Shown here: positions 1 to 57,283 of the stretch, in pieces
Layout of the letters: every line of letters starts with the position of its first letter
How positions within the stretch are numbered: position 1 is the stretch's first letter
IMG/VR virus record: IMGVR_UViG_3300025132_000044
Span: 1-57,283 of that record
Length of the DNA stretch: 57,283 nucleotides
Reading direction: 5' to 3' (one strand)
DNA from: a virus
Lineage: Duplodnaviria; Caudoviricetes
Translations under genes and position numbers: made by a program
The notes under the pieces: generated by a model
The model's input: only the letters and a program-made list of their open reading frames with translations
Told to the model about the DNA's origin: nothing
The model's database searches: none

Positions 1-1
1 G

Positions 2-145
2 AAGAAAGTTACAGAAATGTATCTTGTCGAAGCAATGTCTGTTACAGAAGCAGAAGCAAAAGTAGTTAAAGATTTTGGATCTACTACATTAGAATATGAG
101 GTAAAAGCTGTCTCATCAAGTAAAATCATTAAAATTATAGACTAA
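2..145 (+). CDS. DUF4494-like protein, 5' truncated by window edge
   Basis: Manual translation of frame 2: KKVTEMYLVEAMSVTEAEAKVVKDF...IIKIID*; the KKVTExYLVxAxSxTEAEA motif matches my recollection of Bacteroidota DUF4494. Confidence 0.7.
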   Translation, partial: KKVTEMYLVEAMSVTEAEAKVVKDFGSTTLEYEVKAVSSSKIIKIID

Positions 146-441
146 TGTATACTCAAGGAGAAACAGTAATTGTTACAGAATTTATCGACAAAAAAGCAAA
201 TGAAGTAAAACATTCAGTAGGTGTTATTATGAAATCATTTGTTCATAAAAAACAAATCTTTTATGATGTGCTATTAGAAAGAAGAACAGGATTATCCTTT
301 CTGAATACATCAAAGACTTCAAAATTAGCATATATTAACAGAGATCTTACTACTAAATTAATAGATTCTGATAGTATAGAATGTACTATACCATTCAAGC
401 AAATGTTAGAAATGGAAGAACTTCCTATAATGATTGCATAA
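145..441 (+). CDS. hypothetical protein
   Basis: 98-aa ORF with TAATG coupling on both sides. Confidence 0.7.
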   Translation: MYTQGETVIVTEFIDKKANEVKHSVGVIMKSFVHKKQIFYDVLLERRTGLSFLNTSKTSKLAYINRDLTTKLIDSDSIECTIPFKQMLEMEELPIMIA

Positions 442-743
442 TGGCTAGACCAAAATTACCAGAAATAGACAAATTAAAAAAACGAGTCAGGAAAAGATAT
501 CCTGGCTCTTATTGTGTTCAAAATTCTATAGGAGAATATTATATAGAATGGCAATCAGAAAATTTAAATGATACATTCTTAATGGAAAATAGTTCTTCAG
601 AAATAGAAGCGTGGAGACAAGCTACTATAACAGCTAAACACGAACAACATATCAATAGAACACATCCTTTAAAAGCATTAATGTCGCAAGAACAAAAAAA
701 TCAAAATAAAGAACGTATAACTAGAAGAATAAGAAAACTATGA
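441..743 (+). CDS. hypothetical protein (start likely ATG 441, MARPKLPE...)
   Basis: In-frame ATG overlaps the previous stop (TAATG), which is more plausible than the 381 start. Confidence 0.7.
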   Translation: MARPKLPEIDKLKKRVRKRYPGSYCVQNSIGEYYIEWQSENLNDTFLMENSSSEIEAWRQATITAKHEQHINRTHPLKALMSQEQKNQNKERITRRIRKL

Positions 744-1135
744 CACCTAAAACAATTAATCAATCCTGGGCAATACCAGAAAAATTTATTGAAAGATATG
801 GAAAAACATGGGCAGAAATTGATTTTGAAATAAATCCAAAATTATCTAACTACATGTTTAGAAATGATCCATTAAACACAACGGTTGGAACATTATTAAT
901 ATGTGGTAAAAGAATTTCATTAAAATATAAACAATTGATAAATTCTACTACGGTAATGGATCAATATAATGCAGATATATTTTTTAACAAGCCTAATAAA
1001 GATGAAACAATTGCAGTAAATATTTTTAATAATACATTATATTTAAAGAAACATGAAGTAACAAAATTATCAGAAACTATTTCAGATTCTTGTGACACAA
1101 TTATGAAATCTTATAAGTTAGGTCTATATTTATAA
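740..1135 (+). CDS. hypothetical protein
   Basis: 131-aa ORF with ATGA overlap. Confidence 0.7.
   Translation: MTPKTINQSWAIPEKFIERYGKTWAEIDFEINPKLSNYMFRNDPLNTTVGTLLICGKRISLKYKQLINSTTVMDQYNADIFFNKPNKDETIAVNIFNNTLYLKKHEVTKLSETISDSCDTIMKSYKLGLYL
1126..1134 (+). promoter_or_regulatory. late-promoter motif ATATTTATA
   Basis: Directly upstream of ATG 1145. Confidence 0.55.
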
Positions 1136-1144
1136 TAAAGAAAA

Positions 1145-1309
1145 ATGAATAAATATAAATACTTTTTTAAATCTGATACATCAAAAGAATCTATAGGAAA
1201 TGTTACTGCTAAAGATTTAAACGAAGCTTATATTAAAGCATCATATATTAAAAAATTAGCTCCAATGCATTTTAAAGAATTATTTGATGTCGAACAAATT
1301 AATGTATAA
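1145..1309 (+). CDS. small hypothetical protein (54 aa, absent from ORF track)
   Basis: MNKYKYFFKSDTSKESIGNVTAKDLNEAYIKASYIKKLAPMHFKELFDVEQINV*; fills the gap and follows an ATATTTATA motif. Confidence 0.65.
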   Translation: MNKYKYFFKSDTSKESIGNVTAKDLNEAYIKASYIKKLAPMHFKELFDVEQINV

Positions 1310-1757
1310 TACACTTGAAAATATAACTATTAGATTACCAGAATTAAATTATTTTCAACAGTTATTATATAAAGATAAAATATCATATTTTTTAGAATTA
1401 TTCGAAACTACAATACATTCAACAAATTTTTCTAGCACAACATTACAAGAAGGATTACAAGACTTTTTTAACGAAATATCAGAAGATGAATATGATGAAA
1501 TGCCATTTTTTGAAAGTTATGATATCAATGCTGGAAATAATACTAATCGTGTAGATATTCTTGTTGATAGAGAAAATTTAGTAGTTGAATCTAATAGTTT
1601 AAAAGCAGTACGAAGTATTCGAGATAAATTTTTAGATAATGGATATTTATTAATGCGTGATAAGATTGATGAAAAATTATTTCGCAATGGAAAAATAACA
1701 AAATACCTTAGGGTATATAAAATCATAGGTAGGGCATCCCACTTATGTTATAATTGA
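1302..1757 (+). CDS. hypothetical protein (start likely ATG 1302)
   Basis: ORF track 1284..1757; in-frame ATG at 1302 overlaps the end of the 54-aa ORF. Confidence 0.65.
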   Translation: MYNTLENITIRLPELNYFQQLLYKDKISYFLELFETTIHSTNFSSTTLQEGLQDFFNEISEDEYDEMPFFESYDINAGNNTNRVDILVDRENLVVESNSLKAVRSIRDKFLDNGYLLMRDKIDEKLFRNGKITKYLRVYKIIGRASHLCYN

Positions 1758-1828
1758 GATACGGTAGGTCTCAAAAATTAAATTAATAACGGTTAGCTAA
1801 TGCAACCATAAAACACAGGAGGTTTAAA

Positions 1829-2242
1829 ATGACACATTTTAAAGAAACATTATTACTCAATGATTTCGATTTAGTTTGGAAAAACTTTTTCGATCAAACA
1901 TCTAAATTTTTACCGGTAACATCAAATAAAATGAATTATCCAGTTGATATATTTACAACGGATACTGGAATACAGTTTGAAATTGCTGCAGTAGGTTTAG
2001 AAAAATCTGATATTGAAATATTAACAGAAGGAGAAACGTTAAGAGTTCGATATAACAAAGACAAAGAAGAAAAACGTGAATTTATTCACAAAGGAATCGC
2101 AAAAAGAGCTTTTGATTTTGCTTGGAAAATATCTAAAGAATTAGATTTAACTAAAGCAGGAGCAAAAATGGAAAAAGGATTGTTAGCAATTGATATTCCA
2201 TATGCTAAAGATAGAGCGCCAAAGCGTTTAACAATAAAATAA
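1829..2242 (+). CDS. hsp20: small heat shock protein Hsp20 (alpha-crystallin domain)
   Basis: YPVDI...FEIAAVGLEKSDIEI...FIHKGIAKRAF...AKMEKGLLAIDIP...PKRLTIK; strong SD CAGGAGG at 1816-1822. Confidence 0.93.
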   Translation: MTHFKETLLLNDFDLVWKNFFDQTSKFLPVTSNKMNYPVDIFTTDTGIQFEIAAVGLEKSDIEILTEGETLRVRYNKDKEEKREFIHKGIAKRAFDFAWKISKELDLTKAGAKMEKGLLAIDIPYAKDRAPKRLTIK

Positions 2243-2247
2243 GTTAT

Positions 2248-2451
2248 ATGAGACCTACCAACTCATTATGTTTTCTACCAACTATAGAATTTCAAAATAA
2301 AAGATTTAATGTTCGTAGATTAGTTAAAGAAGATCCAGATGAAAATATTGAATTTTGGAAATCATTAATTGATCATGATATTGTATTACGTAAAGATGGT
2401 TATTTATGGTTTTTAATTGAAATTTCAGATGCAGAAATTATTGAAGAATGA
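2248..2451 (+). CDS. hypothetical protein
   Basis: 67-aa ORF with ATGA overlap to the next gene. Confidence 0.6.
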   Translation: MRPTNSLCFLPTIEFQNKRFNVRRLVKEDPDENIEFWKSLIDHDIVLRKDGYLWFLIEISDAEIIEE

Positions 2452-2948
2452 AAAAGAAAAAATTACCTAAATATGTTCAAGATATATTTAAAAAACAACA
2501 ATTTAAAATTGGAGACACTGTTAAGTGGGAATTCTTAGGTGAATCTGGATGGGGTATTGTTAAAAAAATATTAAAAGCAAATGATAAAATTACTTACATG
2601 GTTAAAACAGGCAAGTATACGTATCCTTGCGGTATTCAAATCAAAGAATACTCGAGCTACTATGCCGGATCAATCGACTATGAGACTTCAAAAAATAGAT
2701 CAAATAATGTCAAAGCCGGAGTTTCAACAACTAAAACACGAACTAGTAATAAAGCAAGGAAACGACTTTCTGGATCTGATAGCAACCCAATATCAAATAC
2801 AAGATCTAACAGTAGGTCAAAGAATGATACTAGGAATGGCCATGGACAACACATTAAAACAGATTCAAGAAGCACAACAACAATTAAAACAACAGAATTA
2901 GATAATGAATTTGAAAAACAGAAAAATTTTCTGCGCAGATTTACATAG
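2448..2948 (+). CDS. hypothetical protein with N-terminal SH3/KOW-like beta domain and S/T/R/N-rich tail
   Basis: FKIGDTVKW...GIVKKI...YMVK pattern; low-complexity C-terminal half. Confidence 0.6.
   Translation: MKKKKLPKYVQDIFKKQQFKIGDTVKWEFLGESGWGIVKKILKANDKITYMVKTGKYTYPCGIQIKEYSSYYAGSIDYETSKNRSNNVKAGVSTTKTRTSNKARKRLSGSDSNPISNTRSNSRSKNDTRNGHGQHIKTDSRSTTTIKTTELDNEFEKQKNFLRRFT
2707..2901 (+). CDS. possible overprinted helical protein nested in 2448..2948
   Basis: Alternative frame open 2581..2901; MSKPEFQQLKHELV... is non-repetitive and amphipathic. Confidence 0.35.
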   Translation: MSKPEFQQLKHELVIKQGNDFLDLIATQYQIQDLTVGQRMILGMAMDNTLKQIQEAQQQLKQQN

Positions 2949-2952
2949 TCTA

Positions 2953-2960
2953 ATATTTAT
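2953..2960 (+). promoter_or_regulatory. late-promoter motif ATATTTAT
   Basis: Intergenic, upstream of ATG 2976. Confidence 0.65.
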
Positions 2961-2975
2961 TAAAAAAGGAAAATT

Positions 2976-3131
2976 ATGGATAAAATAAAAAACATAGTTA
3001 ATTCATCATGGTTTAAAGCAGCTGCTATAGGCGGTATAGGTCTTTTACTATTATTAGATAAAAATATATTTTACTCTGGTATTGCATTTGGTATTGCAGT
3101 AAGAGAGTTTTTATTAGTATTTAAAAAATAA
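2976..3131 (+). CDS. small membrane protein (51 aa, absent from ORF track)
   Basis: MDKIKNIVNSSWFKAAAIGGIGLLLLLDKNIFYSGIAFGIAVREFLLVFKK*; preceded by ATATTTAT and an AAAGGA SD. Confidence 0.7.
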   Translation: MDKIKNIVNSSWFKAAAIGGIGLLLLLDKNIFYSGIAFGIAVREFLLVFKK

Positions 3132-3150
3132 AAACAAGAAAGGTTATAAA

Positions 3151-3333
3151 ATGTCATCAAGATTTACAAAAAAAGAACAAGTTTTAGATTTAGTAGTCGA
3201 CTCTGCAGATATAGTTCGATCATTAGGTAGAAGTATTGAAAAGGGTAAAGTAGATCCAGCATCTGCATTAAATAATTTAGCATCAGCTTTAAGAAAGTTA
3301 GAAACTGCTACTGAGCATTTAAGAAAATCATGA
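3151..3333 (+). CDS. small helical hypothetical protein
   Basis: 60-aa ORF, AAGGT upstream, ATGA overlap with the next gene. Confidence 0.65.
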   Translation: MSSRFTKKEQVLDLVVDSADIVRSLGRSIEKGKVDPASALNNLASALRKLETATEHLRKS

Positions 3334-4283
3334 AAAAAATATTTCCGTACATTGTACTAGTAGCAGCGTTATCGTTAGCTTCATCAGCTGCATATTATAG
3401 TGTCTACGGAATTAGTAAATTATTTTCAGCTGCAGCAATATCAGTTGCTATAATGGCAGGAACATTAGAAGCGTCAAAACTTATTGCTGCAACTTATCTT
3501 CATAGATATTGGAAAAAAATAAATTTTTTATTTAAATTATACTTAACATCAGCTGTATTAATTTTAATGATAATAACATCTATAGGAATATATGGATTTT
3601 TAACAGCTGCATATCAAACTACGGCTAATGAATTATTCGTAATAAATAAACAATCAGCTGTAATAGAAATGAAAAAATCTAGATATACAGAACAATTAGA
3701 TGGATATATATCAGAAAAAAATCAATTAGCTAATTCTATTACAGAATTAACAAAGGGTCTTTCAAATAATAAAGTACAATGGAAAGATAAAGAAACCGGC
3801 CAAATTATCACATCAACTTCAAGTAGAACAAGGAAAGTATTACAAACTCAATTAAATGATTTTAAAATTCAAAGAAATAATGTTTCAATTAAAATTGAAT
3901 CATTAACAGATTCAATAACAAAACTAGATCTACAAGTTTTAGATTTACAGTCTAATTCAGAAGTAGCTAATGAAATAGGTCCATTAAAATATGTATCAGA
4001 ATTATTAAATCGTCCTATGAATCAAGTAGTAAATTGGTTTATATTAATTTTTATATTTGTGTTTGATCCGTTAGCAGTAGTATTATTAATTGCTGCAAAT
4101 AAAGCTTTTGATATTTTAACTCCAGATACAAAAGAAAATATATATGGAGAAAAAATAATTATCGATGATGAAGAAGCAGAAAGAAGAATGGATATTATAG
4201 GCCAAAATGGTAATGAAGGATTACATTACGAGGATGAATCTCCACCATCTCCCCCACCAGGAAGAACAATAATAAAATCATGA
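3330..4283 (+). CDS. multi-pass membrane protein with central coiled coil
   Basis: Three N-terminal hydrophobic helices, coiled coil, EIGPLKY motif, C-terminal TM FIFVFDPLAVVLLIA. Confidence 0.8.
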   Translation: MKKIFPYIVLVAALSLASSAAYYSVYGISKLFSAAAISVAIMAGTLEASKLIAATYLHRYWKKINFLFKLYLTSAVLILMIITSIGIYGFLTAAYQTTANELFVINKQSAVIEMKKSRYTEQLDGYISEKNQLANSITELTKGLSNNKVQWKDKETGQIITSTSSRTRKVLQTQLNDFKIQRNNVSIKIESLTDSITKLDLQVLDLQSNSEVANEIGPLKYVSELLNRPMNQVVNWFILIFIFVFDPLAVVLLIAANKAFDILTPDTKENIYGEKIIIDDEEAERRMDIIGQNGNEGLHYEDESPPSPPPGRTIIKS

Positions 4284-4426
4284 AAAAAGAAAAATCAACA
4301 AAAAAGTTACAATGTAGATGTAAAGACTGTACTAATATAGTAGAAGTTGCAAAAACATCTTTATCAGTAGTATGTTCTTTTTGCACATTTAAAATGGCAG
4401 AAGGCATATTGGAATATTCCAAATAA
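4280..4426 (+). CDS. small zinc-ribbon protein (48 aa, absent from ORF track)
   Basis: MKKEKSTKKLQCRCKDCTNIVEVAKTSLSVVCSFCTFKMAEGILEYSK*; two CxxC motifs; ATGA overlap. Confidence 0.65.
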   Translation: MKKEKSTKKLQCRCKDCTNIVEVAKTSLSVVCSFCTFKMAEGILEYSK

Positions 4427-4437
4427 TTTATTATAAT
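4409..4437 (+). promoter_or_regulatory. sigma70-like promoter TTGGAA-N17-TATAAT
   Basis: Upstream of the HD gene. Confidence 0.6.
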
Positions 4438-4449
4438 AAATAAAAAGTT

Positions 4450-5226
4450 ATGTTAGAAGCTGAAAAAATTAAATCCAATTGGGATGAATATAGAAAAAGA
4501 GTTAATACATTATTTCCAGATAGAGCGGATAAATTAAATAAACTATATGATGAATACGAAGAAAGAATAGTTATGATGCCAGCATCGTCAGTTGCACATT
4601 ATCATAATGCATTTGCTGGAGGATATATAGATCATGTACTTAGAGTAATGGACTGTGTAGAAAAATTATATGATTCTTGGAAAAGTATGGGATCTGATAT
4701 GTCTGGATATTCTAAAGAAGAAATGATGTTTGCTGCTATGCATCACGATTTAGGAAAATGCGGATTTCCAGGTAAAGGAAGAGAAGTATATCAAGTAGAA
4801 ACATCTGATTGGCATAGAAAAAATATGGGAAGAATGTATAAACATAATCAAAATATTCCTTTCACAATGGTGCCAGATTTATCTATTTATTTGCTACAAA
4901 AATATGATATAAAATTATCTTGGAATGAATATCAAGCTATAAGAATACACGACGGTATATATGATGATGCAAATAAACCATATTTTATTGCTAGATCAGC
5001 ACAAGCTAAATTAAAAAATAATTTACCATTAATATTACATCACGCAGATCATATGGCATCTCAAATTGAATATGAAAGATGGAGAAATAAAGAAAATAAT
5101 TCTGCTAAACCTGTTAATGTTAAATCAAAAGCTACTAAAAAGTCAGCTATAAAAAATTTAGCAGAACAAAATCCAGACATCGATAAATCAATTACAGATA
5201 TATTTAAAACATTTAATGCATCATGA
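4450..5226 (+). CDS. HD-domain phosphohydrolase (YhaM-like HD domain)
   Basis: PASS..HYHNAFAGGYIDH...HHDLGK...IHDG...HHADHMAS. Confidence 0.85.
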   Translation: MLEAEKIKSNWDEYRKRVNTLFPDRADKLNKLYDEYEERIVMMPASSVAHYHNAFAGGYIDHVLRVMDCVEKLYDSWKSMGSDMSGYSKEEMMFAAMHHDLGKCGFPGKGREVYQVETSDWHRKNMGRMYKHNQNIPFTMVPDLSIYLLQKYDIKLSWNEYQAIRIHDGIYDDANKPYFIARSAQAKLKNNLPLILHHADHMASQIEYERWRNKENNSAKPVNVKSKATKKSAIKNLAEQNPDIDKSITDIFKTFNAS

Positions 5227-5516
5227 TTGAAATTATATTATTAATATTATTATCAGGAACATTATCTTATTTTGTTTATAGAGCGTATATATTAGCTGGT
5301 ACAGTTGCTGATCAAGAAGAATATATTCAAGAATTAGAAGATATGTCTCAATACATGTATGATCAAATTGAAGAATCATATAATCAAATGAAAAGAATTG
5401 ATCATAAAGGATCTTTTGCAGAAGATGATGAAGCAGGTACTACATTTACATTATTAAAAGACGTAGTAATAAATTTAGAAAAGGAATTTAATGCCGAGAC
5501 GGAAGAAAAAAAGTAA
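5223..5516 (+). CDS. membrane-anchored hypothetical protein
   Basis: N-terminal TM helix and acidic coiled coil. Confidence 0.7.
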   Translation: MIEIILLILLSGTLSYFVYRAYILAGTVADQEEYIQELEDMSQYMYDQIEESYNQMKRIDHKGSFAEDDEAGTTFTLLKDVVINLEKEFNAETEEKK

Positions 5517-6192
5517 TAGATATTGGACAAAAGTAACAGAATATGCTGTTGCATCATATAACCGATGTAACGATAAACAAATTCTTAAAGAACGAATATA
5601 TCGTAGATTTATATTTCCAGCTTTTATTAAATTAACAGAAAACTTAATTAATAAAATGAAACCAGAATATATAGATTCTTCATTTACAGATTTACAAAAC
5701 GATTTAGTTACGTATTTAACTATGAGATTGGATAAATTTAATCCAAATGCTGGTAAAGCATATTCATATTATACTAGAACTGCGTTTAATTATTTAATAG
5801 CTGAAAATCAAAAAGGATATTCTAAATTAAAAAAGACTACAGAACCAATAAATATCGACGAACAACGTAATGTTCAAATAGAAATACATAATAATGAAAT
5901 GAAGGACACATTACGACACTTCATGGATGCATATGTACAATATTGTTATGATAATTTAAATTTTATTTTTACAAACGAATCAGATATACATGTTGCTGAT
6001 TCAATATTGCATATATTTGAAAATCGTCAAAATATAGAACAATATAATAAAAAAGCATTATATGTATTCATCAGAGAGCGTACAGGATTACAAACTAATA
6101 ATATTACAAGGGTAATTAAAGTCTTAAAAAAATTATACGTAGAAAAGTTTGAAGAATATGAACGTACAGAATACGTGAATTTACCCTTTTGA
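5491..6192 (+). CDS. phage sigma factor, T4 gp55-like late transcription factor
   Basis: Sigma region-2-like segment DLQNDLVTYLTMRLDKFNPNAGKAYSYYTRTAFNYLI; sits at the head of the structural region. Confidence 0.75.
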   Translation: MPRRKKKSNRYWTKVTEYAVASYNRCNDKQILKERIYRRFIFPAFIKLTENLINKMKPEYIDSSFTDLQNDLVTYLTMRLDKFNPNAGKAYSYYTRTAFNYLIAENQKGYSKLKKTTEPINIDEQRNVQIEIHNNEMKDTLRHFMDAYVQYCYDNLNFIFTNESDIHVADSILHIFENRQNIEQYNKKALYVFIRERTGLQTNNITRVIKVLKKLYVEKFEEYERTEYVNLPF

Positions 6193-6199
6193 TATTTAT
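6192..6199 (+). promoter_or_regulatory. late-promoter motif ATATTTAT
   Basis: Upstream of ATG 6217. Confidence 0.7.
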
Positions 6200-6216
6200 T
6201 ATTAAAAGGATCCGTT

Positions 6217-6651
6217 ATGGATATTAAAGATCATTTATTTAAAGGTACTAGTTTTTCTGATTTAATGTCAGACGTCTATCATAATTCAAAAAAGAAAGAT
6301 AGACAAATAAATCAGTTAATATCACAATTACAACCACTTATACGAACAGCGTCTGATGCTACTATAATTGTTCCTTTAATTAAAGAATATTTAGATGTTG
6401 CTGTTAAAAATGATGATCATTTAGTTAAATTAACTGCTATTACACAACGATATATATCTACTACTCAAACTATAAGTGGCGAATCTTCTTTATTAAGTGA
6501 TGAAGAAAAAAAACAATTATTAGATATGGCATCTAAAGATTTTGAAGAAGAATTAACAGAAGAAATTGAAAAACTAGATAATGAAGAAAAAGAATTACAA
6601 GAAAAAATTTCAAACGTAAAAGAATCATTGGAGAAAAATAATGATAACTGA
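6217..6651 (+). CDS. coiled-coil hypothetical protein
   Basis: 144-aa helical ORF following a late motif. Confidence 0.75.
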   Translation: MDIKDHLFKGTSFSDLMSDVYHNSKKKDRQINQLISQLQPLIRTASDATIIVPLIKEYLDVAVKNDDHLVKLTAITQRYISTTQTISGESSLLSDEEKKQLLDMASKDFEEELTEEIEKLDNEEKELQEKISNVKESLEKNNDN

Positions 6652-7717
6652 AAATTCAGTAGAATTTGAGTTAGCTGAAGTATTAGAAACGTATATTAAA
6701 ACATACCAATGGATTCCAACAGATGCTTCACAAAAAATTGACAAATCAACAACAGATGATTTATTTAGTATACGAGTTAGAACATATAATGAAGAAGAAG
6801 GTCGGCCTTTTTTAGCAAGACCTTGTAATTCTAATATTAAACAAATTCCATTAGTTGGGGAACACGTTTTAGTTTTTAGAGCAATTAATCAAGAATCTAC
6901 AACTGATAAAAGAAGAGGCCAATGGTATTATTTTCCTGCCATATCAATACAATCTGCAGTTAATAATAATTCACTTCCTGGTATTGCTAGAAATAGAGGT
7001 AATGATGTTAATGAAGTTCCACAAAATATTGCAGAAAAACCATTAGGCGAAACATTTGAAGAACAAGTTGTATCACCACTACAACCATATGAAGGAGATA
7101 TTTTAATTGAAGGTAGATTTGGTAACAGTATACGATTGGGAAGTACAATACAATTAAATTCATCTGCAACTATAGATGATATAGATAAAAGATATACACT
7201 ATCACCGAGTTGGAATGGTAATTTAAATTCAGATCCAATTATTATATTGTCAAATGGACAAATAAATAAAAAAAATAAAGAATTTGTAGTTGAATCGTTT
7301 GATACAGATCAAGCTTCTTTATATTTAACTTCAACACAACAAGTTTCTGACGCTGGTATTAATTTAGAATTAAATAAACATACTTCTATATCTGAATTTA
7401 ATACTTCTCAATTAATTGGATCTGCAAATAGAATTGTATTATCTGCTAAAACAGATTCTATTATATTAAATGGATCTAAAAGAATATCATTAATTTCAAG
7501 AGAAGGTACTAGATTAGGTAAAGATGATGCTAGTAATCCTATAGTAAAAGGAAAAGAATTAAAAGAAATTTTAGCAGATTTAATAAATGTTATATTATCA
7601 GGTGTAGTATATGAACCAGCTGGAATAATATCTACACCTTTACAAAAGCAAAAATTATTAGATATACGAGCTAAACTAAATAATATAAACAGTAAAAATC
7701 ATTTTTTAGATACATAA
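6641..7717 (+). CDS. baseplate hub/spike protein (gp5/gpV-like OB fold plus beta-helix)
   Basis: IPLVGEHVLV OB-fold motif, LQPYEGDILIEGRFGNSIRLG, beta-strand repeats, PIVKGKEL; upstream of the gp25-like gene. Confidence 0.6.
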   Translation: MITENSVEFELAEVLETYIKTYQWIPTDASQKIDKSTTDDLFSIRVRTYNEEEGRPFLARPCNSNIKQIPLVGEHVLVFRAINQESTTDKRRGQWYYFPAISIQSAVNNNSLPGIARNRGNDVNEVPQNIAEKPLGETFEEQVVSPLQPYEGDILIEGRFGNSIRLGSTIQLNSSATIDDIDKRYTLSPSWNGNLNSDPIIILSNGQINKKNKEFVVESFDTDQASLYLTSTQQVSDAGINLELNKHTSISEFNTSQLIGSANRIVLSAKTDSIILNGSKRISLISREGTRLGKDDASNPIVKGKELKEILADLINVILSGVVYEPAGIISTPLQKQKLLDIRAKLNNINSKNHFLDT

Positions 7718-7718
7718 T

Positions 7719-8738
7719 ATGTTAACACCACCATTAAATAAAATACCAATTATACCAAATCAATTAACGGGTATATTAGACAAACAAATTACAAAATATT
7801 TAGATCAAATATTATTACAAGTAACAACAGCTGTTTCTGAAGCAATTGCATTACCAGATGATATTAAATGTGATGATCCTAGAATAGACGCACTTAGAAA
7901 AAGAATTGAAGCTGTTAACGAATTAATTCAAAAATTACAAGAAATTATACCAATTATTGATAAGATAACAGGTGGACTAAATACTATTATTGGAATAGCA
8001 AATTCAATAAAAGCATTACAGTTATTAAATCCAGTAACAGCTCCATTAGTATTAATACCTGAATTAATATTAGCCCAAAATTTAACTATAGCAAACGCAA
8101 ATACAGCTGTTAAAGAATTAATAACTACTCTAGCACCTAAAATAAATGCTAGTTTACAAGACGCAGTTGCTAGTTTAGTTCCTGTAGCTAATATTATAAG
8201 TCAAACATGTAATGAAGATGCGTCTTCATTATCAGGTACTCAAAATTTACAAAATGCAATTAATGATTTAGATTATGGAGATACTATACCAGGATATCCA
8301 GGAGGCAGATGGATATTAATATCTGGATCAGGCGTTCAGGGATCACCAACTAGTGTTCCTCCAAATCCTAGTAGTCCATTTAACGATGGCGATGGAACAT
8401 GGTTATATTCGGGTATAGGATATGATAATCCGAATGGTATTAGCTGGGGATCAGAACAAAGTAGAAACGAAGATGCTACAATTGGTACTGAATTTTATAC
8501 TGAACAAAATGTTTCAATTGATGATATGAAACAACAACTAGCATCAATAACACAATTAGTATCATCACAACAAGATTTATTAACATCGTTACAAGAAGCA
8601 CCTGCTCAATCATTTAATGGAACAACCCCTCCAACTAATGATTTAGGTAAAATTGGAGACTATTATGTCGACACTGCTAATAAAAAAATATACGGACCTA
8701 AAATAAATACTGGCTGGCCAACGCCCGTAAATTATTAA
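7719..8738 (+). CDS. virion structural protein
   Basis: Helical N-terminus; C-terminal PPTNDLGKIGDYYVDT...YGPK..W motif common in phage fibre/structural proteins. Confidence 0.6.
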   Translation: MLTPPLNKIPIIPNQLTGILDKQITKYLDQILLQVTTAVSEAIALPDDIKCDDPRIDALRKRIEAVNELIQKLQEIIPIIDKITGGLNTIIGIANSIKALQLLNPVTAPLVLIPELILAQNLTIANANTAVKELITTLAPKINASLQDAVASLVPVANIISQTCNEDASSLSGTQNLQNAINDLDYGDTIPGYPGGRWILISGSGVQGSPTSVPPNPSSPFNDGDGTWLYSGIGYDNPNGISWGSEQSRNEDATIGTEFYTEQNVSIDDMKQQLASITQLVSSQQDLLTSLQEAPAQSFNGTTPPTNDLGKIGDYYVDTANKKIYGPKINTGWPTPVNY

Positions 8739-8743
8739 TGTTA

Positions 8744-8752
8744 ATATTTATA
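8744..8752 (+). promoter_or_regulatory. late-promoter motif ATATTTATA
   Basis: Upstream of ATG 8770. Confidence 0.7.
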
Positions 8753-8769
8753 AAAAAAGAAGAAAAATT

Positions 8770-9222
8770 ATGGAACAAAAATTTATTACAATATTACGTA
8801 AAGTTATAAGAGAAGAATTAAAAACGGTTATAAAAAGCGAATTAACTGAAATTTTGTCAGAAGGATTAAAAACTACAGTTAATGAGATAAAAAATAACAA
8901 TATAAATAAATCAAAATCGTCTCATAAAATAAATTCTAAAAATACATTTAAAGAAAATAAATTTGCAAATATTTTAAATGAAACTGAAAAATTAGTAGAA
9001 AGTAGAACATCAGCTGATTATGCAGATTTAATGAATGAAGATATTGTCATGACTTCTAAAAATGCACAAGGATTTGGAATGCAAAGAAATATGAGTCAAG
9101 TAGCTACAATAGCAGATCCTGAGTCAGGACAACAAATGCAAGTCGATCCTAGTATACAAAAGGCAATGACAAGAGACTATTCTGCGTTAATGAAAGCAAT
9201 AGATAGTAAGAAAGCAAGATAA
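8770..9222 (+). CDS. hypothetical protein (putative head/internal protein)
   Basis: LRKVIREELK...EILSE leader; late motif upstream. Confidence 0.7.
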   Translation: MEQKFITILRKVIREELKTVIKSELTEILSEGLKTTVNEIKNNNINKSKSSHKINSKNTFKENKFANILNETEKLVESRTSADYADLMNEDIVMTSKNAQGFGMQRNMSQVATIADPESGQQMQVDPSIQKAMTRDYSALMKAIDSKKAR

Positions 9223-9225
9223 TAA

Positions 9226-9669
9226 ATGGGATATAAAGTTCTTCCTATAAACGATATAAACTTAACTCCAAATGTTGCAATTGGTGTAAAATTTCCTTTT
9301 GACGGAAAAGGAATATTTCAAAAATCATTTACAACTGATGAACAAGCATCTACTAATATAAAAAGTTTATTACTAACTAGAAAAGGAGAACGATTTGAAC
9401 AACCAAATTTTGGTACTGATTTATTAAATGCATTATTTGAACCAAATACGTCTGAATTAAAAACGTTTATCGAAGAAACAATAACAACTGCAGTTGCTTT
9501 TTGGTTACCATATATTGAAATAGTTGATTTAGATATTGCAACACAAGAAGATGATCCATTATTAATACATAAAATTCAAATTAAAATAACATTTTCAGTA
9601 ACAGGTACAGGATCAGAACAAGTAATAACAATATTTGCAGGAGAAGATGGAATAGTAACTATTGAATAA
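9226..9669 (+). CDS. baseplate wedge protein gp25-like
   Basis: NIKSLLLTRKGERFEQPNFGTDLLNALFEP...WLPYIEI. Confidence 0.9.
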   Translation: MGYKVLPINDINLTPNVAIGVKFPFDGKGIFQKSFTTDEQASTNIKSLLLTRKGERFEQPNFGTDLLNALFEPNTSELKTFIEETITTAVAFWLPYIEIVDLDIATQEDDPLLIHKIQIKITFSVTGTGSEQVITIFAGEDGIVTIE

Positions 9670-9677
9670 GGTAAATT

Positions 9678-11558
9678 ATGGAGATAAAAAAAGATATATC
9701 ATACTTAGGAAAAGATTTTGGTCAATTTAGAAAAAATTTAATAGATTTTACAAAACAATATTTTCCAAATGATTATACAGATTTCAATGAATCATCTCCT
9801 GGTATGTTATTTATGGAAATGGCATCTTATGTTGGTGATGTATTAAGTTATTATTCTGATAATAATTTAAAAGAATCATTATTAGAACAAGCTGCGGAAA
9901 GAAAAAATATATATGACTTAGCAAAAACATTAGGATATCATGCTAGAAATGTTATTCCGTCATATACTACATTAGACGTATTTCAATTAGTACCAGCAAT
10001 CGGATCAGGAGTTAATAATCGTCCAGATTATACATTTGCATTAAGTATAAAGTCTGGACTTCGTGGTAAACAAAATAATGGACCTACACAATTTAGAACA
10101 TTACAAGATGTAGATTTTACTTTTTCATCGTCTTTAAATCCAACTGAAGTAACAGTGTATGAAAGTGATGATGCTACTGGTGAGCCTACATATTATTTAT
10201 TAAAGAAACAAGCCCCTGCAGTATCAGGAAATGTTAAAACAGCAACATTTACATTTGGATCTCCTAAACCGTATGATAAAATTGTTATTAATGATTCTAA
10301 TATTATAGATATTATTGGTATAACTGAATCTGACGGAGATGCATGGACTAAAGTTCCATATTTAGCACAAGATACTGTTTTTACTGAATTACCTAATTTA
10401 ATAGAAAATGATCCAGATTTTGCACAATTTAGAGACTCATCTCCATTTTTATTAAAATTAAGAAAAACATCAAAACGATATGTTTGTAGATTACGAAGTA
10501 ATAATACTTTTGAAATACAGTTTGGAGCTGGTATAAGTGATAATAATGATGAAGAAATTATTCCTAATCCAAAGAATGTTGGAAATGGATTGCAAGGATT
10601 TTCAAGAAATTTAGATGTTGATATAGATCCATCTAATTTTTTATATACAAGAGCATATGGACAAGCTCCTTCAAATACAACGTTAACAGTTACATATTCA
10701 ACCGGAGAAGGAGTAAATGACAATGTTACTTCAGGAGTAGTAACCGATATACAATTTGTAGAATTTTATGATGATCCTAATAGCACATCTAGTGCATCAA
10801 TGTTAAATTTTGTCAAATCTAGTTTAGCAATAAATAATCCCAATCCAGCTACTGGAGGTAAAACTGCAGACACTACTCAAGATATTAAAAATAATGCAAT
10901 GTCAAACTTTGCAACTCAAAACCGTACAGTAACAAAAAATGATTATATTATTAGATCATATGCAATGCCTTCTAAATTTGGATCAGTTGCAAAAGCATAT
11001 ATAGTTCCAGATGATCAATTATCACAAGGAAAATTTGTTTCAAATCGTGTTCCTAATCCATTAGCATTAAATTTATATGTATTAGGTTATAATCAAAATA
11101 AAAATTTAACACAACTAAATGATGCAGTTAAAAATAACTTGAAAAATTATTTATCATATTATAGAATGTTAACAGATGCTGTTAATATTGCAGATGCATT
11201 AATTGTTAATATAACTATAGATTTCGAAATAATAATTAGAAATAATTATAATTCAAACGAAGTATTATTACAATGTATTGATGTTCTTAAATCATATTTT
11301 AATGTTGATAATTGGCAAATTAATCAACCAATTCTAAAAGCTGAGGTAATGAACGTTTTAGGAGCTGTAGGCGGAGTACAAAATGTTGTCGGAATAGATT
11401 TTAAAAATGTATATGACTTAAATGTCGGATATTCAGGAAATGTATATGATTTAGTAGGAGCTACAAAACAAGGAGTAATATATCCTCCATTAGATCCTGC
11501 AATATTTGAAATTAAATATCCTAATCAAGACATTAAAGGAAAAGTAGTAAATTATTAA
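9678..11558 (+). CDS. baseplate wedge protein gp6 / baseplate J-like
   Basis: KDFGQFRKNLI...YTDFNESSPG...YVGDVLSYY...FEIQFGAG...ATGG...TQNRTVTKNDY. Confidence 0.9.
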   Translation: MEIKKDISYLGKDFGQFRKNLIDFTKQYFPNDYTDFNESSPGMLFMEMASYVGDVLSYYSDNNLKESLLEQAAERKNIYDLAKTLGYHARNVIPSYTTLDVFQLVPAIGSGVNNRPDYTFALSIKSGLRGKQNNGPTQFRTLQDVDFTFSSSLNPTEVTVYESDDATGEPTYYLLKKQAPAVSGNVKTATFTFGSPKPYDKIVINDSNIIDIIGITESDGDAWTKVPYLAQDTVFTELPNLIENDPDFAQFRDSSPFLLKLRKTSKRYVCRLRSNNTFEIQFGAGISDNNDEEIIPNPKNVGNGLQGFSRNLDVDIDPSNFLYTRAYGQAPSNTTLTVTYSTGEGVNDNVTSGVVTDIQFVEFYDDPNSTSSASMLNFVKSSLAINNPNPATGGKTADTTQDIKNNAMSNFATQNRTVTKNDYIIRSYAMPSKFGSVAKAYIVPDDQLSQGKFVSNRVPNPLALNLYVLGYNQNKNLTQLNDAVKNNLKNYLSYYRMLTDAVNIADALIVNITIDFEIIIRNNYNSNEVLLQCIDVLKSYFNVDNWQINQPILKAEVMNVLGAVGGVQNVVGIDFKNVYDLNVGYSGNVYDLVGATKQGVIYPPLDPAIFEIKYPNQDIKGKVVNY

Positions 11559-11566
11559 GGTAAAAA

Positions 11567-12727
11567 ATGTTTAAAATAATATATCCATCAGCTGACGCAA
11601 CATTATATGAATCATTATCAACATATAATACTGGATTAGATGAAGTATTAGAAGTAGGAAAACGATTAAGTACGTCTGGAAGTAATTTTTTAAAGTCAAG
11701 ATCGTTAATTAAATTTGATATGAATGATGTAACTAATGCAGTCGACAAATATAATGTTGATTTAAATAGTTGTAAATTTATGTTAAAACTTTATACGACT
11801 CATGCAAAAAATTTACCAGCAACCTATACAATAGATGCAAATCTAGTAGGAGATGATTGGGATAATGGAACAGGATTCCAAAATGTAACAACTCCAATTG
11901 TTGATGGATGTTGTTGGGATAGTCCCAAATCAGGATCATTCTTTTGGACTTCTGGATCTCAATTACAACAAGTAAATGAAACAAGTTTATATATAAGCGG
12001 ATCTGGAAAAGGTGGTAGTTGGTTATATCAATCAGGATCTGGAGTTTATAGTTCTAGTTTTTTCTCACAATCATTTTTTGATCAGCCTGGATTAAATGTC
12101 TCTGAATCATTTGATTTACGACCTACTGATCTTAATATAGATGTTACAGGAGCAATTATTACTTGGATAAGTGGATCAGATAATAAAACAATTCCTAATT
12201 ATGGATTTTTATTAAAATTTTCAGAAGAAGATGAAGCTAGCACAAATGTTTCTGGATTTGTAAGATTTTTTAGTAGAGATACTCATACTATATATGTTCC
12301 TAGAATATTAATGTTATTTGACAAATCATCATTTGATACAGGATCGCTATCAGAATTTGATTTAGATTCATATAAAATATATACAAATTTACAAAAAGAA
12401 TATAAAGATACTAGTGTAAATAAAATTAGAATTTATGCTCGAGATAAATATCCACAAAAATCTCCAACTAATTTATTTCCGCAACAAACCGTAAAATATT
12501 TACCAGCAGATACATTATATTCAGTTATTGACGCAGGAACTGAAGAAGTTGTTATACCATATGATTCTCAATATACAAAAATAAGTTGTGACTCTATAGG
12601 AAATTTTATTAATATTGATATGACAGGTTTAATGCCTGAGCGATATTATAGATTAGCATTTAAAGTAGTTTCTGGTTTTTATGAAGAATTTATTGAAGAT
12701 GATTTATTTTTTAAAGTTGTAAGATAA
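11567..12727 (+). CDS. baseplate-associated structural protein (DNRLRE-like beta sandwich)
   Basis: DATLYE...NTG.DE.LEV...RSLIKFD...W..GTG...NYGFLLK...FFSRDT...P pattern. Confidence 0.6.
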   Translation: MFKIIYPSADATLYESLSTYNTGLDEVLEVGKRLSTSGSNFLKSRSLIKFDMNDVTNAVDKYNVDLNSCKFMLKLYTTHAKNLPATYTIDANLVGDDWDNGTGFQNVTTPIVDGCCWDSPKSGSFFWTSGSQLQQVNETSLYISGSGKGGSWLYQSGSGVYSSSFFSQSFFDQPGLNVSESFDLRPTDLNIDVTGAIITWISGSDNKTIPNYGFLLKFSEEDEASTNVSGFVRFFSRDTHTIYVPRILMLFDKSSFDTGSLSEFDLDSYKIYTNLQKEYKDTSVNKIRIYARDKYPQKSPTNLFPQQTVKYLPADTLYSVIDAGTEEVVIPYDSQYTKISCDSIGNFINIDMTGLMPERYYRLAFKVVSGFYEEFIEDDLFFKVVR

Positions 12728-12728
12728 T

Positions 12729-14915
12729 ATGTTAATAAAAAATTTAAAAAAATATCCAAAACAGTCCCAATTGGGATCTAATATTAGTAATATATTAGGA
12801 AATGCTCAAGGGATTGTACATCAAGCTGTAAGTAATGCAGTACAAGAAAATTTATATACAGCTGGTGGTGAATATGAATTGCCTGATGGAACTGAATTCA
12901 TAGGAGATTATCATATTCATCCAGTACAAGGACCCATGGTTGGGGCTACTCATTCGAGAGGTGCACATGCTTCATTAACTTCAATTAACACTTTAAGTTC
13001 TAATAGACCAATTATTCCTGTAAATACTAATAGACCAACTACAACTGTCGGCGGAGCATTAGTAGGAAGATCTAATACCGGAATGGCTCCTCCACCACCA
13101 ATAGCTCCTACTATGCTATCTGATTTAGAATATGAAAAATATCGTGTTAGTGGATCTGTATATAAATCAAATATTAAATCATTTAATGATCGTGATTTAA
13201 AAGGAAATATACAATTAAATGAAAGTGCTAGTTTAATATCTGGTAATATCAATGAAAAATTAGTATTTGAACCAATTTCAAATAATTTTACAAATAGATC
13301 TGTTTTATCTGCAATTGATACCCAATTTACATTTTTTAAATTTCCAGCACAAATATCAACCACTGTTCAAGATTTAGAATTTGATGAATCAACATTAGAT
13401 ATTGATGTACAAGCTAGTATATTAAGCGATCCATATCAAGGTAAATTAATTAGAAATCAAGCAGACTTTAGTAAAGGACTTTATCTTGTACAAGGAACAG
13501 GAAAACGAAAATTTGAAATAAGAGCTAATAGTATATGGGCATTAAAAAATAATTTGAATCCATTTTCAAATATAAATGATAATATAGATGGTAAAGATGC
13601 CGGCCAAAGAAATGATACGGGCGATGATGGTGTTTTAGATAATACGTTTTTAAATGTATCTCCAGGAATTTTTGATGGGTATGAAATTTTAGATCCATAT
13701 TATCCAGAAGATGCATTTGCAGAAGGAAATGTATATGGAAAAATACAAGTTACACTAACAGAACGATATACAGGATTACCATTACCAACACAACCTTCTC
13801 CTAAATATGCAATTGAAATAATAGGTAGTAGTTTTGGTAAGATAGAATATAGTGATATTAAACCTGATACTTTTAATCCCTCAGATGTTGACTCTGTAAG
13901 GAGAAATAAAACAACAAGACTTGCTGAATTTGATATTGATGAAATGTTAAACAGTACTATACAAATTAATGGTAATTTACCAGATGATTCAAGTTTTACT
14001 GGTACATATAATGACTCATATGCAAACTATCTATCTAATAATGTAAGTATAGATTTAACAAATGGATCTTCTTATCTTAATTTTGTACAAAATGCATTTA
14101 GAAATTTTGTTGCGGGAAATAGTCAAGGATGGGATATTCAACAAATTGCTAAAAGAGATATAAAACCTAAAAACTTTTTAGATGGATTAAAAAGTCCTGG
14201 CGATCCGTCTGGTAATTCAGGATGGGGCGGAAATGTAACATATTATAGAATACAATCTGGTAGATTAGATGAAGAGGATGAAAAAACTAGATTATATAGA
14301 CTTAGAATTCCAATTCCATCAACTGCATTAACAAATAACGGATATAGTTATAGAATATACGAAAATAATACAGATATTACTAATTTGCTTTTAACCAGTA
14401 CTGGAATTCGAGCTAAGACACATGAAAATATTGCAGCTAATTCTGGAGTACCTTTTGAAGATACTACAAATCCTTCAAATGATCGTAATGGATTTTCTTT
14501 AGATATGAATGAAGTATTTCCAAACAATTCATTTCCTAAAAATTCTACAAGAAATATTGAAATTGAAATTGACACATTTGCTCCAGCTGGAAATACTGTC
14601 GACTTATCATTTATATTTGTTGGATTAAATAGATGGGCTAATGGAACTTCAAATTCAGTTGGATCTGATATTCCAACCACCTCCATACAAGTTGTTCCAA
14701 ATACTATTCTGTTTGAAACTCCAAGTTCTGGAGATCAAATGTGGAATTCTAATACACAAGATTACAGTCGAAATTACGATAGAGTTGATAATCTTAAAAA
14801 TTGGAAAGGCTATAATAATGACGGCGGACAATATTTAGAAACCAATTGGAATAGTTCTACTAATATTAGAAAAGTTCCTAATGGAAATGGAGTATATTAT
14901 GGATTTATAAACTAA
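12729..14915 (+). CDS. large virion structural protein, unknown function
   Basis: 728 aa within the baseplate operon; NLYTAGGEY...GDYHIH motif; beta-rich. Confidence 0.6.
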   Translation: MLIKNLKKYPKQSQLGSNISNILGNAQGIVHQAVSNAVQENLYTAGGEYELPDGTEFIGDYHIHPVQGPMVGATHSRGAHASLTSINTLSSNRPIIPVNTNRPTTTVGGALVGRSNTGMAPPPPIAPTMLSDLEYEKYRVSGSVYKSNIKSFNDRDLKGNIQLNESASLISGNINEKLVFEPISNNFTNRSVLSAIDTQFTFFKFPAQISTTVQDLEFDESTLDIDVQASILSDPYQGKLIRNQADFSKGLYLVQGTGKRKFEIRANSIWALKNNLNPFSNINDNIDGKDAGQRNDTGDDGVLDNTFLNVSPGIFDGYEILDPYYPEDAFAEGNVYGKIQVTLTERYTGLPLPTQPSPKYAIEIIGSSFGKIEYSDIKPDTFNPSDVDSVRRNKTTRLAEFDIDEMLNSTIQINGNLPDDSSFTGTYNDSYANYLSNNVSIDLTNGSSYLNFVQNAFRNFVAGNSQGWDIQQIAKRDIKPKNFLDGLKSPGDPSGNSGWGGNVTYYRIQSGRLDEEDEKTRLYRLRIPIPSTALTNNGYSYRIYENNTDITNLLLTSTGIRAKTHENIAANSGVPFEDTTNPSNDRNGFSLDMNEVFPNNSFPKNSTRNIEIEIDTFAPAGNTVDLSFIFVGLNRWANGTSNSVGSDIPTTSIQVVPNTILFETPSSGDQMWNSNTQDYSRNYDRVDNLKNWKGYNNDGGQYLETNWNSSTNIRKVPNGNGVYYGFIN

Positions 14916-14927
14916 TAGAATGTATAT

Positions 14928-17900
14928 ATGTTAAAACAATATTCAAATAAAAAACAAATAATAGATGCTCCAAGTGCTATTGAAGCACAACGATATTCTG
15001 GTGTTGATAAGAATACATTTATTAGAAATATTAATCAATTTATTTTTAATCAAGCTTTTCCTGACGTAGAGTTTCATGTATATGCAGGAGAAGATTGGAT
15101 TACTGGAAAATATGATTCTGTAAATTTATATAGTATAATTGATAAATCAAAATTTATTGATGAAAATAATAATATAATATTAAGTAATTTTCCTTTAAAA
15201 TTAGATTTATTTGAACAATTTAATGACTTAAGTTTAACAGCTGGTAATTACAGATTCATATTAAATTTCTTTGAAAATAAAATTGGTAATTACAATTCGC
15301 CAGCATTAGCTATTGATAAAATAGCTCCAAATAAAAAAGAAATACGTTTACGATTAATTGACGATCAAAACGGACAACATTTACAAGGAATGGCTAGTTG
15401 GGCAGCAAATGTAAATCAAACTGCATTTAATACTCAAACACATGAAACATATGTATTAAATTTTGGACGTAATCAAACAATACATTTTGTTAATAGTGTT
15501 ATTATAGGAAAATATTTATTTGTCAAAACATTAGATCCTGTCGACACTTCAATGTTTAAAAAGAATTTTAAATGTTGGGTATCCAAAGAACTTAAATTAC
15601 CATATGTAGATTCAGTATCAATTACACCAGCAGCTATTATAGAGCAATTTAATACTTTACAAGGTGTTAATTGGCAAGCGTATGATGATGCATTTATGTC
15701 ATCTGAAACTACATTAAAAAATTGGAATGACTTATTAGGATCATCATTACAAACATCTCAGCAAATTATTGATACTTATTTTTCAGGATCATTATCAGGA
15801 GTAAATTTAAATATTGATTATACCGATTTTAATAATTTTGTTTTTTATAGTTCGGCTACAGAGCGATTATCAAATTTTAAATATAAATTAGAACTTCTAG
15901 AATATTATACAAAACAATCTGCATCTAATTCTGCATTAAGTGGAGGAACATCTACAACAAATGCAGCTGATTTTAAATCATTACATGATAACTTAATTGG
16001 AACATTTGATCATTTTGAAAACTTTTTATATTACAAATCTGAATCAGGATTATTTACTAATGACATTCCATTAATTGATCCAAATGTATCATTCATAACA
16101 GGTAGTTATATAACACCAGTACCAAAAAGTAATTTGAATAGACCATATACATTGTATTCTGTTTCTAGTAGCAATTTTGAAAATTGGTATTCTGGAACAT
16201 ATTCTTCTGCATCATTATATGATAAACGTAATAATAATCGTTTAACAAGAACAGTACCAGAATTTATTTTATTAGATGAAAAAAATGAACAGTTAGAAAC
16301 ATTTGTAAATATGTTAGGACATCATTATGACTTATTGTATACATATACAAAAGAAATGATGAAAATACATAATAGAGATGAACATCCTCAAGTTGGAATG
16401 CCAAATGAATTATTATATTCAGTTGCAAAACAATTTGGTTGGACTTTAACAAATGGACATCAATATCAAAATTTATGGGAATATATATTAGGCACTGACG
16501 AATCTGGAACTCCTTTAACTGGATCTAATACTGTTGGAGAACCTTCATTACCAGGCCGAGAAATGACTTATTTAGTATGGCGTAGAATTGTAAATAATAT
16601 ACCAGCATTATTAAAGTCAAAAGGAACAAAACGAAGTATTCAAGCATTATTAGCATGTTATGGTGTACCACAATCATTAATAACAATAAAAGAATATGGC
16701 GGTCCTAGAATTGCAAGAAAACCAGTATATGAAAAACTAAATTTTGATTATGCATTAGATTTAATAGATAATAGTGCTGGTATTGTACAAGTAGATTATA
16801 AGCAACCAATCAATTCAGTTGAATTAAGATTTAAAGTAGATGATGTAATAAAAAATCCTACAGTACCAAGTTCAATGAACTTATATTCTATCGGATCTAA
16901 TAATGTTACTATTGATTTTGTACGTGGAACATTAGGTACATTAAGTATAAATGGAAGTGCTACACAACAAATTGAATGTTATAATGGAGAATATTTAAAT
17001 ACCATATTAAGAAGTGGTTCATTAGGAACATTAGAATTAGTAGTACAAAAATCAAAATTTGGAAAAATTGTAGCTGCAGTTTCTTCTTCAGCAACAGCAA
17101 ATTTTGCCAGTACTGGAACATTGACGATAGGAGGAACTTCTGGTGGTTCTAGATTAGAAGGACAAGTACAAGAACTACGATTATGGACATCTAGTTTGCA
17201 AGATGATCCATTTACTAATCATACAAAAGCTCCTTCTGCGTATGATGGAAATAATAGTGCATATGATGAATTAGTATTTAGATTACCATTAACAGAAAAT
17301 ATAAATCATTCAATAACTTCTAGTTTGGGAGGAGTAGAACCAATTTCTTCTAGTATTTCAGCATCATTTATTGGGTGGAGTTCTGATAATCCATATGATT
17401 CACTTGAAGAAACATATTATTATGATGGTATTTCTATAGGAGCTGGAACCTATGATGATAATAAAATTCGTATAGAACCATATACATTAACTGATAATTT
17501 GAGTAGCACTAATAGAGCTTCATTAGCTAAATATGATACGGCTCCATTGGATTTAAATAAATTAGGAGTATATTATTCTCCTCAAACAATGATAGATGAA
17601 GATATTATAGCACAATTAGGATATCAAAGATTAGATCAGTTTATTGGCGATCCAGAAGATATGAATAAAAAATCATATCCAGAATTAATACAATTAGCTG
17701 CGTCATATTGGAAAAAATATAGTAGTAAAAATGATATTAATGCATTTATTGAATTATTTTCATTATTTGATTTATCATTTTTTAGGCAATTAGATCAATT
17801 AATACCAGCTCGTGTTGATAAAATAAAAGGATTATTAATACAACCTAATTTACTAGAACGAAGCAAAGATTCAGTTTTTAGTAAACCTGTACAATATAAA

Positions 17901-18779
17901 AATAATACATATTCTTCATCAATTGATGACATTCCTCCAGTTATAAGATCTATTAATAACACATTTACTTCTTTATTGTCTGACACATCTCCTGATTTAA
18001 TTGCAAAAGTTAATAATACGTCCGGATCGTTAGCTATTAGAAACATGTATGTAGCAAATAGTTCAGCATTAGGTCATAATATTAATGCAAATATTTCTGC
18101 AGAAGCTTCTTTAGGTGCAATAAATCACAGATATAATGGGTGTAAATTAACCGGCCCTGGAATTAATATTCCAACACAAAATTTTCCAGATGGAGCTCCT
18201 GTTATAACTAAAACTAAAGTTGAAACTAGCAAATTGCGCACAGGCGAAGGAAATACTGATAAAATATTTAGTGGTGATAATGATGACGAAATAATAATAA
18301 AAGAAGATCCAGAAGTAATAATTAGTAAAAATGATCCTACAATTGAAACTATAAAAAATAATCCAGTTAAACCTGGAGGTAGTATTTATAAACGTAGTGA
18401 AGAAACACCTATTAAAAAACCACCAACTACAAAACCAATTAATAGAGGGCAAGGTGGGAAAACAGAAAATACTAAACCTGTAACAAGAAGAGGTAATACA
18501 ACAAGAACAAATACAAGAAGTGGTGAAACAACAAGAAGTGGTGAAACAACAAGATCTAATCAAACTTCAAGAACAAATACAAGAAGTAGTGAAACAACAA
18601 GATCTAATCAAACTTCAAGAACAAATACAAGAAGTAGTGAACCAACTAGAACAAATACAAGAAGTAGTGAACCAACAAGCAATAGGTCAAATACAAGAAG
18701 TAGTGAACCAACAAGCAATAGGTCAAATACAAATAATAGATCAAATAGAAATAATAGATCAAATAGAAATAACTACTAA
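14928..18779 (+). CDS. baseplate wedge protein gp7-like with LamG-like domain and Arg/Thr/Ser-rich tail
   Basis: LLKSKGTKRSIQALLACYG gp7/tail-I-like motif; LTIGG...LEGQVQELRLW LamG-like end. Confidence 0.65.
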   Translation: MLKQYSNKKQIIDAPSAIEAQRYSGVDKNTFIRNINQFIFNQAFPDVEFHVYAGEDWITGKYDSVNLYSIIDKSKFIDENNNIILSNFPLKLDLFEQFNDLSLTAGNYRFILNFFENKIGNYNSPALAIDKIAPNKKEIRLRLIDDQNGQHLQGMASWAANVNQTAFNTQTHETYVLNFGRNQTIHFVNSVIIGKYLFVKTLDPVDTSMFKKNFKCWVSKELKLPYVDSVSITPAAIIEQFNTLQGVNWQAYDDAFMSSETTLKNWNDLLGSSLQTSQQIIDTYFSGSLSGVNLNIDYTDFNNFVFYSSATERLSNFKYKLELLEYYTKQSASNSALSGGTSTTNAADFKSLHDNLIGTFDHFENFLYYKSESGLFTNDIPLIDPNVSFITGSYITPVPKSNLNRPYTLYSVSSSNFENWYSGTYSSASLYDKRNNNRLTRTVPEFILLDEKNEQLETFVNMLGHHYDLLYTYTKEMMKIHNRDEHPQVGMPNELLYSVAKQFGWTLTNGHQYQNLWEYILGTDESGTPLTGSNTVGEPSLPGREMTYLVWRRIVNNIPALLKSKGTKRSIQALLACYGVPQSLITIKEYGGPRIARKPVYEKLNFDYALDLIDNSAGIVQVDYKQPINSVELRFKVDDVIKNPTVPSSMNLYSIGSNNVTIDFVRGTLGTLSINGSATQQIECYNGEYLNTILRSGSLGTLELVVQKSKFGKIVAAVSSSATANFASTGTLTIGGTSGGSRLEGQVQELRLWTSSLQDDPFTNHTKAPSAYDGNNSAYDELVFRLPLTENINHSITSSLGGVEPISSSISASFIGWSSDNPYDSLEETYYYDGISIGAGTYDDNKIRIEPYTLTDNLSSTNRASLAKYDTAPLDLNKLGVYYSPQTMIDEDIIAQLGYQRLDQFIGDPEDMNKKSYPELIQLAASYWKKYSSKNDINAFIELFSLFDLSFFRQLDQLIPARVDKIKGLLIQPNLLERSKDSVFSKPVQYKNNTYSSSIDDIPPVIRSINNTFTSLLSDTSPDLIAKVNNTSGSLAIRNMYVANSSALGHNINANISAEASLGAINHRYNGCKLTGPGINIPTQNFPDGAPVITKTKVETSKLRTGEGNTDKIFSGDNDDEIIIKEDPEVIISKNDPTIETIKNNPVKPGGSIYKRSEETPIKKPPTTKPINRGQGGKTENTKPVTRRGNTTRTNTRSGETTRSGETTRSNQTSRTNTRSSETTRSNQTSRTNTRSSEPTRTNTRSSEPTSNRSNTRSSEPTSNRSNTNNRSNRNNRSNRNNY
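18481..18776 (+). repeat. nested coding tandem repeats (48-, 36- and 18-nt units)
   Basis: GTGAAACAACAAGATCTAATCAAACTTCAAGAACAAATACAAGAAGTA twice at 18541-18636, followed by shorter units encoding TRSSEPTSNRSN and NNRSNR. Confidence 0.9.
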
Positions 18780-18794
18780 AAATTTTTGATTATG

Positions 18795-18802
18795 ATATTT
18801 AT
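18795..18802 (+). promoter_or_regulatory. late-promoter motif ATATTTAT
   Basis: Upstream of ATG 18823. Confidence 0.7.
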
Positions 18803-18822
18803 TAAAAATAAAGGATATAAAC

Positions 18823-19500
18823 ATGGGATATTTAGATAATACATCAATAACGGTTGATGCAATATTAACAAATAAAGGACGTGAATTATTAGCACAAGGA
18901 GCTAATGCGTTTAATATTACACAATTTGCGTTAGGAGATGATGAAATAGATTATACGTTATGGAATCCTGCAGATACTAGAGGTACTGCGTTTTATGGAT
19001 CTGTAATAGAAAATATGCCAGTAACAGAAGCTATTCCAGAACAAACTAAAGCTTTACGATATAAATTATTATCATTGCCAGGAAATAACGCTCAGTATAT
19101 ACCAAAAGTATCTTTAACTCCGCTAGCTCCAGGAACAGTCAATGGAGATGGAGGAACAATTACATTTAACATTGCAACATCAAATTATCCAAATGCAAAT
19201 CAAACATTAGGATATACTGCGATATTACAAAGTGATGCATTTGGAACGTTATCACCAGCTGCTGGTACAGCTTTACAACAACAACCAGCTATTTCTACAG
19301 ATCCTGGATCAATTGCTGTTGTTGGTACTGGTAAATTTGATTTAATTGTTGGGCCAAATCCATCAACTACAAAAACAAGATCAACAACATTAACATTCTT
19401 TGCAAACGAAACAGGAGGTGAAATTTCTGTAGATGTAACTCAAGCTATTAGAACTGCTTTAGCTTCTACTATTGTAGCGAATAATATTGCAACTTTTTAG
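18823..19500 (+). CDS. tail/baseplate protein with tail-collar (DUF3751-like) N-terminal motif
   Basis: ILTNKGRELLA...ITQFALGDDEIDY. Confidence 0.6.
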   Translation: MGYLDNTSITVDAILTNKGRELLAQGANAFNITQFALGDDEIDYTLWNPADTRGTAFYGSVIENMPVTEAIPEQTKALRYKLLSLPGNNAQYIPKVSLTPLAPGTVNGDGGTITFNIATSNYPNANQTLGYTAILQSDAFGTLSPAAGTALQQQPAISTDPGSIAVVGTGKFDLIVGPNPSTTKTRSTTLTFFANETGGEISVDVTQAIRTALASTIVANNIATF

Positions 19501-19509
19501 GATATTAAA

Positions 19510-20619
19510 ATGAATCAATTAATTTTAAAATTAAAAAAATTATCAAATCAAAGTCAAACATTTCAACAATTAGGAATCAATGATATAATTGACGCGTCTA
19601 AAGAAACAGTTACAGATGCGTTATGGAGTGATGATGCATCAGCATTATCAACATTTTTTACATCTTCAACATTAACTAATGCACAAAAAGAATATTATGT
19701 TAATGTAAGTCAAAAAGCACCTAATGATACTGGGTCAGCTGTACAATTTGCTATAGCATTTGGTGATCAACGTGGGAGTGGATCTTTAAATAATGGTGGT
19801 GGAACATTAGGAGATGCTCCAAGTAAAGCAATTTATTCTCAATATAAACAACTTTTATTAGGAGAAGCTGAATCTGCGTTTACATTTGCAACTGGATCAT
19901 CTACTTATACTACACCTTCGATTTATGTTTTAAATATTCAAAGAGCAAGAACAAAAGAAAGATTAGATCCTGGAAATTGGGAACTGCCATTGGTTAGTAT
20001 TGGATCGAGAGAAACAAATGGTACCGGTAGTGTTGTTTTAACTGGTACTACTAAATTATTATTAATTGACGATTCGTCTACAGAAACCGGAGTTTCAGAA
20101 ACAGAAATTGCTGACTCATATAATATAGTTTCTGGAAGTATAACTGATGGTATTCATAAAAGAAATTCAACAGAAATACAATATTATGGAAAAGTTTATC
20201 CACAACATAGTGTATTAGTTTTAGATGCAGAAAAATTAGATAGACAATTGGCATTTGATACTAATACCGGATCAAATTCAGCTGGTCATAATCATTATAC
20301 ATTATTTCATTCAATATCTGGATCTGCATCTGCAGGATCAGGATCATTTAAAGCAAGAAATAAAGAAACTGTAAGTAGCACTTTTTATTTTGTAAGACTT
20401 TTTAATGGTGATTTTAATTATTCAAATAATCCATCGTATACAACGGGAAGTGATTATCAAATTGTAAACGAAGGTTATTGGACAAATCCAGTATCATATA
20501 TAACTACAGTTGGATTGTATAATGATAGTCAAGAATTACTAGCTGTTGCTAAATTAAGTCAACCAATTAAAAAAGATAAAAAATCAGAATTAAACATTCG
20601 AGTTAAATTAGATTATTAA
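19510..20619 (+). CDS. tail/baseplate structural protein
   Basis: C-terminal YITTVGLYNDSQELLAVAKLSQPIKK...IRVKLDY. Confidence 0.65.
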   Translation: MNQLILKLKKLSNQSQTFQQLGINDIIDASKETVTDALWSDDASALSTFFTSSTLTNAQKEYYVNVSQKAPNDTGSAVQFAIAFGDQRGSGSLNNGGGTLGDAPSKAIYSQYKQLLLGEAESAFTFATGSSTYTTPSIYVLNIQRARTKERLDPGNWELPLVSIGSRETNGTGSVVLTGTTKLLLIDDSSTETGVSETEIADSYNIVSGSITDGIHKRNSTEIQYYGKVYPQHSVLVLDAEKLDRQLAFDTNTGSNSAGHNHYTLFHSISGSASAGSGSFKARNKETVSSTFYFVRLFNGDFNYSNNPSYTTGSDYQIVNEGYWTNPVSYITTVGLYNDSQELLAVAKLSQPIKKDKKSELNIRVKLDY

Positions 20620-20631
20620 TTTTTTCATTGA

Positions 20632-20673
20632 TTTTAACCCTGTTATATTTATATTAAAATAACAGGGTTTAAA
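20632..20673 (+). promoter_or_regulatory. late motif (20645-20653) inside an 11-bp inverted repeat
   Basis: AACCCTGTTAT 20636-46 / ATAACAGGGTT 20659-69. Confidence 0.65.
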
Positions 20674-20678
20674 CTATT

Positions 20679-22292
20679 ATGTCATCAATTACAGATTATC
20701 CCGGAGAAACGGTAAGTGCATTGAAAAAAATTGATCCAAGCGATCTTAAATTTCACACAATGCAATTAAATAAACGTTTTACGATGTTATCTGGGAGTAC
20801 TACTTTACATACTCCGTTACAAGCATATTATATTGATAAAGTGTTAGAAACATATGTAACTGGCGAACAAAATAGTAATGGAACATATAAAACAATAATA
20901 TATAAATCAATTGATCAGTTATTTTATAAATTTAATAATAGTCCTACTGATTTATATCAAACGTCTTCAATATTTAGTATACCGCAAAAGAAAATGGGTC
21001 AACAAATTAAAAATGACTCTTTTACATATTCTAGTGCTTCATTAAATTTAGCTTCATATAGTTCTGGTTTAGTTTATGATAGTAATATGATTACTTCTTC
21101 ATTTCCTAACACATTAGTTTTTTATGAAGGATTTAATCAATATTTTAACGAAACAAAAATAGCATATACAGAGAGTCAGAACGTTAGTTATGTAGATGGA
21201 GTAACAACTTCAGATGGTAAAGAACAGCCTATAGGATTATCTGCATTATTTTCTGGAAATGGTTATATATCTAGAAATATACAAGGAGAATATAATAAAC
21301 AAAAAAATTATGCTATTTCATTTTTTATATCAGGAACTAATAGTGCAAATTCAGATCAATTAATTTTGTCAAAAGCAGATCAATTAAGTACATTACCATG
21401 TCCATTTAATGTAGAACTTAGTGGTAGCAATCAAATTAAATTTAGTATTCGTGGTAATAATATAAATAATATTGCATTAATTACATCATCTGCAGATGTA
21501 TCTTCATCTTGGACTCATGTTGTTTGTCAAAAAACTGGTAGTGATATTGAATTGTATATTAATGGAACAAAACATTCGTCTGGTAGTTTTGATTTTTTAA
21601 CTGATAATTTAAATACATATGTAAATTCGCCAAGTAATATTTCAAACAATTACAATCTAAATATAGGCGGTTATAACACAAATAACACTAATTTACAAGG
21701 TTATCTAGATGAAATTAGGATTTATAACAAAGGATTAACAAACTTGGAGATAAGCACTTTATCGGACCGTAGCGAAGGTGGAGGAATGCTTCAAACAAAT
21801 ATTGTTGGAAATGTTTTTAGTAAAAAAGGATTTGTCATAATATCAACTCCAGACTATCGATTTAATAATTTAATAACTAGTGCATATACTGCTAGTTATG
21901 AAAGTTCAATTACAATGCATGAAATGAATTCATTATGTAGAATAAATTCTGGAGAGTTCAATGTTACACAAAATCATTCTGCATTAACAGAAAATAATAA
22001 TCAATATTTAAATTATTTAACTGGTAGTATATTTACTCCATATATAACTTCAATAGGATTATATGACCCAGCTGGACGTTTATTAGCAATTGGAAAATTA
22101 GGACAACCAATTAAGAAACGAGATAATGTTGATATGAATATTCTTGTTCGATTAGATTTAGATACAAAACCATTTAAAATATTAAATGAAATTACTTCAT
22201 CTACAAATACTATAACTACTAATATCAATACTAATACAACTAGTATTCCTACTGCAACAACTAGTACTTCTACCGGTGGAGGAGGGTACTAA
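20679..22292 (+). CDS. LamG/concanavalin-like domain tail protein
   Basis: WTHVVCQK...ELYING...LNIGG...GYLDEIRIYNKGL; C-terminal YITSIGLYD...LLAIGKLGQPIKK shared with the previous gene. Confidence 0.8.
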   Translation: MSSITDYPGETVSALKKIDPSDLKFHTMQLNKRFTMLSGSTTLHTPLQAYYIDKVLETYVTGEQNSNGTYKTIIYKSIDQLFYKFNNSPTDLYQTSSIFSIPQKKMGQQIKNDSFTYSSASLNLASYSSGLVYDSNMITSSFPNTLVFYEGFNQYFNETKIAYTESQNVSYVDGVTTSDGKEQPIGLSALFSGNGYISRNIQGEYNKQKNYAISFFISGTNSANSDQLILSKADQLSTLPCPFNVELSGSNQIKFSIRGNNINNIALITSSADVSSSWTHVVCQKTGSDIELYINGTKHSSGSFDFLTDNLNTYVNSPSNISNNYNLNIGGYNTNNTNLQGYLDEIRIYNKGLTNLEISTLSDRSEGGGMLQTNIVGNVFSKKGFVIISTPDYRFNNLITSAYTASYESSITMHEMNSLCRINSGEFNVTQNHSALTENNNQYLNYLTGSIFTPYITSIGLYDPAGRLLAIGKLGQPIKKRDNVDMNILVRLDLDTKPFKILNEITSSTNTITTNINTNTTSIPTATTSTSTGGGGY

Positions 22293-22837
22293 TGATTAAG
22301 TTAAAAAAAATATTAACAGAATTAAGTAGTGATCGTGCAGATCAATTATTAGATAAAATTAAAAATAAACAATTTTCATTTATAGGAAGTGGAGATAACG
22401 GAAAAGTATATCAACTTGATGGAGAAGATTTATTATTTAAAACAACTACTGAACCAGATGAAAAAGCAGTAGCTGATGTTATAGTAGGTCGTTCTAATGA
22501 ATTTAATACATTTATTCCAGTACATTATAGTCATGATACTAAAAACATGTATATTTTAAGTAGAGCTGAAAATTTATCTGAACGAGAAAAATCTGAGTTA
22601 CAATTATTTTATAATAATTTTAAACAATATATGCGACAAGAAGGTCCTAATGCTACAATATTTGATTATTTAAATACAGAAGAAACAAGACAATACTCAA
22701 CTATATTAATTAATTTTTTACGAGCTTTAGAACAACAAGTCAGAAAAACTAACATTGGAGATCTAGATCAAACATTAGATTTTAAACCAGACAACATAAT
22801 GAAATGGAATGGAAATCTGGTAATGATAGATTGGTAA
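22292..22837 (+). CDS. minimal protein-kinase-like protein
   Basis: G-loop IGSGDNGKVY, LLFK lysine, downstream Glu, catalytic DFKPDNIM, metal-binding LVMIDW at the extreme C-terminus. Confidence 0.8.
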   Translation: MIKLKKILTELSSDRADQLLDKIKNKQFSFIGSGDNGKVYQLDGEDLLFKTTTEPDEKAVADVIVGRSNEFNTFIPVHYSHDTKNMYILSRAENLSEREKSELQLFYNNFKQYMRQEGPNATIFDYLNTEETRQYSTILINFLRALEQQVRKTNIGDLDQTLDFKPDNIMKWNGNLVMIDW

Positions 22838-22845
22838 TATTTATA
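22837..22845 (+). promoter_or_regulatory. late-promoter motif ATATTTATA
   Basis: 4 nt before ATG 22850. Confidence 0.65.
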
Positions 22846-22849
22846 TAAA

Positions 22850-24175
22850 ATGAATAACAAGAAATATATAGAAAATATAGTATTAGAACAATATTATAAA
22901 TTAGCAGTAGAATCGCTGTTTGAACAAACTTCTGTTCCCGATTATAAATTACGATCAATAACAATTGACCCGTTAACGGATAAACAAAAATCTGCATTGA
23001 AAAAAATACCAGGCCGAGTACGAGGATTTCAAATAATTGTAAAAGGAAAAAATTTAAAAAATAATATTACTCATAAACAAATTGTTAGAACTATACAATT
23101 AAGTAAACAATATGGAGATGCCAGTGCATATGGAACAGGAGTTTCTAGACTGTTTGTTGTCGACAAAGTAGATTTAAAGAAAAAAGAAAATAGAAAACAA
23201 ATTTGGATAGTTTTTATAGCTGAATTAAAAGAGGATGATATAAAAAAAATAAATAAACTACCTAAAATTGGAAATTCAAGTTATATTATTCCTAAATCTA
23301 ATTTTCGATCTGTTGATCCTGATTTAGATAACAAAGTAACAGTTGTGTCTAATCCAATTAAAGTTGATATAGAAAAAACAGATAATGAAGATGATCCAGT
23401 TACATCAAATGATGAAGAAGAAATTACAAAGGTTGATGCAGAAAAACCTACATCTGAAGGAGTTCCTTCGTTGGCACCAATGAAAACTTTTGGCCCGTTC
23501 CCAGAAGGTACACCTCCAGCATCAGAAACATATGGATTTACAAATTTAAAAACTGCATTTTCACACGAAAAAAATGGAAGTTATTCAAGAACAAAACCTA
23601 TGTTGTTAACATTTTTAAAACCATTTCAAAGTATACCTGGATTTGGACTTACTTCTACTAAACGAGAAGGTGAAAGGACTGCAAAGGGATATATATCTGA
23701 TCATTATTTTAAAAATCCTGCATCATATGGTGTTGATATAGCATTAAAAAATAGTGAAATAAACGTTGGTAGTGAAAAGGACAAAGATGTTGTTAAAAAC
23801 ACTATAGGCGATAAAATATTTTTATCCATAATGAAAGCTATTGGAAAAGGTATTCCAACAAAAGGAGACGTATTTAATGCAAAATATCCAAATAAAGACT
23901 TTAGAATTCAAGTAATTTGGAGAGATAAAGATCATTATGATCATATACATGTAGGATTAAAAAATCTTAAAGCATTTGATACATGGGAAAAAAAACCTGA
24001 TACCCTTAATAATCCTGATCCTAATAATTCTGATAAAAATACTACAGATAAAAATACTACAGATAATACAGTTGAACCAAATGATAACGAACAGCCAGAC
24101 AATGATAATGTAAACAAAGGTACACCACAACTATCAGATAAATCAACTAACAATATCAAAAAGCGAAAAGCTTAA
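22850..24175 (+). CDS. putative internal virion protein with M15/DD-peptidase-like Zn domain
   Basis: LTSTKR...SDHY...YGVDI...VIWRDKDHYDHIHVG (H...D...HxH ligand pattern). Confidence 0.55.
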   Translation: MNNKKYIENIVLEQYYKLAVESLFEQTSVPDYKLRSITIDPLTDKQKSALKKIPGRVRGFQIIVKGKNLKNNITHKQIVRTIQLSKQYGDASAYGTGVSRLFVVDKVDLKKKENRKQIWIVFIAELKEDDIKKINKLPKIGNSSYIIPKSNFRSVDPDLDNKVTVVSNPIKVDIEKTDNEDDPVTSNDEEEITKVDAEKPTSEGVPSLAPMKTFGPFPEGTPPASETYGFTNLKTAFSHEKNGSYSRTKPMLLTFLKPFQSIPGFGLTSTKREGERTAKGYISDHYFKNPASYGVDIALKNSEINVGSEKDKDVVKNTIGDKIFLSIMKAIGKGIPTKGDVFNAKYPNKDFRIQVIWRDKDHYDHIHVGLKNLKAFDTWEKKPDTLNNPDPNNSDKNTTDKNTTDNTVEPNDNEQPDNDNVNKGTPQLSDKSTNNIKKRKA

Positions 24176-24176
24176 T

Positions 24177-25139
24177 ATGAATAGAAATAAATTAAAAAAT
24201 ATAATTTTAGAAGAATATCAAAAAATTAAACATGATTTGCAAGAGCAAAGTATGGGTGGACAATCTATGTCTACTGGCGGTCAGCCGTTTATGAATAAAT
24301 CTGCAGATCCTGTTAAGACTCCGTATGCACAAACAATATATAAAGGCGTTAGTAGTGGGAAAGAAGTAAGTATCGAAACTTTAAAAAAATGGTATGAAGA
24401 AGATATAACAGCTGATGACAGATCTGCCGGTTATTCTTTTAATGATTATTTAGATCAATTAGTAAAAGAAAAAATAATAACTAAACAATCAAAAACAGCT
24501 GGAGTTAATCAAATTGGTATGCCTAATGAAACAGATAAAACTACAATTGCATTAGCAGCTGGAGCTTCTGGAAAACTTGCAAGTGGTTTAGGAGGCACAA
24601 TTGAAAAATTAATTGACGCAGCAATATATGGCGGAACATATAAAAATGTAAAATTACAAGGAATTACAGATCTAAAAATTATGAAAATAGTATCTAATAA
24701 TTTACAAAAATTACTAAAGTCATTAAATACATATGATACAATTCTTGATCAAGAATATCTTGCTTTACGTGATAGTAAAGCTGTAGCCATGAAAAAATCT
24801 GTAGTTAGAACAAGAACTGGAGGATTATCTGCAGAAGATGTTAGATTAAATTTAACTAATATAGTAAAGTATGCTATAATGTCAGATGGAGCGTTAGATT
24901 CAGTTGGATTTACAGATAACACTTTAAAAAATGGAATATTTGGTATACTTGATAGTGAATTTGAAGGTCGTGTGTTAGATAAATATGCATTACATTTTTT
25001 AAATAATGGAATGGCTCAAATTTCTATTGCTGATTCAGCTGTTGTACCATTAGATGGAACAGGATATAAAATTGCTTTAACACAATCACCAATTGAATTA
25101 CCTGATAAAGTTAATGGTATTACACAATATCAATTATAA
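24177..25139 (+). CDS. hypothetical protein (putative internal virion protein)
   Basis: MNRNKLKNIILEEY...LQEQ leader. Confidence 0.7.
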   Translation: MNRNKLKNIILEEYQKIKHDLQEQSMGGQSMSTGGQPFMNKSADPVKTPYAQTIYKGVSSGKEVSIETLKKWYEEDITADDRSAGYSFNDYLDQLVKEKIITKQSKTAGVNQIGMPNETDKTTIALAAGASGKLASGLGGTIEKLIDAAIYGGTYKNVKLQGITDLKIMKIVSNNLQKLLKSLNTYDTILDQEYLALRDSKAVAMKKSVVRTRTGGLSAEDVRLNLTNIVKYAIMSDGALDSVGFTDNTLKNGIFGILDSEFEGRVLDKYALHFLNNGMAQISIADSAVVPLDGTGYKIALTQSPIELPDKVNGITQYQL

Positions 25140-25154
25140 ATAAAGAAACAAGTT

Positions 25155-25628
25155 ATGAAAAATCATTGGCACTCTAATAATAAACAACGCCAAGCGGCGT
25201 ATAAATACGGATATCGATCTGGCTTAGAATTAAAAGTTGCAGATCAAATTAAAGAATCAAAATATCCAGTAAATTATGAAACAGAAACTTTACAATACAT
25301 AGTCCCTCAAAAAAATTCAAAATATACACCAGATTTTGTTTTTACAAAAAAGAATGGTAAAACAATGTATATTGAAACTAAAGGAAGATGGACTAGTACT
25401 GATAGACAAAAAATGAAAAATATATTGGCTTCAAATCCTGATATAGATTTGAGAATAATATTTCAAAATCCAAACCAAAAAATTTCTAAAGGTTCAAAAA
25501 CAACATATGAATCATATGCATTAAAAATTGGTATTAAACATGTAGCAAAAAAAGAAATGCCAATAGAATGGTTAGCAGAGTGTTGTAAAGTCGACGAAAA
25601 GCCAACTATAACAAATTTTTTTAATTAA
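25155..25628 (+). CDS. T7 endonuclease I-like Holliday junction resolvase
   Basis: YRSGLE...YET..LQYIVP...YTPDF...IETKGRW...DRQKM...NPDIDLRIIF...KISKGSKTTY. Confidence 0.92.
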   Translation: MKNHWHSNNKQRQAAYKYGYRSGLELKVADQIKESKYPVNYETETLQYIVPQKNSKYTPDFVFTKKNGKTMYIETKGRWTSTDRQKMKNILASNPDIDLRIIFQNPNQKISKGSKTTYESYALKIGIKHVAKKEMPIEWLAECCKVDEKPTITNFFN

Positions 25629-25631
25629 TTC

Positions 25632-25660
25632 TTGGATATTTCATATTAATTTCTTATTAT
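25632..25660 (+). promoter_or_regulatory. sigma70-like promoter TTGGAT-N17-TATTAT
   Basis: Upstream of the DUF4294-like gene. Confidence 0.55.
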
Positions 25661-25678
25661 AAAGAAAAAAAATAAGAT

Positions 25679-26236
25679 ATGAAAACGTATATAATATTAG
25701 CATTAACAATTTTATTTTCTAATGCAAATTTTAGTCAATGTGTAGATCCATTTGGTAAACCATGTGATTATATTTATCAAGTAGGACAATTACCTACATA
25801 TACAATAAGAGTTTTTAAAAATAATCGAAGTAAAAATCAATATTATAAATTAGTTGCAAAAGTTAAAAAAGTATATCCATATGCTCAAATAGTAGGACAA
25901 CGATTATTAGAATGTGAAAATGAATTAGCATCGATGTCTACGGAACAAAGAAATATTAATTCTAAAAAATATTATAAACAAGTTGAGGATCAAATTAAAA
26001 CTGAATTTGATAAAGACATGAGACGGCTAACAGTTTTTGAAGGACAATTATTAATTAAATTAATAGATCGTGAATGTTCTAGAACAGGATATAATTTAGT
26101 AAAAGATTTAAGAAATGGATTTACAGCATGGGGGTATCAGCAATTTGCTAGAATATGTGGTACTAATTTAAAAAAATCATATGATCCGCATGGTGACGAT
26201 AAGGATATTGAAGAAATAATTACTTTTCTGATATAA
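25679..26236 (+). CDS. DUF4294-like secreted protein
   Basis: Signal peptide ending ...NFS|Q; LVAKVKKVYPYA...GQLLIKLIDRE...YDP..DD..IE. Confidence 0.75.
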   Translation: MKTYIILALTILFSNANFSQCVDPFGKPCDYIYQVGQLPTYTIRVFKNNRSKNQYYKLVAKVKKVYPYAQIVGQRLLECENELASMSTEQRNINSKKYYKQVEDQIKTEFDKDMRRLTVFEGQLLIKLIDRECSRTGYNLVKDLRNGFTAWGYQQFARICGTNLKKSYDPHGDDKDIEEIITFLI

Positions 26237-26240
26237 TATT

Positions 26241-26248
26241 ATATTTAT
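26241..26248 (+). promoter_or_regulatory. late-promoter motif ATATTTAT
   Basis: Upstream of ATG 26269. Confidence 0.65.
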
Positions 26249-26268
26249 TAGTAAATAGGATTATCAAA

Positions 26269-26652
26269 ATGAATAAATTACAAACAAATATGCGAAGATT
26301 TCGAACTAAAAATTTGAATGAAGGATATGTTGATGTTGGAAAATTAGTATTTAGAAAAAAATCAATTGAATCATTAATAAAGGAAAAGGATCCTAAAAAA
26401 ATGATGCAAATAGCAAAAACTATAGTAGATGATTTAGGAGGTACAGAAGAAGCTGAAGAAACTGTACTAGGAGCGTTAGAAACAACAGAACAAATAATTC
26501 CTATAATTAAAGCAGTATTACCAGATAATCCGGTACCGGTTAATAAAAAAGTAATGGTAACATTAGTAAAAGCATTAGCTCCTAATAAATATCAAGAAAT
26601 TTATAAAGAATTAACACAAATAATCAAAAGATTAGGTGTAAATATAGTATAA
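26269..26652 (+). CDS. hypothetical protein (putative internal virion protein)
   Basis: MNKLQTNMRRFRTKNLNE leader; late motif upstream. Confidence 0.7.
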   Translation: MNKLQTNMRRFRTKNLNEGYVDVGKLVFRKKSIESLIKEKDPKKMMQIAKTIVDDLGGTEEAEETVLGALETTEQIIPIIKAVLPDNPVPVNKKVMVTLVKALAPNKYQEIYKELTQIIKRLGVNIV

Positions 26653-26657
26653 TTAAC

Positions 26658-26686
26658 TTGGATCTTTGAAAAATAATCATTATTTT
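26658..26686 (+). promoter_or_regulatory. sigma70-like promoter TTGGAT-N17-TATTTT
   Basis: Upstream of the structured non-coding region. Confidence 0.45.
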
Positions 26687-26699
26687 TTTAATGTAAGTA

Positions 26700-26810
26700 A
26701 TAAAAAGATGAAATCGTTTAATATAATGTATATTATTAAATGATGATTCGTTAGACCGATTAATTGTGTCTAACTATTAATATATAATAAACCAATACTT
26801 TTGATCTTTC
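26700..26810 (+). ncRNA. candidate structured RNA or origin-like element
   Basis: Stems 26713-22/26735-44 and 26750-56/26768-74; possible closing pair AAAGAT/ATCTTT; promoter-like sequence upstream. Confidence 0.35.
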
Positions 26811-26828
26811 AGTAAATTTTCTTATAAT
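26800..26828 (+). promoter_or_regulatory. sigma70-like promoter TTTGAT-N17-TATAAT
   Basis: Upstream of primase. Confidence 0.6.
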
Positions 26829-26836
26829 AAATTAAT

Positions 26837-27781
26837 ATGAAGAACTTAAAACTACTTCAATTATTGGAATCTGTTCTAGGAAAAGGAAAACAAACATCTG
26901 GAGATAATATTGCATTTTTTTCGCCATTTACTTCTCATTATAAACCTAAATTAGAAATTAATATTAATACAAATTCAGATGGACAAAATCCATGGCATTG
27001 TTGGATATCTGATAAAAAAGGAAGATCGATACATTCATTATTTAAACAATTAAAATTATCAAAAGATAAATTTGAAAAATTAAATAAAATAATTGAAAGA
27101 TCTAAGTATAGAAATACTGCTAGTATAAAAGAAACTGAAGAAGTAATACAATTACCAGATGAATATAAGCCATTATGGTTAAAACAAAATACTCCAGACT
27201 ATCGTAATGCAATGTATTATTTAAAAACTAGAGGTATAACATTATTTGATATAATTAGATATAGAATTGGATATGCAGAATCAGGAGCATATTCTGGCAA
27301 AATTATTATTCCTAGCTATGATTCATCCGGTCAATTAAATTATTTTGTATCAAGAGCGTTTTATAAAAATGATCCATATAAACATAAAAATCCTAAAATA
27401 TCAAAAGACATTATTGGATTTGAAATGTTAATTAATTGGAATGAACCTATTATATTATGCGAAGGCGCATTTGATGCAATCACAATTAAAAGAAATGCAA
27501 TTCCACTATTTGGTAAAATAATTAATCCAATGTTACAAATAAAAATTATAGAAGAACATGTTAAAGATATTTACATATGTTTAGATCAAGATGCATTTAA
27601 AAACGCAATGGATATAGCAAAAACATTTATGGCAGAAGGATTAAATGTTTATTTTATAAAATTAGAAACAGAAGATCCTAACGAATTAGGATACAAAAAA
27701 ATTACTGAAAAAATTCAAGATACTTACAAGTTTTCATTTGAAGAAATGATGACACTGGAAATAAACTCATTATGGAAATAA
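26837..27781 (+). CDS. DNA primase (DnaG/gp61-like, TOPRIM)
   Basis: YLKTRGI...IGY...IIIP...YFVSR...ILCEGAFDA...IPLFGK...ICLDQDA...DPNE. Confidence 0.9.
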   Translation: MKNLKLLQLLESVLGKGKQTSGDNIAFFSPFTSHYKPKLEININTNSDGQNPWHCWISDKKGRSIHSLFKQLKLSKDKFEKLNKIIERSKYRNTASIKETEEVIQLPDEYKPLWLKQNTPDYRNAMYYLKTRGITLFDIIRYRIGYAESGAYSGKIIIPSYDSSGQLNYFVSRAFYKNDPYKHKNPKISKDIIGFEMLINWNEPIILCEGAFDAITIKRNAIPLFGKIINPMLQIKIIEEHVKDIYICLDQDAFKNAMDIAKTFMAEGLNVYFIKLETEDPNELGYKKITEKIQDTYKFSFEEMMTLEINSLWK

Positions 27782-30700
27782 AAACACTAAAAACAAATAT
27801 TCAATCAATTGATAAAATATTTCATATATCTGATATTCATATTAGGACATTAAAACGACACAAAGAATATCAAGAAGTATTTGATACATTATTTTTACAT
27901 ATTGCTCAACATGCAACGGATCAAAGTATTTGTGTAGTAACTGGAGATATAGTACATTCTAAATTAGATATGTCGCCAGAATTAATTAACATGCTAACAA
28001 AATTCTTTAATGGATTTCATATTCCAACAATTGTAATATTAGGTAATCACGATATGAATTTAAATAATTTATATAGATTAGATGCTATATCGCCAATATT
28101 AGATGTTATTGATAATACAAATATATACTTTATAAAAGAAAATGGGTTATTTAAATTTGCAAACGTTGTATTTAATCATATGGCTGTTGATGTAGCTCCA
28201 AAAGACTATATTCAAGCTAAAGACTTCGATGCTCATTATAAAGTAGCATTACATCACGGAGCTGTACATAACGCAAAAACAGATATTGGATTTCAAATAT
28301 CAAATGATCATGTTACAACAGATTTATTTGAAGGACATGATTTAACATTATTAGGTGATATACATAAGCCTGCACAATTCTTAAACAAAGAAAAAACAAT
28401 TGGATATCCTGGATCATTAATACAACAAAATCATGGAGAAGCACTTAATCACGGCATATTAGTATGGGATTTACCAGATCGATGTTCAGAATTTATTGAA
28501 ATAGAAAATAAATATGGATATGTAACCTTTGAGGTAGATAATGGTAAAATTATTAATTCTCCTAAACGTGTTCCTAATAAACCTAGAGTACGAATTAAAT
28601 TTAATGATACTGATGCATCTGATATTAAAAAGTTAATTGCAACTATTAGAAAAAAATATAAAGTTCAAGATATATCTATACAACGATCTGCAAATCATAT
28701 TGATAATAATCAAAATGGATCAATTGCAATTGGAAATGTTAGAGATGTAGAACATCAAAATAATTTAATAACAACGTTTATTGAAGATAATTATCCAGAA
28801 GCAGATAAAAAAGAATTAGATGCTATACGACATATTAATAGAACAATTAACTCAAAACTGCCAATACTAGAATCTGTAAGAAATGTAACATGGCATCCAA
28901 TATCATTTGAATTTAATAATATGTTTTCATATGGCGAAAATAATAAAGTAGATTTTTCAAAATTATCTGATGTTATAGGATTATTTGCAGCAAATGCATC
29001 AGGTAAATCATCACTTTTAGATGCAATAACATATACAATATTTGATAAATGTAGTAAAACAAGTAAATCAAAAGAAGTTTTAAATAATAAAAAGTCTGGA
29101 TTTAAAGGAGTATTTAAATTTATGTTAAACAATAAATTATATACTATCGAGCGAGAAGGAATAACATTAAAACATGGCCATGTTAAAGTAAATGTAAATT
29201 TTTACAATGAAGATCAAAATTTAAATGGAGAAGAAAGAAGTGATACAAATAAAAGTATTAGAAGATATTTAGGAACGTACGATGATTTTATTTTAACTGC
29301 ATTTTCATTACAAGCAGATAATAATAATTTTATAGAAAAATCTCAAAGAGAACGAAAAGATTTATTATCACAATTTCTTGATACAACAGTATTTGAACAA
29401 CTATACCATTTAGCATCAGAAGAAATAAAAGAAACTTCTGGTAAATTAAAAGAATATAAAAAAACTGATTTTGGTTTAATTATACGTGAATCGGATGATA
29501 TAATTTTAAAAAATCAAGATAAAATTATTGAATTGGAAAAAGGAGATACTGATTTACAAGAATCAAGAAATAATCTACAAAATCAAATAGTAGAATTAAT
29601 TGAGTCTAAACAACCAATGTCATATGATGGTCCAAATATCAAAAAACTACAACAAGATGAATCATCTTTAATTAAAGAAATTGAAGATATAGATATTAAT
29701 TGTAATTCATTAGAAAATAAAATTAATAGTAATAAATCTAATATATCATCATATCAAACAACAATTAATAAAGATCAATTTGAAAAAATATCAAACGAAT
29801 TATCAGATATTATTAAGAAAAAAGATGTAATATCAAATGAAATAAGTACATTAACAAGTTTAATAACTTCACAAAAAAAGAAAATAGATCATTTAAAAAC
29901 TCATGAATATGATGATACATGTAAATATTGTATTGAAAATATATTTGTTAAAGATGCATTAGAAGCAAAAAGATTACTTCCTGGAAATGAATTACATTTA
30001 AAAAATAAAATAGGAGCAGCTGAATTCTTTCAACAACGTATTGATAGATTAAATTCTTCAATTCATGAATATCAAGAAAAAATAAATTTAAAAAATAAAA
30101 TTGAAAAATTAGAATTACAATTACAAATTTTAGAAAGCGATATACAAACAAAAGAATCAGAATTAGAAACTAATGCTGAACGACAAGAATTATTTCGAAA
30201 AAATGAATCAGCTATTACTTATAATGAAACTATAGATAAAAAAATAGAATCAAAAAAGAAATTAATTTCTGAAACCACAACGTTAATAAAAGATATTACA
30301 GATAAAATTAAATCAAATCACGGAGAAATAGAAGTTGCTAAAACACAAAAGAAAACAGCATTAGAACAATTGGATACATATAAACAATTAGAAACTGAAT
30401 ATAAAGCATATGAATATTATTTACAATCTGTAAAGCGTGATGGTGTTCCTTATGAATTAATTAAAAAAGCGTTACCTAAAATTGAAACAGAAATAAACAA
30501 TGTATTAAATCAAGTAGTAGATTTTAATATGGTGTTAAATACAGATGGTAAAAATATTAACGGATATATTATATACGACGAAGATAATTTCTGGCCATTA
30601 GAATTAACATCTGGTATGGAAAGATTTATATCATCATTAGCAATTCGTGTAGCATTAATTAATGTTTCTGCATTACCAAGACCAAATTTTATAGCTATTG

Positions 30701-30882
30701 ACGAAGGTTGGGGTAGTTTAGATAGAGAACATATTTCTGCAGTTACTAATTTATTTGAATATTTTAGAACCAAATTTGATTTTTCTATCATTATATCGCA
30801 TGTCGAATCAATGAGAGATATGGTAGATAACTTAATTGAAGTAAATAAGATTAAAAATTTCAGCCAGATTCTACATACATAA
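27772..30882 (+). CDS. fused SbcD/Mre11 nuclease - SbcC/Rad50 ATPase (gp47-gp46-like)
   Basis: ISDIH, TGD, GNHD, GDIH; Walker A ANASGKSS, coiled coil with CKYC hook, SGME signature, IDEGWGSLD, IISH. Confidence 0.92.
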   Translation: MEIKTLKTNIQSIDKIFHISDIHIRTLKRHKEYQEVFDTLFLHIAQHATDQSICVVTGDIVHSKLDMSPELINMLTKFFNGFHIPTIVILGNHDMNLNNLYRLDAISPILDVIDNTNIYFIKENGLFKFANVVFNHMAVDVAPKDYIQAKDFDAHYKVALHHGAVHNAKTDIGFQISNDHVTTDLFEGHDLTLLGDIHKPAQFLNKEKTIGYPGSLIQQNHGEALNHGILVWDLPDRCSEFIEIENKYGYVTFEVDNGKIINSPKRVPNKPRVRIKFNDTDASDIKKLIATIRKKYKVQDISIQRSANHIDNNQNGSIAIGNVRDVEHQNNLITTFIEDNYPEADKKELDAIRHINRTINSKLPILESVRNVTWHPISFEFNNMFSYGENNKVDFSKLSDVIGLFAANASGKSSLLDAITYTIFDKCSKTSKSKEVLNNKKSGFKGVFKFMLNNKLYTIEREGITLKHGHVKVNVNFYNEDQNLNGEERSDTNKSIRRYLGTYDDFILTAFSLQADNNNFIEKSQRERKDLLSQFLDTTVFEQLYHLASEEIKETSGKLKEYKKTDFGLIIRESDDIILKNQDKIIELEKGDTDLQESRNNLQNQIVELIESKQPMSYDGPNIKKLQQDESSLIKEIEDIDINCNSLENKINSNKSNISSYQTTINKDQFEKISNELSDIIKKKDVISNEISTLTSLITSQKKKIDHLKTHEYDDTCKYCIENIFVKDALEAKRLLPGNELHLKNKIGAAEFFQQRIDRLNSSIHEYQEKINLKNKIEKLELQLQILESDIQTKESELETNAERQELFRKNESAITYNETIDKKIESKKKLISETTTLIKDITDKIKSNHGEIEVAKTQKKTALEQLDTYKQLETEYKAYEYYLQSVKRDGVPYELIKKALPKIETEINNVLNQVVDFNMVLNTDGKNINGYIIYDEDNFWPLELTSGMERFISSLAIRVALINVSALPRPNFIAIDEGWGSLDREHISAVTNLFEYFRTKFDFSIIISHVESMRDMVDNLIEVNKIKNFSQILHT

Positions 30883-30890
30883 TATTTATA
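30882..30890 (+). promoter_or_regulatory. late-promoter motif ATATTTATA
   Basis: Upstream of the giant fibre gene. Confidence 0.7.
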
Positions 30891-30908
30891 AAAAAAGAAT
30901 ATTATAGT

Positions 30909-33900
30909 ATGAAGAAAGCTATAGCTAATTTACAGAACTTAGATCGTTTAGATACATATATTACAGATACATCATTATTATCTCCTAATATATTTAATAT
31001 TACACTTTTACCTGATAAATTAACATTAGGTAAAAATTTATTTAAATTAAAAGGAGTACCTAATATATTTCAACCAGGTACTGATTTACAAATTGAAATT
31101 TTAGATTCTAATGGTAATCCAATTTATCATGAAGTGGTTAATAAAATTGATCCAGATAATTCAAGATTTATTGCAATTTATATTTATGACAATACTCCAA
31201 GTGGAGATTGTTTAATAACATTAGCTGCAACATTAGATTCATATAATAACGAATCAATTCCTGCGAGTTGGAGAAATATTGTTAATGCAAAATGGAGTGT
31301 AACTACTCCAGTCGATACAAAATCACCTAATGTAAATAATATTATATTTGATTCATTAAATTTACCAGAAGCAACCGTTTCAGAACAAATTGGAGTACGT
31401 TTAGATAGACAATATAATGATAATACTCAATTTCCAATTTTTTCAGATGGATTAATTGAATTTGAAACCAAAGAAAATTCATCTATAGCAAAAATAACTG
31501 GAGGAGAATTTAGACCAGATATGGTTGGAGGAACATTAACAGTTACATCGCCAGTAAATCCTACACCGTTATCAACTATACCAACATCTTCTGCTAGAAT
31601 ATATTCTTCTACTATTAAAAAAGTATTAAGTAAAGATTTTATACAATTAGATAATAAATTTGTATTTACATTAAGTCAAAGTTTATCTCAACATCAATAT
31701 ACAAAATTTGATCCATCTTCATATACTATAGAATATGAAGCAGCTCCAAATTATATAGGTACCCAACATTCTGAATCATTTGCATTAACTGAAATTACAA
31801 AATTAGATCCAGCAATTGGGGATATTTCAAGAATTAAATTATATATTAATAGTTCAGCAACAATTGGAACATTTGAATTAATTAATGATATCTTATTAGA
31901 ACCAACTGAAATATTTGTAGATGCAACTGGATCAATATTACCAGATGTTGGAGTTGGTTTTTTTACATCTCAAAGCATTATTGATGAATATTGGGAATCA
32001 CATACATATATTGGAAAAACAGAAGATGGTGCGCCTACATTAACATTTACAACAAGCTCATTAAATAATGCTGTTTCAATATTACCTTCGATTGATTATT
32101 CAAATGATGATAGTGTTTTAATATTTCAAACAAAAGAATCATTACCAGGAGTATTTGTAGAAAATTCTGAATATAAAATAATCTTTGACGCAATTGCAAC
32201 AAAAAATTCTTTAAGTAATTTTCAATCTCCTAAACTTTCAATATATTTATCAGGCTCATCTTTTTTTAATGATGTTGTAAATACATTAAACGGAGCTTTA
32301 CCAGTATCATTAGGAAGAAAAATTGGTGAACTAGTAATTGATGCTAATCAACAGCGATTAGATGATCAACAATTTGTATTTAATGCTGATAAAACAGGTA
32401 ATGGATCTTTATTATTTGTTATAGAATCTGGAGAATGGCAATTTTCAGATATTAGAACATTGACATCAGCTGAAAATGGATTCACAGAAAATTATACAAG
32501 ATTTAGAACAGATATACCAGTAAAACATAAATCAAATAATGAGTTACAATTTAAAATAGAATATTATAATATAGCTGGTGTTAAAAGTGAACATGAAACA
32601 ATTATAGGAAATAAAGTATTTGAAGGAGGAAATCGTTATATCGACGGCGATTTTTCAATGTTAACTGGTTCATTAACCGTAGCAGATTCTTTAAATTCAG
32701 GTGTTGAAATTGTAGGACTTCAAAATACTGGATATATTAGATCATTAGGATATGAAGGATTTAATCAAGCAACCGGGTCTGGAGGAGGATTTTTATTATT
32801 TTCAGGATCTGCTTTACCACAACAGTCAGAAACATCATATAGTGGAGTTGGTTTAGAATTAGTTGCAAACGAAAATAATTTTTTTAAATATAGAACAGAT
32901 CCTAGTATATTAGACATACATACACAAACATTCTTTTTAGGAAATGAAGCAACTCAATTCATAAGTGGATCTGCAGGACAATTAGAAATATCTTCTTCAG
33001 GATATCATATACAAAATAACGGAGATATTACAGCTTCTAGAATATTAATTGAAGGCGGTACTATAACAGATAATGTAACAATTTTAGGATCTGTCTCTGC
33101 TAATAGTATATTAACACCAGCAATAATTAATGGAAATCCTTCAAACGAAAATAATGCATCTTCATCAATTTCAGATCAAGGATTTGCAAGATTTGTATCT
33201 GCATCTATTGCAGGGTTTGTTGTTAATACTGAAGAAATAAAATCTGCAGATGAATCATTAAGATTAAAATCAGAAGGTCAAATAACGGCATCAAGAGTTT
33301 TATTAGAAGGAGGAACAATAACAGATGGAGTAACAATTTTAGGATCTGTTACAGCAAATAGTATTCAGACTCCAGCTACAATAGGAGGATCTCCTTCAAC
33401 TCCAGCAAATGCATCATCTTCTATATCTTCTACCGGACTTGCAATATTTAAGTCTGCATCAATTGGTGGATGGGATATAACAACTGGCTCAATTGAAGGC
33501 GGTAATCTTATAATGAAACCCGAAGGTATATTACAAACAAAAGATTTTGCTAGTGGATTTAAAGGATGGAAAATATCATCACAAGGAAATGGTACTGCAG
33601 AATTTGAAAATGTAAGAATTAGAGGTACCTTAAGAACAACTACATTTGAAAAAGAATCAGTTAATGCTATTGGAGGACAAGTTTGGGTTGCAAATGCAAC
33701 TACAATAACAGGATCGGGAGTTGCAGCTACTGATACTACGATGTCAGTAAAAAATGCTAGTGGATTTGCTGTTGATGAAATATTATTAGCTAAAAAAGTT
33801 GATTCAACCGGATTTCAGACAGAATATTTACTAGTTGAATCTGCTTCATTAGATGGAGATAATTCAAATGAAGATGAAGTGTTTGGTAGAATATATGTTC

Positions 33901-36900
33901 AGCGTGGATATGGATCTGGTAGTGGTGGTGACTTTGTAGGTGACTTAGCTTCAACATCACAATCATATGATGAAGGACAAGTTATAGTATCAACAGGAAA
34001 AATTGGTACTGGGTATATTAAGATAAATGCAAATCCTAATGACACTGATACTCCATTTATTGATATTGTTGAAAGAACTGGTAGTGGATTATATGATGTA
34101 CAATTGAAAGCAAGATTAGGAGATCTTAAAGGATTAGCTAATTCTGATAGAGTATTCGGAAATTCAAATCCAGGCTTTGGATTACAAACAGATAATGTAT
34201 TTTTGCAAGGAGGTATTAGAGCTAATACAGGTTCTATTGGAGGAATACATTTAGAAGATAATAAATTATATATTGGAGTTGGAAACCATGCAAACGCAGA
34301 TACTGGATTTTATGTTGATTCTAGTTCTAAATTTTCATTAGGAGATAAATTAACATGGGATGGGTCTGCATTAACTGTACGAGGGCAATTAAGATTAGAT
34401 TCAGGACAAAATGTACAAGATGCTATTAATGAAGCCACTGCTTCAAATACAGCAAAAACATTAGTTTTAACTTCAGATTCACAAATTTTTGCATTTGAAA
34501 GTGCAAGTGATAGCACAGCAGATCCAACTAATATTATATTTAAAATAGCTCAACAGAATTTAAATGCTAGTATATCTGCTAGTAATATTACTATTACAAC
34601 CCCCGCAGGAGCAGCTGTTACAAATTTTGATTTTGATACCGGAAGCGTTTCTCCAAATTCATCAGTACCACCGTTATATAGTGGTGTAGTTAGCGGAAGT
34701 TTAACATTTGCAGGAGCTTTGGATGCTGGAGGTTTAAATAGCGATAAAACAAATCTTCCAGTAACTATAGTTGCAACAAGGGATGGATTATCAGACACTA
34801 CAACTATATTCAAAATACAAGGTGGCTCATCTGGGTCTGATGGTGTTAGTGGGCAAAGTGCTAAATCATTAGTAGCATCTGTAGATTCTCAAGTATTTGC
34901 ATTTGATAGCGCTAGTGACAATACAGCCGATCCATCAAATATTATATTTAGTTTTAATCAACAAAACTTAACAAGAGCATTAGCATCAACAGATGTACAA
35001 GTTAAAACAGCTGGAGGTTCTGATATAACTGGATTTAGTTTTGATAATAACAGTATAACAAGCGGAACAGGTATAGTTAGTGGTAGTATAGTATTTGCAA
35101 GTGCATTAGGTAGCGGAGGTGTAGGAGCAGATAAAGCAAATCTACCAATAACAATTACAGCTAGTTTAGACGATTTAACAGATATTATAAAAGTATTTAA
35201 AGTTCAAGGTGGATCATCTGGTTCTGATGGTACAGACGGTACAGATGCGGTAACAGCATTTTTAACCAATGAAGCTCATACATTTGCGTCATTAAACAAT
35301 GGAACAATCGTTTCATTTACAGGAGGAACTTCAGATATGGAAGTATTTGAAGGTATTACAAATGTTACTGCAAATTACACATTCACCGGATCTAATTCAG
35401 ATGGTGTTACCGCAACTAGTTCAAGCAATAGCCTTACTATAACTGGAATGAGTTCTGATAGCGGATCTATTAACTTTACTGCAAAATCAGCGAGTGTTAG
35501 CTTAACCAAAACAATGACATTGGCTAAATCTAAACAAGGAACACAAGGACTATCAGGAGCAAATGCTAAATTATTAACAGTAACGTCAGACTCACAAGTA
35601 TTTTCATTTCCATCTGCGTCATCCAATACACCAATTGATAATGATATATTGTTTATAATTAATCAACAAAATTTATCAACAGAAATTGATAGTTCTGAAA
35701 TTTCAATTACTACACCAGGAGGATCTGCAATAACTGGCTTTTCATTAAAAACTGATGTGGCAAATAATTCTGGATTATTTACAGGTGAAGTTTCTGCTAG
35801 CATTTCATTTACTGGTGCAACGGATGCAGGAGGATTAAATTCAAACAAATCAAATTTACCGTTAACTATCACAGTATCATCTGGATCATTGAATGACACA
35901 ACAAAAATCTTTAAATTAGAAGGAGGAAGTTCAGGTTCAGACGGAACAGACGGAACAGACGGAGTTACAGCATTTTTAACTAATGAATCTCATACTTTTC
36001 CAGCAGATCAAACTGGTACAATTGCATCATTTGCTGGTGGAGAAACAGAAATGGAGGTTTTTGAAGGTATTACAAATGTTACTACAAATTATACCTTTAC
36101 AGGATCTAATTCTGAAGGAGTAACTGCTACCAGTTCAAGTAATAGTTTAACAATTACAGGATTATCAAAAGATTCTGGATCAGTTAATTTTACAGCTAAA
36201 TCCGCTAGCGTATCAATTACTAAGACAATGTCGTTAGCTAAATCCAGACAAGGTCAATCTTCAATAACTGCATTTTTAACTAATGAGTCCCAAACATTCC
36301 CAGCTAATTCATCTGGTGTTGTTTCTAGTTTTGCTGATGGAACAACTATAATGGAAGTATTTAATGGACTAAATAATGTAACTTCCAGCTTTGCATTTAC
36401 TGGATCAAATACAGACGGAGTTACAGCAACTAGTTCTAGTAATGAAATACAAGTAACCGGAATGGCACATGATTCTGGTTCTATAACATTTACAGCAAAA
36501 TCTGGATCAGGTGACGGATTAGTTTCAATTTCAAAAATATTTTCATTAGCTAAATCAAGAGCTGGAGTAGACGGATCAGGTGCAAGTGCCAGAATGTTAT
36601 CAGTAACAACAGATTCTCAAATATTTTCATTTGCGTCTGCATCATCAGATATTGCATTAGATGATGATATATTAATAATAATTAATCATCAAAATTTAAC
36701 TAGTTCACCATTACCAAGTGATATTACAATAAAAGATTCAAATGGTACTACCATAACAAATCCTACATTTGTTTCATCATCCACATCAGGCACTGGTCAA
36801 GTTTCTGGTAGTATAACATTTAGTAGTACATTGAGTGGTACTAAAAGTAAATTGCCTATAACAATTGAAGCGTCAAAAGATTCTGTTAGTGATATAACAA

Positions 36901-39900
36901 CAGTATTTGGACTTAATGGAGGTTCAGATGGTACCGACGGAGTAAATGGGGCAACTGCTAAATCATTAATAGCGTCTGTCGACTCACAAGTATTTTCTTT
37001 CTTAAGTGCAAGTGATAGCACAGCAGATCCAACTAGTATTATATTTAGCTTCAATCAACAAAATTTAAATGCGGCTATTGATAGTTCTGATGTCACAATA
37101 TCAACTGCTGGCGGAAACGTTACAAATTTTGATTTTGATAATAATAGCGTAACAAATTCAGGAGGTAATTTTAGTGGTATAGCATCTGGTAGTATATCAT
37201 TTGCTGGAGCGTTGGATGCTGGAGGATTATCATCTACAAAAACAAATCTGCCAGTAACTATATCAGCTACAAAAAATAGTTTAACAGATACAATAAAAAT
37301 ATTTAAAGTTCAAGGTGGATCATCTGGATCAGATGGAAGCGATGGAAGCGATGGTACTGATGCTGTAACTGCATTCTTAACTAATGAAGCTCATACATTT
37401 GCAGCACAAAATAACGGTACTGTTGTATCATTTACAGGTGGTACTACTGATATGGAAGTATTTGAAGGTATAACTAATGTAACTTCTAATTACACGTTCA
37501 CCGGATCTAACTCAGACGGCGTTACTGCAACAAGTTCTAGTAACTCATTAACAATTACAGGTATGAGTCATGATAGTGGATCTGTTAATTTTACTGCAAA
37601 ATCTGCTAGTGTTAGTCTAACAAAAACTATGACACTAGCAAAGTCAAAACAAGGTACACAAGGTTTAAGTGGAGCAAATGCTAAATTATTAACAGTTACA
37701 TCTGATTCTCAAGTATTTGCATTTCCGTCTGCATCTTCAAATGATGCTGTTGATAACGATATTTTATTTATAATCAATCAACAAAATTTATCAACAGAAA
37801 TTGATAGTTCAGAAATATCTATAACAAATCCTGCAGGATCAGCAATAACCGGATTTTCATTAAAAACCGATGTAGCAAATAATTCTGGTTTATTTACCGG
37901 AGAAGTTTCAGCAAGTATTACTTTTACAGGAGCTACAGATGCCGGCGGATTAAATTCAGACAAATCAAATTTACCATTAACTATCACAGTAACATCAGGA
38001 TCATTAACAGACACTACTAAGATTTTTAAATTAGAAGGCGGTTCTTCAGGGTCAGATGGATCTGATGGCGCTGCAGGATCTGATGGCGCTGATGCGGTAA
38101 CTGCATTTCTTACAAATGAAGCACATACCTTTGCCGCAGATCAGGCTGGAAATATAGCTTCGTTTGCTGGTGGTACCACTGACATGGAAGTATTTGAAGG
38201 CATTACAAATGTTACTGCAAATTATACATTTACTGGTTCAAACTCTGAAGGAGTTACCGCAACAAGCTCAAGTAATAGTCTTACTATAACTGGGTTATCA
38301 CAAGACTCTGGATCTGTTAATTTTACTGCAAAATCTGCAAGTGTATCAATTACTAAGACAATGTCTCTTGTAAAGTCTAGGCAAGGGCAATCTGCAATAA
38401 CTGCATTTTTAACTAATGAGTCCCAAACATTCCCAGCTGCAGCTAATGGAACTATATCTGACTTTTCTGTTGGTACAACAACAATGCAGGTATTTGAAGG
38501 ATTAACAAATGTAACATCTAGCTTTGCATTTACAGGTTCAAATTCTGATGGAGTAACTGCTACTAGTTCTAGTAATGAAATTCAAATTACTGGTATGTCT
38601 CATGATTCTGGTTCTATAACTTTTACTGCAAAATCTGGATCTGGTGATGGATTAGTGTCAATATCAAAAGTATTTGCATTAGCTAAATCAAGAGCAGGTA
38701 CAGATGGTACTCCTGGTTCTAGTGCAAAATTAATTACATTAACAACCGATTCTCAAATATTTTCATTTCCATCTGCATCTAGTAGCGATGCTATTGATGA
38801 TGATATACTATTTATTATAAATCAACAAAATTTAGATTCTGCAGTTGTAACTGGTAATATTACTATAAAAGATTCAGGAGGATCGACATTAACTAATCCT
38901 AGTTTAGAAACAGACGTTACATCAGGAACAGGTCAAGTATCAGGTAGTATTACATTTAGTGGTACAGTTGGAGGAGATAAAACTAAACTTCCTTTAACAA
39001 TTGAAGTAGCTCGTGATAGTGTTAGTGACACAACAAGAATTTTTAAATTAGAAGGAGGTTCATCTGGATCAGACGGATCAGACGGATCAGACGGACAATC
39101 AGCAATAACTGCGTTTTTAACTAATGAATCTCATACATTCCCAGCTGCAGCAAACGGCACTGTTCCAGACTTCTCTACTGGAACTAGTGATATGATCGTG
39201 TTTTTAGGTTTAGATAATGTTACATCTAATTTTACATTTACTGGATCTAATTCTGATGGTGTTACTGCTACAAGCTCAAGTAACTCATTAACTATTACAG
39301 GAATGAGTCACGATTCGGGATCTATTAATTTCACAGCAGTTAGTGCAAGTGTTAGTTTAACTAAAACAATGAATTTAGCTAAATCAAAAACAGGCGAAAC
39401 TGGATCTACTGCTAAAACATTAACATTAACAACTGATTCTCAAATATTTTCATTTTTATCTGCTTCATCTAACGATGCAATTGACGATGATATATTGTTT
39501 ACAATTAATCAACAAAATTTATCAGGAACAATTGGAAGTGGTGATATAACAATATCAACAGCTGGTGGAGTTCCTACTCTTATTACTAATTTCTCATTAG
39601 ATAATAACAGTGTTACATCTGGGACAGGAATTGTATCTGGAAGTTTAACCTTTACGGGAGCAACAAATGCAGGAGGATTAAATTCAACAAAAAGCAATCT
39701 TCCAGTAACAATTACTGTAACAAAAGACAGCTTAACAGATACAACTAGAATTTTTAAATTAGAAGGCGGATCATCTGGATCAGATGGATCAGATGGAGCT
39801 GCTGGAGCAGACGGAGCTCCTGCGGTAACCGCATTTCTTACAAATGAAGCTCATACATTTCCTGCAGATGTTAATGGAACTATTTCTAGTTTTACCGAAG

Positions 39901-42900
39901 GTAGTTCATCAATGGTTGTTTTTGTTGGACTTGAAAATTCAACATCTAGTTTTAGTTATTCAAAAACAGATAGTACAGGAGTTACCTCAACATTATCTGG
40001 AACAGATGGAAATATAATAGCTATATCTGCCATGGCTCATGATTCTGGATCTGTTGATATAACTGCAACTAGTGCAAGTGTTAGTGTTACTAAAACAATG
40101 ACTCTAGCAAAATCAAAACAAGGTGCTCAAGGAACCGCTGGAGCAACTGGTGCTACTGGTCCCAATTTTGATTTTTTAACTGGATCTATATCTGAAATTA
40201 ATACTCAAGGAGGATTAAATGCAGGATTGTTAATGACTTCTGATGTATTAGGATTTCATGGTAATATTTCTGCAGGAGATGGAACCAATGCAAAAGTAAC
40301 TGACTTTATATCATTTTTAGACTCATCTGGTAATTTCTTTATAGGATCACAATCATCAGGACATTTTGCATATTCTCAAGCAACTGGAGAATTATTAATA
40401 AGTGGATCAAATGTTGATATAAGAACTCCTAAATTCTTTTTAGGACAAGAAAATGTACAATTTATATCTGGATCTGATGCAAAAATAGAAATATCATCAT
40501 CTAATTTTCATTTAACTCCTGAAGGCAATGTTACCATGTCTGGAACAATCACAGCAACAGCTGGTACTATTGGAGGATTTGAAATAACTGATACTCAAAT
40601 TAATTCTTCAAATGATAATTTAATTCTAAAATCATCAGGACAAGTAACTGCATCTACGTTATTATTAACTGGAGGATCTGTTGCCGGTATGCCAGTTAGT
40701 TCTGATGAAATATCAGTAGGAAGTGTTTTAAAATTAAAAGATTCTGGTCAAATAACTGGATCAAAAGTATTATTTAGTGGTGGTACTATTGGAGGATTTG
40801 ATTTAACATCAACTCAAATTAATTCTACTAATAACAATTTAATATTAAAAGACTCTGGCCAAATAACTGGATCTAATGTGTTATTCGATGGAGGAACAAT
40901 TGGAGGATTTAACATTTCTAGTGATGCTATTTCAGATACAAGCAATAATCTTGTTTTATCAGGTTCAGGTAAAATTACTGCTAGTGCTGGATTAATAGGA
41001 GGATTTGATTTAACGTCTGGAGAATTACGAGGAGGAGTTGAAAATCAATCGTATATAAGTCAATCTACATCAATAACACTTGTTTCTGGAAGCTTTCAAG
41101 GTCAGGTTCAAAATAACAAAAACAGTATTGGAGGAATTTCTCAAATTAGCACTAATGCAACAAATTTTGAAGGAGTTTTAGATCCAGCAACAATTGTAAA
41201 TACTACAACTAATCCTAGTGCATCTGAAGATGTTTTTGTAGTTGCTTTTGCTGAAGGTGCTTATGTTAATGCGTTTACCAACACTGCAACATCTGCAGCA
41301 ACTAGCATAGCTAAAGTAGCTGGATTTTCTAATTTAGAAGCCGGTCCTGTTGAATTTAGCCAAGTTTCATTAGACGGATTTACAGGAAATGCAGTAGATA
41401 CTTGCAATTTCAATTTTATTACTAGTACTGCAGCAACTCCACTGACTCCGGACGTATTTAATCCATCATCTGGATATGAATCATCTTCAGTTATAAATCA
41501 TAGTTTAACTAGAACACTTACAAAAATAAAATTAGATTCTGATAATAGATCAATATCAATTAACACTTCTAGTTTTGGAAGTGATGGAATACAACTAGAA
41601 GTAGATTCAAGTACAAATCGTCCAAGATTTTTTGCAGGATCTAATACAGGAAGTTTTTTCAAATATGATGGTACAGATATTGCAATTTCAGCTTCTAATT
41701 TTAGTGTATTAGACGGAGATATAACTGCAAATCGAATAGAATTAGCAGAATATTCTAAAGCTGATTATTTTGTATTTAAATTAATAACAATAACAGAAGC
41801 AACATCAGGTTCTTATTTTGAAGAATATACTTTAAGTGGCGACACATATTATAAATTAGTATTAGATGGAACATTAGGAGGATCTATAGCACAGTCTGTT
41901 AGAATAAATGTAACTCCAGAATATCCAATTGGAATGATACAACCTCCTGTAAAATTGAATAATCAAGGACATGAAGTAACAATTGAATCTGGAATTGGTA
42001 CTGGAATTGGTTATTCATCAAGAGTTGCAGTTAGTGGAAGTAATATATATAGTTACGGATTTTCAGCTGATAATGATGATTGGTTCAATCAATTATTTCA
42101 AACGAGAGTTTATCCAGCTGGCGGAAGTACTACATATGGAGGCGGTAGCGTAGGAGATCTAGGAGCATCTGCAGGTCGTGTAATGGTACAAAACATAGGT
42201 CAACGATTTAAATTTGTTAGATCAGCATTTGATTTTAGATTATTAGGAATATCAAGTTATGATACTACAGCAGATGGAAACTTTAATTCACAAGGATTAA
42301 TAAATTTCTTTTCAGGACTTCGTGCAAGTAATGGTCCTATAGGAATTGGAATTACTGGTACTAACAAAATGACTGCAGGTTATGCTTTAGAAGTTAACAA
42401 TATTGTTGATAGAGCTGGAACTACTACCGATGATGTATTATTTCATGGTAATGTAAGTGGTAGTGTATTTTCTGGATCTTTTGTTGGAGACGGATCAGGA
42501 TTAACCGGAGTATCAGGTGGCGGTGGTGGTAGTGGTGATATAACAGCTGTTACAGCCGGCAATGGATTAACAGGCGGAGGAACAACAGGAGCGGTATCAT
42601 TAGCAGTAGGAGCTGGTACGGGTATAGACGTTACTTCTACAACTGTTGCGGTTGATGTATCTGATTTCATGAGTAATGGTTCTAATAACAGAGTAGTTAC
42701 TGCTACCGGAGCAGACGGAATGAATGCCGAAGCTAACATGACATTTGATGGTACTAATTTATTAGTTAGCGATGATACAGCAGGAGCATATGCAAATATT
42801 GGTAGAACAAGAGTTGGTTATACAGCTTATACTGATTATGCACACATTTCACATAGAGATTTAACATCTGCAGGAGAATATGCATTATTACAATCTGCTG

Positions 42901-43472
42901 CAGGAGATACATTTATAAATGCTAAAAGTGGCAAAACACTTCATTTACGAATAAATAATTCATCGATAGCTAGTATAACCTCAACCGGATTTAATAATTT
43001 ATATTCAACCGGTAAAATAGGATATGATACAACAGATTATATTACATTCACAAATAATACTAGAATGGATGTTTATATAAATAATAGTAATGAATTTAGA
43101 TTTGAATCAGATGGTGACTTTCATGCTGATGGAGATGTTATAGCATCATCAACTACTGTATCTGATTCTAGATTAAAAGACAATATAATACCAATTGGTG
43201 GAGCGTTAGACAAAATAAAATCTTTAAGAGGTGTTTCATATACATGGAATTCTGGAAAGAAAAAAGGTAAACAAGATATAGGTTTAATAGCACAAGAAGT
43301 AGAAGAAGTATTACCAGAAATAGTTAAAGATAAAAAAATGCCATTAATGGATGGTATAGATTCAAATGAAACATATAAAACTATTGACTATGAAAAAATT
43401 ATTGCAGTACTTGTAGAAGCAGTTAAAGATCAACAAACACAAATAGACGAATTAAAAAGAAAAATTAAATAA
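30909..43472 (+). CDS. giant (4187 aa) tail fibre/receptor-binding protein with C-terminal S74 intramolecular chaperone
   Basis: GFKGWKI...AEFENVRIRG tail motif, 16 internal repeats, GTIGGF repeats, terminal SDSRLKDNI...GLIAQEVEEVLPE...LVEAVKD. Confidence 0.85.
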   Translation: MKKAIANLQNLDRLDTYITDTSLLSPNIFNITLLPDKLTLGKNLFKLKGVPNIFQPGTDLQIEILDSNGNPIYHEVVNKIDPDNSRFIAIYIYDNTPSGDCLITLAATLDSYNNESIPASWRNIVNAKWSVTTPVDTKSPNVNNIIFDSLNLPEATVSEQIGVRLDRQYNDNTQFPIFSDGLIEFETKENSSIAKITGGEFRPDMVGGTLTVTSPVNPTPLSTIPTSSARIYSSTIKKVLSKDFIQLDNKFVFTLSQSLSQHQYTKFDPSSYTIEYEAAPNYIGTQHSESFALTEITKLDPAIGDISRIKLYINSSATIGTFELINDILLEPTEIFVDATGSILPDVGVGFFTSQSIIDEYWESHTYIGKTEDGAPTLTFTTSSLNNAVSILPSIDYSNDDSVLIFQTKESLPGVFVENSEYKIIFDAIATKNSLSNFQSPKLSIYLSGSSFFNDVVNTLNGALPVSLGRKIGELVIDANQQRLDDQQFVFNADKTGNGSLLFVIESGEWQFSDIRTLTSAENGFTENYTRFRTDIPVKHKSNNELQFKIEYYNIAGVKSEHETIIGNKVFEGGNRYIDGDFSMLTGSLTVADSLNSGVEIVGLQNTGYIRSLGYEGFNQATGSGGGFLLFSGSALPQQSETSYSGVGLELVANENNFFKYRTDPSILDIHTQTFFLGNEATQFISGSAGQLEISSSGYHIQNNGDITASRILIEGGTITDNVTILGSVSANSILTPAIINGNPSNENNASSSISDQGFARFVSASIAGFVVNTEEIKSADESLRLKSEGQITASRVLLEGGTITDGVTILGSVTANSIQTPATIGGSPSTPANASSSISSTGLAIFKSASIGGWDITTGSIEGGNLIMKPEGILQTKDFASGFKGWKISSQGNGTAEFENVRIRGTLRTTTFEKESVNAIGGQVWVANATTITGSGVAATDTTMSVKNASGFAVDEILLAKKVDSTGFQTEYLLVESASLDGDNSNEDEVFGRIYVQRGYGSGSGGDFVGDLASTSQSYDEGQVIVSTGKIGTGYIKINANPNDTDTPFIDIVERTGSGLYDVQLKARLGDLKGLANSDRVFGNSNPGFGLQTDNVFLQGGIRANTGSIGGIHLEDNKLYIGVGNHANADTGFYVDSSSKFSLGDKLTWDGSALTVRGQLRLDSGQNVQDAINEATASNTAKTLVLTSDSQIFAFESASDSTADPTNIIFKIAQQNLNASISASNITITTPAGAAVTNFDFDTGSVSPNSSVPPLYSGVVSGSLTFAGALDAGGLNSDKTNLPVTIVATRDGLSDTTTIFKIQGGSSGSDGVSGQSAKSLVASVDSQVFAFDSASDNTADPSNIIFSFNQQNLTRALASTDVQVKTAGGSDITGFSFDNNSITSGTGIVSGSIVFASALGSGGVGADKANLPITITASLDDLTDIIKVFKVQGGSSGSDGTDGTDAVTAFLTNEAHTFASLNNGTIVSFTGGTSDMEVFEGITNVTANYTFTGSNSDGVTATSSSNSLTITGMSSDSGSINFTAKSASVSLTKTMTLAKSKQGTQGLSGANAKLLTVTSDSQVFSFPSASSNTPIDNDILFIINQQNLSTEIDSSEISITTPGGSAITGFSLKTDVANNSGLFTGEVSASISFTGATDAGGLNSNKSNLPLTITVSSGSLNDTTKIFKLEGGSSGSDGTDGTDGVTAFLTNESHTFPADQTGTIASFAGGETEMEVFEGITNVTTNYTFTGSNSEGVTATSSSNSLTITGLSKDSGSVNFTAKSASVSITKTMSLAKSRQGQSSITAFLTNESQTFPANSSGVVSSFADGTTIMEVFNGLNNVTSSFAFTGSNTDGVTATSSSNEIQVTGMAHDSGSITFTAKSGSGDGLVSISKIFSLAKSRAGVDGSGASARMLSVTTDSQIFSFASASSDIALDDDILIIINHQNLTSSPLPSDITIKDSNGTTITNPTFVSSSTSGTGQVSGSITFSSTLSGTKSKLPITIEASKDSVSDITTVFGLNGGSDGTDGVNGATAKSLIASVDSQVFSFLSASDSTADPTSIIFSFNQQNLNAAIDSSDVTISTAGGNVTNFDFDNNSVTNSGGNFSGIASGSISFAGALDAGGLSSTKTNLPVTISATKNSLTDTIKIFKVQGGSSGSDGSDGSDGTDAVTAFLTNEAHTFAAQNNGTVVSFTGGTTDMEVFEGITNVTSNYTFTGSNSDGVTATSSSNSLTITGMSHDSGSVNFTAKSASVSLTKTMTLAKSKQGTQGLSGANAKLLTVTSDSQVFAFPSASSNDAVDNDILFIINQQNLSTEIDSSEISITNPAGSAITGFSLKTDVANNSGLFTGEVSASITFTGATDAGGLNSDKSNLPLTITVTSGSLTDTTKIFKLEGGSSGSDGSDGAAGSDGADAVTAFLTNEAHTFAADQAGNIASFAGGTTDMEVFEGITNVTANYTFTGSNSEGVTATSSSNSLTITGLSQDSGSVNFTAKSASVSITKTMSLVKSRQGQSAITAFLTNESQTFPAAANGTISDFSVGTTTMQVFEGLTNVTSSFAFTGSNSDGVTATSSSNEIQITGMSHDSGSITFTAKSGSGDGLVSISKVFALAKSRAGTDGTPGSSAKLITLTTDSQIFSFPSASSSDAIDDDILFIINQQNLDSAVVTGNITIKDSGGSTLTNPSLETDVTSGTGQVSGSITFSGTVGGDKTKLPLTIEVARDSVSDTTRIFKLEGGSSGSDGSDGSDGQSAITAFLTNESHTFPAAANGTVPDFSTGTSDMIVFLGLDNVTSNFTFTGSNSDGVTATSSSNSLTITGMSHDSGSINFTAVSASVSLTKTMNLAKSKTGETGSTAKTLTLTTDSQIFSFLSASSNDAIDDDILFTINQQNLSGTIGSGDITISTAGGVPTLITNFSLDNNSVTSGTGIVSGSLTFTGATNAGGLNSTKSNLPVTITVTKDSLTDTTRIFKLEGGSSGSDGSDGAAGADGAPAVTAFLTNEAHTFPADVNGTISSFTEGSSSMVVFVGLENSTSSFSYSKTDSTGVTSTLSGTDGNIIAISAMAHDSGSVDITATSASVSVTKTMTLAKSKQGAQGTAGATGATGPNFDFLTGSISEINTQGGLNAGLLMTSDVLGFHGNISAGDGTNAKVTDFISFLDSSGNFFIGSQSSGHFAYSQATGELLISGSNVDIRTPKFFLGQENVQFISGSDAKIEISSSNFHLTPEGNVTMSGTITATAGTIGGFEITDTQINSSNDNLILKSSGQVTASTLLLTGGSVAGMPVSSDEISVGSVLKLKDSGQITGSKVLFSGGTIGGFDLTSTQINSTNNNLILKDSGQITGSNVLFDGGTIGGFNISSDAISDTSNNLVLSGSGKITASAGLIGGFDLTSGELRGGVENQSYISQSTSITLVSGSFQGQVQNNKNSIGGISQISTNATNFEGVLDPATIVNTTTNPSASEDVFVVAFAEGAYVNAFTNTATSAATSIAKVAGFSNLEAGPVEFSQVSLDGFTGNAVDTCNFNFITSTAATPLTPDVFNPSSGYESSSVINHSLTRTLTKIKLDSDNRSISINTSSFGSDGIQLEVDSSTNRPRFFAGSNTGSFFKYDGTDIAISASNFSVLDGDITANRIELAEYSKADYFVFKLITITEATSGSYFEEYTLSGDTYYKLVLDGTLGGSIAQSVRINVTPEYPIGMIQPPVKLNNQGHEVTIESGIGTGIGYSSRVAVSGSNIYSYGFSADNDDWFNQLFQTRVYPAGGSTTYGGGSVGDLGASAGRVMVQNIGQRFKFVRSAFDFRLLGISSYDTTADGNFNSQGLINFFSGLRASNGPIGIGITGTNKMTAGYALEVNNIVDRAGTTTDDVLFHGNVSGSVFSGSFVGDGSGLTGVSGGGGGSGDITAVTAGNGLTGGGTTGAVSLAVGAGTGIDVTSTTVAVDVSDFMSNGSNNRVVTATGADGMNAEANMTFDGTNLLVSDDTAGAYANIGRTRVGYTAYTDYAHISHRDLTSAGEYALLQSAAGDTFINAKSGKTLHLRINNSSIASITSTGFNNLYSTGKIGYDTTDYITFTNNTRMDVYINNSNEFRFESDGDFHADGDVIASSTTVSDSRLKDNIIPIGGALDKIKSLRGVSYTWNSGKKKGKQDIGLIAQEVEEVLPEIVKDKKMPLMDGIDSNETYKTIDYEKIIAVLVEAVKDQQTQIDELKRKIK
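34446..40124 (+). repeat. 16 intragenic domain repeats of two types (AABABB AABABB ABAB)
   Basis: Type A begins AK.L....DSQ(I/V)F.F.SAS (8 copies); type B begins TAFLTNE(A/S)(H/Q)TF (8 copies); GSSGSDG linkers. Confidence 0.9.
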
Positions 43473-44209
43473 TGTCAGGTGGTACTGATGATATATCAAT
43501 GATACAAATTGCAGCTTCTGGAAGTTTAGATCCCAGTAATATAAGTTTACAAACTATATATACTTCTTTTATAAATGGAGATGCAGCTGGAAATTTTGCA
43601 TTAGATGATATGGCAAGTAAAGATTATCCTACAGTTACAACAAACGCTGCCTCTTCTGTAACCCAAACTAGTATGACATGTAATGGAAATGTTTCTGGAT
43701 ATGGAAATATTACTATAGGATTACAGAGAGGATTCTATTTTGGGACAAGTACAAATTATGCATCAAACACAAAAGTAAATGCAGGAGGGACTGGAACAGG
43801 AGCATATACATTATCTAGAACAAGTTTAACCGGTGGTACAACATATTATATAACGGCGTATGCATTAACGGCGTATGGTGAAAGACAAGGCTCGACAGTA
43901 GCTCAAGCAACAACGGCACCTCCTTCATTAACATCATTTACTGCGATATTACCAAATACTGGAGGAAGCAATCCTGTTTTCGGCAGTGCAGGCGCAATGT
44001 GTGAAGCTTACGAAGAAGGTAATACCACAAATACAATATATTATCACGATGGTGATGGAGCAACTCCTACATCGGGAGATGATGTTTATATAAATAGCGG
44101 AGGAACAACCGCTGTAGCTAATGGGGCTATAGGTATGGCTGTAGGTAGAGCTATTCAAAACCTAACGATTTCAGGTGGAACAGTTTCTGAAACGCCGGGT
44201 AGTTGTTAA
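43472..44209 (+). CDS. tail-fibre accessory protein with FnIII-like domain
   Basis: PTVTT..ASSVT.TS.T..GNV...RGFYF...LTGGTTYYITAYA....G. Confidence 0.7.
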   Translation: MSGGTDDISMIQIAASGSLDPSNISLQTIYTSFINGDAAGNFALDDMASKDYPTVTTNAASSVTQTSMTCNGNVSGYGNITIGLQRGFYFGTSTNYASNTKVNAGGTGTGAYTLSRTSLTGGTTYYITAYALTAYGERQGSTVAQATTAPPSLTSFTAILPNTGGSNPVFGSAGAMCEAYEEGNTTNTIYYHDGDGATPTSGDDVYINSGGTTAVANGAIGMAVGRAIQNLTISGGTVSETPGSC

Positions 44210-44808
44210 TGAATATTATAGATCAACATACAGAATACTTAAATAATAAAGTTTATTTCATGAAAGATAACAGACTACTAACTCCTCTTGCCCAACCGGT
44301 TATGATGGGATGGGAAGATCCTATAATGAAAGAAGCTGCAGAATTAATATGTCATAACAAAGGAAAAATACTTAATGTAGGATTTGGATTAGGACTTATA
44401 GACACTTATATTCAATCTCATCAAGTACAAGAACATTGGATTATAGAAGCTCATACAGATGTACAAAATAAAATGAAAAAAGATGGATGGGATAAAAAAT
44501 CCAATGTTACATGTTTGTTTGATAAATGGCAAAATGTATTAGATAAATTACCCAAATTTGATGGTATCTATTTTGATACTTGGAAAGAGTTGTTAGATCC
44601 ATTTCATGAAATAGTACCTAATATATTAAAGCCTGGAGGTAAATACACATATTGGTCACCTGAAGATTTGGAAGTACATTCTGTGTTTAAATCAAATGAT
44701 TATAAAGTAGAAAAAGGTACTATAAAATTAGAGCATATAGCATCAAATCAAAAATATTATAATACTTCTAAAGATTTATTTAACTATAAGATAATAACTA
44801 GAAAGTAA
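44209..44808 (+). CDS. class I SAM-dependent methyltransferase, Rmt2/GAMT-like
   Basis: VMMGWEDPIM...ILNVGFGLGLID...HWIIEAH...WQ...FDGIYFDT...LKPGG. Confidence 0.85.
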   Translation: MNIIDQHTEYLNNKVYFMKDNRLLTPLAQPVMMGWEDPIMKEAAELICHNKGKILNVGFGLGLIDTYIQSHQVQEHWIIEAHTDVQNKMKKDGWDKKSNVTCLFDKWQNVLDKLPKFDGIYFDTWKELLDPFHEIVPNILKPGGKYTYWSPEDLEVHSVFKSNDYKVEKGTIKLEHIASNQKYYNTSKDLFNYKIITRK

Positions 44809-44835
44809 AATTAACTAATGAATTATTTAAAAAGG

Positions 44836-44844
44836 ATATTTATA
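44836..44844 (+). promoter_or_regulatory. late-promoter motif ATATTTATA
   Basis: 4 nt before ATG 44849. Confidence 0.65.
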
Positions 44845-44848
44845 TAAA

Positions 44849-46852
44849 ATGAATAATGTAACAGTATTATTTCCAGGAGGCTTTAAGCCAATAACAGGAG
44901 CTCATATGGCTCTTGCACAACGTTACGCACAAAATCCTAGCGTCGACAAAGTTATTATGTTAATAGGTCCAAAAGAACGTCAAGGTATAACACAACAAAA
45001 TAGTATTAAAATGTTTAATTTATTGAATAGAAATAATAACATTGAAATACAAACTACAAAATTTAATTCGCCAATTATGGCTGCATACGAATATTTATTT
45101 GCATTGCCACAAGATAATCAAGGACAATATGCATTAGCAGCTTCTGAAAAAGATGAAGATTATGTTCGTGTTAAATCTTTTTTACCAAATGTAGATAAAT
45201 ATAAAACAATAGGAGATCGTAACGGAAGAAAAATACCAAACGGGGTTGATGCAGTTGAATTAACAGTTTCTGTAGATCCTTTAAAATATAAAGATGGTGA
45301 AGATAAAGGTAAATCAATATCTGCATCTGCAGTAAGAGCGGCATTAAATGCAGATTCATATAGTAAATTCAAAGCAAGTTATCCAGGATATGATGAATCT
45401 ATTATAAAAAATATTTGGCAAATGCTTGGCGGAGCTCCTACATATAGAGATGTAATGGGAGTAAAAGAACAGATGGGTGTTGGTTACATGACTCCAAAAG
45501 GCACAAAGGCACATTCTAAAAAAATTAAAAAATTAAGAAAATTTTTAAATAAATCAGATGATAAAGGATTTGAATATAATTTTAATCAATTTCCAAAAAC
45601 AGTATTTGGTACTCCATATATAAATGAAGGCGGATTAGCTGGACATATGGCACATCCATTTGATAAAGATCAATCACAATCATTATCATTTGCAGATATG
45701 AAAGAAATGATTGCGAGGGGATTGCAAGGTAGATTAGATATAGAAGATGCTGTTACTGAAAAAACCGATGGACAGAATATTTTTATGACAGTTAAAGACG
45801 GCCAAGTAAAATTTGCTAGAAATAAAGGAGAACGTATAAATCCATTAACAGTTAAAGAACTTCAAGCAAAGTTTGCAGGAAGAGGTTCTTTGTCTGATTC
45901 ATTTGGAGAAGCTGGCACAGATTTAGCTGCAGCATTTTCAAAAGTAGGAACAGATAAATTAAATAGTATATTCCAAAATGGTAAAGTTTTTGCTAATATG
46001 GAAATTATTTATCCAGCAACAGCTAACGTTATTGCATATGATGCAGCATTTCTTCAATTTCATAATTTAGTTGAATATGATGAAAATGGTAATGTTGTAC
46101 AAACTGATATGTCTGGTGGAAATACGGTACAAAAAGCAATCACTGATGCAAATGCTGATCTACAAAATACATTTAATTTAATACCTCCGCAAAAGATAAA
46201 AATTGGTGCAGTTGAAGATTTTCAAGATTATCAAGATGCATTATTTAAAGAATTAGATCAATTACGTGATAGATATAAATTAAGTGATAAAGATCCAATT
46301 GCAGAATATCATAAAGCTTGGTGGAAAGACGTTATACGTGAAAAATCAAAAAGTTTTGATTATGATATATCTGACGAAATGTTAGATACATTAATGAATA
46401 GATGGTCATTTAATATTAAAACTCCTAGAATTGATCAATTAGCTAAAATGATAGATAACGAAGAATTTGTACAATGGCTTCGAGTATTTGATAAAAAAGA
46501 TTTTAAAAAATATCAAAAACAAAATGTAGAACCATTTGAATCAATATTTTTAAAACTAGGAGCAGAAATAATGAAAAATGCTTCTAATTTTTTAGCAGCA
46601 AATCCTGCTAAAGCAGTACAAGATATTAGAAAAGACATAGCACAAGTTATTAGAGATTTAAGATCTACTGGAGATATATCTAAAATGGAGATGTTAAAAA
46701 CACAATTAGATCGTATAAAGCGATTAGGAGGATTTGAAAAAATAGTCCCTATAGAAGGAATTGTATTCACATACGGCGGTAATACATTTAAATTAACCGG
46801 TGCATTTGCACCTATAAATCAGATACTAGGAACATTAAAGTATATTAGATAA
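44849..46852 (+). CDS. HIGH-type nucleotidyltransferase fused to an ATP-dependent ligase-like (KxDG) domain
   Basis: FPGGFKPITGAH...ISASAVR; then GHMAHP, EKTDG, NMEII, LQFH, EGIVF, FKLT. Confidence 0.7.
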   Translation: MNNVTVLFPGGFKPITGAHMALAQRYAQNPSVDKVIMLIGPKERQGITQQNSIKMFNLLNRNNNIEIQTTKFNSPIMAAYEYLFALPQDNQGQYALAASEKDEDYVRVKSFLPNVDKYKTIGDRNGRKIPNGVDAVELTVSVDPLKYKDGEDKGKSISASAVRAALNADSYSKFKASYPGYDESIIKNIWQMLGGAPTYRDVMGVKEQMGVGYMTPKGTKAHSKKIKKLRKFLNKSDDKGFEYNFNQFPKTVFGTPYINEGGLAGHMAHPFDKDQSQSLSFADMKEMIARGLQGRLDIEDAVTEKTDGQNIFMTVKDGQVKFARNKGERINPLTVKELQAKFAGRGSLSDSFGEAGTDLAAAFSKVGTDKLNSIFQNGKVFANMEIIYPATANVIAYDAAFLQFHNLVEYDENGNVVQTDMSGGNTVQKAITDANADLQNTFNLIPPQKIKIGAVEDFQDYQDALFKELDQLRDRYKLSDKDPIAEYHKAWWKDVIREKSKSFDYDISDEMLDTLMNRWSFNIKTPRIDQLAKMIDNEEFVQWLRVFDKKDFKKYQKQNVEPFESIFLKLGAEIMKNASNFLAANPAKAVQDIRKDIAQVIRDLRSTGDISKMEMLKTQLDRIKRLGGFEKIVPIEGIVFTYGGNTFKLTGAFAPINQILGTLKYIR

Positions 46853-46860
46853 TATTTATA
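46852..46860 (+). promoter_or_regulatory. late-promoter motif ATATTTATA
   Basis: Upstream of ATG 46886. Confidence 0.7.
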
Positions 46861-46885
46861 TAAAATAATATAACAGGACGTTAAC

Positions 46886-47746
46886 ATGAGTAAACATAAA
46901 CAACCAAAAAATGAAAAGCATAAAGCTAGAAAAGATCTAAAAGATTATACAGGCGAAGGAACAAATGATTGTCAATGGGAGGCGTCAGGAGAAATTTTAC
47001 CAGGTGATAGAAAAGATGATAAATTTCCAAATCCAGATGATAAAATATATCCATTTGTAGCAAATCATGATAATGATCGTGAAAAAATATCTATGACTCC
47101 AGAAATTAAAGATGCTGACAGAATATATCCTATTAAAGATATGCAAGATGGAAATCCTAAAATGGCAGCACATGCAAAAGCAACATTTGAAAAAAATGTA
47201 GAAAATGATGCTAAAGATTTAATTGATACGTTATCAAAAAAAGATGGAGGTTATATGTCTCAAATAAAAAAATTAACAAAAGAACAAAAAGAAAAATTAG
47301 TTCGAGAAATTGTTAAACGTCGAATTATTAATTTTATAAATGAACAAGAAGAACCAGAAGAACCTGCAGAACCAGAAACACCAGACGCACCAGACACACC
47401 AGATGCTACTGATACACCAGAACCTGCAGCAGCACCAGATACTCCTGATGCTCCAGAAACTCCGGAAGTAGCTCCAGAGCCAACAGACGAACCAGCTAGT
47501 CCAGAAGAACCAGCTAGTCCAGAAGAACCACCAGCTGATACAGATAGTGCAGGGAGTGATGCTAGAATTGATAATTTTGTAAAAGCATTAGAACAAAAAC
47601 CAGGTACATTAATGCAAGTTAAACTATTAATGGGTGTAATAAAAAAATTATTGAATGATAAAAATCCAAAACAAAAACTTCAATTATTAGCTTTTATGAA
47701 ACGATTAATAGATAGATCATTACAAAAACAATCACCAATAGAATAA
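46886..47746 (+). CDS. hypothetical protein with P/E/D/T/A-rich linker
   Basis: 286 aa; late motif upstream; FINEQ followed by a low-complexity acidic linker. Confidence 0.75.
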   Translation: MSKHKQPKNEKHKARKDLKDYTGEGTNDCQWEASGEILPGDRKDDKFPNPDDKIYPFVANHDNDREKISMTPEIKDADRIYPIKDMQDGNPKMAAHAKATFEKNVENDAKDLIDTLSKKDGGYMSQIKKLTKEQKEKLVREIVKRRIINFINEQEEPEEPAEPETPDAPDTPDATDTPEPAAAPDTPDAPETPEVAPEPTDEPASPEEPASPEEPPADTDSAGSDARIDNFVKALEQKPGTLMQVKLLMGVIKKLLNDKNPKQKLQLLAFMKRLIDRSLQKQSPIE

Positions 47747-47750
47747 AAAT

Positions 47751-48389
47751 ATGTCAAAAAAGTTACAAAATATAAAAGCCATTCAACAAATGTTGGATGG
47801 TACCCATAGATTCCAAACTAAAAAAACAACTGGATTTTCTGATGCTAAGCAATTAGCTGAAAAAAATAAAAAACGTGAAGTTGGAGACACGTGGGAAGAA
47901 AAAATTGGAAATACTGTTTATATAATTACACAAGAAAATGGATTTCGTGTTAAAAAACCAAAAAACTCAGTATCTGCAGAAGTTCGTGAATATTTAAATT
48001 CATATCCTAATTGTAGAGAATCATGTTGTAAAACAAGTTATAATCATTTAGATAAAAAAATGAGAACAATTCATGGAATGTGTTTTGATTGTGTTGTAGA
48101 AATGGAACATGAATTAAGAAAGCAAGGAAAATATGAAGAGTATGAACAAAAGAAAATTCATGAAAATGCAGTAGCATGGCTTAAAAATGCAGAACAAGAT
48201 GTAGAACAATTAAAAAAAATATATACAGAAACACAACAATACGTAACTAATGCAGATGGAGCATTAGAAACGTGGGATGCAAAAATGACTGTAGAAAAAT
48301 TTGATGAAACTATACAAACACAATTCGAAGAGTTTAAAACAAAGTTTCTAAATAATTTAACTAAAACAACAAAGGATAATAATGATTAA
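47751..48389 (+). CDS. hypothetical protein, possibly Zn-binding
   Basis: CRESCCK and HGMCFDC motifs. Confidence 0.75.
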   Translation: MSKKLQNIKAIQQMLDGTHRFQTKKTTGFSDAKQLAEKNKKREVGDTWEEKIGNTVYIITQENGFRVKKPKNSVSAEVREYLNSYPNCRESCCKTSYNHLDKKMRTIHGMCFDCVVEMEHELRKQGKYEEYEQKKIHENAVAWLKNAEQDVEQLKKIYTETQQYVTNADGALETWDAKMTVEKFDETIQTQFEEFKTKFLNNLTKTTKDNND

Positions 48390-48714
48390 AAAATATTGGA
48401 AATTAATTGTAAGTATTATTGCTGGTATCTTTGGATTGATATTTATATTTAGTAAAAAATCTAATTCAAAAAAAGCAGCTGATGCTAAGAAAAAAATTGA
48501 TGATAATAATAAATCCATAAATCAATTAGATGGAAGAATTGAAGAAATAAAAAAACAAAAAACAGCTGTTAAGAAAAAAGCTGCTACTACAAAAAAGAAT
48601 ATTGAGACTGCTAAAAAATTAAAAAAACAATCTCCTCCAAAAAAAGTAGTAAAGTCAAAAGATGAAGCAGTTAAATCAGCTGCAGCAAATATAAGAAGAA
48701 GAACTAGGAAATGA
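48382..48714 (+). CDS. membrane-anchored basic coiled-coil protein (i-spanin-like candidate)
   Basis: N-terminal TM helix then Lys-rich coiled coil. Confidence 0.5.
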   Translation: MIKKYWKLIVSIIAGIFGLIFIFSKKSNSKKAADAKKKIDDNNKSINQLDGRIEEIKKQKTAVKKKAATTKKNIETAKKLKKQSPPKKVVKSKDEAVKSAAANIRRRTRK

Positions 48715-49091
48715 AAAAAATTTTTATTATATTATTTATATGGCCATTAATAACATTTAGTCAAACAGTAGATACATGTTTTACAAGTGAAGAAATTATA
48801 GATATTTCAGAAACATTGGATTCGTTATATTACTTAGATTCAATTAATAATGAAATTATTTCTCAACAAGAAATATTAGTGTCAGAATTAGAAACAGTTA
48901 TTAAATTAGATTCAATTGAAATGTTGTATACAACTAAAAAAATAAATTTATTAGAAAGTAATATTGAATTATATATACAACGTGAAAAATATTTAAAACC
49001 TAAATGGTATGATCATAAAGTTATATGGTTTGCATCTGGTATAATAACTGCAGTAGCAACAGGAAAAATGGCCGTTGAAGTACTTCAGTGA
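48711..49091 (+). CDS. secreted coiled-coil protein with C-terminal TM (spanin-like candidate)
   Basis: Signal peptide ...ITFS|Q, acidic coiled coil, KPKWY then hydrophobic helix. Confidence 0.5.
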   Translation: MKKIFIILFIWPLITFSQTVDTCFTSEEIIDISETLDSLYYLDSINNEIISQQEILVSELETVIKLDSIEMLYTTKKINLLESNIELYIQREKYLKPKWYDHKVIWFASGIITAVATGKMAVEVLQ

Positions 49092-50668
49092 GTAATAAAC
49101 AAAATATTAAATTAATAATAAAAGAGCAATACAAAAAGTGCGCAGAAGATCCTGTTTACTTTATGCGTCAGTATTGTTATATTCAACATCCCACAAAAGG
49201 TAAAATTAAATTTAATTTATTTCCATTTCAAGAAGAGTCATTATCTACATTACAAAATAACAGATACAATGTTATTCTTAAATCAAGACAATTAGGTATA
49301 TCAACATTATCTGCAGGATATGCTTTATGGTCAATGTTATTTAATGAAGATTTTAATGTATTAGTTATTGCAACTACTCAAGACGTAGCAAAAAATTTGG
49401 TAAGTAAAGTTCAAATAATGAATGAAAATTTACCAAGTTGGTTAAAAACAAATATAGTTACAAATAATAAACTATCATTGAAATTTGCAAATGGATCTCA
49501 AATTAAAGCAATATCAAGTGCATCTACCGGAGCACGATCAGAAGCATTATCATTATTAATAGTTGATGAAGCTGCATTTATTAGAAATATTGAAGAAATA
49601 TGGGTAGCATCTCAAGCAACATTATCTACTGGAGGAGGAGCTATTGTATTATCTACTCCTAATGGTATTGGTAATTGGTTTCATCAAACATGGGCAGACG
49701 CTGAAACTGGAGTTAATGGATTTCAAACAATTAAATTAGATTGGAAATTACATCCAGAACGAGATCAATTATGGAGAGATGAACAAACGCAATTATTAGG
49801 AGAACGAGGCGCAGCTCAAGAATGTGATTGTGATTTTATATCATCTGGACATACTGTAGTAGATGGATTAATATTACAAGAATATGAACTTAAATGTATT
49901 GAGCCAATAGAAAAACGAGGATACGACAATGGATATTGGATATGGGAATATCCAGATTATACAAAAAATTATATTGTAGTTGCAGACGTTGCTAGAGGTG
50001 ATGGAGCAGATTGGTCAGCTTTTCACGTAATTGATGTACAAGATATAAAACAAGTAGCAGAATACAAAGGAAAACTTCCGCCTAAAGACTTTGGTAACAT
50101 GTTAGTAACAGTTGCAACAGAATGGAATAATGCATTATTAGCTATAGAAAACGCAAATATCGGATGGGCAGCAATACAGCCAGCATTAGATAGAAATTAT
50201 GAAAACTTATTTTATACATATAAAGATGATGGATATGTCGACTTAGATATACAATTAAGAAAAGGATATGATCAAAAAGATAAATCACAAATGGTACCAG
50301 GTGTGTCGACAACTTCTCGAACAAGACCATTAATGATATCTGCATTAGAAATGTATATGCGAGAAAAAAGTCCTGTTATACATTCTAAAAGATTAATACA
50401 AGAGCTATTCGTATTCGTTTGGTTAAATAGTAAACCTCAAGCACAAGTTGGATATAATGACGATTTGGTAATGAGTTTTGCAATTGCTTTATGGTTACGT
50501 GATACAAGTTTAAAATTAAGACAGCAAGGTATTGAATTGAATAAAAGAGCTTTATCTCAATTTCAAAAATCAGATACAACCATTTATACTAATAAAAATA
50601 AACATTCTGAACAAGGGTGGGATTGGAATAATGGGTATGATAATGAAAATTTAACCTGGCTTCTGTAG
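49088..50668 (+). CDS. terL: terminase large subunit (gp17-like)
   Basis: LFPFQ, KSRQLGIST, LLIVDEAAF, STPNG, ADVARGDGAD, DDLVMS. Confidence 0.95.
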   Translation: MSNKQNIKLIIKEQYKKCAEDPVYFMRQYCYIQHPTKGKIKFNLFPFQEESLSTLQNNRYNVILKSRQLGISTLSAGYALWSMLFNEDFNVLVIATTQDVAKNLVSKVQIMNENLPSWLKTNIVTNNKLSLKFANGSQIKAISSASTGARSEALSLLIVDEAAFIRNIEEIWVASQATLSTGGGAIVLSTPNGIGNWFHQTWADAETGVNGFQTIKLDWKLHPERDQLWRDEQTQLLGERGAAQECDCDFISSGHTVVDGLILQEYELKCIEPIEKRGYDNGYWIWEYPDYTKNYIVVADVARGDGADWSAFHVIDVQDIKQVAEYKGKLPPKDFGNMLVTVATEWNNALLAIENANIGWAAIQPALDRNYENLFYTYKDDGYVDLDIQLRKGYDQKDKSQMVPGVSTTSRTRPLMISALEMYMREKSPVIHSKRLIQELFVFVWLNSKPQAQVGYNDDLVMSFAIALWLRDTSLKLRQQGIELNKRALSQFQKSDTTIYTNKNKHSEQGWDWNNGYDNENLTWLL

Positions 50669-50674
50669 TTAGTT

Positions 50675-50683
50675 ATATTTATA
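50675..50683 (+). promoter_or_regulatory. late-promoter motif ATATTTATA
   Basis: Upstream of portal. Confidence 0.7.
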
Positions 50684-50702
50684 TTAAATTAAAGATAATA
50701 TT

Positions 50703-52517
50703 ATGGCGTCGTTAAGAAAACGTTTACAAAATTTATTTAGTACAAATGTCGTAGTTAGAAAATTCGGCAAAGAAAAATTACGTGTTGTTGATACAAATCG
50801 ATTACAATCAGTAGGAAATATTTCTGCTACAAAAATAACTGATCGATATTCAAGATTACATGGATCGAATAGATATGGATACGGATCATATGGATCTGCT
50901 TATGGAGGGTATGATTCAAATTACTATTCACAACAAAATAGAAAACAATTATATACTGATTATGAAATGATGGATAAAGATCCTATTATTTCTTCTGCAT
51001 TAGATATATACTCTGACGAATCAACCTTAGAAGATCAGTTTGGAGATATATTAACAATAAAAACTAATAAAACACATATCCAAAAAATATTATACAATTT
51101 ATTTTATGATGTATTAAATATTGAATTCAATATGTGGCCTTGGATAAGAAATATATGTAAATACGGAGATTTCTTTTTAAAATTAGATATATCAGAAGGA
51201 ATTGGTATAATTAATTCAAGACCATTATCTGCATATGAAGTAGAAAGAATGGAAGTATTCAATGAAGAAACGGGAGAATATGAAATTAAATTTCGTCATT
51301 CTATTACAGAACAAATTGAATATGATGTTTTTGAATTAGCACATTTTAGAATGTTATCAGATTCAAATTTTTTACCATATGGTAGATCGATGCTAGAAGG
51401 AGCAAGACAAGAATTTCAAAAATTAACAATGTTAGAAGATGCAATGTTAATACATAGAATTATGAGAGCTCCAGAAAAAAGAATTTTTAAAATTGATATT
51501 GGTAATATTCCACCAAATGAAGTTGATTCATTTATGGAACAAATTATTAATAAAATGAAAAAAGTTCCTTTTGTCGATAAAGAAACAGGTAACTATAATT
51601 TAAAATTTAATTTGAATAATATGTTAGAAGATTATTACTTACCAGTTCGTGGAGGTAATAGCCAAACACAAATAGATACATTACCAGGAATGCAATTTAC
51701 TGGTATAGATGATATTGAATATGTAAAAAATAAAATGATGGCTGCTTTAAAAATACCTAAACCATTTTTAGGATATGATGAAGGTGTTGAAGGAAAAACT
51801 ACATTAGCAGCTATGGATATACGTTTTGCTAGAACAATAGAAAGAATTCAAAAAATTGTTGTATCAGAACTATCTAAAATTGCTATAGTACATTTATATT
51901 CTCAAGGATTTGAAGGAGAAGATTTAATCGGATTTGAATTATCTTTAACTCCTCCATCTATTATATATGATCAACAAAAAGTTGCATTAATGAATGAAAA
52001 AATCCAATTAGCAGTTGCAATGAAAGATTCTAAATTATTGTCAGACAAATATATTTATGAATACATATTTAATATGTCTGAAGATGAATGGTTACAAGAA
52101 AGAAATGATATAGTTGAAGATTTAAAATTACGTTTTAGACAAAATCAATTAGAACAAGAAGGCAATGATCCAACGGTAACTGGAGAATCATTTGGTACTC
52201 CTCACGATTTAGCTTCAATGCATATGAGTCACGATGATGTAACAGATAAAGATCAAGGAGGCCGACCTCCCGAAGGAATAAAATACGGACAGCATAAAAA
52301 TCAAATGGGATGGGATCCGACTGGAGCAAAAACATTAAAACAAGCAACTAGTACTACATTTCAACCAGATTCTAGATATAAAAAATCTATTAAAGTTGCA
52401 ACAGAAAATGCTGATATACTAAAGAAATTAAAACAAAATAAATCAAAAATCATAAATGAAGATTCAAAAATAGAAGATGAAAATCTTTCTATGTTGGATG
52501 AAAACAATATTTTATAA
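50703..52517 (+). CDS. portal protein (gp20-like)
   Basis: LEDAMLIHRIMRAPEKRIFKIDIGNIP...LEDYYLPVRGG...IDTLPG...ALKIP. Confidence 0.95.
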   Translation: MASLRKRLQNLFSTNVVVRKFGKEKLRVVDTNRLQSVGNISATKITDRYSRLHGSNRYGYGSYGSAYGGYDSNYYSQQNRKQLYTDYEMMDKDPIISSALDIYSDESTLEDQFGDILTIKTNKTHIQKILYNLFYDVLNIEFNMWPWIRNICKYGDFFLKLDISEGIGIINSRPLSAYEVERMEVFNEETGEYEIKFRHSITEQIEYDVFELAHFRMLSDSNFLPYGRSMLEGARQEFQKLTMLEDAMLIHRIMRAPEKRIFKIDIGNIPPNEVDSFMEQIINKMKKVPFVDKETGNYNLKFNLNNMLEDYYLPVRGGNSQTQIDTLPGMQFTGIDDIEYVKNKMMAALKIPKPFLGYDEGVEGKTTLAAMDIRFARTIERIQKIVVSELSKIAIVHLYSQGFEGEDLIGFELSLTPPSIIYDQQKVALMNEKIQLAVAMKDSKLLSDKYIYEYIFNMSEDEWLQERNDIVEDLKLRFRQNQLEQEGNDPTVTGESFGTPHDLASMHMSHDDVTDKDQGGRPPEGIKYGQHKNQMGWDPTGAKTLKQATSTTFQPDSRYKKSIKVATENADILKKLKQNKSKIINEDSKIEDENLSMLDENNIL

Positions 52518-52525
52518 TTTACTTT

Positions 52526-52534
52526 ATATTTATA
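52526..52534 (+). promoter_or_regulatory. late-promoter motif ATATTTATA
   Basis: Upstream of ATG 52556. Confidence 0.7.
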
Positions 52535-52555
52535 TGAAAAGAAGTATGCACTAAC

Positions 52556-53407
52556 ATGAAAAACTTAAAACATTCAAAGTATAAAAATACCGCTATTCTT
52601 TTTGAAATGTTAGTAAGAAAACTTACGTCAGAAACATTAACATCTGATAAAACTGTAACTGTTGAAATAATTAAAAAATATTTCGGTAAAAATACAGCGT
52701 TATCAAAAGAATTACAGTTATATAATGCACTAATTAAAGAAACAATTAATTCAGAAGCAAAAGCATTAGATTTTATTAGAAGTTGTAAAGACTCTCATAA
52801 TAGGTTAAGCAAAACTTCATTAAAAAGACAACGTTATAATTTAGTTAAAGAAATTTCTGAAAATTTTGATTTTCAAAAAATATCAAAAATACGTATAAAT
52901 AATTATAAAGAATTAGCATCTATATATAAATTATTTGAATATAGTGAAGTTGATAATCCAAAAGTATTGTTAGAATGTAAAACTTCAATTGTTAATCATT
53001 TAATGGGAAAACAAGAATCAATTGATACATCAAATGCATTAATTGAAACATATAAAACTCATGATAAAAATGTTAGATTATTAGCATATAAAATTCTAGT
53101 AGATAAATTCAATAAAAAATATTCAACATTAGATGAAAATCAAAAACAAGTTTTAAATAAATTTATTACTCACGTTAATGATTCAGAATCAATTAAACAA
53201 TATTTTGAAAAAATTATTCCTTCAATTAAAAAAGATTTAAAAGAGCAAGTTAATAAAATAACAGATGCTGCTACAAAAATAAAAGTAGATAAATTATCAG
53301 AAATGCTTTGTAATGTAGAAACTATAAAAGTAATCAAAGAATCTCATGTATTAACTATATTGAGATATTATGATTTAATTAAAGAACTAAAACAGGTAAA
53401 TAAATGA
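52556..53407 (+). CDS. head-module hypothetical protein
   Basis: 283-aa helical ORF between portal and protease; late motif upstream. Confidence 0.75.
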   Translation: MKNLKHSKYKNTAILFEMLVRKLTSETLTSDKTVTVEIIKKYFGKNTALSKELQLYNALIKETINSEAKALDFIRSCKDSHNRLSKTSLKRQRYNLVKEISENFDFQKISKIRINNYKELASIYKLFEYSEVDNPKVLLECKTSIVNHLMGKQESIDTSNALIETYKTHDKNVRLLAYKILVDKFNKKYSTLDENQKQVLNKFITHVNDSESIKQYFEKIIPSIKKDLKEQVNKITDAATKIKVDKLSEMLCNVETIKVIKESHVLTILRYYDLIKELKQVNK

Positions 53408-54120
53408 AATCATTATTAAAACAAATTGAATCTAAATTTCAAAATTTACAAGAACAAGATCAAGATGGTGATAAAGATCAAGACTTTGCAGATGTTCAAA
53501 TTGCAAGAATGGTAGCATCTGGAATGTCTAAAGAAGATGCAATAAAAAAAGTTAAAAGTAAAAATTATAACGAAGAAGCTAAACCTGACTTTTTAGATCT
53601 AGACGGAGATAATGATAAAGAGGAGCCAATGAAGCAAGCAGCTGCACAAGCAAATGAAGCTACTATTGAAGTACCTCAAGAAAAATTAGCTCAAGTTAAA
53701 GCACAAGCAGACGATGATGACACTATAAAAGTTGTTGATGAACAAAACGTTACTGCAAATTTAGACGGAGGAGCTGGACCTCCAAAAACGCCATATGCAT
53801 TTGGAAAGAAAAAAAGAAAATACACATACGCATCAGTATCAGAAGCTATGGATCAAAAATATGCAGCAATGATTGAATCATATTCAAGATTTGCAACTGG
53901 TAATCCAAAGTCGACTCCATCACAAACTGTTAATGGTACTATAAAAGAAGTAGCAAAAAAATTACAAGAGATAGAACAATTAGTTAAATACACTTCTAAA
54001 TTAAAAAATGAATCTGGCATAGCTGGATCAACATATGGAAAATCTACTCATAATGCATTAAAAAGAATTTCTGAAAGACTATTGAAAATTTCTGAAAGAG
54101 TTAGAAGTTTAGGAGAATAA
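53404..54120 (+). CDS. acidic head-module protein with DxDGD motifs
   Basis: DQDGDKDQDFAD, DLDGDNDKEE, TPYAF. Confidence 0.7.
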   Translation: MKSLLKQIESKFQNLQEQDQDGDKDQDFADVQIARMVASGMSKEDAIKKVKSKNYNEEAKPDFLDLDGDNDKEEPMKQAAAQANEATIEVPQEKLAQVKAQADDDDTIKVVDEQNVTANLDGGAGPPKTPYAFGKKKRKYTYASVSEAMDQKYAAMIESYSRFATGNPKSTPSQTVNGTIKEVAKKLQEIEQLVKYTSKLKNESGIAGSTYGKSTHNALKRISERLLKISERVRSLGE

Positions 54121-54121
54121 T

Positions 54122-54748
54122 ATGAATAAAGCTTTATTAGTAGAATATATGCCATTTAAACCAATTGGTGCTATGAATGAACAATCAGGAGCTAAATTTG
54201 GTGTTCCTGGAGGATTGGTAGTACAAGGAGTATTACAACGAGCAGGTGCCAAAAATCAAAATGGTAGAGTATATCCAAAAAATATATTAGATCGTGAAGC
54301 TAAAAAATATCAAACAGATTATATTGATCAGAATAGAGCATTAGGCGAATTAGACCATCCAGATTCTTCAGTTGTTAATTTAAATAATGTATCACACAAT
54401 GTTTTAAAAATGTGGTGGGATGGTGATGATTTATGTGGAGCTGTACAAATATTAGAAACACCAGCTGGAAAAATTTTAAAATCATTATTTAAAGCTGGTA
54501 TTACATTAGGAATATCAAGTAGAGGTTTAGGAAGCGTAAAAGAATTATATAAAGAATCTGCAGTAGAAGTTCAAGAAGATTTTGAATTAATATGTTTTGA
54601 TTTTGTATCTAATCCATCAACCCATGGAGCATTTTTAAGACCAATGAATGAATCAAAAAAAATTAATAACAAAAAAAATTATCAACAAGTAAATAATATT
54701 ATTACATCAATATTGTGTGATAGTGGCAAATGTAGGATTTTACCATGA
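54122..54748 (+). CDS. prohead core protease (gp21-like)
   Basis: NQNGRVYP, ALGELDHP, VSH, TPAG, GISSRGLGS, DFVSNPST. Confidence 0.95.
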   Translation: MNKALLVEYMPFKPIGAMNEQSGAKFGVPGGLVVQGVLQRAGAKNQNGRVYPKNILDREAKKYQTDYIDQNRALGELDHPDSSVVNLNNVSHNVLKMWWDGDDLCGAVQILETPAGKILKSLFKAGITLGISSRGLGSVKELYKESAVEVQEDFELICFDFVSNPSTHGAFLRPMNESKKINNKKNYQQVNNIITSILCDSGKCRILP

Positions 54749-55110
54749 GAATAAAAGAATTATTAGAAGCATTAGAAAGAGAACCAATACAAATAACTAC
54801 AGAACAAAAACAAGAATTTTTGCAGTCTGTTAAATCTTTTTCTCAATTAGGTGAAGGTGTTTATAGCAAAACAAATTTAAAAGAATTATGTGAAAAAGTA
54901 AAGTATATGGTTGAAATGGCTAATCAAGTTACACTATCTGAAGGAGATTGGTTTGACGGAATTACCGTTAATAGAAACATGAAAGAAATTGCTAATTCAT
55001 ATAAAGTATTTGAAAAAACAGCTCAAGAAATGAATGTTTTACAAGAAAGATTAACTGCTGCATATGAAGATATTGGAACAGGCTTGGGTAGATATTTTGA
55101 AATAGATTAA
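54745..55110 (+). CDS. hypothetical protein
   Basis: 121-aa helical ORF with MRIKELLE leader. Confidence 0.75.
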   Translation: MRIKELLEALEREPIQITTEQKQEFLQSVKSFSQLGEGVYSKTNLKELCEKVKYMVEMANQVTLSEGDWFDGITVNRNMKEIANSYKVFEKTAQEMNVLQERLTAAYEDIGTGLGRYFEID

Positions 55111-55111
55111 T

Positions 55112-55140
55112 TTTGATAATTGAAAAAAAATTATTATAAT
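55112..55140 (+). promoter_or_regulatory. sigma70-like promoter TTTGAT-N17-TATAAT
   Basis: Upstream of the 55152 ORF and bS21. Confidence 0.6.
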
Positions 55141-55151
55141 AAAGGAAATAG

Positions 55152-55526
55152 ATGTCAAATATAAATAATATGTATCATCAGCATTTTGGTTTAAAGAAAA
55201 CAAATGAAGCAGATCTGGTAAATAAAATATCAGACTATAAGGGAGGATTTCTTTATAAACTAATAGATCCAGCAACTGCAGGAAATGTAAAAGCTGATAT
55301 CCAAGCATTTTTGAATAAAAAAGGAATGCATGTTATTAAAACAAAATTTAACGACGCAGCTGGTAAAGGATTCTTTTATGTTAGATTAGGAGAAGACCCT
55401 GCTAAAGAATCACAAAGAATACAAGGATTTGTAAGTCAATTACCAGAAGTTTCAAAATTTAAATTTACATTAAGACCAATACAAAAACAAGTTACAAATA
55501 ATTCAGATAATGAACAAACAATCTAA
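55152..55526 (+). CDS. hypothetical protein
   Basis: 124 aa, own promoter-like sequence, AAAGGA SD. Confidence 0.7.
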   Translation: MSNINNMYHQHFGLKKTNEADLVNKISDYKGGFLYKLIDPATAGNVKADIQAFLNKKGMHVIKTKFNDAAGKGFFYVRLGEDPAKESQRIQGFVSQLPEVSKFKFTLRPIQKQVTNNSDNEQTI

Positions 55527-55746
55527 ACACCACAAATCAATAGTTCCAGGAAATGCATTTTCAACAAAAGTAATAGGCAAAGATATAAATTTTGCAATTA
55601 GAAATTGGAAAAAACAAACTAAAACATCTGGTATACTAGATATATTAAAATCAAAACAAGAATTTCAAAAAGCAAGTATTTTAAAAAGACAAATGCTTTC
55701 TGCAGCTAAATACAAACAATATATTCAAACATTAAAAGAAGATTAA
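55510..55746 (+). CDS. rpsU: phage-encoded ribosomal protein bS21
   Basis: KVIGKDINFAIRNWKKQTKTSGILDILKSKQEFQKASILKR...AKY fits the bS21 pattern; location among head genes matches described bS21 phages. Confidence 0.8.
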   Translation: MNKQSKHHKSIVPGNAFSTKVIGKDINFAIRNWKKQTKTSGILDILKSKQEFQKASILKRQMLSAAKYKQYIQTLKED

Positions 55747-55764
55747 TCTTTTTTTACTTACTCC

Positions 55765-55773
55765 ATATTTATA
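55765..55773 (+). promoter_or_regulatory. late-promoter motif ATATTTATA
   Basis: Upstream of the structured leader of the scaffold/capsid operon. Confidence 0.7.
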
Positions 55774-55870
55774 GTAAATACGCTATCTCTATATAGCGTC
55801 AATTATTATTAATATTCTTATTAAGATTCACAATAATCTTATTTCCAACAAAAAATTAAGGAGTAAACGT

Positions 55871-56968
55871 ATGGACGTAAAATCGGACTTACTAAAAGAA
55901 GCAATTGCAGATGCAAAAGCTGTTAAAGAAACAGCGTTAGCAAATGCAAAAATAGCTCTTGAAGAAGCTTTTGCTCCTAGACTTCACAACATGTTATCAA
56001 CAAAAATTTCAGAAGAAATGGATGAACCCATGGAAGATGAAATGGATGTAGATATGGATATGGATATGGAAGCACCTACTGAAGAACCAACAGTAACTGT
56101 CGACGGCGAAAAATATGTAAAAGCTGACGACGAAGCTGGTGAAGAGGTAGATGCAGCCGCTGTATCAGATGACATGGATGCAATTGGGGATATGCATGCA
56201 GAAGGCGAAGAAGCCGAAATGGATGCTGAACCTGTAGATGTTGCTGCTGAAGATCTAGAATTAGAAGCTATTATTAGAGAGTTAGAAGAAGATTTAAATG
56301 AAGAAGAAATAACTGAAGAGTTAGATGAGGCTCATTGTGGTACTGGAGATGAACCCGACGATAAGAAGGAGAAAAACGAAGGTAAACACGAAGAAGAACC
56401 AAAAGACACAGATAAAGTTGAAGAGTCATTAAATATTGATGAAATTATTGAAGAAATACTTTCAGAAGATGAAAATGATGAAACTGGTGATGAGCATAAA
56501 AATGGCAAAGAAGTTGACGAAGCTTTAGATTCATCTGGTATCGGAAAAGGTACTGGTATGAAGCAAGCTGACGATCACACTGATGATCCACAAGGATCTA
56601 AATTAGTGGAAGAGTTAGACGAAGCTTATGATACTATTGAGTCATTAAGAGACACTATCAATGAAGTTAATCTTTTAAATGCAAAACTTCTTTACACGAA
56701 TAAATTATTTAGAAATTTTGAATTATCAGAAGATCAAAAAATGAAAGTAATAGAAAATTTTGATAGAGCTGGTAATACAAGAGAAGTTAAACTAGTATTT
56801 AGTACATTAGCAGAAAATTTTACAGTACCTGTAAAAAAGAGAAAAATGGTAAAAGAAGGAATTGCTTCTAAACCAGTTCAATCTACTGCTCCTGCAACTA
56901 AAACTATAATCAATGAAGGTAATCAATTAGCTAATAGATGGAAGAAATTAGCTGGATTACTAGATTAA
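55871..56968 (+). CDS. prohead scaffold/core protein (gp22-like)
   Basis: Highly acidic coiled coil; LLKEAIADAKAVK...NLLNAKLLY...WKKLAGL; directly upstream of the major capsid gene. Confidence 0.8.
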   Translation: MDVKSDLLKEAIADAKAVKETALANAKIALEEAFAPRLHNMLSTKISEEMDEPMEDEMDVDMDMDMEAPTEEPTVTVDGEKYVKADDEAGEEVDAAAVSDDMDAIGDMHAEGEEAEMDAEPVDVAAEDLELEAIIRELEEDLNEEEITEELDEAHCGTGDEPDDKKEKNEGKHEEEPKDTDKVEESLNIDEIIEEILSEDENDETGDEHKNGKEVDEALDSSGIGKGTGMKQADDHTDDPQGSKLVEELDEAYDTIESLRDTINEVNLLNAKLLYTNKLFRNFELSEDQKMKVIENFDRAGNTREVKLVFSTLAENFTVPVKKRKMVKEGIASKPVQSTAPATKTIINEGNQLANRWKKLAGLLD

Positions 56969-56986
56969 AAAAAAGGAAAATTAAAA

Positions 56987-57283
56987 ATGGAAATTTCATC
57001 TTTATTAGAAGATAATAACTTTTCCCAAAGAAAAGCTGTTGTTAATTCAGTTAGCAAATGGGAAAAGACTGGTCTATTAGAAGGTTTAAAAACCGAGACC
57101 GAAAAAGCCGGAATGGCTCAGCTTCTAGAGAACCAAGCAAGACAACTTGTAAAAGAAGCGTCTGCTACTGGTACAACTCAAGGATCTGAAGAATGGGCTG
57201 GTGTAGCACTTCCATTGGTAAGAAGAATCTTTGCTGAATTTGCAGCTAAAGAATTTGTTTCTGTACAACCAATGAACTTGCCA
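56987..57283 (+). CDS. major capsid protein (gp23-like), 3' truncated by window edge
   Basis: Manual translation MEISSLLED...KWEKTGLLEGL...LLENQ...ALPLVRRIF...FVSVQPMNLP. Confidence 0.92.
   Translation, partial: MEISSLLEDNNFSQRKAVVNSVSKWEKTGLLEGLKTETEKAGMAQLLENQARQLVKEASATGTTQGSEEWAGVALPLVRRIFAEFAAKEFVSVQPMNLP

Follow-up and report, generated by a model that had tools for sequence, protein, structure and literature searches.

Why is a small heat-shock gene of a phage bracketed by two complementary sequences, and do these sites act in the RNA or in the DNA? In the window, which is the whole stretch of 57,283 nucleotides that was analyzed, the hsp20 coding sequence (1829-2242, plus strand; 137 aa, Pfam HSP20 match with an E value of 3.2e-11) lies between a 5′ site at positions 1763-1773 of the plus strand (GGTAGGTCTCA) and its exact reverse complement at 2249-2259 of the same strand, the first base of which is located 6 nt past the hsp20 stop codon. 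The initial annotation had described this 11-bp match together with two hairpins and a -10-like element, and all of these sequence statements proved to be correct in content and position. Its remark that hsp20 possesses the strongest Shine-Dalgarno (SD) sequence of the window could be followed in part: AGGAGGT occurs six times in the window, and the site at 1817 is one of the six. For the window alone, a chance origin of the 11-mer pair is borderline and not negligible. One pair of inverted 11-mers with at least six G/C within 600 nt was present in the window, compared to a mean of 0.105 in 200 dinucleotide shuffles, and at least one such pair appeared in 6% of the shuffles. Allowing for up to two mismatches, the motif was not enriched in the window (4 observed vs. 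4.7 expected), and among 50 ORFs of the window, none other than hsp20 had a comparable GC-containing bracket around it.

To what extent the two sites belong together became apparent from related loci. A total of 285 hsp20 loci of uncultured aquatic phages was collected, 16 of which were dropped due to short flanks, and 159 distinct flank pairs were obtained. A helix of 9 to 19 bp between the leader and the 3′ flank was detected at 156 of these 159 loci. Shuffled downstream flanks gave a helix by the same criterion in 29 out of 477 cases (6%), and the median helix score amounted to 30 for real pairs vs. 17 for shuffled ones. Since the relatives keep the helix while shuffled flanks rarely form one, its presence goes beyond chance. 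The loci revealed 84 distinct pairs of helix sequences, some of them with wholly different cognate strands. In every case, the 3′ strand begins past the stop codon, at a median distance of 7 nt (range 3-46), and it does not vary even at loci where it is not part of a coding sequence (L026, L027, L158-L164). The 5′ strand begins at positions ranging from -84 to -37 with respect to the start codon and is therefore clear of the SD sequence; the loop enclosed by both strands has a median length of about 480 nt. In the marine clade, the asymmetric centre is more conserved than the arms. In one lineage (L170-L172), the 3′ strand is no longer present. A nucleotide search of INPHARED gave no match. 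Distant Hsp20 proteins (27-36% identity) are encoded by the isolated phages HTVC008M, ACG-2014i and S-SCSM1 (three of 181 records), and no 5′-3′ complementarity was detected in any of the three. Inspection by eye revealed an ordinary GC hairpin and a T-run 3′ of hsp20 in these phages.

Covariation was analyzed on a MAFFT alignment of 747 columns (A2; the alignments A1 and A3 are those of the Hsp20 proteins), in which the 3′ strand is out of register in some rows. On this alignment, 84.1% of the cells of the long-range helix pair, compared to 30-50% if the partner is slid. Changes on both sides were found at seven of the ten helix pairs; the number of cells showing such changes was 41, compared to 19.9 ± 3.4 in shuffled data, and none of 500 shuffles matched the score. 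Likewise, cognate partners gave a summed score of 1112 vs. 863 ± 24 for permuted partners, and not a single one of 10,000 permutations reached 1112. On the other hand, the cognate partner ranked best or co-best in no more than 12 of the 45 rows and 13 of the 45 columns. RNAalifold applied to A2 recovered the leader hairpin H2 alone and neither hairpin H1 nor the long-range helix. An additional inner helix formed by ATAAC (before H2) and GTTAT (past the stop codon) was dropped because the two sites, inspected by eye, do not covary. The initial annotation had proposed 5′-3′ pairing across the hsp20 mRNA and had named a lack of conservation or covariation as the outcome that would speak against it. 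The opposite was found, both being present in the related genomes.

The long-range helix is also part of the predicted folds. Both the minimum free energy (MFE) structure and the centroid structure of 1750-2275 include it (z = -6.3). Its mean pair probability was 0.85-1.0 in all 45 full-length representatives, at 15 as well as at 37 °C, and for the core strand 1763-1773 of the window values of 0.98-0.99 were calculated. In the MFE/centroid fold and by RNAduplex, the core is extended by an outer 5′ strand (1750-1758, plus strand), of which nucleotides 1750-1754 and 1756-1758 pair with the outer 3′ strand (2262-2269, plus strand), U1755 being bulged. The composite duplex made up of core and outer extension has a median length of 20 bp and comprises at least 18 bp at 137 of the 156 loci. 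In the window, it is broken by internal loops and has a calculated energy of -24.7 kcal/mol, compared to -8.6 kcal/mol for both local hairpins combined. The predicted ground state is a continuous helix of 11 bp with an outer extension of 8-9 bp. Of the two modes suggested previously, loop-loop kissing or 5′-3′ pairing, the latter is thus supported, and the predicted helix goes beyond a mere kiss. Because conservation, covariation and predicted folding all support the pairing, we are highly confident that in the sense transcript the two sites pair as strands of a long-range RNA helix, and that this helix exists and is maintained by selection.

Small heat-shock genes often carry RNA thermometers, and an analogy to thermometers of the ROSE type had been drawn for this locus. 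A thermometer or a kissing-loop switch would set hsp20 translation by temperature. Two alternative structures do exist, and in the subclade of the window the start codon is enclosed in a hairpin consisting only of A and U, both of which would be compatible with such a switch. However, a distance of at least about 25 nt separates the helix from the start codon. The SD sequence AGGAGG (1817-1822, plus strand) is located outside the long-range helix and is essentially unpaired in the MFE structure, and some members of the family do not possess any SD sequence. Moreover, the pair probabilities were the same at the two temperatures in all 45 representatives, and neither ROSE nor any other Rfam family was detected at E ≤ 10 within 1600-2500. 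As the helix spares the SD sequence and is predicted to be stable from 15 to 37 °C, the analogy is not supported, and we regard temperature control by a thermometer or by kissing loops as very improbable. At the gathering threshold, an Rfam search of six relatives yielded one match only, an unrelated permuted tmRNA.

Another possibility is that the sites function in the DNA, as an operator pair, as inversion or recombination sites or as terminal repeats of a mobile hsp20 cassette, with the complementarity being kept by descent or gene conversion. The heat-shock operators HAIR and CIRCE are inverted repeats that follow a promoter. In the hsp20 family, an inverted duplication is suggested by the similarity of the 3′ element to the complete 5′ hairpin read in reverse complement, and the unit reaching from the promoter to the 3′ element is found in varied neighbourhoods. 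On the other hand, a conserved host operator is ruled out by the 84 different helix sequences, and further copies of the motif are lacking from a complete genome: in a complete relative of 173 kb, as well as in three partial genomes, the 10-mer (up to one mismatch) is restricted to the two hsp20 flanks. Bulges and indels between the copies occur at many loci and the crossover cores are not identical. A comparison of the outside-upstream flanks with the reverse-complemented outside-downstream flanks disclosed no flipped arrangement among the 156 loci, and the spacing of the sites is not constant but varies from 486 to 505 bp. The kind of mismatch also points to RNA. In 77 registers read on the sense strand, the internal non-Watson-Crick single positions were G·U in 15, A·C in 2 and other combinations in 5 cases, and where the 3′ strand varied while the 5′ strand had stayed the same, all variants were G·U-compatible. 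Yet the G·U bias was weaker if distinct contexts with a wider extension were counted (11 G·U, 4 A·C, 14 other), and the duplex energies of the wide flanks did not differ between sense (-29.3) and antisense (-28.6; p = 0.14). Given the G·U-type mismatches, the missing flips and the motif that is not repeated, the operator and recombination alternatives of the initial annotation are disfavored, as is a DNA inversion, and we consider a DNA-level element of any of these kinds extremely improbable.

The 5′ strand of the long-range helix is shared with a local structure. Hairpin H1 (1754-1774, plus strand) is composed of the arms TTGAGAT (1754-1760) and GTCTCAA (1768-1774) and the loop ACGGTAG (1761-1767). 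Its innermost pair is T-G, and it folds alone at -6.2 kcal/mol. The core 5′ strand consists of the 3′ part of the H1 loop and the H1 3′ arm; H1 and the long-range helix exclude each other, and the 5′ strand is hidden when H1 forms. On A2, 88.8% of the H1 cells were paired, both-side changes occurred at all four stem pairs and none of 500 shuffles reached the score. The second leader hairpin, H2 (GGTTAGCTAATGCAACC, 1791-1807, plus strand), has four base pairs, a bulged A1795, two further base pairs and a tetraloop. With 97.7% of the cells paired, compensatory changes at all six pairs and again none of 500 shuffles reaching the score, it is well supported in A2, but it is missing from sister clades. 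Hairpin H3 (2248-2266, plus strand), in which ATGAG and CTCAT enclose ACCTACCAA, is weak. It has a stem of 5 bp and a loop of 9 nt and folds alone at just -2.4 kcal/mol; by eye, its stem covaries with register shifts among the relatives (GAG/CTC, GAGA/TCTC, GAGA/TCTT, AAGA/TCTT). In the freshwater clade, the motif AGTT(A/T)(T/C)G was observed after both hairpins.

The extended -10-like element TGTTATAAT (1746-1754, plus strand) adjoins the 5′ hairpin and is a putative hsp20 promoter. It was not listed by a promoter consensus scan because it has no -35 region. In the marine clade, TGnTAnnnT is present upstream of the 5′ strand at 49 of 58 loci, and its distance to GGTAGG is 8 nt at 23 loci and 11-27 nt at 25 loci. 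If TGTTATAAT is used as promoter, transcription is predicted to start at approximately 1759-1763, within H1. Since the -10-like element abuts H1, some transcripts may lack the H1 5′ arm. According to excerpts of a report on phage T4, gene e and I-TevI have a leader hairpin with an internal late promoter, and this hairpin hides their own ribosome-binding site (PMC3014915). The hsp20 leader is similar in that a hairpin has the promoter within or adjoining its 5′ arm (a predicted start in the case of hsp20), and therefore long and short transcripts would fold differently. Unlike the T4 hairpins as described in these excerpts, H1 would hide the 5′ partner of the long-range helix, and the -10 distance in the hsp20 loci varies from 8 to 27 nt.

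On the other side of the gene, the ATG of a small ORF (2248-2451, plus strand; 67 aa) abuts and overlaps the 3′ strand. That the downstream hairpin contains the start of the next ORF had been noticed before and holds true, as this ORF is opened by the ATG at 2248. Its product did not match any entry in Pfam, PHROGs or the ESM Atlas. Among the relatives, the next start codon overlaps the 3′ strand at 45 of the 156 loci and lies 1-8 nt past it at 17 loci, which gives 62 loci with a start codon in or at most 8 nt after the strand, compared to 91 loci at which the distance exceeds 8 nt. Directly after the composite helix, inside the small ORF, the window contains the U-rich tract GTTTTCT (2270-2276, plus strand), which is weakly terminator-like. 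U-tracts, defined as at least six T in eight positions, were found past the 3′ strand at 49 of the 156 loci, including the window, compared to a background of 2%. Considering only the 49 loci at which the next gene starts 26-60 nt away, a U-tract is present at 30. Hence, neither of the possible downstream roles, gating of a start codon or provision of a U-tract, is universal in the family. An ordinary intrinsic terminator with a stable, GC-rich local hairpin before the U-tract was considered and rejected: at the 49 U-tract loci the local 3′ hairpin has a median of only -1.5 kcal/mol, whereas the long-range duplex has -26.4 kcal/mol, and the local 3′ fold before the tract of the window has -2.1 kcal/mol.

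It is conceivable that the leader provides the missing stem. In such a split intrinsic terminator, the leader would be the upstream and the post-stop element the downstream arm, followed by the U-tract, while H1 would serve as antiterminator. Stop or read-through would then be set by the capture of the 5′ strand by H1, by the transcript start and by the ribosome at the hsp20 stop codon. The frequency of the U-tracts, their presence at 30 of the 49 loci with a spacer of 26-60 nt and the lack of a local hairpin at the 49 U-tract loci are in line with this idea, and so are the covariation of H1 in its own right and the adjoining -10-like element, by which some transcripts may lack the H1 5′ arm. 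A resemblance to T4 gene e and I-TevI can be added, as far as the excerpted report allows (PMC3014915). However, 107 of the 156 loci do not have a U-tract, the tract of the window is just GTTTTCT and lies inside an ORF, and pairing kinetics across 480 nt are doubtful. Judged by eye, the U-rich sequence may also represent nothing more than AT-rich spacer, or else a degenerate stretch complementary to the AU-rich arm of H1, and a limited search of the literature on long-range terminators did not yield an example with a gene-sized loop. We therefore consider a split terminator as an explanation of the two sites quite improbable. A gene-sized split terminator with a built-in antiterminator, whose arms in the leader and in the post-stop region with its U-tract are about 480 nt apart, is tentatively proposed as a design and is unlikely.

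The reading preferred here is that the helix probably bounds the hsp20 message. By pairing, the two strands would enclose H2, the ribosome-binding site and all of the hsp20 cistron in a loop that measures about 480 nt. In this way, the helix would mark the 3′ end of an autonomous hsp20 expression cassette and hold both ends of the message together. The small downstream ORF of the window would have its start codon buried by the pairing, and its translation might depend mainly on melting of the helix by ribosomes that terminate at the hsp20 stop codon 6 nt upstream. The paired ends may shield the message from end-dependent decay or may present a duplex of approximately 20 bp to host RNase III, and in clades with a spacer and a U-tract after the 3′ strand, the same helix could serve as terminator stem. 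We see about even chances that message boundary, stability and downstream gating are the role of the helix, and slightly better than even ones for the overall picture, in which a real long-range helix and this role are taken jointly. Matches in RNA libraries (1311-1571, 1717-1907, 2131-2363 and 2181-2331, plus 1393-1638) were short, low-depth Logan contigs, which are uninformative on ends, strand and joints and may be DNA.

Processing by RNase III, mentioned above as one possible consequence of the pairing, might also be its chief purpose. In this case, the host enzyme would cut the duplex of about 20 bp and free a monocistronic hsp20 mRNA from longer transcripts. The stalks of rRNA precursors and the T7 early mRNAs are precedents of RNase III processing. 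The flanking strands of hsp20 form a duplex of about two helical turns, as is typical of such stalks (median 20 bp, at least 18 bp at 137 of 156 loci, with internal loops). In excerpts of the respective reports, RNase III is described to cut long-range intramolecular mRNA structures of Bacillus subtilis (PMC11780869) and the 5′-3′ duplex of the icaR mRNA (PMC3868564). With the B. subtilis substrates, as far as described there, and with the rRNA and T7 stalks, the hsp20 element shares distant strands whose two-turn duplex brackets a functional RNA unit. It differs in that its bracket holds exactly one protein-coding cistron, cleavage being a candidate only, and in that the contiguous core helices measure just 9-19 bp. 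Furthermore, searches of G000 and of the complete G001 revealed neither a phage RNase III nor a dsRNA-binding domain, and processing would leave the U-tracts unexplained. Thus, it is unlikely that the helix is chiefly an RNase III stalk.

Other known systems resemble the proposed message boundary in part. Intrinsic terminators and phage "moron" cassettes have in common with it the autonomous order of promoter, gene and helix, with a U-tract in part of the family. By contrast, the hsp20 stem is formed with the leader across about 480 nt and not by a local GC hairpin, and U-tracts are present at 49 of 156 loci. The PeSL (promoter-early stem-loop) elements of T4-type phages are described as occurring in many repeats per genome and in direct orientation. 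Like these, the hsp20 element comprises a promoter beside a stem-loop flanking a small accessory gene in a large myovirus, but its motif exists at hsp20 only and its halves are complementary. A similar arrangement is that of the icaR mRNA of Staphylococcus aureus, in which, according to the excerpted report, a 3′ motif pairs with the SD region and blocks translation (PMC3868564). In both cases, the leader and the post-stop region of one mRNA pair to give a double-stranded segment; for hsp20, this pairing was found by covariation and predicted folding. Unlike icaR, as far as it is described in the excerpts, the phage helix is not directed against the SD sequence but leaves it free, with at least about 25 nt remaining between the helix and the start codon. 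Its 3′ strand is located 3-46 nt past the stop codon, compared to a position deep in a long 3′ UTR in icaR, and the hsp20 element is carried by phages and shows covariation across 84 sequence variants.

Literature searches on phage hsp20 with inverted repeats and RNase III, and on cyanophage hsp20 transcription, brought up no description of the element. To our knowledge, there are few worked examples of long-range pairing in bacterial or phage messages, and comparative support is rare. On sequence grounds, the matching changes in many uncultured aquatic phages appear to mark the pairing as a new conserved RNA element. In the present case, one accessory gene possesses a cistron-spanning helix, which persisted while its sequence was replaced independently dozens of times among uncultured phages of marine and freshwater habitats. 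These natural compensatory mutants provide a clean system for the end-to-end pairing of a prokaryotic message, candidate effects of which are on stability, 3′-end formation, processing and coupling to the next gene. Annotation pipelines that are restricted to local hairpins miss such elements. If it is true that the members with a U-tract terminate on a stem formed with the leader, this would be a new, conditional terminator design.

The window, a 57-kb fragment comprising about 34% of a virus record, has a G+C content of about 27% and encodes a baseplate wedge protein, a portal protein, a large terminase and a primase. It also harbors an open reading frame (ORF) of 4187 aa on the plus strand (30909-43472) and a 1036-aa ORF (27772-30882), an apparent SbcD/SbcC fusion with N-terminal SbcD-like and C-terminal SbcC-like PHROG matches. 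The sequence features reported for the hsp20 gene (1829-2242; Pfam HSP20 match, E 3e-11) in the initial annotation were all correct. They include an extended -10-like element (TGTTATAAT, 1746-1754), the 7-bp hairpin H1 (1754-1774), a 5-bp 3' hairpin (2248-2266) and two 11-mers (1763-1773 and 2249-2259) which are exact reverse complements. Judged from the window by itself, the significance of this pair is borderline: it is the only G+C-containing inverted 11-mer pair at most 600 nt apart, compared to a mean of 0.105 in shuffles, 6% of which contained at least one comparable pair.

Folding of positions 1750-2275 (z-score -6.3) yielded a long-range helix spanning hsp20 in both the MFE and the centroid structure. 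The predicted helix consists of 11 bp (1763-1773/2249-2259), a 4x2 internal loop and eight further pairs (1750-1758/2262-2269); this composite duplex has an energy of -24.7 kcal/mol, the local hairpins separately -6.2 and -2.4 kcal/mol. Both structures also place the hsp20 start codon within a 9-bp AU-only hairpin (1823-1831 paired with 1835-1843), a feature of the subclade of the window that, by eye, is not kept in other clades. The core recurs in a third, incomplete copy (GGTAGG, 1727-1732) that is restricted to the closest relatives; it is situated just 5' of the -10-like element and adjoins a small GGG/CCC hairpin (1729-1742) that scored terminator-like on the minus strand.

Related loci were gathered by Hsp20 protein and protein-alignment searches of IMG/VR (best 80 of 382 relatives per scan) and metagenome contigs, which gave at least 285 hsp20-bearing loci. 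After removal of 16 loci with short flanks and merging of identical flanks, 159 distinct flank pairs were obtained. In 156 of them, the last 100 nt 5' of the start codon and the first 85 nt 3' of the stop codon form a helix of 9 bp or more with a weighted score of 22 or higher (G.U pairs permitted), compared to 29 of 477 trials with shuffled downstream flanks. These 156 loci contain 84 distinct helix sequence pairs, with median values of 20 bp for the composite duplex, -68 for the start of the 5' strand relative to the start codon, 7 nt past the stop codon for that of the 3' strand and 481 nt for the enclosed loop. Marine-clade loci (protein identity of 64-100%) have kept the 11-mer pair of the window nearly unchanged, including those with a non-coding 3' strand. 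More distant clades revealed a joint replacement of both strands, e.g. ATGACAGGTCTTC/GAAGACCTGTCAT, GGTGGACTGGA/TCCAGTCCACC and AACGTACTAAGTGGGCG/TGCCCACTTAGTACGTT. The three exceptions are L097 (premature stop), L198 (helix split by a mismatch) and L170. The latter belongs to a lineage, L170-L172, that represents a natural loss of the bracket: the 5' strand and hairpin were retained, but the 3' strand and the downstream gene gave way to a gene with its own Shine-Dalgarno (SD) sequence. In three isolated phages with distant Hsp20 that were examined out of 181 such records, the bracket is absent and ordinary terminators are present by eye.

Further features were noted in single clades and loci. 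In the freshwater clade (L031-L084), the motif AGTT(A/T)(T/C)G occurs 3' of the 5' hairpin, often opening a mini-ORF of 2-5 codons, and again 3' of the 3' element, where its ATG initiates the following gene; the hsp20 stop codon is immediately succeeded by TAAGTTTTGAAA. In L166 (Synechococcus phage ACG-2014i), regA, annotated as translational repressor, lies immediately 5' of hsp20. The related phage contig L082 possesses a permuted two-piece tmRNA gene (554-713; Rfam RF04321, 62 bits, cut-off 47) approximately 750 nt 5' of hsp20. Such two-piece genes typically occur in alphaproteobacteria and certain other groups, and this one may be a hint to the host.

Formal pair counts were made on a MAFFT alignment with 45 rows. 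In this alignment, 84.1% of the cells of ten core pairs were paired, compared to 30-50% with the partner slid, and seven of the ten pairs changed on both sides. Double changes occurred in 41 cells, a value reached by none of 500 shuffles (19.9 +/- 3.4). Register-guided counts at loop-derived positions gave, e.g., G-C 28/A-U 16/U-A 1 and U-A 26/C-G 15/U.G 2. Cognate partners scored 1112, permuted ones 863 +/- 24 (0 of 10000 permutations reached 1112); the cognate partner ranked first or joint first in no more than 12 of the 45 rows, given that closely similar variants pair just as well. RNAalifold recovered H2, the leader hairpin at 1791-1807, alone from this alignment, in which MAFFT shifted the 3' strand of some rows by one column from its register. 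The central inference of the initial annotation, a 5'-3' pairing across the hsp20 mRNA, is borne out by conservation in 156/159 flank pairs and by covariation. H1 carries covariation support of its own, so that H1 and the long-range helix are two selected, mutually exclusive structures, with the caveat that agreement among all four arms is inherent in their design. H2, which contains a bulged A, is very well supported by its sequence variation (97.7% paired, 6/6 pairs compensated) and missing from sister clades.

It had also been considered that the repeat is a DNA operator pair or a recombination site. Wide-flank duplex energies did not separate sense from antisense (p = 0.14), and in the wider extension the mismatches, counted by distinct contexts, were G.U 11, A.C 4 and other 14. 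On the other hand, single internal non-Watson-Crick positions on the sense strand were mostly G.U (15, compared to A.C 2 and other 5; 77 registers), and several 3'-strand variants facing one unchanged 5' strand differ by G.U-compatible transitions only. The core motif was found nowhere outside the hsp20 flanks in a complete 173-kb relative, and none of the 156 loci showed a flipped arrangement. The divergence of the helix sequence between clades makes a host operator unlikely. Taken together, the G.U bias, the single occurrence in the relative, the variation between clades and the absence of flips support a reading of the element as RNA structure of the sense transcript.

Regulation by an RNA thermometer is unlikely according to the predictions because the SD lies outside the helix and the pairing is temperature-insensitive (mean core pair probability 0.85-1.0 at 15 °C and 37 °C alike, 45 representatives). 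In 62 of the 156 loci, including the window, the start codon of the next ORF is located inside the 3' strand or at most 8 nt past it. In this arrangement, the start codon would be masked by the helix and become accessible when a ribosome that terminates at the hsp20 stop, a few bases 5' of it, opens the pairing. A small conserved ORF 3' of hsp20 in several clades (67 aa, 2248-2451) gave no match in Pfam, PHROG or Atlas; its start codon (ATG or GTG) forms part of the 3' strand of the helix, occupying the 5' end of this strand in the window and its 3' end in L286, L289 and L290.

The next gene begins at a distance of 26-60 nt in 49 loci, of which 30 contain a U-tract immediately 3' of the helix. 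With all classes pooled, a U-tract was found in 49/156 loci, compared to a background of 2%. These U-tracts are not preceded by the local hairpin of ordinary terminators (-1.5 kcal/mol, compared to -26.4 kcal/mol for the long-range duplex), which points to a possible role of the long-range helix itself as terminator stem. Due to the position of the -10-like element against or near H1 (8 nt from the core in 23/58 marine loci, 11-27 nt in 25/58), transcripts from this putative promoter may miss the 5' arm of H1, similar to those of T4 gene e and I-TevI (PMC3014915).

At 20 bp, the duplex is of the right size for RNase III and similar to RNase III stalks, making it a candidate substrate. Cleavage by RNase III is described for structures formed by long-range pairing within mRNAs of B. 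subtilis (PMC11780869) and for the icaR 5'-3' duplex (PMC3868564). The hsp20 helix shares with icaR the end-to-end pairing of the mRNA but not the anti-SD feature. A phage RNase III gene was not found in G000 and the complete G001.

The element is undescribed in the literature searched. With high probability, it is a real structure, a conserved and covarying 5'-3' helix closing the phage hsp20 cistron, while chances are about even that this helix would act in the proposed way on the boundary, stability and gating of the cistron.
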